Source: Tubulanus polymorphus (taxonomy: Eukaryota; Animalia; Nemertea). Taken from it: a DNA stretch of 64,000 nucleotides. The stretch is from assembly GCF_964204645.1 (NCBI RefSeq), contig NC_134031.1:12092088-12156087 (forward strand), given 5' to 3'. Positions 1-64,000 of this stretch are shown here, piece by piece. The position numbers were made by a program, and so were the translations under genes. Position 1 is the first letter of the stretch, and each line of letters begins with the position of its first letter. The notes under the pieces were generated by a model. That model saw only the letters and a program-made list of their open reading frames with translations, had not been told where the DNA came from and ran no database searches.

Positions 1-598
1 CCATTAATTCTAATATTGACTATATTAAAGCTGGTAACGTAAAAGTGCGCACATATTCAATGTACTGTTTCATTTTTAACACAGTTATATAATTTTAGAA
101 TAATTCTTCAAATCTACGCTATTAGACAAATTTCCCATGCACAACGTAGATGATTTTTGCGATATTGTTTCCATGTAGAAAAGCCCAAAGGTGAAAAATT
201 TGGGGTTTTTTGGCCAAATATTTTGCAAAAAAAATTTCTACCTACCTACCGACTCAAAACTGAAAAGGTGAGCCGGTGTTACGGCAAACAGACAATTATT
301 TTGGGATGCCCTTATGTGAATATTTTTTCATATTGTGAAACATATTTTTTTGAAAATATATAAAAGTTTTCCTGCCGTGCCTACCTGTACCCTTCAAAGT
401 TTTGGATGTGGACCGTAAACAAATGTATATCTTTGGTCTTATTTGACTACAAAGTAATTCTTTAAGAAAGATAAAATGCAATATAAACTTGTGGAACTTT
501 GAAGTCACGAATTAAAAAAAAGATTTTTCAAGCAATGCCCTTATTCAACAACCTCTAGCTTTCAAGGTAAACCACACTTTGCCCATGGGCAATTTATT
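1..598 (+). repeat. Dispersed repeat: 3' part of TA-flanked MITE plus adjacent repeat, near-identical to 24031-24638
   Basis: Direct sequence match to 24031-24638, including the TIR ...cggcaaacagacaattattttgggatg; other partial copies at ~3530-3800, ~11090-11220 and ~22835-23032. Confidence 0.8.
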
Positions 599-1783
599 TT
601 CATTGGTTCTCGGGTTAAACGACTTATAATCGATGCAATTGAAGACATGGCGAACCTCCGTCAATGACATGGTCAACTTTGTTTAAATTTGACGAAAAAC
701 TGTTTTTGGCGGGAAAATTCTTAGCCCTTGCCTATAAAATTGCAATGACCTCGATTGGGGGGCGTCGTCTCTACGAGCGAATGTGATTGGCTGTTTTTTG
801 GATATACGGGGAATTCCGGTGCTACTAAAATAATTATGGGAAAGCCATTAATGGCATACGTTTCATTGGACTAGGTGCTTATATGTGCGAATTTTAAATG
901 CTCATTGCTGGTGAGAATATGATTATTTCACACATCGCCATAGGTATTGTTTCATTTTAATACCCGGTGAATGTGTGGATTGAGATTGAAGTGAATGTTC
1001 ACTATACAAGGCCTCCACGTGCGCGGGAGTGCTAACATTAGACTGTTGCGCATACAAACACACGCTCATACAGACTTCTATATGGTGATGCTGTAACCCT
1101 GCTTGGTGCGTGCACGTTTGGTATGATAAGCTGAATAATTGTCGTAGCAGATGAGCGCTGTTTTTTCTGCTTGATAGAATTTATAATAAATTGTAATTTT
1201 TTGTGACCTGAAAGTACTAAGCAGCAAACTATAGGTATAGGTCGAGGTCTGAATATTGTAGTGGTAAATTGCAGGATTTAAAACGATCTTATACTACGCC
1301 CCGGTTTTAGCTTCCGCGGCCATATATTGGAAAAGGTTTTGTTTCCAAGACTCAATATTCAGCCACCCTCTGATAAGTCACGAATTAAAAAGATTTTTCA
1401 AGCAATGCCCTTACTCCAAACAACCTCTAGCTTTCAAGGTAAACCACACTTTGCCCATGGGCAATTTATTTCAATAAGTCACATCCCAGGTCGCTATATG
1501 TATACTAAAGTTTCTTCTGGTTAAGAAATCGCGGTAAGTACAATTTTGATGGCATTTGCCCTTTAAAAACTGTTTTATTGCGTGAAAACTACAAGCATAT
1601 ATAGACAGAATGACGTCACAAAATTGATTCCAAAGAGAGGTTTAACAAATGTAGAGCATTACTATTGGTTAGAACCAATAAACAAACCATGAGAAAATTG
1701 ACTATAGTTAACGGTAGTGCGACTTATGGTCCTGAAGCGTAATAATAAAGCTTGAATATGACTTTCGAAGTATTGTGTATAGA

Positions 1784-3507
1784 CCCAGTCAACATTTTAA
1801 GTCGGCTTGACGTCCAAATGAAATCGGCAAGACGGTCGGCCCTAAGTCGATGTCGCAGTCGTCCCGCCGTTGGGCGTGCTCGTCGCGTAGTAGTTGGGCC
1901 GACTTCAGTTTTCGTCACTTAATATTTGCCAATGTCATCCAGGAACTATAATGAGTTTGAGGAACCTCTTCCTGAGACAACTATGGAGAATTACATGTAA
2001 AACTTCTTTTCCTTTAGTAGCAAAACAAAAATCAATACATAATTTTAAACAGTTTTCATAGATTTTGAGATAAACTAAAAGTAATAAAAAAGAAATAAAC
2101 TGTCGCCATTTTTCAGATTGATAACTAGCCGATCATATAATATATATATATAATGCCAAGTCGTTTGAAAAGCATTACTTCGATTGATTACAACGATTTC
2201 AAACAATCTTTAACACATTATTAACAAATAAACAAAACAATATCTATATGATTAATGCCTTAAAAATATGCATACATCATCTAAGTGTTTAAGAATTTTT
2301 ATTTCTATTTCTTTTTATTTCTAATACGTATTACATAATATAGAAATATATCCTTTCATACTACATAGATAATTCACCACTCAATCATTGTTGGAGTCGT
2401 TTATGTGAAGGGATCATCCATACAGAATCTAAAAATGTCACCAGTAAATAAGTTCTGACTGGATATCATCAAGTGAAGCTTCGGGAAGTGACATATCACA
2501 CTCTTCGACGTTGTGCTGTTGTAGAACATGCCCCAACATCCTTTCCTCACGAAATTCCTTGATTGCTGTGACAACCCTAAAAATAAACTGGTATAAAAAT
2601 TGTATTTATTAACTCTATCAACTTCTTCAACTATTTCTCATTTTCAGTCCAGCAGCATAGGCAGCAGCCTAGTACTAGCTCAAAATGCCCTAAAACAAGA
2701 TGATGTATCCATAATATCAGCTATTAAACCTGAATCAATCAATTTGTAATCATTACAACATAATAGTACTGATAACCTAATCATTTTAAGTGCTATTTTA
2801 GCAATAAAATGCATTGAATTTGATATCGCTTTGAATAGACCTTTTCAATTTCATTTATCAAGCAGAAAATTGAAGCAACTCAGCCGCAAATATCAATTGC
2901 CATGTAAATACAATAATACCGAATGTAGCGTAATTACACTTGTTACAACTAGAAGACTGATGAATAGCAATTTTGATAACAAAGAATACAAACAAAAAGA
3001 GCGAACAGAATGGAACCAAAATGGCGGCGGATGATCTATGCACCACGCCGGCCTCATTATAAACAAAGCTTTCAAAAATTTTTCATTCAGTTAAACAACC
3101 TTTTTTAATAACATATAATCAAACGTATATGTGTATCATTGATTAATTGATGAAGTATTGATATCGTCCTTATTTAAATAATTCCAAATGGGATGAGAGA
3201 GGGCACCACCATCTTGGTCAGCATACGGTTAACGGGCCAACGTTGGCCCGACGACGAAAAGATGACCGTATCAAGAATTAATAATTTTGAAACAAAACTA
3301 CGCTATACATATACCTACATAATATTTACTATCATATATTATGCTTAAATTAGAGCAAATGCATCATTAATAAATATTCGCCCCGCAGGGGTCGGCGTGG
3401 AAACGTTTGCCCCATGGCGAAGAGCCCCCATCTTGCCGACCCACTTCCAAATGCCCACTTGATCTGACTCAATGCCGACGTCGGGCCGACTAGAACTGTC
3501 AACTGGG
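1784..3507. mobile_element. Non-autonomous CACTA/EnSpm-like DNA transposon
   Basis: Imperfect ~30-bp TIRs CCCAGtcaacattttaagtcggcttgacgtc / gacgtcgggccgactagaactgtcaaCTGGG; 2-bp TSD GA on both sides; subterminal GC-rich ggccgac repeats; no transposase ORF. Confidence 0.7.
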
Positions 3508-4349
3508 GAAATAACGTCACGCGGGACATGACAAATGGTCTGTTTGCTGTAACCCGACCGACCCAGCTTCAAAGGTATCGATGTGAAAACTTTTTTTGGG
3601 GATTCATAGAAATAAATTTAATTTTTGATAAAAACGGCCGACCGACCCACTACCGATGTATGAGCTACGCATGTTTGAAGTCAAGTGTGCATCGTATGAA
3701 AACATGCCTCGAGTGTGTCTTAATTTAAGTTTTCCAGGAAACTGACAGTGTTCCAATAAGTTGCCATTTATTCTTAGTAACTATATTAAAGCTGGTAATG
3801 TTATAGACATTGTGAGTTTTCCGCTTTGCTCGGCTACCCGTACTGGCGGGTAGTCTAGAGAGGCCAATGAAAACTCCGGTTTGCTGAACTACCCCTCTTT
3901 GCGGGGATGCGGTATGATGTTTGATCTGACAGTTTCAAGTGGTTAATGGGTGTTTCAAGAGCTTACAACGATGCTTATTACTTCATGTGGTACATGATGG
4001 TTTAAAAAAAGATTTCATAATAATATGCTCACCGCGTGGGCTTCGTAGAAAGACCACTGCCTGTGGCCTTCCCAAATTTTAATTGTCCTGTCCGATTTGG
4101 TTTCGTCCAATTGAGAGACTGCCTTTTCCGGTAAGGGCATTTTTGGATCACATAAACTCAGGAAATGACTTACGCTTTTGGGCCCCTTCGTCGGTTCCAC
4201 ATGTTTCATTTGAGCTATAGACCACAATGGTGACACCATGATGGTCAGAAACTGACCAATTGAGATATCCCCGAGTCTGAACACTTGACTTGGAATTTCT
4301 GAAATTTTTCAAGTCATATTTGTTTTCAAACTACTGAGGAATCATTGCA

Positions 4350-5401
4350 AATTCATAAACTGACCATCACTGACCACCACTGACCAATTCAAACTTCTCG
4401 AATATGAAAACGATGTACCGGGTTAAGGTGTCAAACTAGAAAGGATTCGCCATGAATATTGAGAATTCGTAAATTGACCATCACTGACCAATTCATGCTT
4501 CTCGAATATGAGAAAGATATACTGCGTTACGGTGTCAAACTAGAAAGGATTCGCCATCGAAAATTCATGAATTGATAATCACTGACCACCACTGACCAAT
4601 CCATGCTTCTTGAATATGAGAATAATATACCACGTTATGGTGTCAAACTAGAAAGGATTCGCCATCGAAAATTCATGAATTGACCATCACTGACCACCAG
4701 TGATCAATTCATGCTTCTCGAATATGAGAACGAAATACCACATTACAGTGTCAAACTAGAAAGGATTGGCCATTGAAAATTCATAAACTGACCATCACTG
4801 ACCGCCACTGACCAATCTAATCTTCTCGAATGTGAAAATGACATACCGGTACCGCATTTGGTGTGAAGCTAGATAGGATTTGGCATTAAAATTCATAAAT
4901 TGACCATCACCGACCACCACTGACCAATTCAAACTTTTCGAATATTAGAACGATATACCAGTACCGCATTTGGTGCTAAACTAGAAAGGATTCACCATTG
5001 AAAATTAATAAATTGACCATCACTGACCACCACTGACCAATTTCAACTTCTCGAATGTAAGAACAATATACCGGTACCGCATTTGGTGTGAAACTAGAAA
5101 GGATCCGCCATTAATTGACCATCATAAATTAAATTGACCATCACTGACCATTACTGCCCAAGTGAAACTTCTCAAATATAAGAACGATATACCACTACCG
5201 CATTTGGTATGAAACTAGAAAGGATTTGCCATTGAAAATTAATAAATTGACCATCACTGACCACCACTGACCAATTTCAACTTCTCAATGTAAGAATGAT
5301 ATACCAGTACTGCATTTGGTGTGAAACTAGAAAGGATTCACCATTAAAATTCATAAATTGACCATCACTGACCACCACTGCCCAAGTGAAACTTCTTGAA
5401 T
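4350..5401 (+). repeat. Tandem array of ~110-122 bp units, ~10 copies
   Basis: Repeated tgaccatcactgaccaccactgaccaa...aaactagaaaggatt...aaaattcata, with unit starts near 4361, 4475, 4573, 4681, 4788, 4901, 5023, 5135, 5248 and 5358. Confidence 0.9.
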
Positions 5402-7999
5402 ACCGTGGTCAAATTCGAAAGTGCTTGTCGTCGTATTGCTATTTCTACAGACCAGCAGTACGTTTTGCTACTGTTCATGAATGGCGTTGACATGATAGAA
5501 ATATATTACCCATAAATAGTTAAACATCGGGATCACAGCACCCTCACTTGCCGCAGTGCATTATTTTCACTACATAGTAATGCTAATACATAAACTTTTT
5601 TACTACTTGACACGAAGCTTGACTCGAATCATCTGAACAGTACTGTGTTTGAAAACTCAACGAATAGAAAATGTTTGCGGGAAGCGCCTACAAATAAGTT
5701 ATGATAGGATTAAATCTATGGTTAATCGATGCTTAAAAAACAATTAAATCACAAGATGACTAACACCAGTCTTTCAACCAATCAGCGCGATACCAATTAA
5801 TTAAATCATTAAACGCATTGGGCTCCTTATATTTGAAATCATTTGTTTCAATAGTTGTTCTTTAGACTTGGCCACTTTTGTTTCAGAAAATCGCGAACTA
5901 GACCAGTGGTCACCAAGGCATTAGAAAAGTTTTGAAAATTCGACGGTAACGATTTTTTCGTCAAAATCTGTTTCGTTAATATTTTTCGTTAAGTTTTTTT
6001 TTACTCTTGTATAGAATTCACTATATGAAAAGTGTTCATAGGAATTGAAATTTGGTGTTTTCGTTGTGTGTTTCGTTATAAACAAGGTTAAATTCCAAAC
6101 GTACATGAAATATGGAGCCTGTATCAGACGATATACACATCTAGCATTTTCTCTAACTAGGCCCTTTCCAAATGGCAATTGTTCCGTTTTTTAACGGCCG
6201 ACATTCAGAGGCACCTAAAAACCGGTGGAAGCGCTTGAGATTTTCAGTGTAGGCCACATCGCACATCGACTCGGCTCGCGGTCGGTTGTTGATGGGAACA
6301 CATCTGGTTGACACTAGATTCACAGTTGACAAATTCAGAAAACTTTTTCAAATGTCTTTGATAACATCATAAACATAGTATTCTTAATTACATTTCACTG
6401 ATTCCATAGATGTGTTTTTATGAAAATTGCTCCAGTTATAACAGATTTACATACATGTAAAATCATCTTTTTCGAAATATTCAATTTTCTCCAATTTTGA
6501 AGAAATTCTGACACAATATCATCTCCACTCGACACATCATTTTACTTTGGCGCCTTTTAAGGGAGTGTCCCTTAAAGTTGAGTTCATACTTAGTCAAACA
6601 AGGAGATATGCCTGATTCCTTTTTAAAATTTAGATTTCGACAGATATCATCAAATTCAGCAGCTTTCATCAAGAAAGGGACAGCAGCTTTCAGTCATTCT
6701 CAAAAAATACCTTAAATGCAGTCCTAGGGTTGTGGAAAAACAGGACACGAAACATACTGAAAAATCCTTTGTTTGGTAGACTGAAATGATTGAACTCTTA
6801 AATAGCAACATTCAGAGAAACAAAAACATAAGAATATATTCTCGCCCACCCGTTAAAATAACAACGTAATGATATGAGGCCACGTGCCACGTGAAATCAT
6901 AAGATTTCAATTAAAGATGACACGAAGCCTCATATCAAATGATATGAACGCAACAGAGCCTATTCATTCTCTTACAAGGATGGGTCTCCACATTAATAGG
7001 ATAGGAGAATTGTGGGTTTGAATGATGAATACAACTGATAAAGTTTCACTGATTCTTACATATAAATGTTCAAAGGCCCTTTAGAGTAATCGAGTAAACA
7101 GGTGTGTTTTTAGGAGTCTTGAATTTAAATTCAAATCGGGTGTTCATGGCGACTAGAATTGAGAATTCTAGGGCTGGAGCAGGAAACGTGTGGGATCATC
7201 CGCCAAGGTATCGTCTTATATGAAGATAAAATATATGAAGAACATGTTCACAGGTTAACAAGGCCAAAAATCTTCCCCAAAATTTCGAATTTTTACAAGC
7301 AGAGATAATGTACTTCACGCTTTTGGTGCAGAAAAAATGCATGTCCACAAATTGTAAATTGTGTTTTCAAAGTAAACGATTGAGTGTGGAATTGTTTCGA
7401 ATTCGGGGTTCTCCCATTATCACAACGGCGTTGTGATCACTCAAAATTACCCAAAACTTTGAATTCTCGCTGAACTACTACATCCCTATAACAAATGTAT
7501 ATTTCATATCAGGCGATTAACTTTGATCTGTGGTCAGTGGACAGCAGCTACGAAACATTTAAAACTACTACATTATCTTCCATCTATTCATATATATGAT
7601 ATAATATCTTCTTTAATGTTCAGTTTAAACGTCTTGAACGTAAAAGTCTGACAAGTTTCGCATATTGATACTGGTACGCACGTTCACGCAAGTGAAATGC
7701 GCATGTTACAGGCTCAAATGCGCACGTTACAATTACAAATCGTAACGTTGTTCGTTCAAAACCCAACGTGAAAAATCATTGGCACTTAGTGAGAAATTCC
7801 AAAGTTAGGTACCTACAATAGAAATCTGACAAGACTTTTCAAGCAAAAGAATCTAAATGTAAGAGCTAGTAGTACTAACGAAGGATTCGGGCAATATTCC
7901 GTGTCATTTCTAAAATCATTTAACCGGTAATTAGACAGTACTTGTGCAGCTTATACAGGTAAAAGAGGTGTTATATTTACGTTCAGGTCAAATGAAATT

Positions 8000-8510
8000 A
8001 TTTGATACCAGACACGACTAAGTTGTTTCTGAAACAGGTAAATATAGCTATCAGGTCAGTATTGGTCAAGATTTGGTCAGTTGAATAGTTGTTAGAAGAA
8101 AGCCCACACCATATCTAATTATTTGACACCAAACACGACTGTGTTGCTTCTAAAATAGACAAAATTACTTTAGGATAAATATTGGTATTGGTCAAAAATT
8201 TGTCAGTTAAATAGTTGTTTGATCATAGCTTGCGCCATATTTAGTTGATCGACGCCCAAACACGATTTTATGGCTTTACTAAACATATAAATTACTCATG
8301 GGGGGTTATGGTTAGCACTGGTAACTGGTCAAGCATTGGTCAGTTAAACAATTTTTAGATTAATGCCCACATCATGTCGAGTTATTTGACACCAAACAAC
8401 CTGATTGTTTGCAAAACAAAAAATTTACTATATGGTACTGATCATGCATTAGTCAGTTGATAGACCTAGGTCCACGACAAGAGTTATTTGATACCAAACA
8501 TGATTGGATT
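8000..8510 (-). repeat. Degenerate ~120-bp tandem array, apparently a diverged inverted relative of 4350-5401
   Basis: Recurring tttgacaccaaacacga and tggtcagtt motifs at ~120-bp spacing; the reverse complement resembles the ggtgtcaaa...ctgacc units. Confidence 0.55.
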
Positions 8511-9940
8511 GTGTCGTTTCGAAAATTTATCTGTGGTGCAATTTGTGGTTCGTTAGCTTCTTACTTCTTATTTTGAGGGCATTTTATCCTGAACCACCGA
8601 AAGACTGAATTACTAATTAATTCAACAGATCATTATTTAATGAAAGTGAAGATTAGTGTTTAACTAATAGTCCTTGTCTGAACAAAATGTCTCTGGTATG
8701 GGTGCTATGGAATCATGTCCTTAACTGTACACCGAACTGTATCTATTTTTTAGGCCAGCCGTAGGCTGAGCCTATTACTATACAAATGGAGCGAATTTGA
8801 ATGACATGGTTTCCACACAAAAGGCTCTTTTACTTGCCAAGTGAGGGCATATTCGAACAAATCATGTATTTAAGCGTAATCCATTCTCGGAATCGTAGCG
8901 AGCAGAATTTTGAAATAGGGTTTCATAAAAATGTTTTCTGCATTTTGCACGAAAATTAAATCGGGAAAATTTCAATTTTTATCAGCCAATCAGGAAGTTG
9001 TGTCTTCCCTGTGATTGGTTAATCTGAAAATATCAGCAGCTGTTCACGTGAATTATCGTGATTTCATTACTGGTGCCAGTTGGGCAGCCGCGGATATCTA
9101 CCGGAAGTGTTCCGGTTTGATATTTCGAGGTTTCTTTGAATTTTGAAGTGATATTGAAATCCGCTTAACACCGGCGGTAGATTGTGAAAACCCATTGCAT
9201 GATATTTGTATTACTTAATCAATGAAAAGCGTCGGGGCCGCGGCAGTTTTCGCGATTCAAGTAGCGCAATAGCGTACTTCTTCGTGTTCGTCCACCTCAA
9301 TTTTTCACTCCGCCGATCTCTGACACGGCTCTGTCGCCGTTGGCGCTGTGATTGCACTTTCGTACCACCAAAATTTTTTATTTCTATATCAGGGAGGTCT
9401 GGAGAATAAAAAAGTCAAAATTTGGATATCAAATAGGCCTGATTTCATCGAATAAGTCGACCATGGTCGTTACGTTTCTGTACTAATTACCACCTAAAAC
9501 CGTCTGAACAATTTTGTCACAACCAACATTTCGTTTACAGAAATCAGGTGTTCACGTGAACCCGCGGTATCGTCTACTGTTTTACTTCCGGGTTTTATTT
9601 TAAGATTTAAAATTGTATTTCAAGATCGATTTCTATGAAATCTTTAGTTGATTTGGTGTTTGGGAGGAATTTTTATTTGCTCTACAGAAAATTCATCCTT
9701 GACAATTGCGCAAGGTTCGCGAAAAAATAGGTTTTACCAAATCGGTTGTATGACCTTGATATGCACATTAGCCATGTGCTCGAATTGCAAATTCGATCAA
9801 ATTTTATGTTAAAAATGTTAAATCCAATTCGCTTTCCGAGAGTTAATGGTATGCTGCATGGAACAAAGTTGTTTTGAGATGGGTCTTGAAGCTATTGAGG
9901 TCGAGAGATAACCATCTAGATAGTTCGTGAGAGTTCCAAA

Positions 9941-10760
9941 GTTTTGAAGACGCTTTAAGGTAATGTCTTGATATTTGGTTTATACGTGTATCTACCCTAG
10001 ACACATCTTCAGGCCGAAAACTGGCCCTGTCAGATTCAAGATGGCCGACTGGCAGCCATTGTTATTCCCCAAAATCAGCACTTTTTACACATTTTTGAAG
10101 TTTTCGAGGGAAATTTCCAAAAGTCACTTTTATCAATAACCTTGATCATTCGTATATATTTGTATCCCCCACGGGCCCATCGGCATGAGAACAATTGGGT
10201 CGATCGGACTCAAGATGGCTGTCCTGTGACCTTCTTTGTTCCCAAAAATGTCAATTTTGGTCTGAATTCTGAGTCCTGTAGCTTTCTAATGGTGTGCCAT
10301 TTTTCATTGCAATTTGTAATGGGTATTCTTTGGAAAGGGATCTTTTATATCCGAGAGGGTATTTTTGACCAGGCAATTATGACACAATTGGGGGCCATCT
10401 TGGGGTCATCAGTACTCATTCGTAGGTGGAAAAAAAGTTTTTCCACATCATATTGATACTTAAGCATATTTTGCTACCATAATCAATTGGAAAGTTGTAG
10501 CTCATGACATGTTCTATGATCGAGGTGAGTTTCAAGGTCATTGGTTTTTGTTTATGGCCACCAGGGGGCGTTGAACAATACAATAACTTAGTATTTCTAT
10601 ATTACATTCGTACCTATGCATATTTTGCTACCACAATCAATTGGAAAGTTGTAGCTCATGGCATGGTCTATGATCTTGGTGAGTTTCAAGCTCATTGGTT
10701 TTTGTATATGGCCACCAGGGGCGTTGAACAATACAATAACTTAGTATTTCTATATTACAT
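9941..10760 (+). mobile_element. Truncated copy of the HINE (Helentron-associated) family
   Basis: Colinear with the interior of the full copy at 40997-42269. Confidence 0.75.
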
Positions 10761-12875
10761 GTGTTCCTGCTGTCTTTGTTAACACACGATCGTACTATGT
10801 AAATGATATTGAGCAGGGAGTGTATATTGATAAATATAACCCACAGATTACATCATTTATAAAAAGCAAATCTGACAGGCTGGCCATTGTGCCCCTTGTT
10901 ATTATTTTCATGTTACTAACGTAATTGGCTATGATGTTTTCAAGTGGTCTTAAGTACCGCTAATAGCCGAAAGTCGTTGATTTATGTGAAATTTACATAC
11001 AGCGCCACCCGTTGATAGTAAAACTAACCCGAGCAATACAGGTGTTAAATAGATACACTAGCAAACGGGCATTCTCATAATAGCGCATATGTTCAATGTA
11101 CTGTTTCATTTTGAACACACAGCTGACGGTCCAGACGAAGTTAGAATTTAAAAATTGAAATCTAGGCTATAGACAAATTTCCCGTGCACAACACAGATTT
11201 CTGATATTGTTTCCATATAAAATGTAGATTGCCGTTAAAGTTTGGATTGCGATGTTTGTCTTGAAATTTAGGGATTATTATCGGAATGTGACTGCCTTGT
11301 GAGCTAACTACTTTTGACAGGATTAGGATTAGGGTTAAGATTAGGATTAGGATTTTTATTTACACTCCAACCATTTCTATGGTACCTGAGCTACCACCAG
11401 CGCCATCTATTGACCATAAATTGAAGCTTCTGTCAAATTTTACTACAAGTGCTGCCATAAATCATTCTGTGGAATCTTAATAGCCTTTTTTTCTTTACAG
11501 TGTCTCTTTTCTTAACAAGTCACTGATTCAACAGGCAATATAATTTTTTTTAGGAAGGGGGTAAAAACTTGAGAACTAGGTACCGGGTATAATACCACCT
11601 AGTGCTAGAGGGGAGGCCTAGTAGTTTTGCCAAAAATTCATAAACACTGATTGAAGAAAGAATGAATTTTTGGTTTGACACATTTCTTCAGCTTCAACAT
11701 TTTCACTGATAAGAGGAAGTCACGGGTGATTTATCATTTACACATTCGTAAAACTTCTCGAATAAATATGGCAGATAGCACAAAATACACGTCTCTTGTT
11801 AAAGTTCTTTTTGGCGTTGCTAATTATTAAGTGATTAAAATAATGAATAACTCTCATCAACTTTTAACTTTTGAGGTGATGGTAAACTGGTACATTACTT
11901 CCATAAGGCCTAGCTACCCTTGATCAGTGATATGATATTAAAAATATTTTTTTTAAATACAATTTTTCCCTGCCTACCTACCCGACCAAATTTTTGACAT
12001 GAACCGTAAACCAAGGTTTTTTGGCCTTACCGCGCACATGCGGGTATTTAAATGGCTACTAGATGTTAACTGCGCTGAGGCATCTACAGGATTGCACTCG
12101 AAAGTGCTTATTTTGGGTTTTGAAATGGTGCTTATAAGTGCTTATTTAAACCTGAGCCTTACTATTATGGACCCTGTATTCATTAGCATAACAAAACAAT
12201 GTAAATGAAACCACGCTATGGGCTTCGAAAGCCATTTTTCAGCATTTTGCAAGCCTGTGCTAGGTAAACTAATTTTGCCAATTCAAAATTCATTTCTGGA
12301 TGCTAATTCCTTACTGAACAAATTGATGCATAAGATTCACTGTTAAATTGATTAGTAACAAAATACTGACTAAAATGTCGCTTGGAGAGCATATGACAGA
12401 CTGTAGTAATTTTCAACAATGTGGCTCCGGTTATGGAGTCCGTAAATGGAGTGTGATAGTCTTTGAATGGAGTGTGATAGCTCCAGTTACGGAGTACGGT
12501 TAGCGCGTGCGCAATACAGTAGAATTCTGTAACCAAACGAAAAAAATAGCAGAGTCCTTTACCCACTGAGCCACAGCACGCCACTGAAAGATGGATGAGT
12601 TGCTATATATATAGAGCCTCACCTAACCCTAACCCTATTCTTTCACACATGTGCGTACGTAGATATAATGCAGATTCCCCTGTAACTGGTGCCAGTAATT
12701 ATTCATTTGCTTTTTAAATGAATGTTCGAAAACTTGTTTGGTCCAAATAATTTTGGGACACACCACTGTTCAGGCCCTGAATTTAATAACAGTGTTAGCT
12801 TGTTTTGGGCTCTCTAGTTACCCATCAAAGGCTTGAAAGATCTTTAACCATTACTCTTGATCTTCATATTTTTAG

Positions 12876-13301
12876 TATAAAGTACGTCAACATCCACCAG
12901 AGCGATCAGTTGGTGTTCCTGAATATCATCATTATGCAGAACCACTATATCATGAGTTACATTCAGAAGCTCAATTATCAAAAGATTGGCAAGTTTCACA
13001 GAAATATCAGTCATCATTGGATAACCAGCAGCCAAAAATCCATCAAACATTAGAATGTTCACCTGGGATTAATACGCTGCCGAATTCGTCATTATTTACA
13101 CATAATGATCAGTTATCATGCACACCACCTCCACCAAGAGGAATGGAAAGTGATCTCACTAAGAAAAATGTTGATGACATATCTTCTACTATGAAAAATG
13201 CTGCATGCTCACCAATGAGATATTCTCAGCATACTGCTAACAGTGGCATATCACCAAGGCAATCATCCGATGAGTTGTTAGATTTTCGGTTGGTACCATG
13301 A
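12876..13301 (+). CDS. Possible host coding exon, low-complexity Ser/Pro/Gln-rich
   Basis: tttttAG acceptor at 12875 followed by 141 stop-free codons (YKVRQHPPERSVG...FRLVP), in frame with ORF 13017-13301; no recognisable domain. Confidence 0.3.
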   Translation, partial: YKVRQHPPERSVGVPEYHHYAEPLYHELHSEAQLSKDWQVSQKYQSSLDNQQPKIHQTLECSPGINTLPNSSLFTHNDQLSCTPPPPRGMESDLTKKNVDDISSTMKNAACSPMRYSQHTANSGISPRQSSDELLDFRLVP

Positions 13302-15672
13302 TCTCAAGCTATAGCTTCAGTCTTAGAACTGTTCTTTTGCTTTTGCTTGTGCTTTCTTTTCTCAAGTCATTCTTTCAGTTAATTAGAAACAATTGTGAAA
13401 ACATTTGTGATTTTTAGCCCACTTGTGACTTAACTCCAAGCGGCTATTGCGTTCACTTTTCGTCTGTCGTCCATCCGTTCGTTCGTCTGTCCATAGACGC
13501 AATCCAGTTATTTTGGGTAGTTTTAAAGACGCATCAATGAAATGTCTTTCTATTTGTTTTATAAATGTATCTACCCTAGACACATCTCCAGCTCAAAAAC
13601 TGGCCTGGTCAGAATCAAGATAACCATTGTCTATAGTTTCAGAAGAGTATCCAGTTAAATTATAGCTGCAAAGCAGCGATAATGGGTTTTCTGCGAATCC
13701 GCACAATGCTATTCAGGAGAAAGGAATTATCAAAACTTTAAATGCTGATACATACAATATAATGTATCGACAGATTTGAACCTAATATGCAACCACTGTG
13801 TACACGTCTTATGTGATTCAGCTTTGAAACCGAACTTACGTAGTCGTTAAATAAATAAATATGAATTGATTAGACCAAGCATTTAGTTTGTATCACCACG
13901 CTTTAAAAATGGATCTGTGCTATTGAGAAACTCATCTTAAGAATCTGCCGAGTCAGTAGGTGTTGAATACATTAACTGATATAAGAACGTGTTAGGATTT
14001 GGAATAGATTTCAAGGAATTAAACTTTTTATTGAAATATTTGAATGAATACATATATTGTACTGTAGATTCAATCGATAGGTTATGAATTGCTTTGGTCT
14101 GGGTATCGGGTGGTTGATTTTGGCTTTGAAGGATTACTAATTCTATACTGATAAACAATTTAAACCTGCAACACGAGCGTAAATATCAAACCTATTCCAC
14201 TAGTTACGTGTGTTTCCTAATGAACAGTCACTCCTAATTATTAGAAAAATAATGTTCATTTCATTAGGCCTATAGAAATTCATTACCTTTTTGAAAATTC
14301 TATAATGATATTTCTTCTGTCCTAATTTTCATTGCTGTCGAACCAATGATATGCTTTGTAAATATGATATGATAAAATAAGTTTGAATTTTGATTAGATT
14401 TAAATATGAGAATCAAGCATAACGTGTGTTCTTTCCACTTGTCTTACTTTCTCTCGATAAGAGTTCCAGAGTTTCAAAATCAAATCCAAAATTGGCAAAT
14501 AGGTACGTAGGCCTAAATGAAATAAACAATTAGTCACTGCAAACCTGTTCCAGTGTTATATCGATCGTGTTAATCGCTTTGCTTGAGTTGAAAGAATCAG
14601 ACCGTCTATGGTATGATGCAACATTGGTCTATGAGAGTTACCTTGGTGTTGACTGACTGCCCTTGACCATTCAACTTCATGTGTTTGACATTGGAATCAG
14701 CATTACCCATGAACGGCAAAATATTCATAGAACATGAAAACCTATATACATGTATACAGTATTCCAACTTTCACCAATGTTGAATATTTGAATGAACATT
14801 GGCTTATTTCAATATTCTAAAGCAGGAAATAATAAGCCCAATCAATAGGCCCTATTCCCATTGGTATAATACGTACAGCTGTACTATACACTAATCTGTC
14901 GAGATTGGAGAAATCGGTTTACCAAACCTACGTACAGCAAAATGTACAGGCCTACATAATGATTTCTTGTTTTCTTGTATACAAGCCTTGATCACATGAA
15001 CGTTTTGGATCTAGGTTTGACTATAAACGTCAGGTCAGCAGACAAGGCCTGAGCAAAATTTAATCACATGGCTCAATTAGCCTTTCTGCGTGCGAATACT
15101 TTACTGCATTGTTTTAATAATATCGAGTGAAAAGTTCATATACTGAATTAGATTTTAGGCTAGTCCTGACCCAATCCTATCCATGTTATAATGGCACCAG
15201 TATAGTAACATCAGTGTTGGGCCAACGAGAGGGAAAAAGTTATATTTGTACTACGTAGGCATGGTAGTTCACTCAATACTTAAAACGCTGTTGTTACCCC
15301 TACATGAATGTACAGTAATTTCCTCAGATTAACCTATATAGGCCTAAGTACGTTGACGCATGCGCATTGAAAAAAAATCCGGCGGTAGTCCAGATTTTCC
15401 CACTGAGCCACATTTATCAACTGCACAGTTGGTAAATGGAGGTCACCGTACAATCACGTACGGGTAACAACTTCGTACTTTACATGGTATCCGCTATTAT
15501 AATAAGCCTAGACAAATTAATACCGGTAGGTTTCTTAGTTCCCATATTTCTCACAACCGAACCAATTCTAACCAACCAGTATATTTTAGTCGTTGTACGC
15601 ACCAAACGGCAAAGGCCTATATAAAACTTTTTGTCAACTGTGTGTTCCGTAGTAGGCTATCAATAATCACCT

Positions 15673-16530
15673 GGGCTGCGTTTTTCAAAGCGGTGATAAG
15701 CCCTATCCCGGTGATAAATAGCTATCCCGGTGTTAAACATTTTTATCACTGGGATAGTGTGTTTTTCAAACCTGTGTTAACTTTATCACCGGGATAAAAT
15801 CAGCTATCCCAGTGATAAAGTTAACACACCTCCAATGTGGTGATAGCAACACTATCACCAGGATAAATCATCAAAATGGCTGCCATTTTTTATGATGATA
15901 TCTATCAACAATGAATTTATAGACACCCACGCCGCTATTGATATCACGAAACAGTTAAATTTGCAATCAATGATTATTCAGAAAATGAAGTGAGACAGAA
16001 GTATAGATTAAGTTCGGAAAATATCACACGAATAACAGATTTAATTGGAGAAGATATAACGTATGATACACAACGTTCCAAAGCACTTTCTGCTGAGTTA
16101 CAAGTGAAGGTTGCTCTCCGATATTACGCAACAGGTAGTTATTTGGAAGCACTGGGTGATACATTTGGTCTTGTTAAATCAACTGTTTGGAAATGTGTCC
16201 ATAGAGTATCAGAGGCGCTTGGCAGGAAAAGTAACAAATATATAGTCTGGCCGACCACAGATCAGGATAAAAATCGAATATGCCAAGGTTTCTACGATTT
16301 TGGAGGTTTTCCTAATTGTATTGGTGCAATTGATTGTACGCAGATTCGTATCAAGGGCCCGCAAGAGAATGAAAATGCATATGTCAATAGAAAAAGATTT
16401 CTTTCAATAAATACCCAGGCAGTATGTGACCATACAGGTATGTTTTGCTTCTTGTTTGTTGGTTTATTCTGTCAGTATCGAGTTTATCAGTAAATCAACT
16501 TTCTTTTAAATAGGTAAATTTATCAATGTT
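15673..16530 (+). mobile_element. PIF/Harbinger DNA transposon, 5' part only
   Basis: Starts GGGCTGCG; subterminal tatcccggtgataa repeats at 15690-15870; transposase follows. Confidence 0.8.
15990..16530 (+). pseudogene. Harbinger (HARBI1-like) DDE transposase fragment with intron 16438-16513
   Basis: Motifs ALRYYATG, FPNCIGAIDCTQIRI, YVNRK..SINTQAVCD; splicing GT(16438)..AG(16513) restores GKFINV; truncated afterwards. Confidence 0.85.
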
Positions 16531-18114
16531 CGTAAACTTGGGCTTATCGGAGCATTCCTCTTTTGGACGTATTATCAGTACATGTGCATTCAGGTATACC
16601 GTATGCAGGAATAAGGAATACCTGAAGGGACATACCAATTGCCGGTCACTCATAGTATATTTCCGCTGGTGTTTGCTGTCTGAATGTTCAAAATGGGATG
16701 GAGAGTGCTTAAATAGAATCTACGCGGAGAGAAAGTCAGTTATGTTACTATCAGAGTTCAACATTTCGTTTAGAAGCTGTTAGTAGTCGAATCTGAGAGA
16801 TGAATTTTATGTGAGGAAAAATATGTAATAATAATAATAACAATCACCAGAATTACAAGAGGGTTTTCGACGAAAGTCAGAAAATAATATAATAATAATA
16901 ATAAAGATGCAACTATCACAATCTTCATGATGATAATGAGTTTATTTACATGTTATACGTTTCGATCGATTTCGACTCATCTCTGAGTCCTTTTCAAGAA
17001 ATGACATGAAAAGATACAAACTATACATAGTATACTATTACTAATTACAGAGAATATCATGCAGGCATGAAGTGGCCTAGTTTACAAAGTACAAATGAAT
17101 ATTAAACATATCTAATATTGCCATTGTCGTTCGCCAAAATCAGAACGTTTTACATATTTACATTACACTTTACACAAGTTTTTGTGGGAAATTTTCAAGA
17201 CCCTTTGATCAATAACCTTGATCTTTCGTATATATTCTCAAGGGCCCATCAGCAAGAGAAAATTCGGGGCAATCGGACTCAAGATGGCCGCCCTGTGTCT
17301 TTTGTGCCCAAAAATATCAATTTAGGCCTGAATTCCGAGTCCTTTAGCTTCCTTCTGGTTCGCCATTTTTCATTGAAATTTGCGTTAGGTATTCTATGCG
17401 AAGGGTTTTTTGGCCCATTAGCACTCAGGAATTTCACTATGTAGTGTCATTTACTCCTCAGAAAAACCCAAAGTTCATCACGATATCGAATAGCTCATTT
17501 GCTGTTTATTTGCATGCATATTTGATAGTAAATAGTCAAGGCTTTCATATTACAGTAGACTGCGGTTGCCTCGGAGCTGACCGTCTCGGTTAATCGGTTG
17601 CCTCGGATCAAAAATGAATACCCTTTTTTTTCTGTAACACATTCTCAATTAGAATATATTGCTTGGCTCGGAGCCGACGTTCATCACGATATCGAATAGC
17701 TCATTTGCTGTTTATTTGCATGCATACTTTATAGTACTCTATAGTAGTCAAATTTTTAGGGAAATTTTGAAGACGCTGTGATCAATTACCTTGATCTTTT
17801 GTATGTATTTGAATGCCCCAAGGGCCCATCAGCCGAAGAAAAATTGGGTCAATTGGACTTGCCGTCCTATGACCTTTTTAGTGCCCAAAAATGTCAATTT
17901 TGGCCCGAATTCCGAGTCCTGTAGCTTCCTACTGGTATTCTATTTCGCATTGCAATTTGATCAGCCAATCATGACGCATTTGGCGGCCATCTTGGTGTCA
18001 TCAGTACTCATTTATAGGTTTGAAAAATGTTTTCCACATTATATTGATACCTTAGCATATTTTGTTACCACAATCAATTGGAAAGTTGTAGCTCATAATG
18101 TGTTCTATAATTTT

Positions 18115-18743
18115 CAGGGATGAGAATTCCCTGCGGATCCGCAGGAAACTGCATTTTGGTATGGAAAATATCAATTTTCCAAATAGTCCAAAAATGTAAA
18201 ACTATGGGGGGTGATCATCTCATTCAATTGGTCTGGCACGATCGGTAATCAGGTGAACCGTAAAAGCGTTCAGTGCCTGTTTTACTTGTCGTCGCGTAAA
18301 AGTATCGCATTTCAATGCATATTCATTGCAACACTGATTTTGTATCTACATTGGTACTACGATGAGTGTGTATGTATTTTATCGATCGGTTGCAGGCACG
18401 CGCGCACGGCAACTGTAGTAATGTCAGGGATGAGAATTCCCCGCGGATCCGCGGTTTCCCGCGGATTTCGGTATTGAAAAATATCAATTTTCCAAATAGT
18501 CCAAAAATGATGTAAAAGTATGGGGGGGTCGATGATCTCACTCAATTGGTCCGGCGCGATCCGTAATCAGGTGAACCGTAAAATGCGTTCAGTGCCTGTT
18601 TTTCTTATCGTCACGTAAAAGTATCGCATTTCAATGCATATTCATTGCAACACAGTGATTTTGTATCTACATTTGTACTACGATGAGTGTGTATGTATTT
18701 TGTCGATCGGTTGCAGACACGCGCTCGGCAACAGTAGTAATGT
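18115..18743 (+). repeat. Tandem duplication of a ~310-bp unit starting CAGGGATGAGAA (possible hAT-type end)
   Basis: Units start at 18115 and 18425; each has a palindromic gcggatccgc core. Confidence 0.75.
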
Positions 18744-19414
18744 ATGTAGGCCTACTTACTGTTGTCACGCGTATGTGGCGAACGCCTTCAGATATTATAA
18801 TAATGCATGTAATGCATGAGATGCTGAATGTCATCGTTTGAGGATGTACCACGTTGGAACTAGCCATTACCTTCCAAAATGTAATAGTCGTCCCTGGGTT
18901 CAAGATCGCTTTAAGTGCTTGGAAAACGCTTTTAATTTCTAAAATTAATATAAATAATAAAAAAATATGGAATCATATATAATTTGTCTATTTGTATTGG
19001 TATCAATTGCTAAATTGTAGCTCGTGACATGCTCTAAGATTTTGGTGAGTCTCAAGGTCAATAGTTTTTTCATATGATCACAAGGGGGTGCTGAATATTG
19101 AAATTGTTAGATTGTGAGCATTTGAAAAAAACTTCCCAGGTGGGCATAGGGTCCCTGCATCCCTAGTTTGGGTATATGGTCAAATCAGAATGCTGTATAT
19201 TCTCGCTAACAACTAAGTGATGAGTTTGTTTTCTTATAATGAAATCTCGCAATTGAAGGTTGAAAATTTTTGAAAAAGCTTGTAAGTCCAAGGGTTTCAG
19301 CTGTTTTCTACCTATGGTCATCTGGTAGATTGATGAAACTTGTTCATTGCTTTTCTTTTTACTGCAGAATTTGAGTACTATAGTTATTAATTAATTAGTT
19401 ATTAATAATATCTA

Positions 19415-20467
19415 TTGCGTTCACTTATCCAGTTATTTTGGGAAGTTTTGAAGACGCGTCAATGCAATGTCTTGATATTTGGGTTGCACATGTATCTACC
19501 CTTGACACATCTTCAGCCCAAAAACTGGCCCTGTCAGAATCAAGATGGCCTACTGGCAGCCATTGTTGTTCGCCAAAATCACTTTTTACACATTTTTGAA
19601 CTTTTTGAAGGAAATTTTGAAGACACTTTGATCAATTACCTCGATCTTTCATTTATATTGGAATCCCCCAAGGGCCCATCAGCATTACAAGAATTGGGTC
19701 AATCGGACTCAGGATGGCCGTCCTATGACCTTTTTAGTGGCCAAAAATATCAATTTTGGCCCGAATTCTGAGTCCTGTAGCTTCCTACTTTTTTGCCATT
19801 TCTCATTGCAATTTGTGATGGGTATTCTTTGGAAAGGGATGTTTTTATACCTGAGACCGGTATTTCTCATCAGCCAATTATGACGCAATTGGCGGCCATC
19901 TTGGTGTCATCAGTACTCATTCGAAGGTGGGGGTAAGTTTTTCCTCATTATATTGATACCTTTTATATTATATTGATAAGCAAATTTTGTTGCCACAATC
20001 AATTGAAAAGTTGTAGCTCATAACGTTTTCTATTATTTTGGTGAGTTTCAAGGTCATTGGTTTTTGTATATGGCCACCCGGGGGCGTTGAATAGTAGAAT
20101 AACTTAGTATTTCCTTATTAGATTGGTACCTAGGCATATTTTGTTACGATGATCAATTGCAAAGTTGTAGTATGACATGTTCTTTGATTGTGGTGAGTTA
20201 CAAGGTCATTGGGTTTTGTATATGGTCACCAGGGGGCATTGAATAGTAGAATAACTTAGTATTTCCATATTAAATTGGTAACGAGACATATATTGTTATC
20301 ACAATCAACTATAAAATCCGCTGCTGACATGTTCTATGATTGTGGTGAGTTTTAAGGTCATTGGTTTTGTATATGGTCACCAGGGGGCGTTGAATATTGA
20401 AGTTGTTAGATTGTTGAGCATTTGAAACCACTTCCCAAGTGGGCATGGTGTCCCTGGACCCCTAGTT
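19415..20467 (+). mobile_element. Near-complete HINE copy (5' end missing)
   Basis: Colinear with 40997-42269; ends ...cccaagtgggcatggtgtccctggacccCTAGTT; three internal ~150-bp repeats. Confidence 0.8.
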
Positions 20468-21323
20468 TAGATTTATTGCTGAAAATATATTACATATGTT
20501 AATTACTTCTGTAAGTATATACTAGTAATTACAGAGCAAAATAAATATATTCATAAACGACATCAGATTGCGCATTTACCAAGAAGGACCCATTTGTGAA
20601 GTTTTCGAGAAAGATTTTGAAGACGCATCAATCAATTATCTTGATCTTTCACATATGTTTGGATCCCACCATTGACCATCAGCATGAGGAAAATTTGGTT
20701 AATCGGTCGCAAGATGGCAATCTGGTTAACTTAAGTGCCCAAAAAGTAATTTTTGCCTTGAATTCCGAGACCTGAATTCAGTACATAAATTCAGATCTAG
20801 AATCCATGCATTATATAGTCGTAGGCTAAATGAATGTCCAAACCGTTTTCACCTATTTGATACAAGCCATTTTAATTGTGCCAAGAAAATTATTTTGAAA
20901 ACCCAGTTTTTTTATTTTGCTAAAACAACATTAAAATATGTTTCAGTTGATTAAAATATTGGCAAAAATGGAAAAATGCATTGTAAATTCAAATTTTCTT
21001 TTTAAATGAGTAGATCTGTGACACCAGATGAGGTAATAGATGAGTCTGCTGCCCAGATTACGACAGGTCCAACACCAACATATAATATTGCTGCAATGTT
21101 GGATCCCACATTTAGAAGACGCGTACAGAATCATCACCACAGTTTGGATTCAGTAGAGAGATTAAATGCAGGTAAAATTGTTAAACATCTCTGACACAGA
21201 AACTAGATATTTATCATTTACCGTGGAAACAAGTTTTTAACAACCACAATGCATTACCAGTATTGTAATAGAGTTGCGATGACATTTAATTGAATCATTT
21301 ACAGTAACGACACGATGTATGTC

Positions 21324-21365
21324 ACACCTGACGATGATCTCTAGGGTGAGATCGAAACGTCGTGT
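21324..21365 (+). ncRNA. Minimal type I hammerhead ribozyme (Penelope-like retroelement type)
   Basis: acac-CTGACGA-t-gatctc(tagggt)gagatc-GAA-acgt-C-gtgt: core boxes, 6-bp stem II, palindromic ACGT in place of stem III, GUC cleavage triplet; followed by an AT-rich tail. Confidence 0.65.
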
Positions 21366-22089
21366 CTTATATATATTTTAGATTCTTGTTTTTAAATTCT
21401 TTTAATCTGTAAATAGTGGGTTTTTATCTTATTATGTCAGAGATGTCTTGTTTCAGCAGAACTTCAGAAATTAAACCTGCATATTGTAATTTGATGATGA
21501 TTTCACTAAAGGAGCTATAGTATGGAGGGGTTGCATTGGATGTCATCAATTCAGTCCCGTTATCCACATTTCACTCTTCACAATCATAGATCATGTCATG
21601 AGCTACAATTTTGCAAATGTTTGTGGGATCAAAATATGCCAAGGTATCAATGAAATATGAAAATACTAAATCATTCAGCTATTCAACACCCCCTGTTTGT
21701 GAACGCAAAAACTGGCCTGAGGCTAGAACTGCAATATATGGAGTTTATTTTGAACTGTCTCATAGAGTTAAGAGTACAGCAGTATTTATACTGGACCTTA
21801 GGAAATGCCTGCGATAAGGCTATACAGAAATAGTGCCGGTATAAGATTATTTACAATAAAATGTACTGAAACGAACTTGAGCATGAATTGAGATTTAAAA
21901 TTAGCTAGAGGACTGTATTATGACCATTTAAATGTACAGAAATGCGACCAGGACCGCATAAAAATGTGGTTACAGTTATTCAAAGCTGGAACCGGTCTGA
22001 AAAGGACATTAGATAATGTACAGCTTGTCACAATATAATAATACACAATGGTTTATAAGACCGAACACATATGACAGTAGGATTATCTG

Positions 22090-22585
22090 TAACACTGGTG
22101 ACCATATACAAAAGCCAATGACCTCGAAACTCAAACACAATCATACGACTTGTCATAAACTACAACTTTGCAATTGATTGTGGTTACAAAATATCCAAGG
22201 TACCAATGAAAATAGGCAAATTGCTTATAATACAATATTCAACTCCCGCTGGTGGTGAGAAAAAAAACCCAAGTCCACGTAAGATCAATGCTACGACCAT
22301 GATAGAATTTATCAAATATCGAGTTTATAAGTCAAAAACCTGTCAATAATTTGCTGTGTTACCATGTGAAGATGCAAACACATACGAAACATCAAGATGA
22401 TTGATTGATCGAAGCGTTTCAAAAATGTGTAAAAAGTGCTAATTTTGACGAACAACACTGGCTGCCAGTCGGCCATCTTGATTCCAATCTTGCCAGATTT
22501 TGGGTAGAAGATGTATCTAGGGGTAGAATTATGTATAAACCAAACATCAAGACAATCCAATGAAGCGTCTTCAAAACTTCCCAAA
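22090..22585 (-). mobile_element. Rearranged, diverged HINE fragment on the minus strand
   Basis: Reverse complement of ttttgggaagttttgaagacgc...ctaccctagacacatc...caagatggccgactggcagcc. Confidence 0.65.
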
Positions 22586-23778
22586 ATAGGTGGATTTCGT
22601 CTCCGGATAGATGGACCTACAAACTGGTACTAATTTGACTGGTATTTAACTGGTACTATTCATGGTGTTCTAACAAAATGGAACTTCTGATAACATTAAT
22701 CATGTGAATGGACATTTATATGACCAAAAAATTAAGTGACTTAGAAGGTACTAATTACTAATGTCTATTTCAACCTGACTTGAGAGCATTCCGGTTGGCC
22801 TAGCTCAGTCAGTTTTGGTAGTACATACCTGATAGAATTCTTGAAATCTAGGCTAAAGACGAATTTCCCGTGCACAACCCAAATTTTTGATATTGTTTCC
22901 ATATAAAAAAAGGTGATAAATTTTGGGGTTTTTTGCCCTAAAATATTGCAAAAAAAATATTTCTACCTACCTACCGACTCGTCCTGAAAACTTGAGTCGT
23001 GTTACGGCAAACAGACAATTATTTTGGTTGCCTAAAGGAATGCTCTGAGAATCTCCATATCACAGGTTACTGTGAATAACTGGGGTTCGACCATTCAGAA
23101 GTTAAAAATGTACTTCCTCTATGTTTAAAGGATAAAAACTACTTTCACTGTCGGCAAAACCATAATATCACAAGTACTACGCTGCATTGACCAATAATGT
23201 ACATAATATTAATTAGAACTCCACTGTTTACTCAATTTGACCTCTAAACATACAGCTGGTGCTTATAGTAGTAATTGAGATCATCATCTTCCCTGAATAG
23301 AATGCAGCTATCTATATGCGAGAGCCTGGGTGAATCTACATTCTGCTAGCATTAATTACAATATCATTTGACAGATTTACTTGAAACTTATGTGACATGT
23401 GTACGTTATGCAGGTACCTTGAGGTAGGGCTAAAGGATCTTTGATTTGACACAAACACAAGCTCGTACAGTACACTACTAAAGGTGATGCTGTGCCGCAT
23501 GCACGTTTGACATGAAAATAGGCTGAATAATCGTAGCAGAAGATGAGCGCTGTGTTTTCTGTTCCATAGAATTTGTAATAGATTGTAATTTCTAATACTA
23601 AGCAGCAAACTATAAGGTCTGTCGAGGTCTGAATATTGTAGTGGTAAATTCCAGGATTTAAAACGATCTAATAGCCGATTTCTTCTGTACCTGTATTTTA
23701 GCTTCCGCGGCCAACATTGGAAGAGGTATCCAAGACCCAATATTCCACCCTCTGATATGTGACATCATATAAATTTTA

Positions 23779-24352
23779 GGCCATCCCAAAATAATGGTCT
23801 GTTTGCCGTAACCCGACCGACCTGACTTCAAAGGTACCGAGTGAAAACGTTTTCTGGGATTCATTGAAATAAAAACATTAAATTTTTGATAAAAACGGCC
23901 GACCGACCGACCCACTGCCGACGTATGAGCTACGTATGTTTGAATTCAAGTGTGCATCGTGGGAAAACATGCCTTGACATGTGGCCTAGTTTAAGTTTTC
24001 CAGGAAACTGGCAGTGTTCCAATAAGCTGCCATTCATTCTAATAGTGACTATATTAAAGCTGGTAACGTTAAGCATGCACACATTCAATGTACTGTTTCA
24101 TTTTTAACACAGAGATGACGCTCTGGAAAAAGTTATAATTTTAAAATAATTCATGAAATCTACGCTATTAGACAAATTTCCCGTGCACAACGTAGATGAT
24201 TTTTTGCGATATTGTTTCCATGTAAAAAAGCCCAAAGGTGAAAAATTTGTTGCTCAAAAATTTTTCCAAAAAAAAATTTCTACCTACCTACCGACTCATG
24301 CTGAAAAGTTCGGTCGGTGTTACGGCAAACAGACAATTATTTTGGGATGGCC
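23779..24352. mobile_element. 574-bp MITE with ~45-bp TIRs, flanked by TA
   Basis: TA|GGCCATCCCAAAATAATggtctgtttgccgtaac ... gttacggcaaacagacaATTATTTTGGGATGGCC|TA. Confidence 0.8.
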
Positions 24353-27300
24353 TAATTTGAATATTTTTTCATATTGTGAAACAAATTTTTTTGAAAATGT
24401 AAAATAGTTTCCCTGCTGCGCCTACCTGTACCCTACAAAATTTTGGACGTGGACCGTAAACAAATGTATATGTTTGGTCTTATTTGACTACAAAATAATT
24501 CTTTAAGAAAGATAAAATACAATACAAACTGGTGGAACTTTGAAGTCACGAATTAAAAAGAATTTTCAAGCAATGCCCTTATTCAAACAACCTCTAGCTT
24601 TCAAGTTAAACCACACTTTGCCCATGGGCAATTTATTTGAATGAGTTTATTGCTCGATGTTATTCCCCTAAACTTGGAACATTAGTACTTCGCGCATGTG
24701 GGTCAGCATATCCATGTCATGAGCTGACCTCTAGGTGGCGCTCCTTCAAAAAAGCGGAACGTAACGAACTGATTTCAGTGAAATTTTTTTTAATGAATCC
24801 CTGTACGAAATTCTATCCAGCAAGGCAGAAACCCGTTATCGCTGCTTTTGCAGCTATATTATTGTAGCTATTCTATTTTTTAGCGCTTAGTACATCAAGG
24901 AGCACAATTGTCACGCTTGTACTGTGTCTTTCACTATTCTGCTTGTCACATAATTATGTAATTTATTGTATGATTTATAAATTGTATGTATGTTCCTACT
25001 TGTTAGGATCAACTGTGTTGATCCTTAGAGAGTGGTTCTGAGAGTAACTTTCTGTTAGCTCTTGGTGGCACAAATTGTAACCAATGGATATACACAACTG
25101 TCATTAGAAGTGAAATAGTAGTGGAATTGATATGGTAAGTTTCGTCCATCAGCTCTAAGCCATTTGGAAGTGCTGGGAGAAAATGTGCAAAACTTCACTG
25201 AATCTCTCCCCATTCTACATGCTATCGATGCTTGACCTTGTTTCCTGACATCACAGGGAAAGCCCCTCAGAAGGGCATCACTTGGAAATCCCTCTAGAAG
25301 GGCTTTCCCAGTGACATCATAACAAGAGCTGTTCTACCATGTACTTGTGACTCAGAGGGGTAATCCATTACCATGTATATCATCAAAGTAGAACATGCTT
25401 AATACACAGTCTACAACGATTTCATCTTTATCAGCTGTTTATACGTCATTGAAAATCCATGAACAAATCGATTTTTGCTCAAAACTAAAATGTACTGAGT
25501 TGATCCTACTGGACCCATGGTCCTTTATGCTCTTGTTTTATTTTTAAGCTGCATCTAAAATATAATTCAAATAAAATTTAATTCAATTCAGTTAAATATG
25601 GTGCGAGTGAAACAGACGTATTCGATGATCGCCAGCAAGATGATGATGCTGCTCCAGCTGCTGGGGATGACGATGATGATGATGGAATGGTGGCAGTTCA
25701 AGGACAACGGAGAAAGTCTGACGGGAAGAGAGATTTAGATGGTAAACGAGGTAGCTGTAAACAACAATGAAGCAAGAAATATTAATCAATCTGGTATGAA
25801 TGTACCGGTAATGCTCTGAATGTTAATGTAGCCATCTACATTGAAATGGATACTGTAAATACATTACTGTATCGATTTTAGGCATATATGATCTTGAGTA
25901 AAGGACAAGTTTGTTCTCAGTAAACCAGAACTCTTTATCCAGGTTCAGTTAAACATTTGATATAACCCCACGTTATGTGTTATGGTTAGTTTAATCCACC
26001 ATGAAGAAAGTGGACACTGAATACTCTTGTGTGTAGATGTAGCTGTATAAGGTTTACTGAGGTTTGTGACAAATTGCTACTTATGATCCAAATTTCTGTA
26101 TAAAAGTCCAGATGGATAGCCAATTGAGGTTGGCATTTTGTCATCTATCATAAGGAAACAGGAATTGGGGATGATATGTTTAATCTTTCATGAAGCTCGA
26201 TGATTATGAGTCATTCTGGTTAGCGAGTATGAATATCGTACACAAATGTAGTAAGTACCCTGTAGTCTGTTAATTAAGAACATTTGAGGTTTTTTTTATC
26301 CTTCCGATACTCAGATTTTGGTTCTCATTGACCGGAGGAACAATGAAAAGTTTAAGTAAAGAAAATTCAATTTTTTTTAAATTCAGTTTTCTGATCCTAC
26401 TGATACTCTAAAGGAGACTACTGATTTTATGATATAAAACTACTGATGCTTAATTAGAAACTACTGACAGACAAATATTCATTAAAACTACTGATGTGAG
26501 CTTACTTTTATTGAGATAGATATGCAATACTACTGATGTTGAAATTTTCTTCAAATTCGATTTAGGGCCTTCAATTTTAAAAATGTTTCAAATCTATAGA
26601 TTTATGATTGTTTTTGTAATGATGGAAATCCTGGCAACAGTGTGACGATATTTAACGAGAGATATATAACTTATATTGATTTCTTTTCAATGTTGTAAGG
26701 AAGGTGTATATTTTGAGTCATTGGGGAAAACCCACTACCACAAGTATCCATGATAAATTGGTGAATGATTTTTTCTTCCGACCGCAAATTTACTAAATCC
26801 AGCAGGTTTGAGCATGCGCATTGGGGAACCTAACTGTGAGCAGTAGAAAAATCGCTTACCTGATAAATTATCATGCATTTGTGTGTGATTTCACGGAGAT
26901 CGTGTCAATTGACGGATTTTCATACAAATTTCTTGGTTCAAGGGGACACATGGTAGGCTTTGTTAATAACTTGGACGACGGATCTTCTTTGAATTTATCA
27001 TATCTAACTGTAAAACAAAACTGATTCCTGATATTTCCGTCTTGATATATGATCTAGTAATTTGAAAAAAATAAGTTTTCTCATCATTTGAATTCAATCC
27101 AATACAGTTTTCAATCTTTTTTTCTGCAGTCCTTCCAAGATTTTAAATAAAAAATACTCAAAGAAGGAAGCTATGATCCCTTCTTTTTTAATAGATCCGT
27201 GATCATGAAAATGAATATATTTTTATATAAGATTGTAAATTTTATTTTCCCCTTCAACCTTTTATTTATGCTGGTAAAATCAGTAGGCCTACCCCAACCA

Positions 27301-29899
27301 ATTTAAAGGGCCTTAGTGTAGTAGGCATTTGGTCACTGGCTAGAAAAATTGCAAATTTCTTAAAAAGTTGCTGCAGTTGGCAGTGAATTTTGCTAAGATG
27401 GGCAGTGAATGGCAGTGAAATTCAAAATTTCTAGCCTAATTTTCCTGTAAAAAGTGCTTACCTAGGTTTGAAAAAAGTACGTTTAAGTGCTTATTTTTCC
27501 TATAGCCTTACAACTATGAGCCTTGTTTTGGCCTCCGGTCAAAGTTGGTCAAGACCGTGCTGTTTTACTTAATGACCTGACATCTAAAATGATGAATGAA
27601 AACACTGGTTCAGCGGGGGCATTGAATACCAGAATGGTCTGACTTTTAAGCATTTCAAAGCACTTCCAAGTGGGCTTGGCATCCCTGGACCCCTAGTTTC
27701 TTTGAATACCATGTTTGTGAAAGAAATTGAAGTGAATTCGCAACATATTAAAACCTTTCAAAGATCGGCATTGGTCCGCAGCAATTAGAAATTGCTTCCT
27801 GGGTTTTTTTTTCAGAAAATAGTGCTCAAATTTGTTAAAATAGGTCCTTGAAAATCCTTGAATTAAGTTGGGCCTGGAGGCTATGAACCCTGAAGGACTA
27901 TTCAAGACATTGAATAACTATAATTATGTACATATGGTATATGATGAACGCCTTAACTGATAACAATGATTCTACTAGCAGATTTTGACCATCTAGACCT
28001 GGTGTTCGCTACAGCGAGGTAAAATGCTTATTCGGTACCAGAAAAAAAAGGGATCATTGTTCACTGGAGAGAAGCATTTAATTAGAGATGAGTAGGGGAA
28101 TTTGGTTCTTGTAAAGTGTTCAGTAAGGCTGGTGTTTACTAAGTGAGGTTTTACTGTATTCTTCAGTAATTGTTTATTTAGATCAGAGATTTTAAATTTT
28201 TTAAAGATGTATTTAATTTATTTGACAAACTTTCTGTATATGGTGAAAACCTTTCAGTATGTCAATAGTTACAACTTGCACATATCATGTATGTAATCTT
28301 GTTTCTTGTATGATGGATCCATGCTATTAATTTAAGAATTGTATGTGTTTTTGTAATAACTTTGTATCTAATGTGCAAACCATATCCCACCATTGTTTAA
28401 TGGGACATTATGGGACCACTTAAAATTGCATGTCGTGTAAGATTTGGTTACAAGTACTTTGTTTATAAATATTCACTTAATTAATACAAATAAGTATGCT
28501 AAATTAATTTAATTATTATTGAAACAATTAGCAAATATTCAATGATATATGAAGGCTATTTTTCTAATCTTTTCCTCACGTCATTGGTAAATCTATTTAT
28601 GACCATTATATCACATATGTAGCAATAAATATACTTTCTCCATTAAATTCCTAGGCTATGGATATTACTTGAATTTTTGTTGATGACAGTCGGTAGATGG
28701 AATCAAGGCTTCTAGTAACTTGATAATTGCATTTTATTCCACAGGGACTTGTCACAATTGACAATGAATGAATAAAACCAGTATCAATGACCAACCCCAG
28801 TATCCCTTGTACAATGAAAAACAAGGGCATCAGCTATTCGTCCATCTGAAAATCACCTCTCCAATTCGTCCGTCCATTTGTTCGTTCGTTCTTACATCTG
28901 TCAACTTTTTCTTCAAATTGCTCCTTGTCCTACAGTTTTAATCAGATCAATTCCAAATTTGGTATGAATGTTCTATGGACCTAGGTCTATAAAGTTACAG
29001 AGAGCTATTTTAGCATTGGTTGACGTCTATGACGTCATGCCAATGCTAGTAAAATGGATCGAAAGTCGTAGTTGAAAAAAAGCGCTAACTCATCATTTTC
29101 ATTGTAACTTCAAATTGTAACTCCGTTCTCGTAAAACATTAGACACAGCTGAAAATGACTCAAAATAATGTTTCGATTATTCCCTACAGGATAACGTCGC
29201 CGGATTTCTGATTAATTTGCCCAAAAAGTTTTTCTATTACATTTTTCTCGTTAGTTTTGTGGTAGATGAGAGAGGGGGTTAGCAATCGTGTAGTGATATG
29301 TCGGCATTGAAATTGGCAGAAAAGAATGGGGAATGGCCTCTTTAGAATAGAAAAGCATAAATTTATGTAACCCCGGTATATAAATATCATAGTTTTTAAA
29401 TATCACTGTTATTCCTCTATCAGAAGTAATGAGATGAATTCTCAGTGGCAGAATACATATTTCTAGAGCAATGGAACGGTTGGCCTACTCATGACTGAAA
29501 GCCGGTATAGGTAAGTTATGTGATTGCGCAGGAACGCCTTTACTAAAGTTAAAACCATTTTATGATGACACGAAACATAAAACGGTACACAGTACCACCC
29601 AACCATAATACGATATCACCAATAAAGATAGATTATTTATTCAATTTTACCAGAGTTGTTTATTGGAGGAAAATATCATTGTTAAGTACGCTAAGAATAA
29701 CCATGTTGTATCATCAATCAGTTGACTGACAGTTTATCATAAGATTCCATCGGTTCGGCTGTATTCTAAGATAAGTTTTTACTTAGATGCTCTGCCTGTC
29801 TCCTGCGCACTCAGGAGGCAGTAGCAGCCCCTTACAAACTCGGCAGATAGAAAAAGGAATAAAGCTTCAAAAAGTAATACAATGTTTAAAAATGATTCA

Positions 29900-31840
29900 A
29901 ACTTTAAAACAGAAAAGGATATTAAAGCATCATCTTATATTAAACTACCATTTCCAACAAAAGCAGTAATAAACGTTCAAAATGAAGATAACAGATTATC
30001 GGAAATATGAAACATTATATAAAATTGATCAATATCCAGTAACTATAAAGATGATTCCTAAAATAGAAAAAGTTAATAATTTAAAAATAAATGTATTCAA
30101 ATTAATGCAATTACCAGAGACAAAAGGTGAAAATATTAAAGATTATACATTAGAAGCATTATATTTAACAATATTATGATGATGAAAATGTTATAGATTT
30201 GTTATATTACAAAAAAGATGAAAATGAACATTATATGTGGTTAAAACAAAGAGATTTATTCTTATGAACAGAAAGTGATCACCATATTAAAATCTATCTA
30301 TGTAGAAAATGTTTATCTAAATTTGTGACAGAAAAAGCATTACTAAAACATAAAGAATTATGTGATAATAAAGATTTTTGCAAATTAATAATGCCAACAG
30401 AAAAAGATTATAAATTGAAGTTTACTAATTATGAATTTAAAAATATAGTGCCATTTGTAATTTATGGGGATTTTGAATCGTTGAATAAAGAATTAACTGA
30501 TCAAGATAGAAAAGAAATATATAACAAAAAGCAATTTTTAAAATCAATGGACAAAGGAAATGAATTAAATGAAGACATAATTCAAGACCCACCAATTATG
30601 AATACAATTTAAAAAGTTCATCAAAGAGCTGCTGCTTATGGAATTTATATGAAATCAAATTATCTTGAATTATATGGAAGTCAATGTATTTCTTTAAGAG
30701 GTGAAGATGTAGTAAATGAATTTTGTAATAGAATAATTGAATTAGAAAGTGATTTTGCACTATTATTAAATATAAATAAAAGAATTATTATGACCAAAGA
30801 AGATGAAATTGATTTTAATTATGCAACTCATTTTTGTTATTGTGAAAAAAGTTTTTATTCATTTGATAAAAAAGTTAAGAGATCATGATCATTTAAATTC
30901 AAAATATCGTGGAGCTGCTCATCAAGATTGTAATTTAAAAGCTAAAAAAGTAAATTTCGTACCAATATTATTTCATAATTTATCAGGATATGATACTCAT
31001 CTATTTATAAAACAATTATCAGGAAAATTAGGCGCAATTAATCAAAAAATAGAAGAATATAATGCTATAAATGATAAAAATGTGAGAAAATATGATTTTA
31101 AACTATTAGCTAAGACATCTGAAAATTATATTTCATTTCAATTTGGTTGTTTGAGATTTTTAGATTCTTATAGATTTTTAGCAAGTTCATTAGATAATTA
31201 AGCAAAAAGTTTAGTTGATAATGATTTTGTAATAACTCGACATTATTATCCAAATGAAAAAGATTTTAAATTATTGAGATTAAAAGGTGCAATTCCTTAT
31301 TCATTTTATAAAACACACGATGATTTTAATGTAACAGAATTATTAAAAGAACAATTTTATTATCAATTAAAAGAGGAGTATGTGAAAGATGAAGTTTTTA
31401 AAACATTAAATATTTGGAATCATTTTAAGATAAAAATTCATGGTGAATTAGTAGATTTATACTTAAAATCAGATGTTATGATATTGGCTGATAAATTTGA
31501 AAAATTTAGAGAAGTTAATTTAAATCATTTCATTGTTGATCCTTGTTATTGCTAGCAAGTCCTGGTTTAACGTGGCAATGTGGTTTAAAATGTACAAATG
31601 TAGAATTAGATTTATTAAAAGAACCAGACATAGTTTTATTATTTGAAAAATCAATTAGAGGTGGAATTAGTGGTGTTATGGGAGGGGGTATTTTAAAGCA
31701 AATGATGAATATAAATTATTATATACTGACGCCAATAATTTATATGGTTGGGCAATGATGCAATATCGACCATATAAAAATTCTATATTAACGGAAGTTG
31801 AAAATGATGATGAAACTGATTGGGAAAGCGCAATTATGAG
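29900..31840 (+). pseudogene. polB: Protein-primed DNA polymerase B remnant (copy A)
   Basis: SSYIKLP, Exo I VIYGDFES, RDHDH..KYRGAAHQDCN, FHNLSGYD, YLKSD, FEKSIRGG; many stops and frameshifts; C-terminal half deleted. Confidence 0.9.
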
Positions 31841-32126
31841 TATTTGGTATCAATGATGTCATAACTCATATCAAAAATATTGCATATTTTAATGAAACAA
31901 CATTTGATTATGAAACAACAATAAATAAAGAAACTTTTAATGTAGAAAAGATGATTTAATTAGAAATTCTTTAAGATTTTATGAATTAGATGAAGGTTTT
32001 ATTATCGATGATATTAAAAAAATAATAACTGAAACGTATAAAAATGAAACTAATAATGATATAAATGTTGATTATAACAAAAATAAAAAAAATATTTTGA
32101 AGATTGTAAATTCTTTTTCTTAATAA

Positions 32127-32354
32127 ATGGCGGATCAGAAGTGGATAATAACTGGATTATATAATGGAGCATTACTATCAGTTGGAACTGTTGGTTATAC
32201 AATTATATTTAAAAAATTATTTAAAATGGGTAGTATTAATGTTGATAGATTTGATATCAATGATATTTTGAAATTAACATTAGCAGTTACTTTATCTAAT
32301 TCAACAATTGACTATTTAGAAAAACAAAAATATATTCCTCCTGTTGACGCGTAA
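32127..32354 (+). CDS. Small hydrophobic protein (copy A), homolog of the C-terminal part of 49058-49636
   Basis: WIITGLYNGALLSVGTVGY...DYLEKQKYIP; start context TAAATG. Confidence 0.65.
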   Translation: MADQKWIITGLYNGALLSVGTVGYTIIFKKLFKMGSINVDRFDINDILKLTLAVTLSNSTIDYLEKQKYIPPVDA

Positions 32355-32737
32355 TTTTTTTACTAAATAAATGGCATCTGCAATTATAACTATTATAGGA
32401 TCGGCAATTGTTTACACTTAAGCATTTACAGGTGGTGGTAATTTATTTAAACATATTGATAAAACTGGTTCATTATCAGAAGAAAAAAGACAAAACTTAG
32501 CGTTAGAAGAATATAATAATAACGCTGCAGAAGAATATAGAGAAAAGAGGCAAAATTATATGGATTATATTAACAAAGAATTATATAATCACAATATTTA
32601 AATCAGTTGATGATGCTGTGAGTTTATAAAACGCAGTAACAAATCGTGAAAAATTACATCTATATAAACCAAAATTATCAGATTATTATATTTGTAGCAT
32701 TTAAATTTTACTAATAAGTAATTTTTTCATAATATAA

Positions 32738-33110
32738 ATGGAAGATAAAATTGAAAAACAGAAATTAGAATTTGAAAATGATTTAAAAATTAAAAAGAAA
32801 AAATATTTAAAAAGTAAAATTATATATTATTTTATTATTAGTGGTTCAGTTACAATTAGTTCTGTGATAACGTTTTTAGCAATTATCTCACCATTAACAC
32901 CTTTAGCTATATCAATTGGCGTGCTAGGATTATCATCAAGTGTTTTAACCGGAATAAGTTCAAAATTGAATATAAAAAGTAATAAAGAAAAAATTAAATC
33001 TAATATAAAAGAAATTAATAAATCGAAAAATACATTAGATTAAATAATAAGTTTAAATGGTAATATAACAATTGAAGAACAAAGAAGATTAATTATTAAA
33101 AGAATTAATT
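32738..33110 (+). pseudogene. Two-TM membrane protein (copy A), homolog of 50103-50528
   Basis: Near-identical translation, premature TAA at 33043. Confidence 0.75.
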
Positions 33111-33131
33111 ATTAATTTTTTTATTATATAA

Positions 33132-33682
33132 ATGGTGGATGGTTTTCCAAAAGATTTTCAATATAATAAATCAATTAAATATAATATTCCAGCAATAGAT
33201 TTTAATAAAAATATCACATATAGAAATGAAGTTTTAAATTCCTTAATTAATTTCGATTTTTATGTTACTGAAACTAATAATTTTAATGTAAAGATGGAAA
33301 ATATATTTCATATGTATTAAATTAATTTTAAAAAATTGATAGATGAAAAACAATGGTTATTAAAATCTAATATGAAATATTGGCTGAACCAATTAAATTT
33401 TGCAGTTTATTGTGCAACAACAGGTTGTGGAATTAGTTGAAATGATCATTTAAATAATTCTAAATATAAATTAATTCAACGTTTATTTATATTTCATACC
33501 TATTTTCAAATAAGATTAATATTATATGAATTAGAGACCCTGTCCTTTACCAGGATCTAGATATTTTAAAGAATGAGATAATGATATTAATTTATCAAAG
33601 TTTTATAAAGTTTGTAATAAATTTTATATAAATATAAATAATTCTGATTTTGGAACATTAAGATCAATTCCTTGTCCTGAAA
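33132..33682 (+). pseudogene. QLNFAVYCATTGCG-family gene remnant (copy A), cut by a LINE
   Basis: Colinear with 50545-51100; homology stops at the LINE 3' end. Confidence 0.75.
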
Positions 33683-36600
33683 TTATTTTACATTATTTGA
33701 CAAAATTATGATAATTTATAATACAAAAACAACAGGTTATAACGTTATAGCATAAGTTTGTCTGGGGTTTAAAAAAATCAGTTAGGATTGTCCAGTTGAA
33801 TCCCCGAACATAAGAAAATTCACCAAGTAAATAAGGTAAGAAATATAGATCTTCACGTATGTGAGTTTTACAAGTATATATAGTGGCGATGGTGACATTA
33901 AGTGATACACCCTATTAGAATGATTATAGAACACAAAAGGCAACGCAGAAGAGTAATTATAGTACGTTAATATTATTGAGACAAGAGGAGGCGCTTATAG
34001 TTTAATTTGAAGGCTTTGGGGGCTTATTCCTTATATCAAGTGGAATATTGTTCCAAGTTTTTGGACCTACGATACTAATAGAGAACGATCGCTTAGTAGT
34101 ACGAGAAAATGGAACACTCAAATCATTATGGTTCCTTAATGCACTGGCTTGGTTTGAGAACCTGAAGTTACAAATATAATTAAAGTTATTTGGTAAATGA
34201 TTATTAATGAGTTTATACATAAAGATAGCTACCTGTAATTTGTTTATATCAATTAAATTAAGTATTTTACCTTTTTAAGTAAGGGGGCAGTGTGAGCAAG
34301 ATACGGAGCATTAAAAACTGAGACGAACTGCCCGCTTAAGCAAAGTACTTAGATAATGTAGCCGTATAGAATAGTTGGCACCCCATACTATATTAGCATA
34401 TTGCATGTAAGGCAAAACTAGAGAATTAAAAATGGGAGTGAAAATATAAGTTGGTAAGGATTTACGTGCTTTATATAAGATGCCAATAGCACACGATACT
34501 TTGTTGGACGTCATTTTAATATGGGGAGCCCAAGTAAGATTGTCATCCACTATAACACCAAGAAACTTGGATTCATGACACCTCGCAAGGGTGACATTAT
34601 CAATTTTAATACGAAAATCATGAGGAACACGGATATTGCCGAAAATAACGTAATTAGTTTTACTTATATTAAGAGATAATTTGTTAGCTCTAAACCACAT
34701 GACTAGGTTTTCTAATTCGGAGTTAATGATGGCATTTAATCTAATTGGGTCCTTATCACTAAAAAAGATAGTTGTGTCGTCTGCAAATAGAATAAAGTTG
34801 AGAAGATGAGATGTACGGATAATGTCATTAATATAAAGTATGAACAATAGCGGACCAAGAATAGAACCTTGAGGCACAACGCAATTTATTGGAAGTGTTA
34901 TTAAAGAACAACTATCATAAGATACAAACTGATATCGATCACATAGATGATTATTAAACCAGGCCAACGTAATCCCGCGTATACCGTATCGTAGCAGCTT
35001 ATCTAAAAGTATGGAGTGGCCTTTGACAAATCTATGAAAATACTCACTGTTAGATAACGTCTTCTGTAAGTTTCGAAATGCGATCAGTGAAATCGAGTAA
35101 TGCCATTTTTGTAGAACGGTTCTTCCGAAAGCCATCTTGGTTTGGACAAAGAATTTTATTTTTATCAATATGCGAGATAAGACGGCAATGGGTTAGGCGT
35201 TCAATAATTTTGGAGAAACATGGCAGAACAGAAATTGGACGGTAATTGCTCCGGACTTAAATAAAGGAGTAACCTTGGCTATCTTAAGTGCATCTGGAAC
35301 TATACCTGTAATATAAGACATTAAATATATGCAGTAGATCAGAGCATTTAATAATTTTAGGTTTTATATCACCAGGGCCAGCTCCTTTGTTAGCATCTAA
35401 AGAGTTAACAATAGCAAAAATGTTTTCTTGAATAATCGGCCTGAAAAATAAACTATCTGGACTATCGGCTGGTAGATACTGAGTTGGTAAGACATCAACC
35501 CTGGGAGTGTTCGATGCAAGCCTTCTCCCAATATCAGTAAAAAAGAAATTAAATTTATCAGCAATTTCTTGTGAGCTTAATTTTCGTCCATTGTCAGTCT
35601 TGAACTCAGGTAGTATGAGGTTTCGCCTAGCAGTACCAATGACACTACTTAGGACATCCCATGTTTTTTTCAAATTATGTTTCACATTAAATAAGGATTC
35701 CGCATAATTACGCTTTTCAGCAACTCTAAGCAATCTATATAACTTATTACGGTATACCCTATATTGTTCGAAATGAAAGGGTCGCTTTGTTCTTTTATAT
35801 TTTCGGTAGTATTTACTCTAAGTTCCGATAGACGGAAGAAGACCTAATGTTAGCCATGGTTTGCGGGTATTTCGTTTGATAGTTTTAGCACGAACCGGAA
35901 ATACTTGGTCATATAACAATTTATATTTATTTAAAAATAGGTTGTACGCTTTATCCGGATTGGCCTCATTATAAATTTCCGTCCAGTCTACACGACTTAG
36001 CAGAATATTAAAATTATTTATTGAGTGCTCATTAAATGACCTATAACGTATACTATGCGCAGTATTGACTTTAGAATACTGCTTATGGATCGTAAAAGTA
36101 GAAAAGTGGTCCGAGATATCAATCGTTAGAATTCCGAAGTTAGACAGCCGTTCAGCGTAAACATTCGTGTACATATGATCAATACAGGTAGCAGAGTGTT
36201 CCGTGATCTGTGTCGGTTTGGTTATTAAGGGCTGAAGCGATAAAGATGCCATGTTATGCAAAAAGTCTTCAGCATTCCGTGTTATGTTTAAGTAAATCAA
36301 TAATAAAATCACCCATGATAAATACATTGTCTCTCTCTAAAGAGACATTTAACTCAGTAACGAAATCATCAATAGAATGACCGCTTTGCCTGTAGAGAAC
36401 ACTTACGAAAATGCGTTCGTTTTTAGAAAGGAAAAGCTCGCATATAAGTAATTCAAATGTATCGCTCTCAATTGATCAGTCGTCGCGGAATTTAAAATTA
36501 ATCCGATCATCCACATAAAGCACCACGCCTCCAGCATGATTAAAATGACGATTAAAAATTTACTATTATAACCTTCCATATAATATAAAGTCTCATTATC

Positions 36601-36685
36601 GTTACCATCCGTGGCCCAGGTTTCCGAGACACCGATGAACAGAGAGAATAGAATAAGCATTACAAGTGCGAAATAATTCATTAAC
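33683..36685 (-). mobile_element. LINE of the CR1/L2 group, ORF2 (APE endonuclease + RT), degenerate
   Basis: Endonuclease motifs IGVSETW, TCIDHMYTN, ISDHF; RT motifs VPQGSILGPLLF and LFADD (34311-35168); C-terminal RFS..TWNNIP; several frameshifts. Confidence 0.9.
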
Positions 36686-37822
36686 ATTTCTCTCTGGCAT
36701 TGTGCCTAGCGAATTTAAAAAGGCTGTTGTAACGCCTCTCTTGGAAAAAAACCTAATTTGGATCAGCAGGACCTCAAAAACTATAGACCTGTTTCAAACT
36801 TACCCTTTCTCTCCAAAGTTCTGGAACGTGTTGTTGACAAAAGGATTCGCGACCATATGTTTGAGAACAATCTTTACGAAACATTGCAGTCTGCTTATAG
36901 AGCAAATCATTCAACGGAAACAGCACTGACCAAGGTTATGAATGATCTTTTAATTGCTCTCGATAACAAAAAAGCAGCTGGCCTTGTTCTCCCTGACCTG
37001 TCAGCTGCGTTCGACACCGTCAATCATAGCGTCATGTTCCAGCGGCTTAATCGGCGACTTGGGGTCAATGGATCATCATTGTCGTGGTTTAAGTCCTATT
37101 TGTCTGGGAGAACTCAGCGCATATCAGTCAGGGGAAAATTGTCCGAACCATGTCCTCTCTTAACAGGCGTGCCACAGGGGTCAGTCATGGGCCCCCTGCT
37201 GTTTAGTATATATGTCGGTCCTCTGGGTGACATCATAAGAAAGCACAAAATTAAGTTCCATTTCTTTGCTGATGACACCCAGCTTTACATAGCATTCCAT
37301 CCGTTAGAGGTAGATGATGCTTTGCAGAGACTTGAGGCCTGTATCAATGAAATTCGACGTTGGATGGCTATCAATTTCTTGAAATTAAATGATGATAAAA
37401 CCGAATTTATGATGATTCATTTAAAGCAGCACAATCTTGCTGAGAACACGATATTGATCGGTGATCATTCAATATCAAGGGTGCCATTGGCTAAGAATAT
37501 AGGCGCATATTTTGACCAACATCTCTCACTTGAACATCATGTTAATGCTATCTGCAAATCTTGCTACTTCCACCTGCATAACATTGGAAAAATCCGAAGA
37601 TATCTTACTTCTGATGCTACAGCAACTCAGGTTAATTCACTTGTCACTTCCAGGTTAGATGGTCTAAATGCCTTACTCATTGGACTCTCCCAAATTTCAT
37701 TATTGCTAAATTACAAAAAGTTCAGAACTCTTCAGCCAAACTAGTAACTGGTCTTCAAAATACGAACACATTTCTCCTATTCTCAAACAGCTGCACTGGC
37801 TCCCAGTCAAAGAGCGTATTAA
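36670..37822 (+). mobile_element. L2-clade LINE reverse-transcriptase fragment
   Basis: ORF 36758-37744: NYRPVSNLPFLSK, QSAYRANHSTETAL, DLSAAFDTV, GVPQGSVMGP, FADD; ends at LHWLPVKERI where the palindrome starts. Confidence 0.9.
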
Positions 37823-38775
37823 GCAAAACCGGCCATAAATGGCCGCATGTGACTGACACATGTAACGCATGTGACGCGGACATGAACGCGTTTGAATTTT
37901 CTATGTTCAGTTGTTTCTATTTTACAGAATGAATATATAATTATGATTAACGCATGCGCATTAAGCAAAAGCGCGCCTGTATGTCCGCATGTGACGCGGG
38001 TATTGTAACTGGTATGATTTAGATATCAAGGAATCGAAACACCTTATCAAAAGCAGCGAGGAATGAAAAAGGATGACGTTGGTCGAAGAAATGGAAGAGG
38101 ATTCTAAAATATTAACCAATTTAGTAAAAAATACATATAATAAATGGAACCAGAACAACCACAAACTATCAATATAACAAATAACGCTGGTGTTATAAAT
38201 ATATACTACAAGAAGTGTTCTAAGTGTGAATTAGATAAATTAGCTTTAACAGAATTTAGTAAGCGTAAGATTAGCAAAGATGAAATCTTTAAGACAGCAA
38301 TATTGAAAACCATCTTTGCTAATCTTACGCTTACTAAATTCTGTTAAAGCTAATTTATCTAATTCACACTTAGAACACTTCTTGTAGTATATATTTATAA
38401 CACCAGCGTTATTTGTTATATTGATAGTTTGTGGTTGTTCTGGTTCCATTTATTATATGTATTTTTTACTAAATTGGTTAATATTTTAGAATCCTCTTCC
38501 ATTTCTTCGACCAACGTCATCCTTTTTCATTCCTCGCTGCTTTTGATAAGGTGTTTCGATTCCTTGATATCTAAATCATACCAGTTACAATACCCGCGTC
38601 ACATGCGGACATACAGGCGCGCTTTTGCTTAATGCGCATGCGTTAATCATAATTATATATTCATTCTGTAAAATAGAAACAACTGAACATAGAAAATTCA
38701 AACGCGTTCATGTCCGCGTCACATGCTTTACATGTGTCAGTCACATGCGGCCATTTATGGCCGGTTTTGCTTAAT
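37818..38775. repeat. Near-perfect inverted duplication: 465-bp arms, 28-bp spacer
   Basis: Arms 37818-38282 and 38311-38775; mirror ORFs 38144+/38449- and 37961-/38429+; one mismatch seen (37866 vs 38727). Confidence 0.95.
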
Positions 38776-40077
38776 GCGCATGCGTTAATCATAATTATAT
38801 ATTCATTCTATAAATTCTGTAAAATAGAAACAACACATGCGTTACATGCGTCACATGCGGCCATTTATGGCCGGTTTTGCTTAATGCGCATGCGCTAATC
38901 ATAATAGAAACGACTGAACATAAAAATTCACCAATCAGATTTACACAATACATTATACAAGTTGGTCAGTCGTTTCTTCCAATACATCATTTGATTTCTA
39001 TAAATACACTTTATAATTACAAACATTTTTTCAATTGCTGGTAAATATTTAACTACATCAACAAATGTTAAACTTAATCATTGGAGTCTTAATGTTTTTG
39101 AAATTCTTATATAGTTTCTTCGTCAATCTTTTGGTGATTCTTGTGTTTCTTGTGCTAATTTCTATTGGTTCGATATCCATTGCTGTTGATTCCTCAGTCA
39201 GAAAGAGTATCTTGAGTTTCTCTATCACTTCTTGATGCGTATGGCGTTTTATTAAACTAAAAGATATTAGCGGCAACTCTAGCCATCTAAAAGATATACT
39301 AAATACACTTAAATATATCTTAAGGTTTCATATTTAATAGCCCTAATAACTACAAAAAACAGTACTTACATTTAGATTTAGAATTGTAAACTATAAACTC
39401 CTAATTTCGTTTCGTAAGATAGAATATCCTGAGCACAATGTTACAGCGTATGTTCATTTCTTGCCACGTCATCTGGTTCCGGTTCTAGAGTGTTCTCTGC
39501 ACGTTTGTAATATTATGAGTCATAATGTCTCGGCGTCATAGTAACGGCTGTAACAGCTGTGAATTTATAGATTTATTCCATAGCTCTGTACATGGAATGT
39601 ATATAGGTTCAAATAGAATCATGTTCTAGTATAAACATCGGATCCTTGATATCAAATTCCTCAACGTATTGTTCATTATTTGGATCATTATTCCATAATT
39701 CAATAAATTTCTTTGCCTTTGTTAACTGTTCTGAATATAACTGTAAATATTCTAGTTTCAATTTATTCTCTAAATGTGTTTTAGTTTTATTGTGTCTTGC
39801 TTTTTGGGATTTATCTATATTGATATTACATGTTGGGCAGTAGTACTTATTTGCTTCCATTTTAATACTAAATTTTTTATTAAAATTGATTTTAGAAGTT
39901 ATTCATTTATATTTTATTCATATATATGAATATTTTAAGAGTAATAGGGAATATGTTGTTTCATATCAAAGGTTGTAAGGGCTAGTGAGTAAAAAATGAA
40001 AAATATGAAAATAATAATAATTTCTATTTGAATTAGGAGTGAAACTCATATAAAATGAAAAATAAATTCGACTGTGC
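38283..40077 (-). mobile_element. Right-end fragment of a third Polinton-like copy (C)
   Basis: Colinear with B 59000-61680: terminus-like agtaataggg..tttcatatcaaaggt at 39940-39975, ZnF/HNH-tail chimera, leader intron, VVKYLP gene, repeat array, MEPEQPQ gene start. Confidence 0.75.
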
Positions 40078-40733
40078 AAGATGGCCGTCCTATGACCTTT
40101 TTAGTGCCCAAAAATGTTAATTTCGGCCCGAATTCTGAGTCCTGTAGCTTCCTACTGGTTTGCCATACATTTGGATTTCGTATATGGCCACCAGGGGGCG
40201 TTGAATAATACAATATCTTAGCATTTCTTTATTATATTCGTACCTATGCATATTTTGTAACCACAATCAATTGGAAAGTTGTAGCTCATGACATCACCTA
40301 TGATTGTTGCGAGTTTTAAGTACATTAGTTTTTCTATATGGTCAAAGGGGGCGTTGAATAGTAGAATAACTTAGTATTTCCTTATTATATTGGTACCTAG
40401 GCATATTTTGTTACCATGATCAATTGCAAAGTTGTTCATGACATGTTCTATGATTGTGGTGAGTTTCGAGGTCATTGGGTTTTGAATATGGTCACCAGGG
40501 GGCGTTGAATAGTAGAATGACTTAGTATTTCCATATTAAATTGGTAACGAGGCATATTTTGTTATCACAATCAATTACGAAATCGTAGCTGACACGTTCT
40601 ATGATTGTGGTGAGTTTCAAGGTCGTTGGTTTTTGTAAATGGTCACCAGGGGGCGTTGAATATTGAAATTGTTAGATTGTTGAGCATTTGAAACCATTTC
40701 CCAAGTGGGCATGGTGTCCCTGGACCCCTAGTT
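40077..40733 (+). mobile_element. 3' part of a HINE with four ~150-bp internal repeats
   Basis: Matches the 3' half of 40997-42269; ends ggacccCTAGTT. Confidence 0.8.
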
Positions 40734-40996
40734 TAAAATTAATTTTCTTGTTGAAGATAATTAATGAAAATTTAGAACCAGAAACAATTCCTAAAGAAGT
40801 TAGTAATTCTGAACCAGTAAACTTAAATCAACCGAAGTTCAAACTGAAAAACTTTTACAGAATGGATTTGGCAACAAATCAAGAATTAGAAGATTAAAAT
40901 ATATTTTCTGATAAAGCAATTAGAGAAATAATAAGCATAAGAAATGAAGCTGATAAAATTGAACATGATAAAAAGATTAGAGATGATAAAATAGTG

Positions 40997-42269
40997 TTTT
41001 AGCCCACTTGGGACTTTAGTCCCAGCGGGCTATTGTGTTCACTTTTCGTCCGTCGTCCGTCCGTCCGTAGACGGAATCCAGTTATTTTGGGAAGTTTTGA
41101 AGACGCTTCAAGGTAATGTCTTGATATTTGGTTTATACATGTATCTACCCTAGACACATCTTCAGCCCAAAAACTGGCCCTATCAGAATCAAGATGTCCG
41201 ACTGGCAGCCATTGTTGTTCGCCAAAATCAGCACTTTTTACACATTTTCGAAGTTTACGAGGGAAATTTTGAAGACGATATGATCAATTACCTTGATCTT
41301 TCGAATATATTTGAATCTACCAAGGGCCCATCAGCATAAGAAAAATTGGGTCCATCTGACTCAAGATGGTCGTCCTATGACCTTTTTAGTGCCCAAAAAT
41401 GTAAATTTTGGCCAGAATTCTAGGTCCTGTAGCTTCCTATTGGTTTGCCATTTCTCATTGCAATTTGTGATGGGTATTCTTTGTAAAGGGATGTTTTATA
41501 CCTGAGATAGGTATTTTTGATCCACCAATTATGACGCAATTGGCGGCCATCTTGGTGTCATTAGTACTCATTCGTAGGTGGGAAAAAGTTTTTCGACATT
41601 ATATTGTTACCTAAGCATATTTTGTTACAACAATGAATTAGAAAGTTGTAGCGTATAACGTGTTCTATGATTGGGGTGAGTTTCAAGTTCATTGTTTTTT
41701 GTATATGGCCACCAGGGGGCGTTGAATAATACAATATCTTATATCTTACATATTGCTATATTATATTTGTACCAATACATATTTTGTTACCGCAATCAAT
41801 TGCAAAGTTGTAGCTCATGACATCACCTATGATTGTGGTGAGTTTTAAGGAAATTAGTTATTCTATATCGTCACCAGGGGGCGTTGAATAGTAGAATAAC
41901 CTGGTATTTTCTTATTATATTGGTACCTAGGCATATTTCGTTACCATGATCAATTGCAAAGTTGTAGTTCATGACATGTTCTATGAATATGGTGAGTTAC
42001 AAGGTTATTGGGTTTTGAATATGGTCACCAGGGGGCGTTGAATAGTAGATTAACTTAGTATTTCCATATTAAATTAGTAACGAGGCATTTTTTGTTATCA
42101 CAATCAATTACAAAATCGTAGCTGCTGACATGTTTTATGATTGTATTGAGTTTCAAGGTAATTGGTTTTTGTATATGGTCACCAGAGGGCGTTGAATATT
42201 GAAATTGTTAGATTGTTGAGCATTTGAAACCACTTCCCAAGTGGCCATGGTGTCCCTGGACCCCTAGTT
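40997..42269 (+). mobile_element. Full-length HINE (non-autonomous Helentron, DINE-1-like architecture)
   Basis: T-run + subterminal IR (cccacttgg ... ccaagtgg), (CGTC)n microsatellite, ~150-bp tandem core, 3' GC hairpin and CTAGTT end; inserted at TT inside the coiled-coil gene of copy A. Confidence 0.8.
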
Positions 42270-42385
42270 AGACGATGAATTAGTTAATTCAAGAAAAGAA
42301 TAAGAACAATTAAGGTTAGATAGAGATAATAAAGTTATTGAAGAAATTGAATTTTAAATAAGAACTGCATATTTAGAAAAGAGAA

Positions 42386-43238
42386 AGTTTATTTATCAGC
42401 TTATATAAAACTAACTGGTCATGATAATAATTATGTCGTTGATAATGTTGGAAGATATTTAATTAGAAAATTAATTATAAAGATTGGACCAGAAACAGTT
42501 TTCTCATTAGATGATTATAATTTATTTACGCATTATAACGATTTATGGTTAACAAAATAAAATAGAAATAATATGATATTTCAAGGAATTCAATCCTTAA
42601 ATCAAAATAAATTAAGATCTGAAGCTACGATCTGATACGGTAACCGATGAAAATATTGCTTACACAATTCAAACTAAATACAATCAAGGATGTTCATTAT
42701 TATATGCGTAAATTGATAAATTTAAAACTGTAACTATTAATGCAAATGATGAAATAATTAATGAGAATATTAACTTCCCAAGAAGATCTATTAAAGGTAT
42801 ATTGGTATTTTTTTCCATTGCAACATATTCTGATGGTGCAATAAAAGTTGATAATTATTGTAATCCTGAAATATCAAAAGTTGAAATAACTATCGAAGGT
42901 ATAGCAAATCAAATATTTTGCCAAGGAATGAGAATGATTGATCAATGGGTAGAAATTAAAAAACATTTTATGAATGAAAAAATGAAATCATCTGAAGATT
43001 GTAATATTAATCAAATTGATTATTATACCGGCAATAAATATGCATTATTGTTAGATTTTAGAACGACAGAGGATAACTTATTAAATGGTTCTGGGATAAA
43101 TTTACAAAATACAAAAGATGGAAAACAATTATTCATGAAAAAGAAAAGAGGAGGTTTAAATTATTAAATGCATATTTATATTATATCTGACGCGCAACTG
43201 AATATTATAAATTCTCAATTAGATAGTAGTCAATATTA
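42386..43238 (+). pseudogene. Major capsid protein remnant (copy A)
   Basis: Colinear with 53515-54588, with an internal deletion and stops. Confidence 0.8.
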
Positions 43239-43269
43239 AGAATTTAAAGTTAAAATTAACGATATATAA

Positions 43270-43701
43270 ATGGGGGATAAAACAACTCCAAATACTACAG
43301 AACCCTGAGTGTTCGGTTGCTTATGCTTCTGCAAAAAATATATGGCGCCAAGTAAAACAAGAAAAACTAAATAAGACAATCCCACAGAATTTAATTAAAT
43401 ATAAAGATATAAATGATTTTATGTTAGAACAATCAACATATACAACACATACACAAATTGTTAGAAAATATAAAACTCGTAAAACTATGGTAAGTTATGT
43501 AGATTAACAGTAGCAGGGAGATTTAATTGATATGAAAAATCTTAAAAAAGACAATAATGATTATTGATGGATATTAAATATAATTGATATTTTTAGTCGT
43601 TATGTATGGAGCTTCCCACTTTATAGAAAAGATGCTGCACAAACATCAAATGTTTTAAGAAAATTTCATTCGGGTGGTAGACTAAAACCAGAAAAAATAC
43701 A
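43270..43701 (+). pseudogene. int: RVE integrase of copy A, 5' half (continues at 61756-62245)
   Basis: NPECSVAY..., QGDLIDMKN, WILNIIDIFSRY, KPEKIQ, then interrupted by copy B. Confidence 0.85.
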
Positions 43702-43999
43702 AGTAATAGGGGTAATAGGCTTTCATATCAAAGGTCGAGAGGTCGAGAAAGTAAAAAAATTCAACCTTTGATATGAAAGCCTATTACCCCTATTACTCTT
43801 AAAATATTCATATACATGAATAACATTTAAATTGACAGATTAGTCAATATAAAAGTGTAAGCTCTTATAGAATAGATATATAGATATATTTTAAACATTA
43901 TTTCAATATTTATATTTGTATGAGTTAGATTTTTTTACATTAAAAGTGTTAGTAAAGTGTGATTGAAATAATTCATATTTAAATCATTGAACTTCTAAA
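43702..43999 (+). repeat. Left TIR with terminal hairpin (arms 43702-43738 / 43761-43797)
   Basis: Reverse complement of 61403-61749 except for a deleted hairpin tip. Confidence 0.9.
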
Positions 44000-44029
44000 A
44001 TCAATTAAAAAAAAAAATTTAGTATTAAA

Positions 44030-47000
44030 ATGGAAGCAAATAAGTACTACTGTCCAACATGTAATATCAATATAGATAAATCCCAAAAATCAAGACACAA
44101 TAAAACTCAAACACATTTAGAGAATAAATTGAAATTAGAATATGAAGATGATATATTAGAAACTAAATTAGATGAATTAAAGAATGAAAAAGAAACATAC
44201 AAATGTGATACATGTAATCTATCATTCAGTGATAAAAGATATTATAATGAACATTTAAAATCTAAAAGTCATATTAGAAATATGAATAATGATATTTTAG
44301 GTGAAGATTATTTTGATAAAGATAATGATAAGAAACAGAAGACAATTAAAAGCATAAAAAATAAATTAAACAATAAAAGACCATACATGGAAGATGTAAG
44401 AAAATATATTAATTTATTGGATAATAAAAAGATATAGAGATAACCGAAGCATTTAAAAGTGATATTGGTCCAGCAGCTATCGAGTTTAAATTTCATAAAG
44501 GAAAAACATTAGAAGAAAATAAAAAACATTTAGAAAATATGAAAGAAATAATAAAAATAATAACTGATGTTGAATATCCTAAAATAAGTATATCTTCTAA
44601 AGTTAAATTCATAAAATCTGAAGATAAACCAATATATCATATAAATTCTCATTCACAACATATTATTTCAAAACAACATATAGATGATAAATTAGATAAA
44701 TGTTATAATGAAGTAAAAACTAAAATAGAAGAGAAATATTTTGAAGGATCTGGTTTAATATTTGATGAAATAATATTTATGACTTTACATGTGTATAACA
44801 CAAAATATGATAAGTTAACGAAATCAAAACCAATAGATGAAAATAATGTATCATATTATAAAGAACCAGATATTGAAGCATCGAGTTATATTAAACTACC
44901 ATTTAAAACTAATGCTGTTATAAATGTACAAAATGAAGATGATAAATGTTTTCTATGGGCTATAATTAGTTGCTTACATCCAACAGAAGATATTACACAT
45001 AGTTTTAGATTAACTCATTATAAACCATTTGAAAATAATTATAAGATAGATAAGTATCCTGTTATAATTATAAACATCCCAAAAATAGAAAGAGATAATA
45101 ATATAAAGATAAATGTATTTGATTTAATCAAATTACCAAATACAAAAGGTAATAATATAAAACATTATCCATTAGAACCTTTATATCTATCAAAAGATTA
45201 TGATTCAAATGATGTTATAGATATATTATATTATGAGAATCATTATATGTGGATTAAACAAATAGATTTATTCTTTAGAACAGAAAGTGATCACCATAAT
45301 AAAATATATCTTTGTAGAAAATGTTTACATAAATTCAGTAATGAAAGTACATTATTAAATCATAAACAATTATGTGAAAAAGAAAGAAATTAAATTCTAA
45401 TGAAAATGATTTTTCAGAGGAACCGCCAAAAACAAATACAATTAAAAAGATTCATCAATCAGCTGCAGCTTTCGGGTTATATATAAAATCTGATTATCCA
45501 CAAGTAATTGAAAGTGAATATTATCATTATAGAAATGAAAATGTTATCAATCATTTTTGTGACTTATTAATTGAACATGAAATAAGATTTAGTAAATTAT
45601 TGAATACAAATATAGAAATTATAATGACAGAAGAAGATAAAGAAGCATTTGAGTTTGCAGATAAATGTTATTATTGTGAAAAGATATTTAATTATAAAGA
45701 TAAAAAAATAAGAGACCATGATCATTTGAATGGAAAGTTTAGAGGCGCTGCGCATGAGAATTGTAACTTACAAGCTAAGAAAATTAACTTTGTACCAGTT
45801 ATATTTCATAATCTATCAGGATATGATGCACATTTATTCATCAAACAGTTATGTCATAAAATAGAAGAAATTAATAATGAAATAGAAAGATTAAATTCAA
45901 ATAGATCAAAAGATAAAATACCAACTTATAAATTTAAAATGTTAGCTAAAACATCTGAGAATTATATATCATTCCAATTTGGTTGCCTAAGATTTATAGA
46001 TTCATATAGATTTTTAAATAGTTCATTAGATAACTTATCAAAATCATTAGTTGATGATGAATTAAAAATATTAAAGCAACACTACCCAAATAATGATGAT
46101 TTCCAATTAATGAGATATAAAGGCGCAATTCCATATTCTTTCTATAAAAATCATAATGATTTTAACATAACTGAATTATTGAAAGAACAATTCTATGATG
46201 AATTAAAAAATGAATATGTTAAAGATGAAGTATATAATAGAACATTGAATATTTGGAATCATTTCAAAATAGAAAATCATGGGAAATTAGTAGATTTATA
46301 TTTAAAATCAGATGCATTATTATTAACCGATATATTTGAAAGGTTTAGAGATGTAAACCTAAAATATTTTAATATTGATCCTTGTTATTGTTATTCAAGT
46401 CCAGGATTAACATGGGATTGTGGTTTAAAATTTACAGATATAAAAATGGATTTGTTAACAAATATAGATCAATTATTATTATTTGAAAAATCTATAAGAG
46501 GAGGAGTTTCAGGTGTATTAGGTGATAGATATTTCAAAGTAAATGATAATCCTGGATATAAATTATTATATATAGATGCAAATAATTTGTATGGTTGGGC
46601 AATGATGGAACCACAACCTTATGGAGTATTTGAAATAAGTGAAGTTTTACAACGTGAAAATAATGATAAATTTGATTGGAAGAAAAGAATTCTAGATATT
46701 GCAGATGATTCAGATACTGGTTACTTCTTTGTTGTAGATTTAGAATATCCTGAACATATTAAATTTAAATCTAGAAATCTAGCTTACTGTCCCGAAAACT
46801 GTAACTCATGAAGAATTATCAAATTACCAAAAAAAGAATTAAACCCGAAAATGATATTCATACAGAAAAGTTAATGGTAACTCAGGAAGATAAATATAAT
46901 TTAGAATGTTGAAGTTTTATCTAAATCAAGGAATGATTCTAAAAAAAGTACATAGATATATTTCATTCAATCAATCTAAATGGTTAGAAAAATATATAGA

Positions 47001-47892
47001 TTTTAACACCAAACAGAGAAGTAAAGCTAAAACTGATTTCGGAAAAGATTTCTTCAAGTTAATGAATAATGCATTCTATGGTAAGACTTGTGAAAATATT
47101 AGAAATAGAAATGATATTGAGTTAGTCAGTAATGGTAAAAGAATTAGACGTTTACAAACATATCCTAAGTTCATAGGTAACAGAATATTTGATGAAAATT
47201 TAGCTGCAGTTAAGATGAGAAGAACATCAATGAAATTTAACAAACCAATCTATGTTGGCGCTTCAGTTTTAGAATTATCAAAATTACTAATGTATGAATT
47301 CTATTATAATGTATTACAACCACTTTTTGGAGAAAAACATATATAAATCTTATATTTTGATACAGATTCTTACATATTAAAGATAAAAACTAATAACATA
47401 ACCGATGATTAAAAAACATTAAAACATCATTTTGATTTCAGTAATTATCCTAAAGATCATGAATTGTTTAGCAATGATAATAAAAAAGTTCCCGGTAAAT
47501 TCAAAGATGAATTAGGTGGCGAAGAAATGATTGAATTCATTGGTATTAGATCTAAAATGTATTCATATAAAACTAAAGAACATGAAGCTAAAAAGTTAAA
47601 AGGAATAACCAAAAGTGTAGTAGAAAAGAATATTCATTTCAAAGATTACATCAATTGTATATTCAATGAAGAAGTTAGAAAACATAAGATGAAATGTTTA
47701 AGATCTGAAGATCATGAAATGTTTATTGAAGAAATTGAAAAGGTTAGTCTAAACCCATTTGATGATAAAAGATATATTTTAGATGATGGAATTCATACAG
47801 TTGCTTATGGTTGTAATTTAGATGAATACTTAAAATTTAAAAGAGAAGAAACAAAAGAGAAGGAAATAATGAAAAGAATTCTAACGTGTTAA
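44030..47892 (+). pseudogene. polB: Protein-primed family B DNA polymerase polyprotein, split over ORFs 44030, 44539, 45600, 46906 and 47464
   Basis: Two C2H2 fingers; EGSG (terminal-protein-like); DDKCFLWA..HYMWI (OTU-like protease region, inferred); EndoVII-like CYYC..DHDH..GAAH..CN; YLKSD; motif A YIDANNLYG; motif B KLMNNAFYGK; motif C YFDTDS (~47352). Exo I region deleted relative to copy A. Confidence 0.95.
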
Positions 47893-47922
47893 TCAAATTT
47901 TAATAAAAAATATGTTATTAAA

Positions 47923-48276
47923 ATGGAGAGTAAACAAACACACAGTGAGAACAACAAATTATTTCTAGATAGAATAAAAGATACTTCAAATATCAAATCA
48001 GTAGATTATAAATTTAAGAAGTCAAAAGAATTAATAATCCATAAGAAATATCTAATTACAAATATTGATACAGTTACTAACAAATATGGAGATAAATTAG
48101 TTATACACTTAGAATATGAAGGATTAAAAGGAAATACATATAAATTCAGAACATATTTACCGGATAGATTTCATAGATTATCAAGTGAAGATCTAGAAGA
48201 ATTATGTTGTGGTGATTTCTATTTCGTATACAAAGGTAAGAATGAAAAAGGGCACCATGAAATAGATTTCGAATAA
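47923..48276 (+). CDS. Hypothetical 117-aa protein, possibly a small beta-rich ssDNA-binding type
   Basis: Intact ORF directly after pPolB; NKYGDKLVIHL..YLPDRF pattern; function is a guess. Confidence 0.7.
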   Translation: MESKQTHSENNKLFLDRIKDTSNIKSVDYKFKKSKELIIHKKYLITNIDTVTNKYGDKLVIHLEYEGLKGNTYKFRTYLPDRFHRLSSEDLEELCCGDFYFVYKGKNEKGHHEIDFE

Positions 48277-48293
48277 GAAAATATGTAAAATAA

Positions 48294-49041
48294 ATGGTAG
48301 AATTAAAAGAATACAGAATATTTGTTGATTCTAGAAAACTTACAAATTATAAATCACATAATTTACTAGTTCAATTAGATAGAGAATTTAAGAATTGTGT
48401 TGATTTAAAATTAGTTAATATAAGTTTATGTAATTCTTTTCATAATATATCGAATAAAAGTCTTGATCATTTAGCTTTTAAAATTCATGTTAGAAATTTG
48501 AATAAATGGTTTCATCTTTATCTAAAACCAGGATTATATAATTTAGAAACATTAGCGCAAGAAATTAATAGAAGAGCTCGTTTAAAAATGGGCGCAGCTG
48601 CTAGATTTGAAATTAAATTTATCAAAAGTGATAGTTCCAATAAAATAAGAATAAAGTTAACTAATGAACAACATAGATTTCTAGTAAGAAAACCTTTAGC
48701 TAAACTGTTTGGAATTCTCCTGGATAGAGATTATTCAAACTTATACAAATTTAATGACTTTTACACATTTTTATATTTATTGCAATTTAATCAATCCTAC
48801 AAAAACATTTGAAGCAACTAAAGATACAATTTGTAATTCTAGTATATTAAATATTTTACCATTAAAAAATGTCAAACAATTTGGAACTCAAATCAATTAT
48901 AATTTAACTGAATGTGATTTTAAACCTTGTATTCCACATTTCAATAATTTTAAATTAGAAATAAGAAATCATAATGGTTATTTAATTGATTTGAATAACT
49001 TTCCTGTGATATATGAATTAGTTATAGTGTGTAGAGAGTAA
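48294..49041 (+). pseudogene. Minor capsid (penton) protein, one frameshift near 48720
   Basis: IFVDS..., CNSFHNI, LKPGLYN, FYIYCNLI, LEIRNHNGYLIDLNNFP..ELVI: pattern typical of Polinton/virophage single jelly-roll penton. Confidence 0.75.
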
Positions 49042-49057
49042 TTTTTTCATTATATAA

Positions 49058-49636
49058 ATGAATATAACTGTTGGACCGAGTATATGTTTTGGGTTTGATT
49101 TTAAACGTGAGAAAGAAATGAAATTCAACATTTCTGATGTAATTACACATATTAAAAATATTGCATTTTCTAATGAAACAACATTTGAGTATGAAAAGAC
49201 AATAGATAAAGAAACTTTAAATGTAGAAAAGATTACTAATTTAATTAGAGAATCTTTAAGATTTTATGAATTAGATGAAGATTTTATCATCGATGATATT
49301 AAAAAAATAATAATTGAAATATATACAAATGAAACTAGTAATGAAATAAATGTTGAATTAATCATCACTAAGATAACTAAATATTTTGATGATAGTAATT
49401 TTGTTGATAAATATATGAGTGATAATAAGTGGATAATAACTGGATTATATAATGGAGCATTACTATCAGTTGGAACTGTTGGTTATTCAATGGTATTAAA
49501 AAAAGTATTCAAAATGGGAAGTGTTAATGTTGATAGATTTGATATAAATGATATCTTAAAATTAACGTTAGCAGTTACTTTATCTAATTTAACTATTGAT
49601 TATTTGGAAAAACAAAAATATATTCCTCCCATATAA
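49058..49636 (+). CDS. Hypothetical protein with a hydrophobic C-terminal domain; probably a fusion of two genes (second start 49415)
   Basis: The C-terminal part is a separate ORF in copy A (32127); TAAAT sits at 49408, just before the internal ATG. Confidence 0.7.
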   Translation: MNITVGPSICFGFDFKREKEMKFNISDVITHIKNIAFSNETTFEYEKTIDKETLNVEKITNLIRESLRFYELDEDFIIDDIKKIIIEIYTNETSNEINVELIITKITKYFDDSNFVDKYMSDNKWIITGLYNGALLSVGTVGYSMVLKKVFKMGSVNVDRFDINDILKLTLAVTLSNLTIDYLEKQKYIPPI

Positions 49637-49660
49637 ATGCATATTTTTTTTGCTAAATAA

Positions 49661-50081
49661 ATGGCTTCTGCAATTATAACTATTATAGGATCGGCAATTG
49701 TTAACGCTTTAGCATTTACTGGTGGTGGTTATTTATTCAAGCATATTGATAAAAGTAGTTCATTAGGAGAACAAAGAAGACATAACTTAGCATTAGAGAA
49801 ATACAATGAAGCAGCAGAAGAATATAGAGAAAAGAGAAAACTATATGGATTATATTAACAAGGAATTATATGATCAGAAGATTTCACATAGAGATTTTCA
49901 ATCAGTTGATGATGCAATGAGTTTATATAACGCGGTAACCAATAAAGAAAAATTACATCTATACAAACCTAAATTATCAGATTATTATACCCCAAGTAAA
50001 GAACAACAGAAATATGAAATAATATGGATTTTAGGTGGAACTGTTATTGTTATATTTGTTGCTTATAAGTTTACTAATTAG
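49661..50081 (+). pseudogene. Small membrane protein (N- and C-terminal hydrophobic segments), one frameshift
   Basis: MASAIITIIGSAIVNALAFTGG..EQRRHNLALE joined to ..YEIIWILGGTVIVIFVAYK. Confidence 0.7.
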
Positions 50082-50102
50082 TAATTTTTTTTTGCTAAAT
50101 AA

Positions 50103-50528
50103 ATGGATGATAATATTGATATTATTCCTCATGATATAAATAAAACTAAATTAAAAATATATTTAGAAAAACAAATATTAGAATTTGAAAGTGACTTAAA
50201 GATAAAAAAGAAAAAATATTTAAAATCTAAAATTATATATTATCTTATTATTAGTGGTTCAGTTACAATTAGTTCTGTAATAACATTTTTAGCAATATTC
50301 AGTCCATTAACACCTTTAGCTATATCAATTGGTGTATTAGGATTAAGTTCAAGTGTTTTAACTGGTATAAGTTCAAAATTAAATATAAAAAGTAATAAAG
50401 AAAAAATTAAAACTAATATAAAAGAAATTAATAAATTAAAAAATACACTAGATTATATAATAAGTTTAAATGGCCATATAACAGTTGAAGAACAAGATAA
50501 ATTATTAAAAGAATTAATAAATTATTAA
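50103..50528 (+). CDS. Two-TM membrane protein
   Basis: Intact 141-aa ORF; hydrophobic hairpin flanked by Lys-rich coiled segments; conserved in copy A. Confidence 0.75.
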   Translation: MDDNIDIIPHDINKTKLKIYLEKQILEFESDLKIKKKKYLKSKIIYYLIISGSVTISSVITFLAIFSPLTPLAISIGVLGLSSSVLTGISSKLNIKSNKEKIKTNIKEINKLKNTLDYIISLNGHITVEEQDKLLKELINY

Positions 50529-50544
50529 TTTTTTAATTATATAA

Positions 50545-51920
50545 ATGGTAGATAGTTTTCCAAAAGCTTTCCAATATGATAAATCAATTAAATATAATAT
50601 TCCAGCAATAGATTTTAATAAAGATATTACATATAGAAATGAAGTTTTAGATTCATTAACTAATTTAGAAATTTATGTTACTGAAACTAATAATTTTAAT
50701 GCAAAGATGGAAAATATATTTCGTGTATATTTAATTAATTTTAAAAAATTGAAAGATGAAAAACTATTGTTATTAAAATCTAATACCAAGTATTGGCAGA
50801 ACCAATTAAATTTTGCTGTTTATTGTGCAACAACAGGTTGTGGAATTAGTTGGAATGATCATTTGAATAATTCTAAATATAAATTAATTCAAAGTTTATT
50901 TAGATTTCATACATACTTTCAAATCAGAATAATATTAAATGAATTAGAGTGCGCTTTACCAGGATCTAGATATTTTAAAGAATTAGATAATAATATTAAT
51001 TTATCAAAGTTTTATAAAATTTGTAATGAATTTGATATAGATATAAATAATTCTGATTTTAGAACAAAAATTGGAACAATAAGATCACTTCCTTGCCCTA
51101 AAAAGATTGCAGAATATTGTGGACTTCCCATACCATCTAATAGCTTTTATAATATCTATAATAATAAATTAGGTTATGCTAAAATAGAAACAAAGGATTT
51201 AGAATTTCAATAAATTACCGAAATTTTATGATCATTTAAAACAAGAAAACAATAATGGTTGGGTTTATTTTAGAAAATAATGAAGGTTTTACAAAATCAG
51301 GTATACAAAGAATAACTCAATCTAGTAGAACTTATTTGATATGTATTCTAGGATCACAGGTTGAAACAAGATCCCCAATAATTGGAAATTTAAATACATC
51401 ATTTGATGCACAGAAACAATTCAAAGTATTATTTGAAGATTCAATTCATAATGATAAAAATAGATCGATTCCAGAAAACATTGTAAGATATCAAAATTAT
51501 CTAGATAAATCACATATTAGACTAAATTATTGTATAGGCCCTAATCTATTAATTATTTCTAATGATTTAGTATTAAAGATGGGAAACATAATTGGTTATA
51601 ATAATCTAATTAAAACTGCAACAATAAATAATTCATTTGGATTAAATGATATAAATAAAAAGATTATTACTGCTCCAAAATTAATGGAAGGTGAAAAAAA
51701 TAAAAAACATATTCAATCAACTGAAACTAAAACTAATAATATTAAATTAAATAATGATTCTAAAATAGAAGATTACAATACATCAGAAGATATAAAAACT
51801 GATAATATTCAACATGATATAATTAAACTAAATGATGATAATAAATCCCATGAAAATACTAAATTAGCTATAACTTGTATAGGAATTGTAATCGGAGGAA
51901 TATTATATTTTAAATTTTAA
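50545..51920 (+). pseudogene. Conserved unknown protein (WQNQLNFAVYCATTGCG) with C-terminal TM anchor, split near 51213-51255
   Basis: Two consecutive ORFs; only the first has the TAAATG start; ends LAITCIGIVIGGILYFKF; homolog in copy A. Confidence 0.65.
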
Positions 51921-51935
51921 TTTTTTATTATGTAA

Positions 51936-53318
51936 ATGGATGATGATAATATTGATGATGATGATGATGAATCAGCATATAATTCTAATTTAGCAGATAG
52001 TGGTTCTGAAGGCCCATCAACAGATGAATTTGATAGAACTAGATCGAGAATAAATCCTGAAAATGAAAATCAAGGTTTATTAAAGCAAAATTTAGAATAT
52101 AATGAATATATTTATAATTTCAAACATGTATTTGAAAATTCTGGATATAATATAAATGCTAGAGGCGCCAGACTTTTAGTACAAGAATTAAAGTTTTTAA
52201 ATGGTGAATATTATTATCGTTTGAAAGATGATTCGGATTATTATATTGATATCTCTTATAAAAAATAAGAAAAAATATTAGCAGAACTTTGCTTAAGTTA
52301 GACCTATCTAGAATTAAAAGAATAAGAAATAGTAATGAAGTAGAAAATGCAACACAAGAAGAAAGAAAGAGTATTTAAACAAAGAATTAATAAGTTATTT
52401 GAAACAATCGATAATAATTTAGAACCAAAAAGAAACTCTGAACAGAATAAAACTTCCAAAACTAGTAAACTTAAATCAAATAAAGTTCCAATTGAAAAAC
52501 TTTTACCAAATGGATTACTTGATGCAACAGATCAAGAATTAGAAGATTTAGATATATTTTCTGATAAAGCAATTAGAGAAATTATTAGTATAAGAAATGA
52601 AGCTGATAAAATTGCGCATGATAAAAGTATAAGAGATTTTAAAATTAGAACTTTGGAAAAAGACAGAACTGATAAAATTAAAGAAATAGAACAATTGAAA
52701 TTAGATAGAGATAATAAAGTTTTTGAAGAAATCGAATTTAAAAAAAGAAATGCGTATTTAGAAAAAGAAAAAGATGATTTAGAATATAACATAGAATTAC
52801 AAAAAGAAGAAATTAAATTATTATTAAAATCATATGATTATAATATTAATAGATTAAAAGTTATTTTTAAAGAGTTAATAATAAAACCAGATTCTAAAAT
52901 ATCATTAAAAGATAGAATAAGATTATTATTTAAGTTAGAAGGTATAACAATTCTTTCAATTCTAACAGCTGTAACTATGTTATTTACAACAATAGGTTTA
53001 GCAATATCAAATGCTTTAAAATCTACTCCTACTCCCAATAAACCACATGAACCCCCAGATAATAATTCTATACAAGATAAAGTTAAGGATGGTTTAAAGA
53101 AATTAGCAAAATATTTATGGGAACTATCTAAAAAATCTGCTGCAGCATTACCAGGAATTATTGCATCAATTGTTGGTTTCATATTGAAATCTGCAGGAAA
53201 CATTATTAACTTTGCTGCTGAACATATTATTTTATTTTTAATTACAGTTGTAAGTGCAATTATTTTTGGGTTAGTAAACATGATATCAAAAATATCAAGT
53301 AAACATGATCAAAAATAA
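51936..53318 (+). pseudogene. Acidic / coiled-coil protein with C-terminal hydrophobic helices, split near 52268-52347
   Basis: Long E/K-rich coil followed by EGITILSILTAVTML..., ALPGIIASIVGFIL, HIILFLITVVSAIIFG. Confidence 0.7.
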
Positions 53319-53342
53319 ATAATTAATTTTTTTGTTAAATAA

Positions 53343-54588
53343 ATGAGTGGGAGTTATATCAATCCTTCTAAGAATCATAGAATATCTAATGCTATTGAAG
53401 CAGAAAGATCACATCATATAATTACTCATAACCCTTCTAATATTAATCCTGATGAAACTTTATATGTTAGAATTCCTCGATTAACACAAAATACTTTTTA
53501 TCTTCCAAATAGTATTTATTTATCAGCTGATATAAAATTAACCGGTAATAATAATAATTATGTTGTTGATAATGTTGGAAGATATTTGATTAAAAAATTA
53601 ACAATAAAGATTGGCCCAGAAACAGTTTTCTCATTAGATGATTATAATTTATTTATGCATTATAAAGATTTATGGTTAACTAAAGAAAACAGAAATAATA
53701 TGATATTTCAAGGAATCCAATCAGAAAACCAAAATAAATGAAGATCAGAAGCACATAATGCAATATCTACTAATGCTATAGATAAATTGATAAAAAGTAT
53801 GTACGGAAGCAAATATAAAATTCCATTAGACTTTGAATTGATAAATAATAATGCGCCTTTATATAAATACGCAATTCAAGAAGACGTTATATTCGAAATA
53901 ACATTTGCTCCTGTTAATGAAATTGTAATATCTAGCGTTAATAAAGATATGAGTTATAAATTATCGAATATATGTTTAGAATATGATACAGTAACTGATG
54001 AAAATATTTCAAGTATAATTCAAACTAAATACAATCAAGGATTTTCATTATTATATGATTATATTGATAAATTTAAAACTGTAACTATCAATGCAAATGA
54101 TGAAATAATTAATGAGAATATTAACTTCCCAAGAAGATCTATTAAAGGTATATTAATATTTTTTACCATTGCAACATATACTAATGGCGCAATCAATGTT
54201 GATAATTATTATAATCCTGAAATAACAAAAGTAGAAATAACTATCGAAGGAATAGCAAATAAAATATTTTGTCAAGGAATGAGAATGATTGATCAATGGC
54301 CAGAAATTAGAAAACATTTTATGAATGAAAAAGTAAAATCATCTGAAAATTGTAATATTAATCAAATTGATTATTATACCGGTAATAAATATGCATTATG
54401 GTTACATTTTAGAACAACAGAGGATAATTCATTACATGGTTCTGGGAAAAAATTACAAAATACAAAAGATGGAATACAATTATTCATGACAAAGAATAAA
54501 GGAATCAAAAATTTTAAAATGCACATTTATATTATATCTGACGCGCAATTAAATATTGTAAATTCTCAATTAAATAGTGTTATGTATA
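53343..54588 (+). pseudogene. Major capsid protein (predicted double jelly-roll)
   Basis: ~415 codons, beta-rich (NPSNINPDETLYVRIP, YKIPLDFEL, YKLSNICLEYDTV, RSIKGILIFF); in-frame TGA at 53739 (TTA in copy A); native stop near 54588 lost through a 1-bp deletion relative to copy A; fold inferred. Confidence 0.75.
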
Positions 54589-54622
54589 AGAATTTTAACT
54601 TTAATAAAAATTTATATGATAA

Positions 54623-55444
54623 ATGGAAGGAGGTAAAGTATATACACATATTCCATACATCGATACACATGAAAATAATGATGGTTTATATTATGTATTA
54701 CCTTGTAATATCGCTTTGATATTTGATCCTATTTTCAAAATTTATAAAACTAAACTAATAGAAATCGATAATAATAAAAGTGGTGTCGTTGATAATTTAA
54801 GTAATGTAATTGATAATAATGTAATACCTTCTACATCTAATAATGTAATACCTTCTACATCTAATAATGTAATACCTTCTACATCAAATAATGAAATGAT
54901 ATTAAATATTAGTGAAAAAAGAAATTATTGTGATTATTGTAAAGGTGAATTTTCAAACGCTCCATCAAATTGGAATAAACATATGAATACAAGGGTACAT
55001 ATTACTAATGTTATAGAACGTGTTGGTTTAAGAGAATTTATAGAACACCCATTTAGATATGTTACAAAGTTTGTTTCAAATAAAAAAGTAAATGGTAAAG
55101 AATTATATGAAGATTTATTATTAGCAACACCTAACAAAGATGAATTAGATTTAACCGATGCTAATAAAATATTAGGATCAAACATTGTAAATGAAATATT
55201 AGGAGCAAACACTAATAAAGATAATAATGAAAATATAGTTACAGATATTGATAATAAAGATTCTATGAAACATAAAGTAGAAAATAATGATAAATTTGAT
55301 TGGATGAATAAGCATAACAATGAAACAACTATTGATGATGCGGTAAAAAGGGTGAAGAATAAGTATAAAAATAATGAAGAATTAGAAGATTCGATAGAGC
55401 ATTTGAATAAATTGTTAGGGGGGTCTGATAGTGAAAGTGATTAA
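54623..55444 (+). CDS. Hypothetical protein with a C2H2 zinc finger and three NNVIPSTS repeats
   Basis: Intact 273-aa ORF; CDYC..WNKHMNTRVH; 24-bp tandem repeat at ~54815-54890. Confidence 0.75.
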   Translation: MEGGKVYTHIPYIDTHENNDGLYYVLPCNIALIFDPIFKIYKTKLIEIDNNKSGVVDNLSNVIDNNVIPSTSNNVIPSTSNNVIPSTSNNEMILNISEKRNYCDYCKGEFSNAPSNWNKHMNTRVHITNVIERVGLREFIEHPFRYVTKFVSNKKVNGKELYEDLLLATPNKDELDLTDANKILGSNIVNEILGANTNKDNNENIVTDIDNKDSMKHKVENNDKFDWMNKHNNETTIDDAVKRVKNKYKNNEELEDSIEHLNKLLGGSDSESD

Positions 55445-55826
55445 GATATTAATTATATTTAACTCAAAAAGTAATAAAGGTTGAAAATTGTAAAAATAAT
55501 ATTTATTTAAAAAAAGGGGGTTTTAAGTATTTAAGGTATTTAAGGTATCTAATACATATCTAATACAATCTAATACAATCTAATACATAAAATATCTTAT
55601 TTTATAAACTGATATTCACATGGAAATCGAAACCTCAGTAACAATAAATAACCTTTATTATTTTCAAACTTATTCATATATTCGTTGAAAAAATAAAAAT
55701 AAATTGGTTGAAAATTGTATAAATAATATTTATTTTAAAAAGGGGGTTTTAAGTATTTAAGGTATCTAATAGGGTCAGGTATTAGGGTATCTAATAGGGT
55801 ATCTAATACATAGGTATACAAATAGT

Positions 55827-56436
55827 TATTTTATAAATTTATATTCATAGGGAAATTGTAGTCTCAGTGATAATTTGAACCTTTATTATTCTTTAATTTA
55901 TTCATATATTCATCATGTAATTTAGTAGGCATAATTTGATTTTCTTCCAATGATTGTTGCATAGATTTTCTATCTTTATTGTAGAATAAAACTAGAAATC
56001 TTATATTCTCCCTAAGGTCTTTAACAATTGAATTATATTTTTGATTTAAAACCCATGTTGTTATCCCAAAATGTCTCCCAGAGAAAGCTAAGTAACATAA
56101 CTCACTTTCTCTCACTTTTCAATCATGTAAATTTGCGCAATCATCTACAATGAATAATGTATTTGATTCTTTATAGATATCAATTGCTATTTTAATACAA
56201 TTATCTAAATTTTCTTTTACTGTTTTAGGATCTAATATAATAAACTTTTTTATCTTAACTATATCTCTATTATATGTTTTATTCATTTCATAAGTAGGAC
56301 AGAATAATATAATATTATCAAAATGATTCTTATAAATAGTTTCTAACAAATCTAATATGAAATGTGTTTTACCACAGTTGGTTACACCAGTAACTAACAT
56401 ATTATGCGGTTCAAATATAAATAAATCTTTATTCAT
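55827..56436 (-). pseudogene. A32/FtsK-HerA-type genome packaging ATPase
   Basis: Walker A GVTNCGKT, Walker B FIVDD, GRHFGIT..NQKY..LRENI; in-frame TGA at 56119 and a frameshift near the 3' end. Confidence 0.9.
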
Positions 56437-57520
56437 TTATTCTTTTAATTTTACTAGATAAAATCCATTCTTTAAATTTATCATCATATCCTTTATATTT
56501 CACCAAAGAATACTTTTTTCCTTTAAGAGTTTTTGATTTCAATACTTTTTCTATTTTGTATTCTATTTCATCTGGATTTGGTACAAGTGATAATTCTTGT
56601 TCATAGAAATAACCTAATATTTCTTCATCTTTTAAATCTTCTAATTTATAAACAAATGGTTTAGTTAATATTATCTTTTTAATCTTGAATATTTCTTCTG
56701 TAAAATTTGGGGTATAACCTTTATAAAAGGTTTTTCTATATTTAGATATTCTTACGTGTTGTCCAATTTTAAATTTAGGTTCACCGAAATCATGTGTAAC
56801 AAATGCTCCATATAAATTATTCCATACTATTTCTGAATTATCTTCTTTTCTAGCTTGTATAGGTTTCATATTTATAGAACTATGTTTAGAATTGTTATAA
56901 CCTTTCACTAAATCATCTAACACATCGATATATTTATATGTTTCATTAGCAGTAAAATATTTCCACATTCTAGTTTTCAATGTTTTATTAAATCTTTCTA
57001 TAATAGATGCTTTTTTATCTGAATGTGTTGAAAAATAATCTACATCGTTATCAGATAATAGTTTTTTGAAATGTTTGTTATAAAATTCCTTACCTTCATC
57101 AAATTGTATCTTATCTGGAATAGCTTCTTAAAATATTGATTTAAAAACATTTGTCACTTCTATTCCAGTTTTATTTTTGATTGGAATTGACCATGCGTAT
57201 CTACTGAATATGTCTATAACATTTAATATCCAGAAATATCCTTTGTTGTATTCCTCTAAGTTCTTCATGTCAATTAAATCTGCTTGCCATTGTTGATCGC
57301 TATATGAAACCATAACTTTTCTTGTTAAATAAGTTTTATCCATTTTCTTATGGATTTGGTATGTTGGTTGATTTTGTAACCATAATCTTAGTTCACTATA
57401 TTTTGTATTACCATTTTCATTATCAGATTTAATTTTATTCCATAATTCTGAAACGTTAGGATATGATACTTCACTTTCTGGGTTGTAATATAAATCTCTT
57501 AAATATTGTTCTTTTTTCAT
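56429..57520 (-). pseudogene. int: Retroviral-type (RVE) integrase with C-terminal chromodomain
   Basis: WQADL, IDIFSRYAW, IQFDEGKEF, IIERFNKTLK (D-D-E triad); chromodomain YKIEKVL..LVKYKGY..EWI; one in-frame TAA at 57128. Confidence 0.92.
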
Positions 57521-57526
57521 CTTATT

Positions 57527-57895
57527 TTAATCCATTAAAAATAATTTAGATTTAGTTTCAATGACTTTATGATTTGACTTATTTTCTGGTATAATAGGTT
57601 TATTATCATTGGAATCATCTTTATCATCAGATTTATACTTATATTTATATATTACACCGGATAATATAATAATTGTGATTAACCCAATTGTAATATATAA
57701 GTAATTATTTCTTCCACTATTAGAAGAATCAGATGGATTATTATTTGAATTAATATCAGATAAAGTCTGTGATTCATTTATATCAGTTAATTTCTTTTTC
57801 TTAGCTTTTTTTAATTCTGAAGATCTTTTACCTAATTCTCTTGACCATTTAATTTGTTTCTCGGATCTAGGCTTTTTCTTAACGCCATCACTCAT
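57527..57895 (-). CDS. Small basic protein with one TM segment
   Basis: Intact ORF; Lys/Arg-rich N-terminus; YLYITIGLITIIILSGVIY. Confidence 0.7.
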   Translation of the reverse strand: MSDGVKKKPRSEKQIKWSRELGKRSSELKKAKKKKLTDINESQTLSDINSNNNPSDSSNSGRNNYLYITIGLITIIILSGVIYKYKYKSDDKDDSNDNKPIIPENKSNHKVIETKSKLFLMD

Positions 57896-58496
57896 TTATT
57901 TTAGTTAATTTTTGTTCTGATTCATTTTCTGTTTCGACGTTTGGTTGTAGTACATCAGTTTCGTTCTTACCTGATTTATATTCCATAGGCTTGATGTTCG
58001 AAAATGTTATGACACCAGTAGAAATTAATGTCATAACAGATCCTAATTGAAATGAAGCATAACCAACCCATTTTTGTAATTCAGTCATAACTAAGTAGTC
58101 ATTTTTTAAATCACTATATAATTTATTTTCATCATCAATTGGTATTAACTGGTTACATAACTTAGAATAACATTTGACAATACCATCTGAAATAGAATCA
58201 TTTATTCTAGCTAATCTTGACTCTTCATAAATCTTAAAATGTTTTATTGCTTTATCTGGTTTCATAGCATCTAATTCTTGAAAAGTAATGATCTTAGTTA
58301 AAAACTCTTTACATTTACCACTCGCAATTAGTAATTCAAAATGGTGTTTACAATATAAGTAGTATTCATAATCTATATTACAATTAACTTGAATATTATT
58401 TTCAATTTTGGTTGGAATATCCTTATTATCACTTTGACCCAAATCATCTAATGTTTTTTCAATACCAATACTATTCTTACTCGATTTCTTTGACAT
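57888..58496 (-). CDS. Hypothetical 202-aa protein with a hydrophobic C-terminal segment
   Basis: Intact ORF with T6-N7-TAAATG start context. Confidence 0.7.
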   Translation of the reverse strand: MSKKSSKNSIGIEKTLDDLGQSDNKDIPTKIENNIQVNCNIDYEYYLYCKHHFELLIASGKCKEFLTKIITFQELDAMKPDKAIKHFKIYEESRLARINDSISDGIVKCYSKLCNQLIPIDDENKLYSDLKNDYLVMTELQKWVGYASFQLGSVMTLISTGVITFSNIKPMEYKSGKNETDVLQPNVETENESEQKLTKINE

Positions 58497-58796
58497 TTAT
58501 ATTAGAGAAAAAAGCGAAAAAAAAGTATTATAAAATGATACCAGCATCTCTTTGGGTTAATACTAGTTAGTTAAAGGTAAAGAATTTTAGTATTAGTTAT
58601 TGTTTTTTTAGTATTTTTTATTTGCGATATAAAGTATTCTCTTTTGAAAAGAATTGTAAAAGAAAGTATTAAAAATTAAAATAGAAATAATGGCTAGTTG
58701 AAGGGATGTAATTTTTAATATATTTTATTTGAATTCTATTTGATATCTCACTACTTTTGTTTATCTATTAGGAGCAGTAATTATAACTGTCCAGAT

Positions 58797-59010
58797 AAGT
58801 CATTTCGGATCCTTGATATCAAATTCCTCAACGTATTGTTCATTATTTGGATCATTGTTCCATTGATCAATAAATTTCTTTGCCTTTGTTAACTGTTCTA
58901 TATATAACTGTTAATCTAGTTTATTAGATTTTATTTTATTTTCTTTCTTTTCAAGAGGTCCTAAATTTTTCCAATTCCAAATAAGTTTTTTATTGTATTC
59001 ATCATTCCTT
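58797..59010 (-). pseudogene. 3' remnant of a second HNH/EndoVII-like gene
   Basis: Translates DEYNKKLIWNWKNLGPLEKKENKIKSNKLD*QLYIEQLTKAK, paralogous to 60703-61026. Confidence 0.7.
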
Positions 59011-59223
59011 TCAATTTATAAATCAAATTTTTATTAAAATTGATTAACATTTTAGAATCCTCTTCCATTTCTTCGACTAACGTCATCCTTTTTCAATCCT
59101 CGCTGCTTTTGATAAGTCATTTCGGATCCTCGATAATAAATCCTCAACTGAAAATCAATTCAACGAAACGACTGGTGGAAATATTATTTCATAAACATAT
59201 ATATTTATTATTAAAATTTTAGC

Positions 59224-59540
59224 GATCGATAATAGAACAATGGAGAACAATAGAAAAGCGGTCCAATCGGACCGGTTATTGCGCAATACTTAGTTAACAG
59301 TAATCAATCAATACAGAACAACCGCCGCCATTAACAACGATCAATAATAGAACAATGGAGAACAATAGAAAAGCGGTCCAATCGGACCGGTTATTGCGCA
59401 ATACTTAGTTAACAGTAATCAATCAATACAGAACAACCGCCGCCATTAACAACGATCAATAATAGAACAATGGAGAACAATAGAAAAGCGGTCCAATCGG
59501 ACCGGTTATTGCGCAATACTTAGTTAACAGTAATCAATAC
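59224..59540. repeat. 115-bp tandem repeat, ~2.8 copies, palindrome-rich
   Basis: aatagaacaatggagaac at 59231, 59346 and 59461; each unit has cggtcc-aatc-ggaccg and tattgcgcaata. Confidence 0.95.
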
Positions 59541-59607
59541 AATATTAAAACAGATATATACAATCGAGATTACATTTTTTGATATCTAAGACCTTCAGTG
59601 TTATAAT

Positions 59608-60336
59608 TTATAATTTTGTCCAGAATTCTTTAATTACTGGATTGTTTCCAATCATTTCTTCAATTTCTGGTAAATATCTGACTACTTCACTAAATGCTAA
59701 TCCTAATATTTTGAATTTTTCATATTTTATTAATCTACCTACTCTTCTCAGTTTTCTTTCAAAACCGGCACTGATATCTATGTTCTTTTTAACCCACAGC
59801 CCCCAAGAAATCCCCTCAGTTTCTTTATCAAACATTGAAAACCCTATATTTAGATAACCCCCGAAAATGATGTGGTCCCATAGGTGATTTGCTTTTCTAT
59901 TTAATATGGTTTTATAACTTTTTTTAAAGATATCAGTAATTTCAGCAAATGAAATAACTTCTACACTTTGTATTTCCGAAAAGTTTAAATGATCTGTGTC
60001 AATGATTAATTTAGATTTTAAAAACTCGTTCAACTCTTCTCCACTCATTTTCTTAGTTTTCGATTCTTTGAGTCCCAACAGCAATTTAAGTCGCGTTGCT
60101 GGTCATTTTGGTAATTGTAGTTCGCGCGGTAATTGTTTATTATGTATTACATCACTCAGAATTTTCACCATTTCTTGATGATAGTCCAAATGTTCTTGCA
60201 ATTTTTGTGAAGTTTGTTCGTCAATTACGAGAGTTTCATCCTCCATTTCTATTGATTCCTGAGTTTCACTATCCAGCAGCAATCGTTCCTCACCCGTTGG
60301 TTGGCTTAGAATTTCTGGTTGATCTCTGTATTCCAT
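59608..60336 (-). pseudogene. Hypothetical gene (ORFs 60103-60336 and 59608-60084) preceded by a leader intron
   Basis: Adjacent same-strand ORFs; diverged homolog in copy C (VVKYLPAIE vs VVRYLPEIE). Confidence 0.6.
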
Positions 60337-60702
60337 TTTAATCTAAAAGATGTCGTGGAAATGAATTACTGTACTTAAATATGTTTAAAGGTTTCCCTAC
60401 TTCATAATAACTACAAAAAACGGTACTTACATTTAGATTTAGAACTGTAAACTGTGTTTTGAGAGAGAATATCCAATACGTACTATGTATGTGAAAGTTG
60501 ATTTCTAACTGCCGACGTGGCGCACGTTCGACCAAACTAATTATTTCTGCATGTTTGCCTGGATTGTAACAGATGTTCTTTATGATGAAGTTAATTAATT
60601 CTTTAGAATTGAAAACAAGATATATTTGGCAACATATGTTTTCGTAGTAAGCAAAAGCTATGTATTATAGACATACAAAGCTCAAATAGAATTGCCAGCT
60701 TT

Positions 60703-61372
60703 CTAACCACTGATTAAAACCTCAGAATGCGGTTGATTCTGTGAAATACTATTCCATAATTCAACAAATGTCTTTGCTTCATCCAGTTGATCTAAATATA
60801 ATTTCATATCTAGTTTGTTAGATTTAATTATATTTTCTTTCTTTTCTAAAGGCCTTAAATTTCTCCAGTTCCAGATTAGCTTCTTATTATAATCATCACT
60901 CATGTCAAATTTAGAAATCGGCAACACGTGATCAATATGAAAGTATTCACCATAATTATCTATATTCATTTTATCATCGAATTGATATATTATCCATGAT
61001 TTTAAGAATTCATCTGAACAACCCAATAAATTAGATAAGTGTTTCTGAATGTATTTCTTTGTTGAATAATTGTGTTAATCTAGTCCTTAAGCATTGTTTC
61101 AATCTAAAATTAAGATCTGTTTTATATCTTTCTCTCATATATTCTGCCATATAATAATTATAATGTTCTATATTATCTTCTCGATATTGTTTGGTATATA
61201 GTTGAAAACAAGTTTTACAGCAATATTGAAAACCATCTTTGCTAATCTTACGCTTATTAAATTCTGTTATAGCTAATTTATCTACTTCACATTTAGAACA
61301 CTTCTTGTAGTATATGTTTATAACACCAGTGTTATTTTTAATATTGATAGTTTGTGGTTGTTCTGATTCCAT
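60703..61372 (-). pseudogene. Zinc-ribbon + HNH/EndoVII-like endonuclease of a type common in large DNA viruses; one frameshift near 61030
   Basis: KKCSKC..DGFQYCCKTC; HIDHVLP..WNWRNLRPL..EN..KSNK. Confidence 0.8.
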
Positions 61373-61402
61373 TTATTATACATATTTTTTTACTAAATTA
61401 AA

Positions 61403-61749
61403 TTTAGAAGTTCAATGATTTAAATATGAATTATTTCAATCACACTTTACTAACACTTTTAATGTTTAAAAATCTAACTCATACAAATATGAATATTGAA
61501 ATAATGTTTAAAATATATCTATATATCTATTCTATAAGAGCTCACACTTTTATTTTGAATAATCTGTCAATTTAAATGTTATTCATGTATATGAATATTT
61601 TAAGAGTAATAGGCTTTCATATCAAAGGTCGAGAGGTCGAGAAAGTAAAAAAATAAAAAATAAATTCTCGCACACTCGAATTTATTTTTTATTTTTTTAC
61701 TTTCTCGACCTCTCGACCTTCGGTATGAAAGCCTATTACCCCTATTACT
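61403..61749 (-). repeat. Right TIR with terminal hairpin (62-bp arms 61606-61667 / 61678-61739, 10-nt loop)
   Basis: Direct base-pairing check: 2 mismatches in the stem. Confidence 0.92.
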
Positions 61750-61755
61750 AGTACA

Positions 61756-62245
61756 ATTTGATGATGGAAAAGAATTTGATAATTCATTTGTTCATGGGCT
61801 ATTAGATTATCATCATATTAAATATTTTTCAACAAAATCGGATAAAAAAGCAGCAGTTGTTGAACGATTTAATAGAACATTAAGAACAAGAATGTCAAAA
61901 TATTCAAAAAATTCACAGCAAATAATACGTATAAATGGATTGATATTTTACCAAAATTGATAGAAGTTTATAATGATTATTATCCTTCTTCTATTGGAAT
62001 GAAACCTATTGATGCTAGAAATCCCGAAAATGCTTAAATTGTTTGGAATAATTTATATGGGGCATTTCTTGTAGATGATTTTGGTGAACCTAAATTTAAA
62101 GTTTGTCAAAATGTTAGAATTTCTAAGTATAAAAACTAAATTACTTAATTTAACTTATTAATTTTACTAGAGAAATATATAAGATAAAAAAAGTAATAAC
62201 AACAAAACCATATGTCTATAAATTAGAATATTTGAAAGGCTGAAT
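61756..62245 (+). pseudogene. int: RVE integrase of copy A, 3' half
   Basis: Resumes FDDGKEFDN..KKAAVVERFNRTLRTRM..GEPKFKV, in frame with KPEKIQ once copy B and one TSD copy are removed. Confidence 0.85.
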
Positions 62246-63439
62246 CCAAGAACATGTCTATCGCACTTTTGAGCCCAAACGTCTACTTTTACTTAGTAGC
62301 CAATAGAGAACAATAAGCAATTAACGATATCAGCTACTTTTCCAGTAGTATACATTTCAAAACAGTCACTCTGAAATAGTATTCCTTTCAATTCGGTTGG
62401 TTTTCTATAGAAGCTGTTTTCGAAGAGTCTACTATTGAAAAGTGACCAGTTTAAAACATATGGTTTCGATAGTGCAGTAGAGGTGACTGTAAAACCACCC
62501 GGCTGTAAACAGTGACTTTGTGATAGTAACTCTTACCGTAACAGCTACTCTCAGAACACATCGTTTCTAAAAGTCAACTATTGAAAAGTGACCATTTTGA
62601 GATGGCATGGTAATTTCCTGTTCGAAATAGCAGCATCCATTAATACGAAAATGTAGTGCCAGTCCTAGAATTTTTAGAATTTTAAGATTTTTGTTTTACA
62701 TTTGCGATTATAAAACATTCCGGTGCGTTCATAAATCTTTGATTTTGTAGAAAAAAAGACAAAAACATAAATTCGTCTATTAGGCTTAATTTGTTTTTAA
62801 GGGTATATGAGAGAGGAATATACAAATAAAATCATATGTTCAGAAAATGAATTACGAAAAAAAAGTATCTAAAATACTTAGAATTAACCTTGAATTTATT
62901 GTTTATTTCGATAGAAACGATTTTTAAGTAATCCATGTGATGTTCACTTTGTCACGCTGTCCTCTGCTTCTTCGTTAATGAATATTGAATCGTTTTATCG
63001 CTTGCTAGAAGTGATACCCTAATCAAAATCTTATTTCGTAGTTATACGGTTTGGTTGAAATGAAATTACCAACTTGTTATAAAAGATCAAAGGATTAGCG
63101 TTGAGTGTTGAGATGTTCACATAATTTTGAAATCAGCAATTTCATTTGATAGAGAAAACTTCGTTTGGCTTAAGAAGAGAAAGAAATGCGATAGGCTGTA
63201 ATTTCAGTTTCACTTACTTTCCTACTTTGTTGAGTTTATTGTTTATATAGGTTATCAAAAACCCAGCAGCAGCTATCGGTCAGCAGGTCAATTACACTGG
63301 CTAACTAGACAGTGATTGATGAACGAATGTTACTGCACTAACCACCAAAAGACCACAACCAAAAGTAATTATAATAGTAAATATAGCTGCAAAGCAGCGA
63401 TAACGGGTTTTCTGCACAGTCTTAGAATCCTGTTCAACG

Positions 63440-63735
63440 GTGGATTTCAACAAAGCATTTGATAAGGCTCAACATCAGCCATTACTAAAGAGGCTATTAG
63501 GAAACAGTATCAATGATAGGTCGCCCAAATGGCTCAGCAGTTATCTCTGAACGGAAACTTGTAACCGAAATCAACGGAACGCCTCATCTTGGAATGAGAC
63601 GGTCTAACTAGTGGAGTCACGCAAGGTAGTATCCTAAGTCGTCTTCTGTTGTAATGTCCTGACAAATGACATACACAGTAATCCAAAAGATACCAGACCG
63701 AGTAAATTTCCAAAATGACCTTACCACACTGTTCG
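63440..63735 (+). mobile_element. Short degenerate CR1-like RT fragment
   Basis: DFNKAFDK and SGVTQGSILS remnants. Confidence 0.55.
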
Positions 63736-63764
63736 ACCAAAAAACTTAATTTTCCGACAAAACC

Positions 63765-64000
63765 ACGGGGACAAAACCAAAATTATGAATTGTCGCGGGT
63801 GACAAAACCAAAATATTGAATTGTCACGGGCGACAAAACAAAAATAATGAATTGTCGAGGGCGATAAAACCAAAATAATGAATTGTCGCGGGTGATAAAA
63901 CCACAATAATGAATTGTCGCGGGCGTTAAAACCAAAATATTGAATTGTCGCGGCGATAAAACCAAAATAATGAATTGTCGCGGACAACAAAAACAAAATA
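63765..64000 (+). repeat. Minisatellite of ~32-33 bp units, 7+ copies, runs off the window
   Basis: Repeated aaaaccaaaataatgaattgtcgcgggcgat. Confidence 0.9.

Follow-up and report, generated by a model that had tools for sequence, protein, structure and literature searches.

AG termini and a 6-bp target duplication are features of the Polinton/Maverick family. By what means animal Mavericks achieve expression of their capsid genes, and whether they are autonomous viruses or depend on a helper, are questions that the lineage described here addresses. Integrated virophages are described as bearing promoter motifs that match those of their helpers (PMC8547959; 10.1101/2025.10.09.676808), and one of the entomopoxvirus-associated PLVs is reported to sit in a beetle chromosome (PMC11296320). 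For the possible helpers, published accounts of vaccinia late promoters give a T-containing core 5–7 bp (PMC5294985) or about 6 nt (PMC12722222) from TAAAT and place a conserved T roughly ten bases upstream, while poxvirus intermediate promoters are described as preferring A, with TAAA (PMC11980589). In an entomopoxvirus, a late gene likewise opens with TAAATG (PMC3061580).

The window analysed here comprises 64,000 nucleotides from Tubulanus polymorphus (GCF_964204645.1 NC_134031.1:12092088-12156087). At 43702..61749 (18,048 bp, no strand assigned) it contains copy B, a decayed Polinton/Maverick in which most genes are broken. The terminal inverted repeats (TIRs) of copy B begin with AG and are flanked by a 6-bp target-site duplication (43696..43701 and 61750..61755, both +) that agrees at five of six bases. 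The left TIR (43702..44032, +) extends to the start codon of the protein-primed family B DNA polymerase (pPolB) and thus contains the pPolB start signal; its outermost 96 bases are palindromic. Likewise, the right TIR (61370..61749, -) extends to the start of an HNH-like gene, and its outer 144 bases are palindromic. Beside these termini, pPolB (PF03175), an rve integrase, a double jelly-roll capsid and an A32 ATPase identify copy B as a Polinton/Maverick. Its GC content is 24%, and most of the first 29 kb of the window lies at 33–41% per kb. Copy B is inserted into the integrase of an older copy C, the left part of which (42295..43701, +) holds a capsid remnant and the integrase start at 43270; integrase homology picks up again at 61751–62237. 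A second older remnant, copy A (29852..33657, +), retains pPolB and four downstream genes, whose starts at 32127, 32371, 32738 and 33132 all read TAAATG with T-rich tracts upstream. Together with 38144 and 43270, these are the six older starts predicted to keep this motif, and all six do.

The element is integrated at many host sites. Read depth over its left 8 kb (about 630-fold, from 1,934 million bases) corresponds to roughly 330 copies for every Gb of host DNA, and integrated copies likely number in the hundreds. CpG observed/expected ratios are 0.41–0.62 in copy B and its relatives L001–L003, 0.92 in L004 and 0.79 in the host flank. A putative RNA run yielded four short records on the stretch, which weigh neither way. 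The capsids of the relatives L002 and L003 show an identity of about 76% or lower. In a pPolB tree of 48 of the 49 intended rows, the copy B lineage falls into a supported clade of its own, which comprises 15 rows and stands apart from every named insect or Montipora protein; the L008 polymerase was left out because it is only 22–27% identical to the others.

Gene starts carry either a T-run 5–8 bases upstream of TAAAT or an A-run 10–14 bases upstream, classes that were defined by a rule fixed after the data had been seen. Unless stated otherwise, the following genes start with TAAATG. On the plus strand, pPolB (44030..47892; TAAAATG, A-run class) is split into five ORFs that match the intact homologue P0156 at 65–77%. 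Position 44030 aligns with the N-terminus of P0156 and is therefore the pPolB start; 44539 was rejected as a gene start. It is followed by a 117-aa gene (47923..48276; TAAAATG, A-run class) with 32% to an L003 gene, for whose product Pfam and PDB searches gave no match, and by a putative penton (minor capsid) gene that is divided into two ORFs (48294..49041; A-run class), a likely assignment from size and conservation, made without a significant family match. The next genes all belong to the T-run class: a 192-aa gene with no assigned function (49058..49636); a conserved predicted membrane protein in two ORFs (49661..50081; hydropathy, homology to L003 and L005); a 141-aa predicted two-helix membrane protein (50103..50528) with a weak SLATT-like Pfam match (E=0.004); a conserved protein of about 440 aa, split into two ORFs and predicted to end in a C-terminal membrane anchor (50545..51920); a conserved coiled protein, likewise split into two ORFs, whose C-terminus is predicted to hold three membrane segments (51936..53318); and the double jelly-roll major capsid protein in two ORFs (53343..54590; 76% to P0001). 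For the 442-aa protein, the single-sequence model reached only pLDDT 32 and an Atlas search gave no match; the capsid model reached pLDDT 91, and its fold search matches double jelly-roll capsids. A 273-aa gene with a weak zinc-finger match (54623..55444; A-run class) completes this strand.

The minus strand carries the broken A32-type packaging ATPase (55885..56436; A-run class; PF04665) and the rve integrase with chromodomain in two ORFs (56429..57520). The latter begins with TAAGATG in copy B versus TAAATG in L002 and copy C; its PF00665 match is weak in the copy B fragment (E=3e-4) and above the cut-off in the intact L002 protein, which is 81% identical. Further genes are a 122-aa predicted membrane protein (57527..57895; A-run class), a conserved 202-aa gene with no assigned function (57888..58496; T-run class), two ORFs of 146 and 77 aa with no assigned function (59608..60336), where GC is about 32% and the full motif is missing at the starts, and the HNH-like endonuclease in two ORFs (60703..61372; A-run class), with 44% to an L002 ORF that itself matches PF01844 weakly. 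PDB sequence searches with five proteins or alignments among the products lacking an assigned function gave no match.

Among the 28 ORFs of copy B, no Pfam match to RNA polymerase, capping enzyme or adenain families was found. Adenain catalytic motifs were missing from all six frames of copy B and of six related loci, of which L001–L003 are partial contigs, and were present in 8 of 20 controls. The L003 capsid had no Pfam match at E<=0.05; control capsids match PF21738 at 1e-41 or better.

The original prediction had read twelve starts of copy B as TAA|ATG (48294, 49058, 49661, 50103, 50545, 51936, 53343 and 54623 on the plus strand; 56436, 57895, 58496 and 61372 on the minus strand) and four others as TAAAATG (44030, 47923, 60336) or TAAGATG (57520), and every one of these readings held. 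It had also stated that the TAA is generally not the stop codon of the preceding gene. Indeed, this is the case at none of the twelve starts, upstream of which at most 20 in-frame codons are open; in L003 the TAA is the upstream gene's stop at 1 of 14 starts. TAAATG was found at 12 of 17 copy B starts versus 43 of 691 other ATGs of the same element (p=7e-11). Against an AT-matched background, the ATGs with at least 85% AT upstream, of which 4 of 178 read TAAATG, the motif is likewise enriched; this comparison used 18 starts, including the later dropped 44539. Among the relatives, 7/7 starts in L002 (11/255 other ATGs) and 14/14 in L003 (23/386) carry TAAATG, hence 21 of 21 scored starts in both. 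When a uniform mechanical ORF rule was employed, TAAATG was found at 31 of 45 starts in the clade, whereas 20 other Polinton-like contigs have it at 8 of their 190 starts (p=1e-20); in the ten of these controls with <=32.5% GC it occurs at 7 of 92 starts, and a 22% GC control has it at 1 of 10. It is thus well supported that TAAATG is a selected signal, as had been proposed, and results neither from AT bias nor from stop-start coupling.

The DNA further upstream is constrained as well. A T lies nine bases before TAAAT at 32 of 33 starts (copy B 12/12, L002 7/7, L003 13/14), compared with 17/43, 5/11 and 8/23 of the respective TAAATG that are not starts. This T is 12 bases before the ATG, past the usual reach of a Kozak context. 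In all 22 measurable T-class starts, the last run of at least four T ends 5–8 bases before TAAAT (5–7 in 16). The class of the start is conserved in 9 of 14 genes found in two or more elements and switches in the remaining 5. In the ATPase it is always the A-class, and vaccinia A32L is an intermediate gene; D13L is intermediate too, whereas the capsid gene of copy B belongs to the T-class. The pPolB start of copy B resembles vaccinia G8R, which is described as starting with TAAAAT (PMC12722222). Within a divergent gene pair of L002, both with TAAATG, the start codons are only 19 bases apart, and nine intergenic gaps between plus-strand genes of copy B measure 15–32 bases. There are mismatches in spacing: the invariant T lies at 9 here versus 10, and the A-run 10–14 bases upstream versus 15–19 in the wording of a review. 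Still, the proposal of poxvirus-style signals gained, as the upstream layout fits published descriptions of post-replicative promoters better than originally argued; the link to a helper is by analogy. AATAAA is not depleted on coding strands (131 versus 134 expected). This was dropped as an argument for transcription in the cytoplasm, since the 20 controls, among them canonical Mavericks, are equally undepleted, which renders the test uninformative.

Taken together, we give about even odds (roughly 0.5) to the reading that copy B is a decayed member of a virophage-like Polinton lineage transcribed by a pox-type cytoplasmic virus. Its genes would use poxvirus-type post-replicative promoters, and since poxvirus-late-like starts occur in an element lacking a detected RNA polymerase, it likely relies on a co-infecting pox-like virus for transcription. 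In intact members, cytoplasmic transcription would be carried out by the RNA polymerase which that large DNA virus brings along. Transcription might begin on the As of TAAAT, so that the disfavoured T at -3 would not be part of the mRNA, and polymerase slippage might add a poly(A) leader as in vaccinia. The A-run genes (pPolB, ATPase, putative penton) would be switched on before the T-run genes (capsid and four predicted membrane proteins). A membrane may be part of the particle, and the integrase would place copies in the host genome as in mavirus. In favor of a helper are the TAAATG enrichment, the T nine bases upstream, the spacing of the T-run, the retention of start classes, the short divergent and same-strand gaps and the T at -3, together with the entomopoxviral TAAATG start and the helper-matched motifs of integrated virophages. 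Against it stand the high copy number, the CpG depletion, a looser TAAA layout in four controls, the weak motif in the distant members L005–L009, spacing that is off by bases, the T-class of the capsid gene versus the intermediate D13L, and the class switch in 5 of 14 genes. Neither a helper virus nor a transcript or 5' end was observed, which also counts against it. A strict T-run motif scan of IMG/VR gave 12 scattered single matches; the five records checked showed no enrichment and one that was retrieved was an ordinary phage, hence no candidate helper was found. Searches with capsid, pPolB and ATPase found no clade member in IMG/VR, phage and plasmid collections gave no match, and no named poxvirus turned up as a relative of the L003 dNK. 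The further suggestion of an antiviral element found no support here, and most genes of copy B are broken.

Alternatively, and as the main rival, copy B might be an autonomous nuclear Maverick in which host Pol II reads a compact AT-rich promoter of a kind common in Mavericks, with the distance between TAAA and ATG fixed at its minimum, a scenario we regard as less likely. The proposed comparison with canonical Mavericks divided in this respect: strict TAAATG is rare in the other Polinton-like contigs, while TAAA within 12 bases before the ATG, nearly always 4–10 before, was found at 10/15, 11/13, 15/15 and 10/11 starts of L030, L031, L032 and L034, with T-rich DNA upstream. L030, L031 and L032 carry the canonical PF21738 capsid, L030 and L032 the adenain motif, and the upstream T is present at 11 of 15 starts in L032. 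The looser layout is therefore not unique to this clade. Furthermore, the distant L005, L007 and L008 (45% GC), which share the capsid and membrane module, have the exact motif at only 3 of 46 mechanical starts, and of 24 starts picked by hand in L005–L009, 11 have TAAA close to the ATG. The high copy number and the many insertion sites are more easily explained by nuclear self-amplification, and copy B and L001–L003, four of the five clade sequences, are depleted in CpG, which fits long nuclear residence. However, T occupies -3 at 31 of 45 clade starts and is avoided in the canonical-type controls L030, L031, L032 and L041 (1/55). With a TATA-like box directly against the ATG, Pol II transcripts would start downstream of the box, but it is at this very ATG that the capsid homologues begin. 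Initiation within TAAAT would give a leader about two bases long.

An undetected transcription factor of the element itself, for example a divergent TBP-like protein, might instead steer the host polymerase to the motif. Several conserved ORFs lacking an assignment (47923, 49058, 54623, 58496, 60048) leave room for such a factor. However, searches of Pfam, PHROGs and PDB at the sequence level (five proteins or alignments) gave no TBP, TFIIB or late-factor match, and we consider this scenario improbable. Slightly more improbable still is that gene packing gives rise to the motif as a side effect, where an upstream stop, poly(A) signal (AATAAA) or T-run terminator overlaps the next start. About half of the starts read AATAAATG (an A precedes TAAAT by two bases in 13 of 26), a conserved A fifteen bases up often belongs to the upstream stop codon, and the single L003 start noted above uses such a stop. 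The poxvirus early stop-like TTTTTVT is also scarce on coding strands of clade ORFs (7 versus 22.5 expected), a weak sign, as T/A homopolymers are depleted generally and some controls are low too. Nevertheless, the motif precedes genes that have no upstream neighbor on the same strand (61372 and both divergent L002 genes), and the T-run keeps its spacing from the downstream ATG while anything from 3 to 107 bases separates it from the upstream stop. Chance, for which only the 76% AT of the element speaks, is refuted by the in-element, AT-matched and low-GC Polinton comparisons.

If the helper reading is true, virophage-like elements are integrated in animal germlines as well as in protists, and the helper class of an endogenous element could be inferred from the layout of its promoters. 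One might go further and tentatively, with more doubt than confidence, regard this widespread, adenain-less, membrane-protein-rich animal Polinton lineage as germline-integrated virophages of poxviruses or their relatives, which would have copied both promoter classes of the helper in an intermediate-then-late cascade without a transcription gene of their own; the motif would then predict an undiscovered pox-like virus of the host. A literature search, mostly of openly accessible text without figures, found no earlier paper tying TAAAT(G) to Polintons or Mavericks.

Compared to known systems, copy B shares TIRs, the 6-bp duplication, rve integrase, A32 ATPase and double jelly-roll capsid with Polintons/Mavericks (Polintoviricetes; adintoviruses), and its pPolB is akin (about 40%) to the polymerases of Polintons from insects and corals. 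In contrast to canonical Mavericks and adintoviruses, it has no detected adenain, the capsid of its lineage (L003) falls outside PF21738, which L030–L032 and L041 match, and the lineage has five predicted membrane proteins and strict TAAATG starts. Like mavirus and endogenous mavirus-like elements (Virophaviricetes), it combines pPolB and rve integrase with many integrated copies, a GC content low relative to the host, a common motif before nearly all genes and, as far as Pfam detects, no RNA polymerase of its own, as expected from a virophage lifestyle. Unlike them, it has an animal host, another motif and no maturation protease. The capsid-penton-ATPase-protease module of virophages is consequently incomplete, and in the capsid model search giant-virus capsids rank above mavirus, which came 43rd (TM 0.56). 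With vaccinia late/intermediate promoters and the yeast cytoplasmic pGKL, copy B shares an initiator, TAAAT(G) or TAAAAT, that overlaps the start codon and a T-rich or A-rich core upstream; those genomes, however, carry their own RNA polymerase, and the spacing in copy B is off the published wording by one to a few bases. The entomopoxvirus-associated PLVs are, as described, also small capsid-encoding dsDNA elements proposed as poxvirus parasites (PMC11296320). However, they measure about 12 kb, all have adenain, and carry a tyrosine recombinase or no integrase, with no rve integrase reported in that account (PMC11296320). Their presence in occlusion bodies is physical (PMC11296320), whereas the pox link of copy B consists of promoter layout only; the words 'promoter', 'TAAAT' and 'motif' appear nowhere in the main text of that paper (PMC11296320). 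Thus poxvirus-associated PLVs have already been published, and copy B, set apart from them by these descriptions, is a different lineage.

TAAATG stands at 12 of the 17 gene starts of copy B, a decayed Polinton/Maverick at 43702-61749, compared with 43 of the 691 other ATGs. Outside a GC-richer insert, 14 of 15 starts read TAAATG or TAAAATG. The start coordinates listed in the original prediction all check against the sequence, and so does its statement that the TAA generally does not belong to the preceding gene; it is never an upstream stop codon in copy B. Two relatives from metagenome contigs, L002 and L003, keep the motif at 7/7 and 14/14 starts, respectively, and are treated here with copy B as one clade. 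Under one mechanical ORF rule for all elements, TAAATG was found at 31 of 45 starts in this clade vs. 8 of 190 in 20 outside controls (Polinton-like contigs recovered via related polymerases). AT bias as the cause of such starts in an element of 24% GC is excluded, with TAAATG at only 7 of 92 starts in the ten controls whose GC content is at most 32.5%. The motif is real, selected and, in its strict form, lineage-specific, and its shape is that of a poxvirus post-replicative promoter. No report of a TAAAT(G) motif in Polintons was found in the literature searched. L003 also carries, at 10340-10981, a deoxynucleoside kinase cargo gene whose start has the full T-run TAAATG signal, and for which searches gave three close homologues (60-67%) and no named relative among viruses.

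Beyond what had originally been described, the start signal is bipartite. With the T of TAAAT as reference, position -9 upstream carries T at 32 of the 33 starts of three elements vs. 30 of 77 non-start TAAATG, and a T-run or an A-run sits 5' of this conserved T. The final T-run ends 5-8 bases ahead of TAAAT in all 22 measurable cases. Genes with a T-run (T-class) are those for the capsid, four predicted membrane proteins and a conserved 202-aa product, while an A-run (A-class) precedes pPolB, the ATPase, a putative penton and the 273-aa gene starting at 54623. Under a class rule set after looking, the class is constant in 9 of the 14 genes present in more than one element and switches in five. 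An A is conserved at -15 as well, but upstream stop codons account for part of this, because several gaps span 15-17 bases.

Copy B encodes pPolB, an rve-chromodomain integrase, an A32 ATPase and a double jelly-roll capsid. An intact homologue of the latter (P0001, 76% identical) gave a structure model with pLDDT 91, which matches giant-virus capsids at TM ~0.6-0.67. Membrane segments are predicted in another five genes, three of them with homologues in the distant relative L005. Sequence-level searches of copy B and its relatives detected no adenain, RNA polymerase or transcription factor. The element is dead, since most of its genes are broken. Its inverted repeats (~330-380 bp) extend on each side as far as the start codon of the terminal gene; the target duplication is 6 bp with one mismatch. 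Both termini are palindromic (43702-43797, 37-base arms, left; 61601-61744, 67-base arms, right), and a hairpin or fold-back replication intermediate may lie behind this. Copy B is inserted in the integrase gene of the older copy C (parts at 43292-43702 and 61751-62237), and its flank is mostly 33-41% GC per kb and contains LINE reverse transcriptases, from which an animal host is presumed. Tandem direct repeats occur within copy B at 59223-59544 (unit ~115 bp, 98-99% identical) and 55473-55911 (unit ~225 bp, 79%). A 968-bp palindrome (98%) of HNH-gene and terminal pieces from the same Maverick family lies at 37814-38779.

T at -3 relative to the ATG is found at 31 of 45 starts in the clade vs. 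1 of 55 in canonical-type controls. On the easiest reading this T would be absent from the mRNA, transcription starting on the following As. Scanning ribosomes work poorly from a templated two-base leader, and slippage at TAAAT would make up the shortfall, by analogy with vaccinia and the yeast pGKL elements. Since the element has no RNA polymerase gene of its own, a cytoplasmic helper would be needed, as for mavirus-like elements. Loss of the maturation protease and gain of membrane proteins would fit cytoplasmic assembly of a membrane-containing particle. By these analogies we regard dependence on a pox-type helper as the best explanation, with about an even chance (roughly 0.5) of being correct. 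No helper virus was found in the collections searched, and neither a transcript nor an antiviral effect was seen.

However, a looser layout is seen in four controls (L030, L031, L032 and L034): most of their start codons have TAAA no more than 12 bases away, mostly 4-10 bases ahead, with varying spacing and upstream DNA that is often T-rich. Canonical capsids are present in three of them (L030-L032) and adenain motifs in two; the clade therefore has the looser layout in common with ordinary Mavericks, and either these use helpers too or host Pol II can read such promoters. In distant members of the capsid lineage (34-37% capsid identity, 45% GC), AT-rich islands precede the genes and exact TAAATG occurs at 3 of 46 starts. 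L005, L007 and L008 have a very different pPolB (only 22-27% identical). These three are Polinton copies with LINE-rich flanks within a bacterial MAG (G001), probably animal host contamination, and share the capsid and membrane module with the clade. In an independent DNA run, 1,315 reads cross the left terminus of copy B into unrelated flanks (agreement 0.34) and interior depth is ~630-fold from 1,934 million bases; there are therefore many insertion sites, and at 85% identity roughly 330 copies per Gb. This high copy number, together with CpG depletion, suggests that a substantial part of the life cycle is nuclear. An AATAAA test for cytoplasmic transcription failed its control and was rejected.

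By its basic features copy B is a Polinton, but it is neither of the canonical adenain/PF21738 type nor a member of Virophaviricetes. Its capsid belongs to a large family, with 384 representatives at E<=1e-30. Two proteins related to its pPolB, P0167 and P0172, have precomputed Pfam matches to PF14890, and P0167 also to PF14528; we take these to be intein and LAGLIDADG families. Some recognised polintons, e.g., in Nematostella, are described as having capsids outside the Maverick clade (10.64898/2026.10.13.758929, 2026 preprint), and the copy B lineage may be related to them, because one capsid match comes from the coral Oculina. Poxvirus-associated PLVs are already published (PMC11296320); they are smaller than copy B and carry adenain, and the accessible text of that paper reports no rve integrase and does not examine promoters. 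Control L039 (26% GC) has TCTA or TCTT in AT-rich DNA before most starts, resembling the late motif described for CroV. No poxvirus sequences for direct comparison were found in the collections searched, and the likeness to vaccinia promoters, which is good among T-class genes and approximate among A-class genes, is judged against published descriptions. In the portions available, late promoters are described as carrying TAAAT(G) across the start codon, preceded at 5-7 bp by a core that contains T, and as conserving a T near the tenth base (PMC5294985; PMC12722222), the G8R initiator as TAAAAT, with poly(A) leaders arising by slippage (PMC12722222), and TAAATG as used by an entomopoxvirus late gene (PMC3061580). 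Intermediate promoters are given there as TAAA without a conserved T, A being preferred (PMC11980589), whereas the fixed T is common to both classes in the clade. The vaccinia A32L gene is intermediate, as the A-class ATPase gene of the clade would be; D13L is intermediate too, in contrast to the T-class capsid gene of the clade.

Follow-up and report, generated by a model that had tools for sequence, protein, structure and literature searches.

Fold-back palindromes at the ends of a Tubulanus polymorphus Polinton and a possible fold-back origin in a protein-primed replication cycle

How would a Polinton replicate when the tips of both its TIRs can fold back on themselves? The window analyzed here, the whole 64,000-nucleotide stretch of Tubulanus polymorphus contig NC_134031.1, contains an AT-rich element of 18,048 bp (43702–61749) in which the hallmarks of a Polinton/Maverick were found: a pPolB gene, an rve integrase, TIRs, AGT termini, a 6-bp TSD, a major capsid protein (MCP), and a packaging ATPase. 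The element and its insertion site comprise the following features, with the strand in brackets.

42295–43701, resuming at 61750–62238: related Polinton remnant, whose integrase gene is the insertion target
43696–43701: left TSD, 6 bp, identical to the right copy at five of six positions
43702–43797: left terminal palindrome, short form, with a 37-bp stem and a 22-nt spacer, flush with the terminus
43798–44018: left inner, non-palindromic part of the TIR, matching the right one at 196 of 203 aligned bases
44030–47892 (+): pPolB gene, with several frameshifts and in-frame stops
53343–54719 (+): MCP gene, in two pieces, with 86 homologues
55864–56436 (−): A32-type packaging ATPase gene, interrupted by a stop
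56429–57520 (−): rve integrase gene with a C-terminal chromodomain, interrupted by a stop
60703–61372 (−): gene adjoining the right TIR, spread over two frames
61384–61604: right inner part of the TIR
61605–61749: right terminal palindrome, long form, with a 62-bp stem and a 10-nt loop; the true terminus is 61749
61750–61755: right TSD

The pPolB gene is built of zinc fingers, a terminal-protein (TP) domain, a vOTU domain, an HNH/EndoVII domain, an exonuclease, and a polymerase, and matches the profile PF03175 (E 1.4e-11); relatives in insects and corals share ~40% identity with it, and closer relatives also exist. The ATPase matches Pox_A32 (E 4.4e-6), the rve profile is matched by the integrase piece (E 2.9e-4) and in the relative L002 (E 6.5e-9), and the MCP match to Capsid_N (E 1e-3) lies below the cut-off. 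The gene beside the right TIR has no Pfam match on the piece scanned and carries, recognized by eye, what we take to be an HNH-like motif. No match to an adenain-like maturation protease was found in the 22 ORFs scanned, a set that covers only some of the shorter or broken frames, and neither an HUH Rep nor an A22-type resolvase was seen among the ORFs scanned. Stops and frameshifts disrupt the core genes, which makes this Polinton copy a fossil.

The right palindrome pairs residues 61606–61667 with 61678–61739 around a loop at 61668–61677. Recomputation gave the same 62-bp stem, two mismatches (61622/61723 and 61624/61721), and 10-nt loop as the preliminary description of this locus, with a DNA fold of −61.4 kcal/mol (z −17.4) equalled by none of 200 shuffles. 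The 37-bp stem reported for the left end also stands, with one mismatch and a z of −15.8. When at most two mismatches and a loop of at most 30 nt are allowed, the longest stem in the element interior measures 17 bp, and 12 of 12 Markov simulations yielded 14–19 bp. The motif AGTAATAGG opens the left end (43702) and, reversed, closes the right end (61741–61749); as reported earlier, it occurs inverted again further in, at 43789–43797 and 61605–61613. Some points of the earlier account had to be revised. The palindromes had been placed inside the TIRs and are instead their outermost part, and the left end had been described as the right one with its tip deleted. The deletion is not symmetric: the 58 nt missing on the left were lost unevenly, as 13 nt of the outer arm, the 10-nt loop, and 35 nt of the inner arm. 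A 9-nt repeat unit is present in the left inner arm and absent from the right one, so that the left palindrome is flush with the end (34 terminal pairs) and the right one carries a flap or bulge of 9–10 nt. The long stem is AT-rich in its middle. In the integrated copy, both arms are open and extended and reach the 6-bp TSD. A third end of the same family lies upstream of the element.

39905–40081 (−): third, older left-type family end, with an inner arm and a loop-like stretch; the outer arm is missing

Taken alone, this third end does not fold (z −0.42). A direct repeat of AGGTCGAG is found in the arm (43732–43747 and 61626–61641) and is kept in the metagenomic relative L005 too. The repeat is CpG-rich (observed/expected 1.8 versus 0.6 in the element), resembles nuclear-receptor half-site repeats, and, judged by its sequence, is a candidate protein-binding core of the origin.

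Is the fold-back peculiar to this copy? We mapped ~12% of one raw WGS run bearing the same species label, plus three contig sets, on positions 61300–62500. Depth on the last 41 bases reaches ~2,020, and 1315 and 454 terminal reads run off at 61749/61750 into unlike flanks (agreement 0.33–0.36), which fixes the terminus at 61749 and points to many insertions. Coming from inside the element, 957 reads depart from the reference after 61613; their majority continuation agrees with the left inner arm at 26 of 30 letters and with a long form containing the 9-nt unit at 23 of 30, and 53 more reads contain this unit as an insertion. These 957 and 53 inner-arm reads, set against ~1,770 terminal reads, indicate that the inner arm is common in the family, the counts being exclusive of the repeated centre of the long form and made with an 85% filter that would drop outer arms six changes away. 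The short left-end form appears to be the majority in the host, a reading that depends on the last letters of a single majority continuation, and the left end of the element fits a widespread short variant better than it fits decay in this copy. Of 30 letters, 4 differ between the majority inner arm in the reads and that of this copy. The mismatch at 61721 is peculiar to this copy, with ~99% of reads differing from it. Loose read ends are also seen at 61399 (588 reads) and 61570 (404 reads), marking subfamilies with a different inner TIR or neighboring gene.

Fold-back chimeras are a known assembly problem, and the reads counted here do not include those over the repeated centre of the long form, which leaves some room for a one-off local duplication or an assembly artefact. 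This reading is largely refuted and hardly credible, since the fold-back occurs at each end with its own set of indels, recurs in an old third copy, is seen in ~1,000 reads from an independent run, and is shared by two further assemblies.

Outside the host, 119 loci (80 + 23 + 16) were retrieved with an alignment of 13 pPolB relatives, and 62 of them reach 500 nt or more beyond the TP region on its upstream side; most have no identifiable end and were left out as uninformative, and L005, which falls below the 500-nt cut, was read by hand. Eight loci are at least 57% identical to the query, and three of the eight, all metagenomic, reach the left end (L004, L001, and L005). A homologous fold-back is present in two of these three informative relatives, at ~80% pPolB identity. 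Specifically, L004 (81% identical to the window's pPolB piece) carries a 257-nt fold-back (z −13.9) that begins and ends like that of the window, is homologous to the window arm (E 2e-7), and lies flush with the end through 10 terminal pairs. L001 (80%) starts within the palindrome and preserves 17 bp of its stem and a recognizable inner arm (z −2.4). In L005, at 66% pPolB identity, the outer-arm motif is recognizable (E 7e-9) and the inner arm is missing (z 0.01). The expectation that the fold-back is a family feature rather than a local duplication is thus borne out by the inner arm in the host reads and by L004 and L001.

The palindromes are kept paired across related elements. The two arms are 95% identical within the window's right end and 90% within L004, as compared with 76–85% between the two elements. 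Compensatory changes had been proposed as a check, and a comparison of the window with L004 found co-variation between the arms: 16 columns are altered in both arms, 12 are broken, and 44 have stayed as they were. About half of the 16 fall in an A-rich region of uncertain alignment. Stem lengths vary widely across elements (37, 62, and ~110 bp), and so does the loop. As the long centre is also present outside the host, the short form is likely derived. Exact and degenerate scans of the viral_contigs set for the end motif gave no matches, and no viral loci were found with a single-protein pPolB query or with an MCP alignment. The TIR-bounded contig L102 has no long fold-back (z 0.68), and two further candidates, L091 and L059, were rejected as tandem repeats with short palindromes.

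Co-variation between arms can stem from copying of one arm from the other without selection. By extension, the whole palindrome might be a by-product without a selected function, regenerated and homogenized by snap-back copying during strand-displacement replication, an explanation that we consider rather doubtful. It would account for L005, which has no inner arm, and for the deletion that made the short form, in which the outer-arm motifs survive and most inner-arm motifs are lost; a 966-bp Polinton-derived fold-back at 37814–38779 shows that such inversions arise here, and accidental annealing is named as an alternative in the main text of bioRxiv 10.64898/2026.07.28.741278. Against a by-product, three elements with ~20% divergence between their polymerases have kept the same arm in its flush terminal position. 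Long palindromes are, moreover, generally unstable.

The mode of replication is addressed by three domains within pPolB.

44428–44800 (+): terminal-protein domain, with a predicted linking Ser at 44749–44751, between helix 2 and the last strand
44900–45260 (+): vOTU-like protease domain, with Cys (44947–44949) and His (45241–45243) present
45666–45767 (+): HNH/endonuclease VII-like domain (PF02945, E 7e-5, just under the curated cut-off)

The open stretch 44428–45390 was predicted to fold with a mean pLDDT of 83.5. The predicted topology is strand-strand-helix-strand-strand-helix-strand, with Ser108 in a GSG loop that precedes the final strand, the same topology as that given for TP domains in PMC11071308. 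Y-family polymerases, including an isolated little-finger domain, are the best PDB matches of the TP/vOTU model, all of them weak (E > 0.005), and this likeness agrees with a section heading of PMC11071308. The best matches among viral structures are adintovirus, MELD, and bidna-like pPolBs (E 3e-16 and up). In 52 aligned proteins, the TP Ser is conserved in 51, the vOTU Cys in 51, and the vOTU His in 50, and both the TP and vOTU motifs are also present in L001 and L004. On the evidence of sequence and model, the TP module with its priming serine and the vOTU catalytic residues appear to be retained in an intact-looking form, in keeping with the TP-like region first ascribed to this pPolB. Since the fold-back coexists with this intact-looking module, the hybrid replication mode suggested in the preliminary description is plausible; the closed hairpin ends that it envisaged for the free form are not supported.

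With closed ends, covalently sealed hairpin telomeres would prime replication and be nicked at their inner boundary in the style of AAV or poxviruses, the HNH domain of pPolB serving as the nickase and the loop flip-flopping between orientations. The geometry of the terminal palindromes suits self-priming, an HNH/EndoVII domain is at hand, and the loop-like stretch of the third end fits the right loop better when reversed (22 of 25 letters versus 15 of 25). A model of this kind is proposed for protist virophages and PLVs in the main text of bioRxiv 10.64898/2026.07.28.741278. We nevertheless regard closed telomeres as unlikely, given that the TP Ser and vOTU residues are retained, that the integrated copy is open up to the TSD, and that L005 has the origin motif without an inner arm. 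The HNH motif, too, occurs in the fold-back-less L005, and in the sections of PMC11071308 and PMC10748475 that treat them, HNH-type domains of pPolBs are interpreted as homing-nuclease insertions; the HNH piece of this element gave only irrelevant matches against PDB sequences. The evidence for flip-flop is weak and mixed. The orientation of the third-end loop speaks for it, but this end is old, has ~44 extra bases ahead of the loop-like stretch, and could contain a piece of another end at this point. The polarity of one arm column speaks weakly against it, with C in three of four outer arms and T in all four alignable inner arms, a pattern that full inversion should scramble.

The retained TP Ser and vOTU residues, together with integrated ends that are open and full length with a TSD, lead us to favor a fold-back origin over closed hairpin telomeres. 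With moderate confidence, we interpret the palindromes at the TIR tips as an origin that works by folding back, in a replication cycle where TP priming has likely been kept. TP-pPolB would start at the terminal AGT and displace one strand, whose 3' end would snap back onto the inner arm. The snap-back would make the origin double-stranded again at one end, with no need for the other TIR, 18 kb away, as a partner, and would both shield the 3' end and provide a paired 3'-OH. Two routes could follow. In one, TP-pPolB would initiate opposite the 3' terminus and copy arm, loop, and arm; in the other, the paired 3'-OH would be extended as a DNA primer, and TP-pPolB would later re-initiate at the stem origin. 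By either route the end would come out open, full length, and non-inverted, matching what the integrase inserted. If the folded end were trimmed and refilled, one arm would be copied from the other, which would help to keep the two alike. The likeness of the arms within an element, the co-changed columns, the flush position, the inner-arm reads, and the TP/vOTU residues support this model; the homology is backed by two related elements, and the whole of the support comes from sequence and predicted structure. Given that L005 has no inner arm, elements of this kind may be able to do without the fold-back.

The palindrome could alternatively be an excision signal, a chromosomal cruciform cut at the element boundary by an element-encoded junction nuclease that frees the provirus. 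Endonuclease VII has a junction-resolvase fold, and here an EndoVII-like domain is fused to pPolB and a second HNH-like gene sits beside the right TIR; the branch point would fall exactly at the terminus, and the centre of the long stem is AT-rich. This role seems distinctly unlikely to us, as the HNH match falls under the Pfam cut-off, lacks a relevant match among PDB sequences, and occurs without a fold-back in L005. A combined scheme, in which one strand is TP-primed, the other primes itself through its hairpin, and the EndoVII-like domain of pPolB cuts the terminal cruciform or hairpin, would be an undescribed hybrid cycle in a Polinton clade and is a tentative, somewhat doubtful proposal. 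If true, it would release the provirus and reopen its ends, explaining how integrated Polintons exit. Chromosome exit and second-strand synthesis of Polintons have so far been only a model on paper.

The preferred reading, a fold-back origin in a TP-primed cycle, has partial counterparts in known systems. AAV/parvovirus ITRs and poxvirus/ASFV hairpin telomeres are alike in size and in flush self-priming geometry; unlike them, the present element retains the TP, and the stems in the window are simple rather than T-shaped. In adenovirus, TP priming likewise requires that the origin on the displaced strand become duplex again, and the two distant ITRs pair in a panhandle, whereas here each end could rebuild a duplex origin locally. 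The Tap/Tpg telomeres of linear Streptomyces replicons combine a 5' terminal protein with terminal palindromes that form folds in the single-stranded 3' end, and such a fold-back can be extended as a primer in vitro, as described in PMC4513846 where these telomeres are treated. They differ in having several short palindromes, an internal origin, end patching, and unrelated proteins, and the likeness is one of description, with no homology claimed.

Polintons/Mavericks (Polintoviricetes; 'adintoviruses') are alike in their size of ~18 kb, TIRs, AGT start, 6-bp TSD, pPolB with TP and vOTU, rve integrase, MCP, and A32 ATPase. The ends of this element begin with AGT and a short repeat and are bordered by a 6-bp TSD, as are those of ordinary Mavericks according to the main text of PMC8097293, and these ends are in keeping with the TP-primed model; the difference is that the TIR tip is here a fold-back of 96–257 nt. 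The words 'hairpin' and 'palindrom*' are absent from the main texts of PMC8097293, PMC8502044, and PMC10748475, and no report of long terminal fold-backs on animal pPolB Polintons was found in the open-access literature. The preliminary description set the simple TIRs of typical Polintons against the hairpin telomeres of poxviruses, asfarviruses, and parvoviruses. Terminal palindromes do have precedents in this virus group, in the endogenous virophages and PLV subtype 4 of Halocafeteria seosinensis, which have palindromes within TIRs adjoining the TSD (52 nt in subtype 5; main text of bioRxiv 10.64898/2026.07.28.741278). The same main text offers a hairpin-priming model and associates the palindromes preferentially with non-pPolB replication genes, although its supplements may list pPolB cases. 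Terminal palindromes with a hairpin-priming model are therefore already known from protist virophages and PLVs, mostly without pPolB. The present element differs in being a pPolB element with intact TP/vOTU residues, in its longer palindromes, and in the co-variation between elements. It widens the range of terminal palindromes, so far mostly protist elements without pPolB, to include true pPolB Polintons. Being conserved, co-varying, and flush with the end, on elements that retain the terminal protein, the fold-back offers a defined DNA substrate for three separable predictions: a local duplex origin, self-priming, and cruciform cutting.

Three other fold-backs, on more distant loci, were picked after scanning the 119 loci, and only some of them are demonstrably ends; no sequence likeness to the window arm was found in any of the three. 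On the viral contig L090, a 184-nt branched, AAV-like palindrome (4657–4840, z −13.9) separates divergent genes directly upstream of a pPolB with 33% identity and could be an end junction or an internal origin. L076 has a 183-nt palindrome (7526–7708, z −21) just upstream of a decayed pPolB gene. L032 is a 16.8-kb TIR-to-TIR contig whose 108-bp TIR (1–125 and 16650–16779) contains a hairpin of 14–15 bp (z −4.05 and −2.44).

Within the window, the element belongs to a nested Polinton cluster, in which it sits in the integrase gene of a relative. Older fragments of the same family surround it at 29918–33682, 39017–40081, 40751–43701, and 61750–62238, with 69–93% identity. The fold-back at 37814–38779 is a near-perfect palindrome, with two mismatches in ~469 bp and a 28-nt loop; its inner part is Polinton-derived, matching 59010–59142 and 61217–61399, and its outer part is another repeat. 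It is either a recent fold-back inversion or an assembly chimera. The element itself contains internal tandem duplications at 59223–59544 (115-bp period, 99%) and 55473–55911 (~220 bp, 78%).
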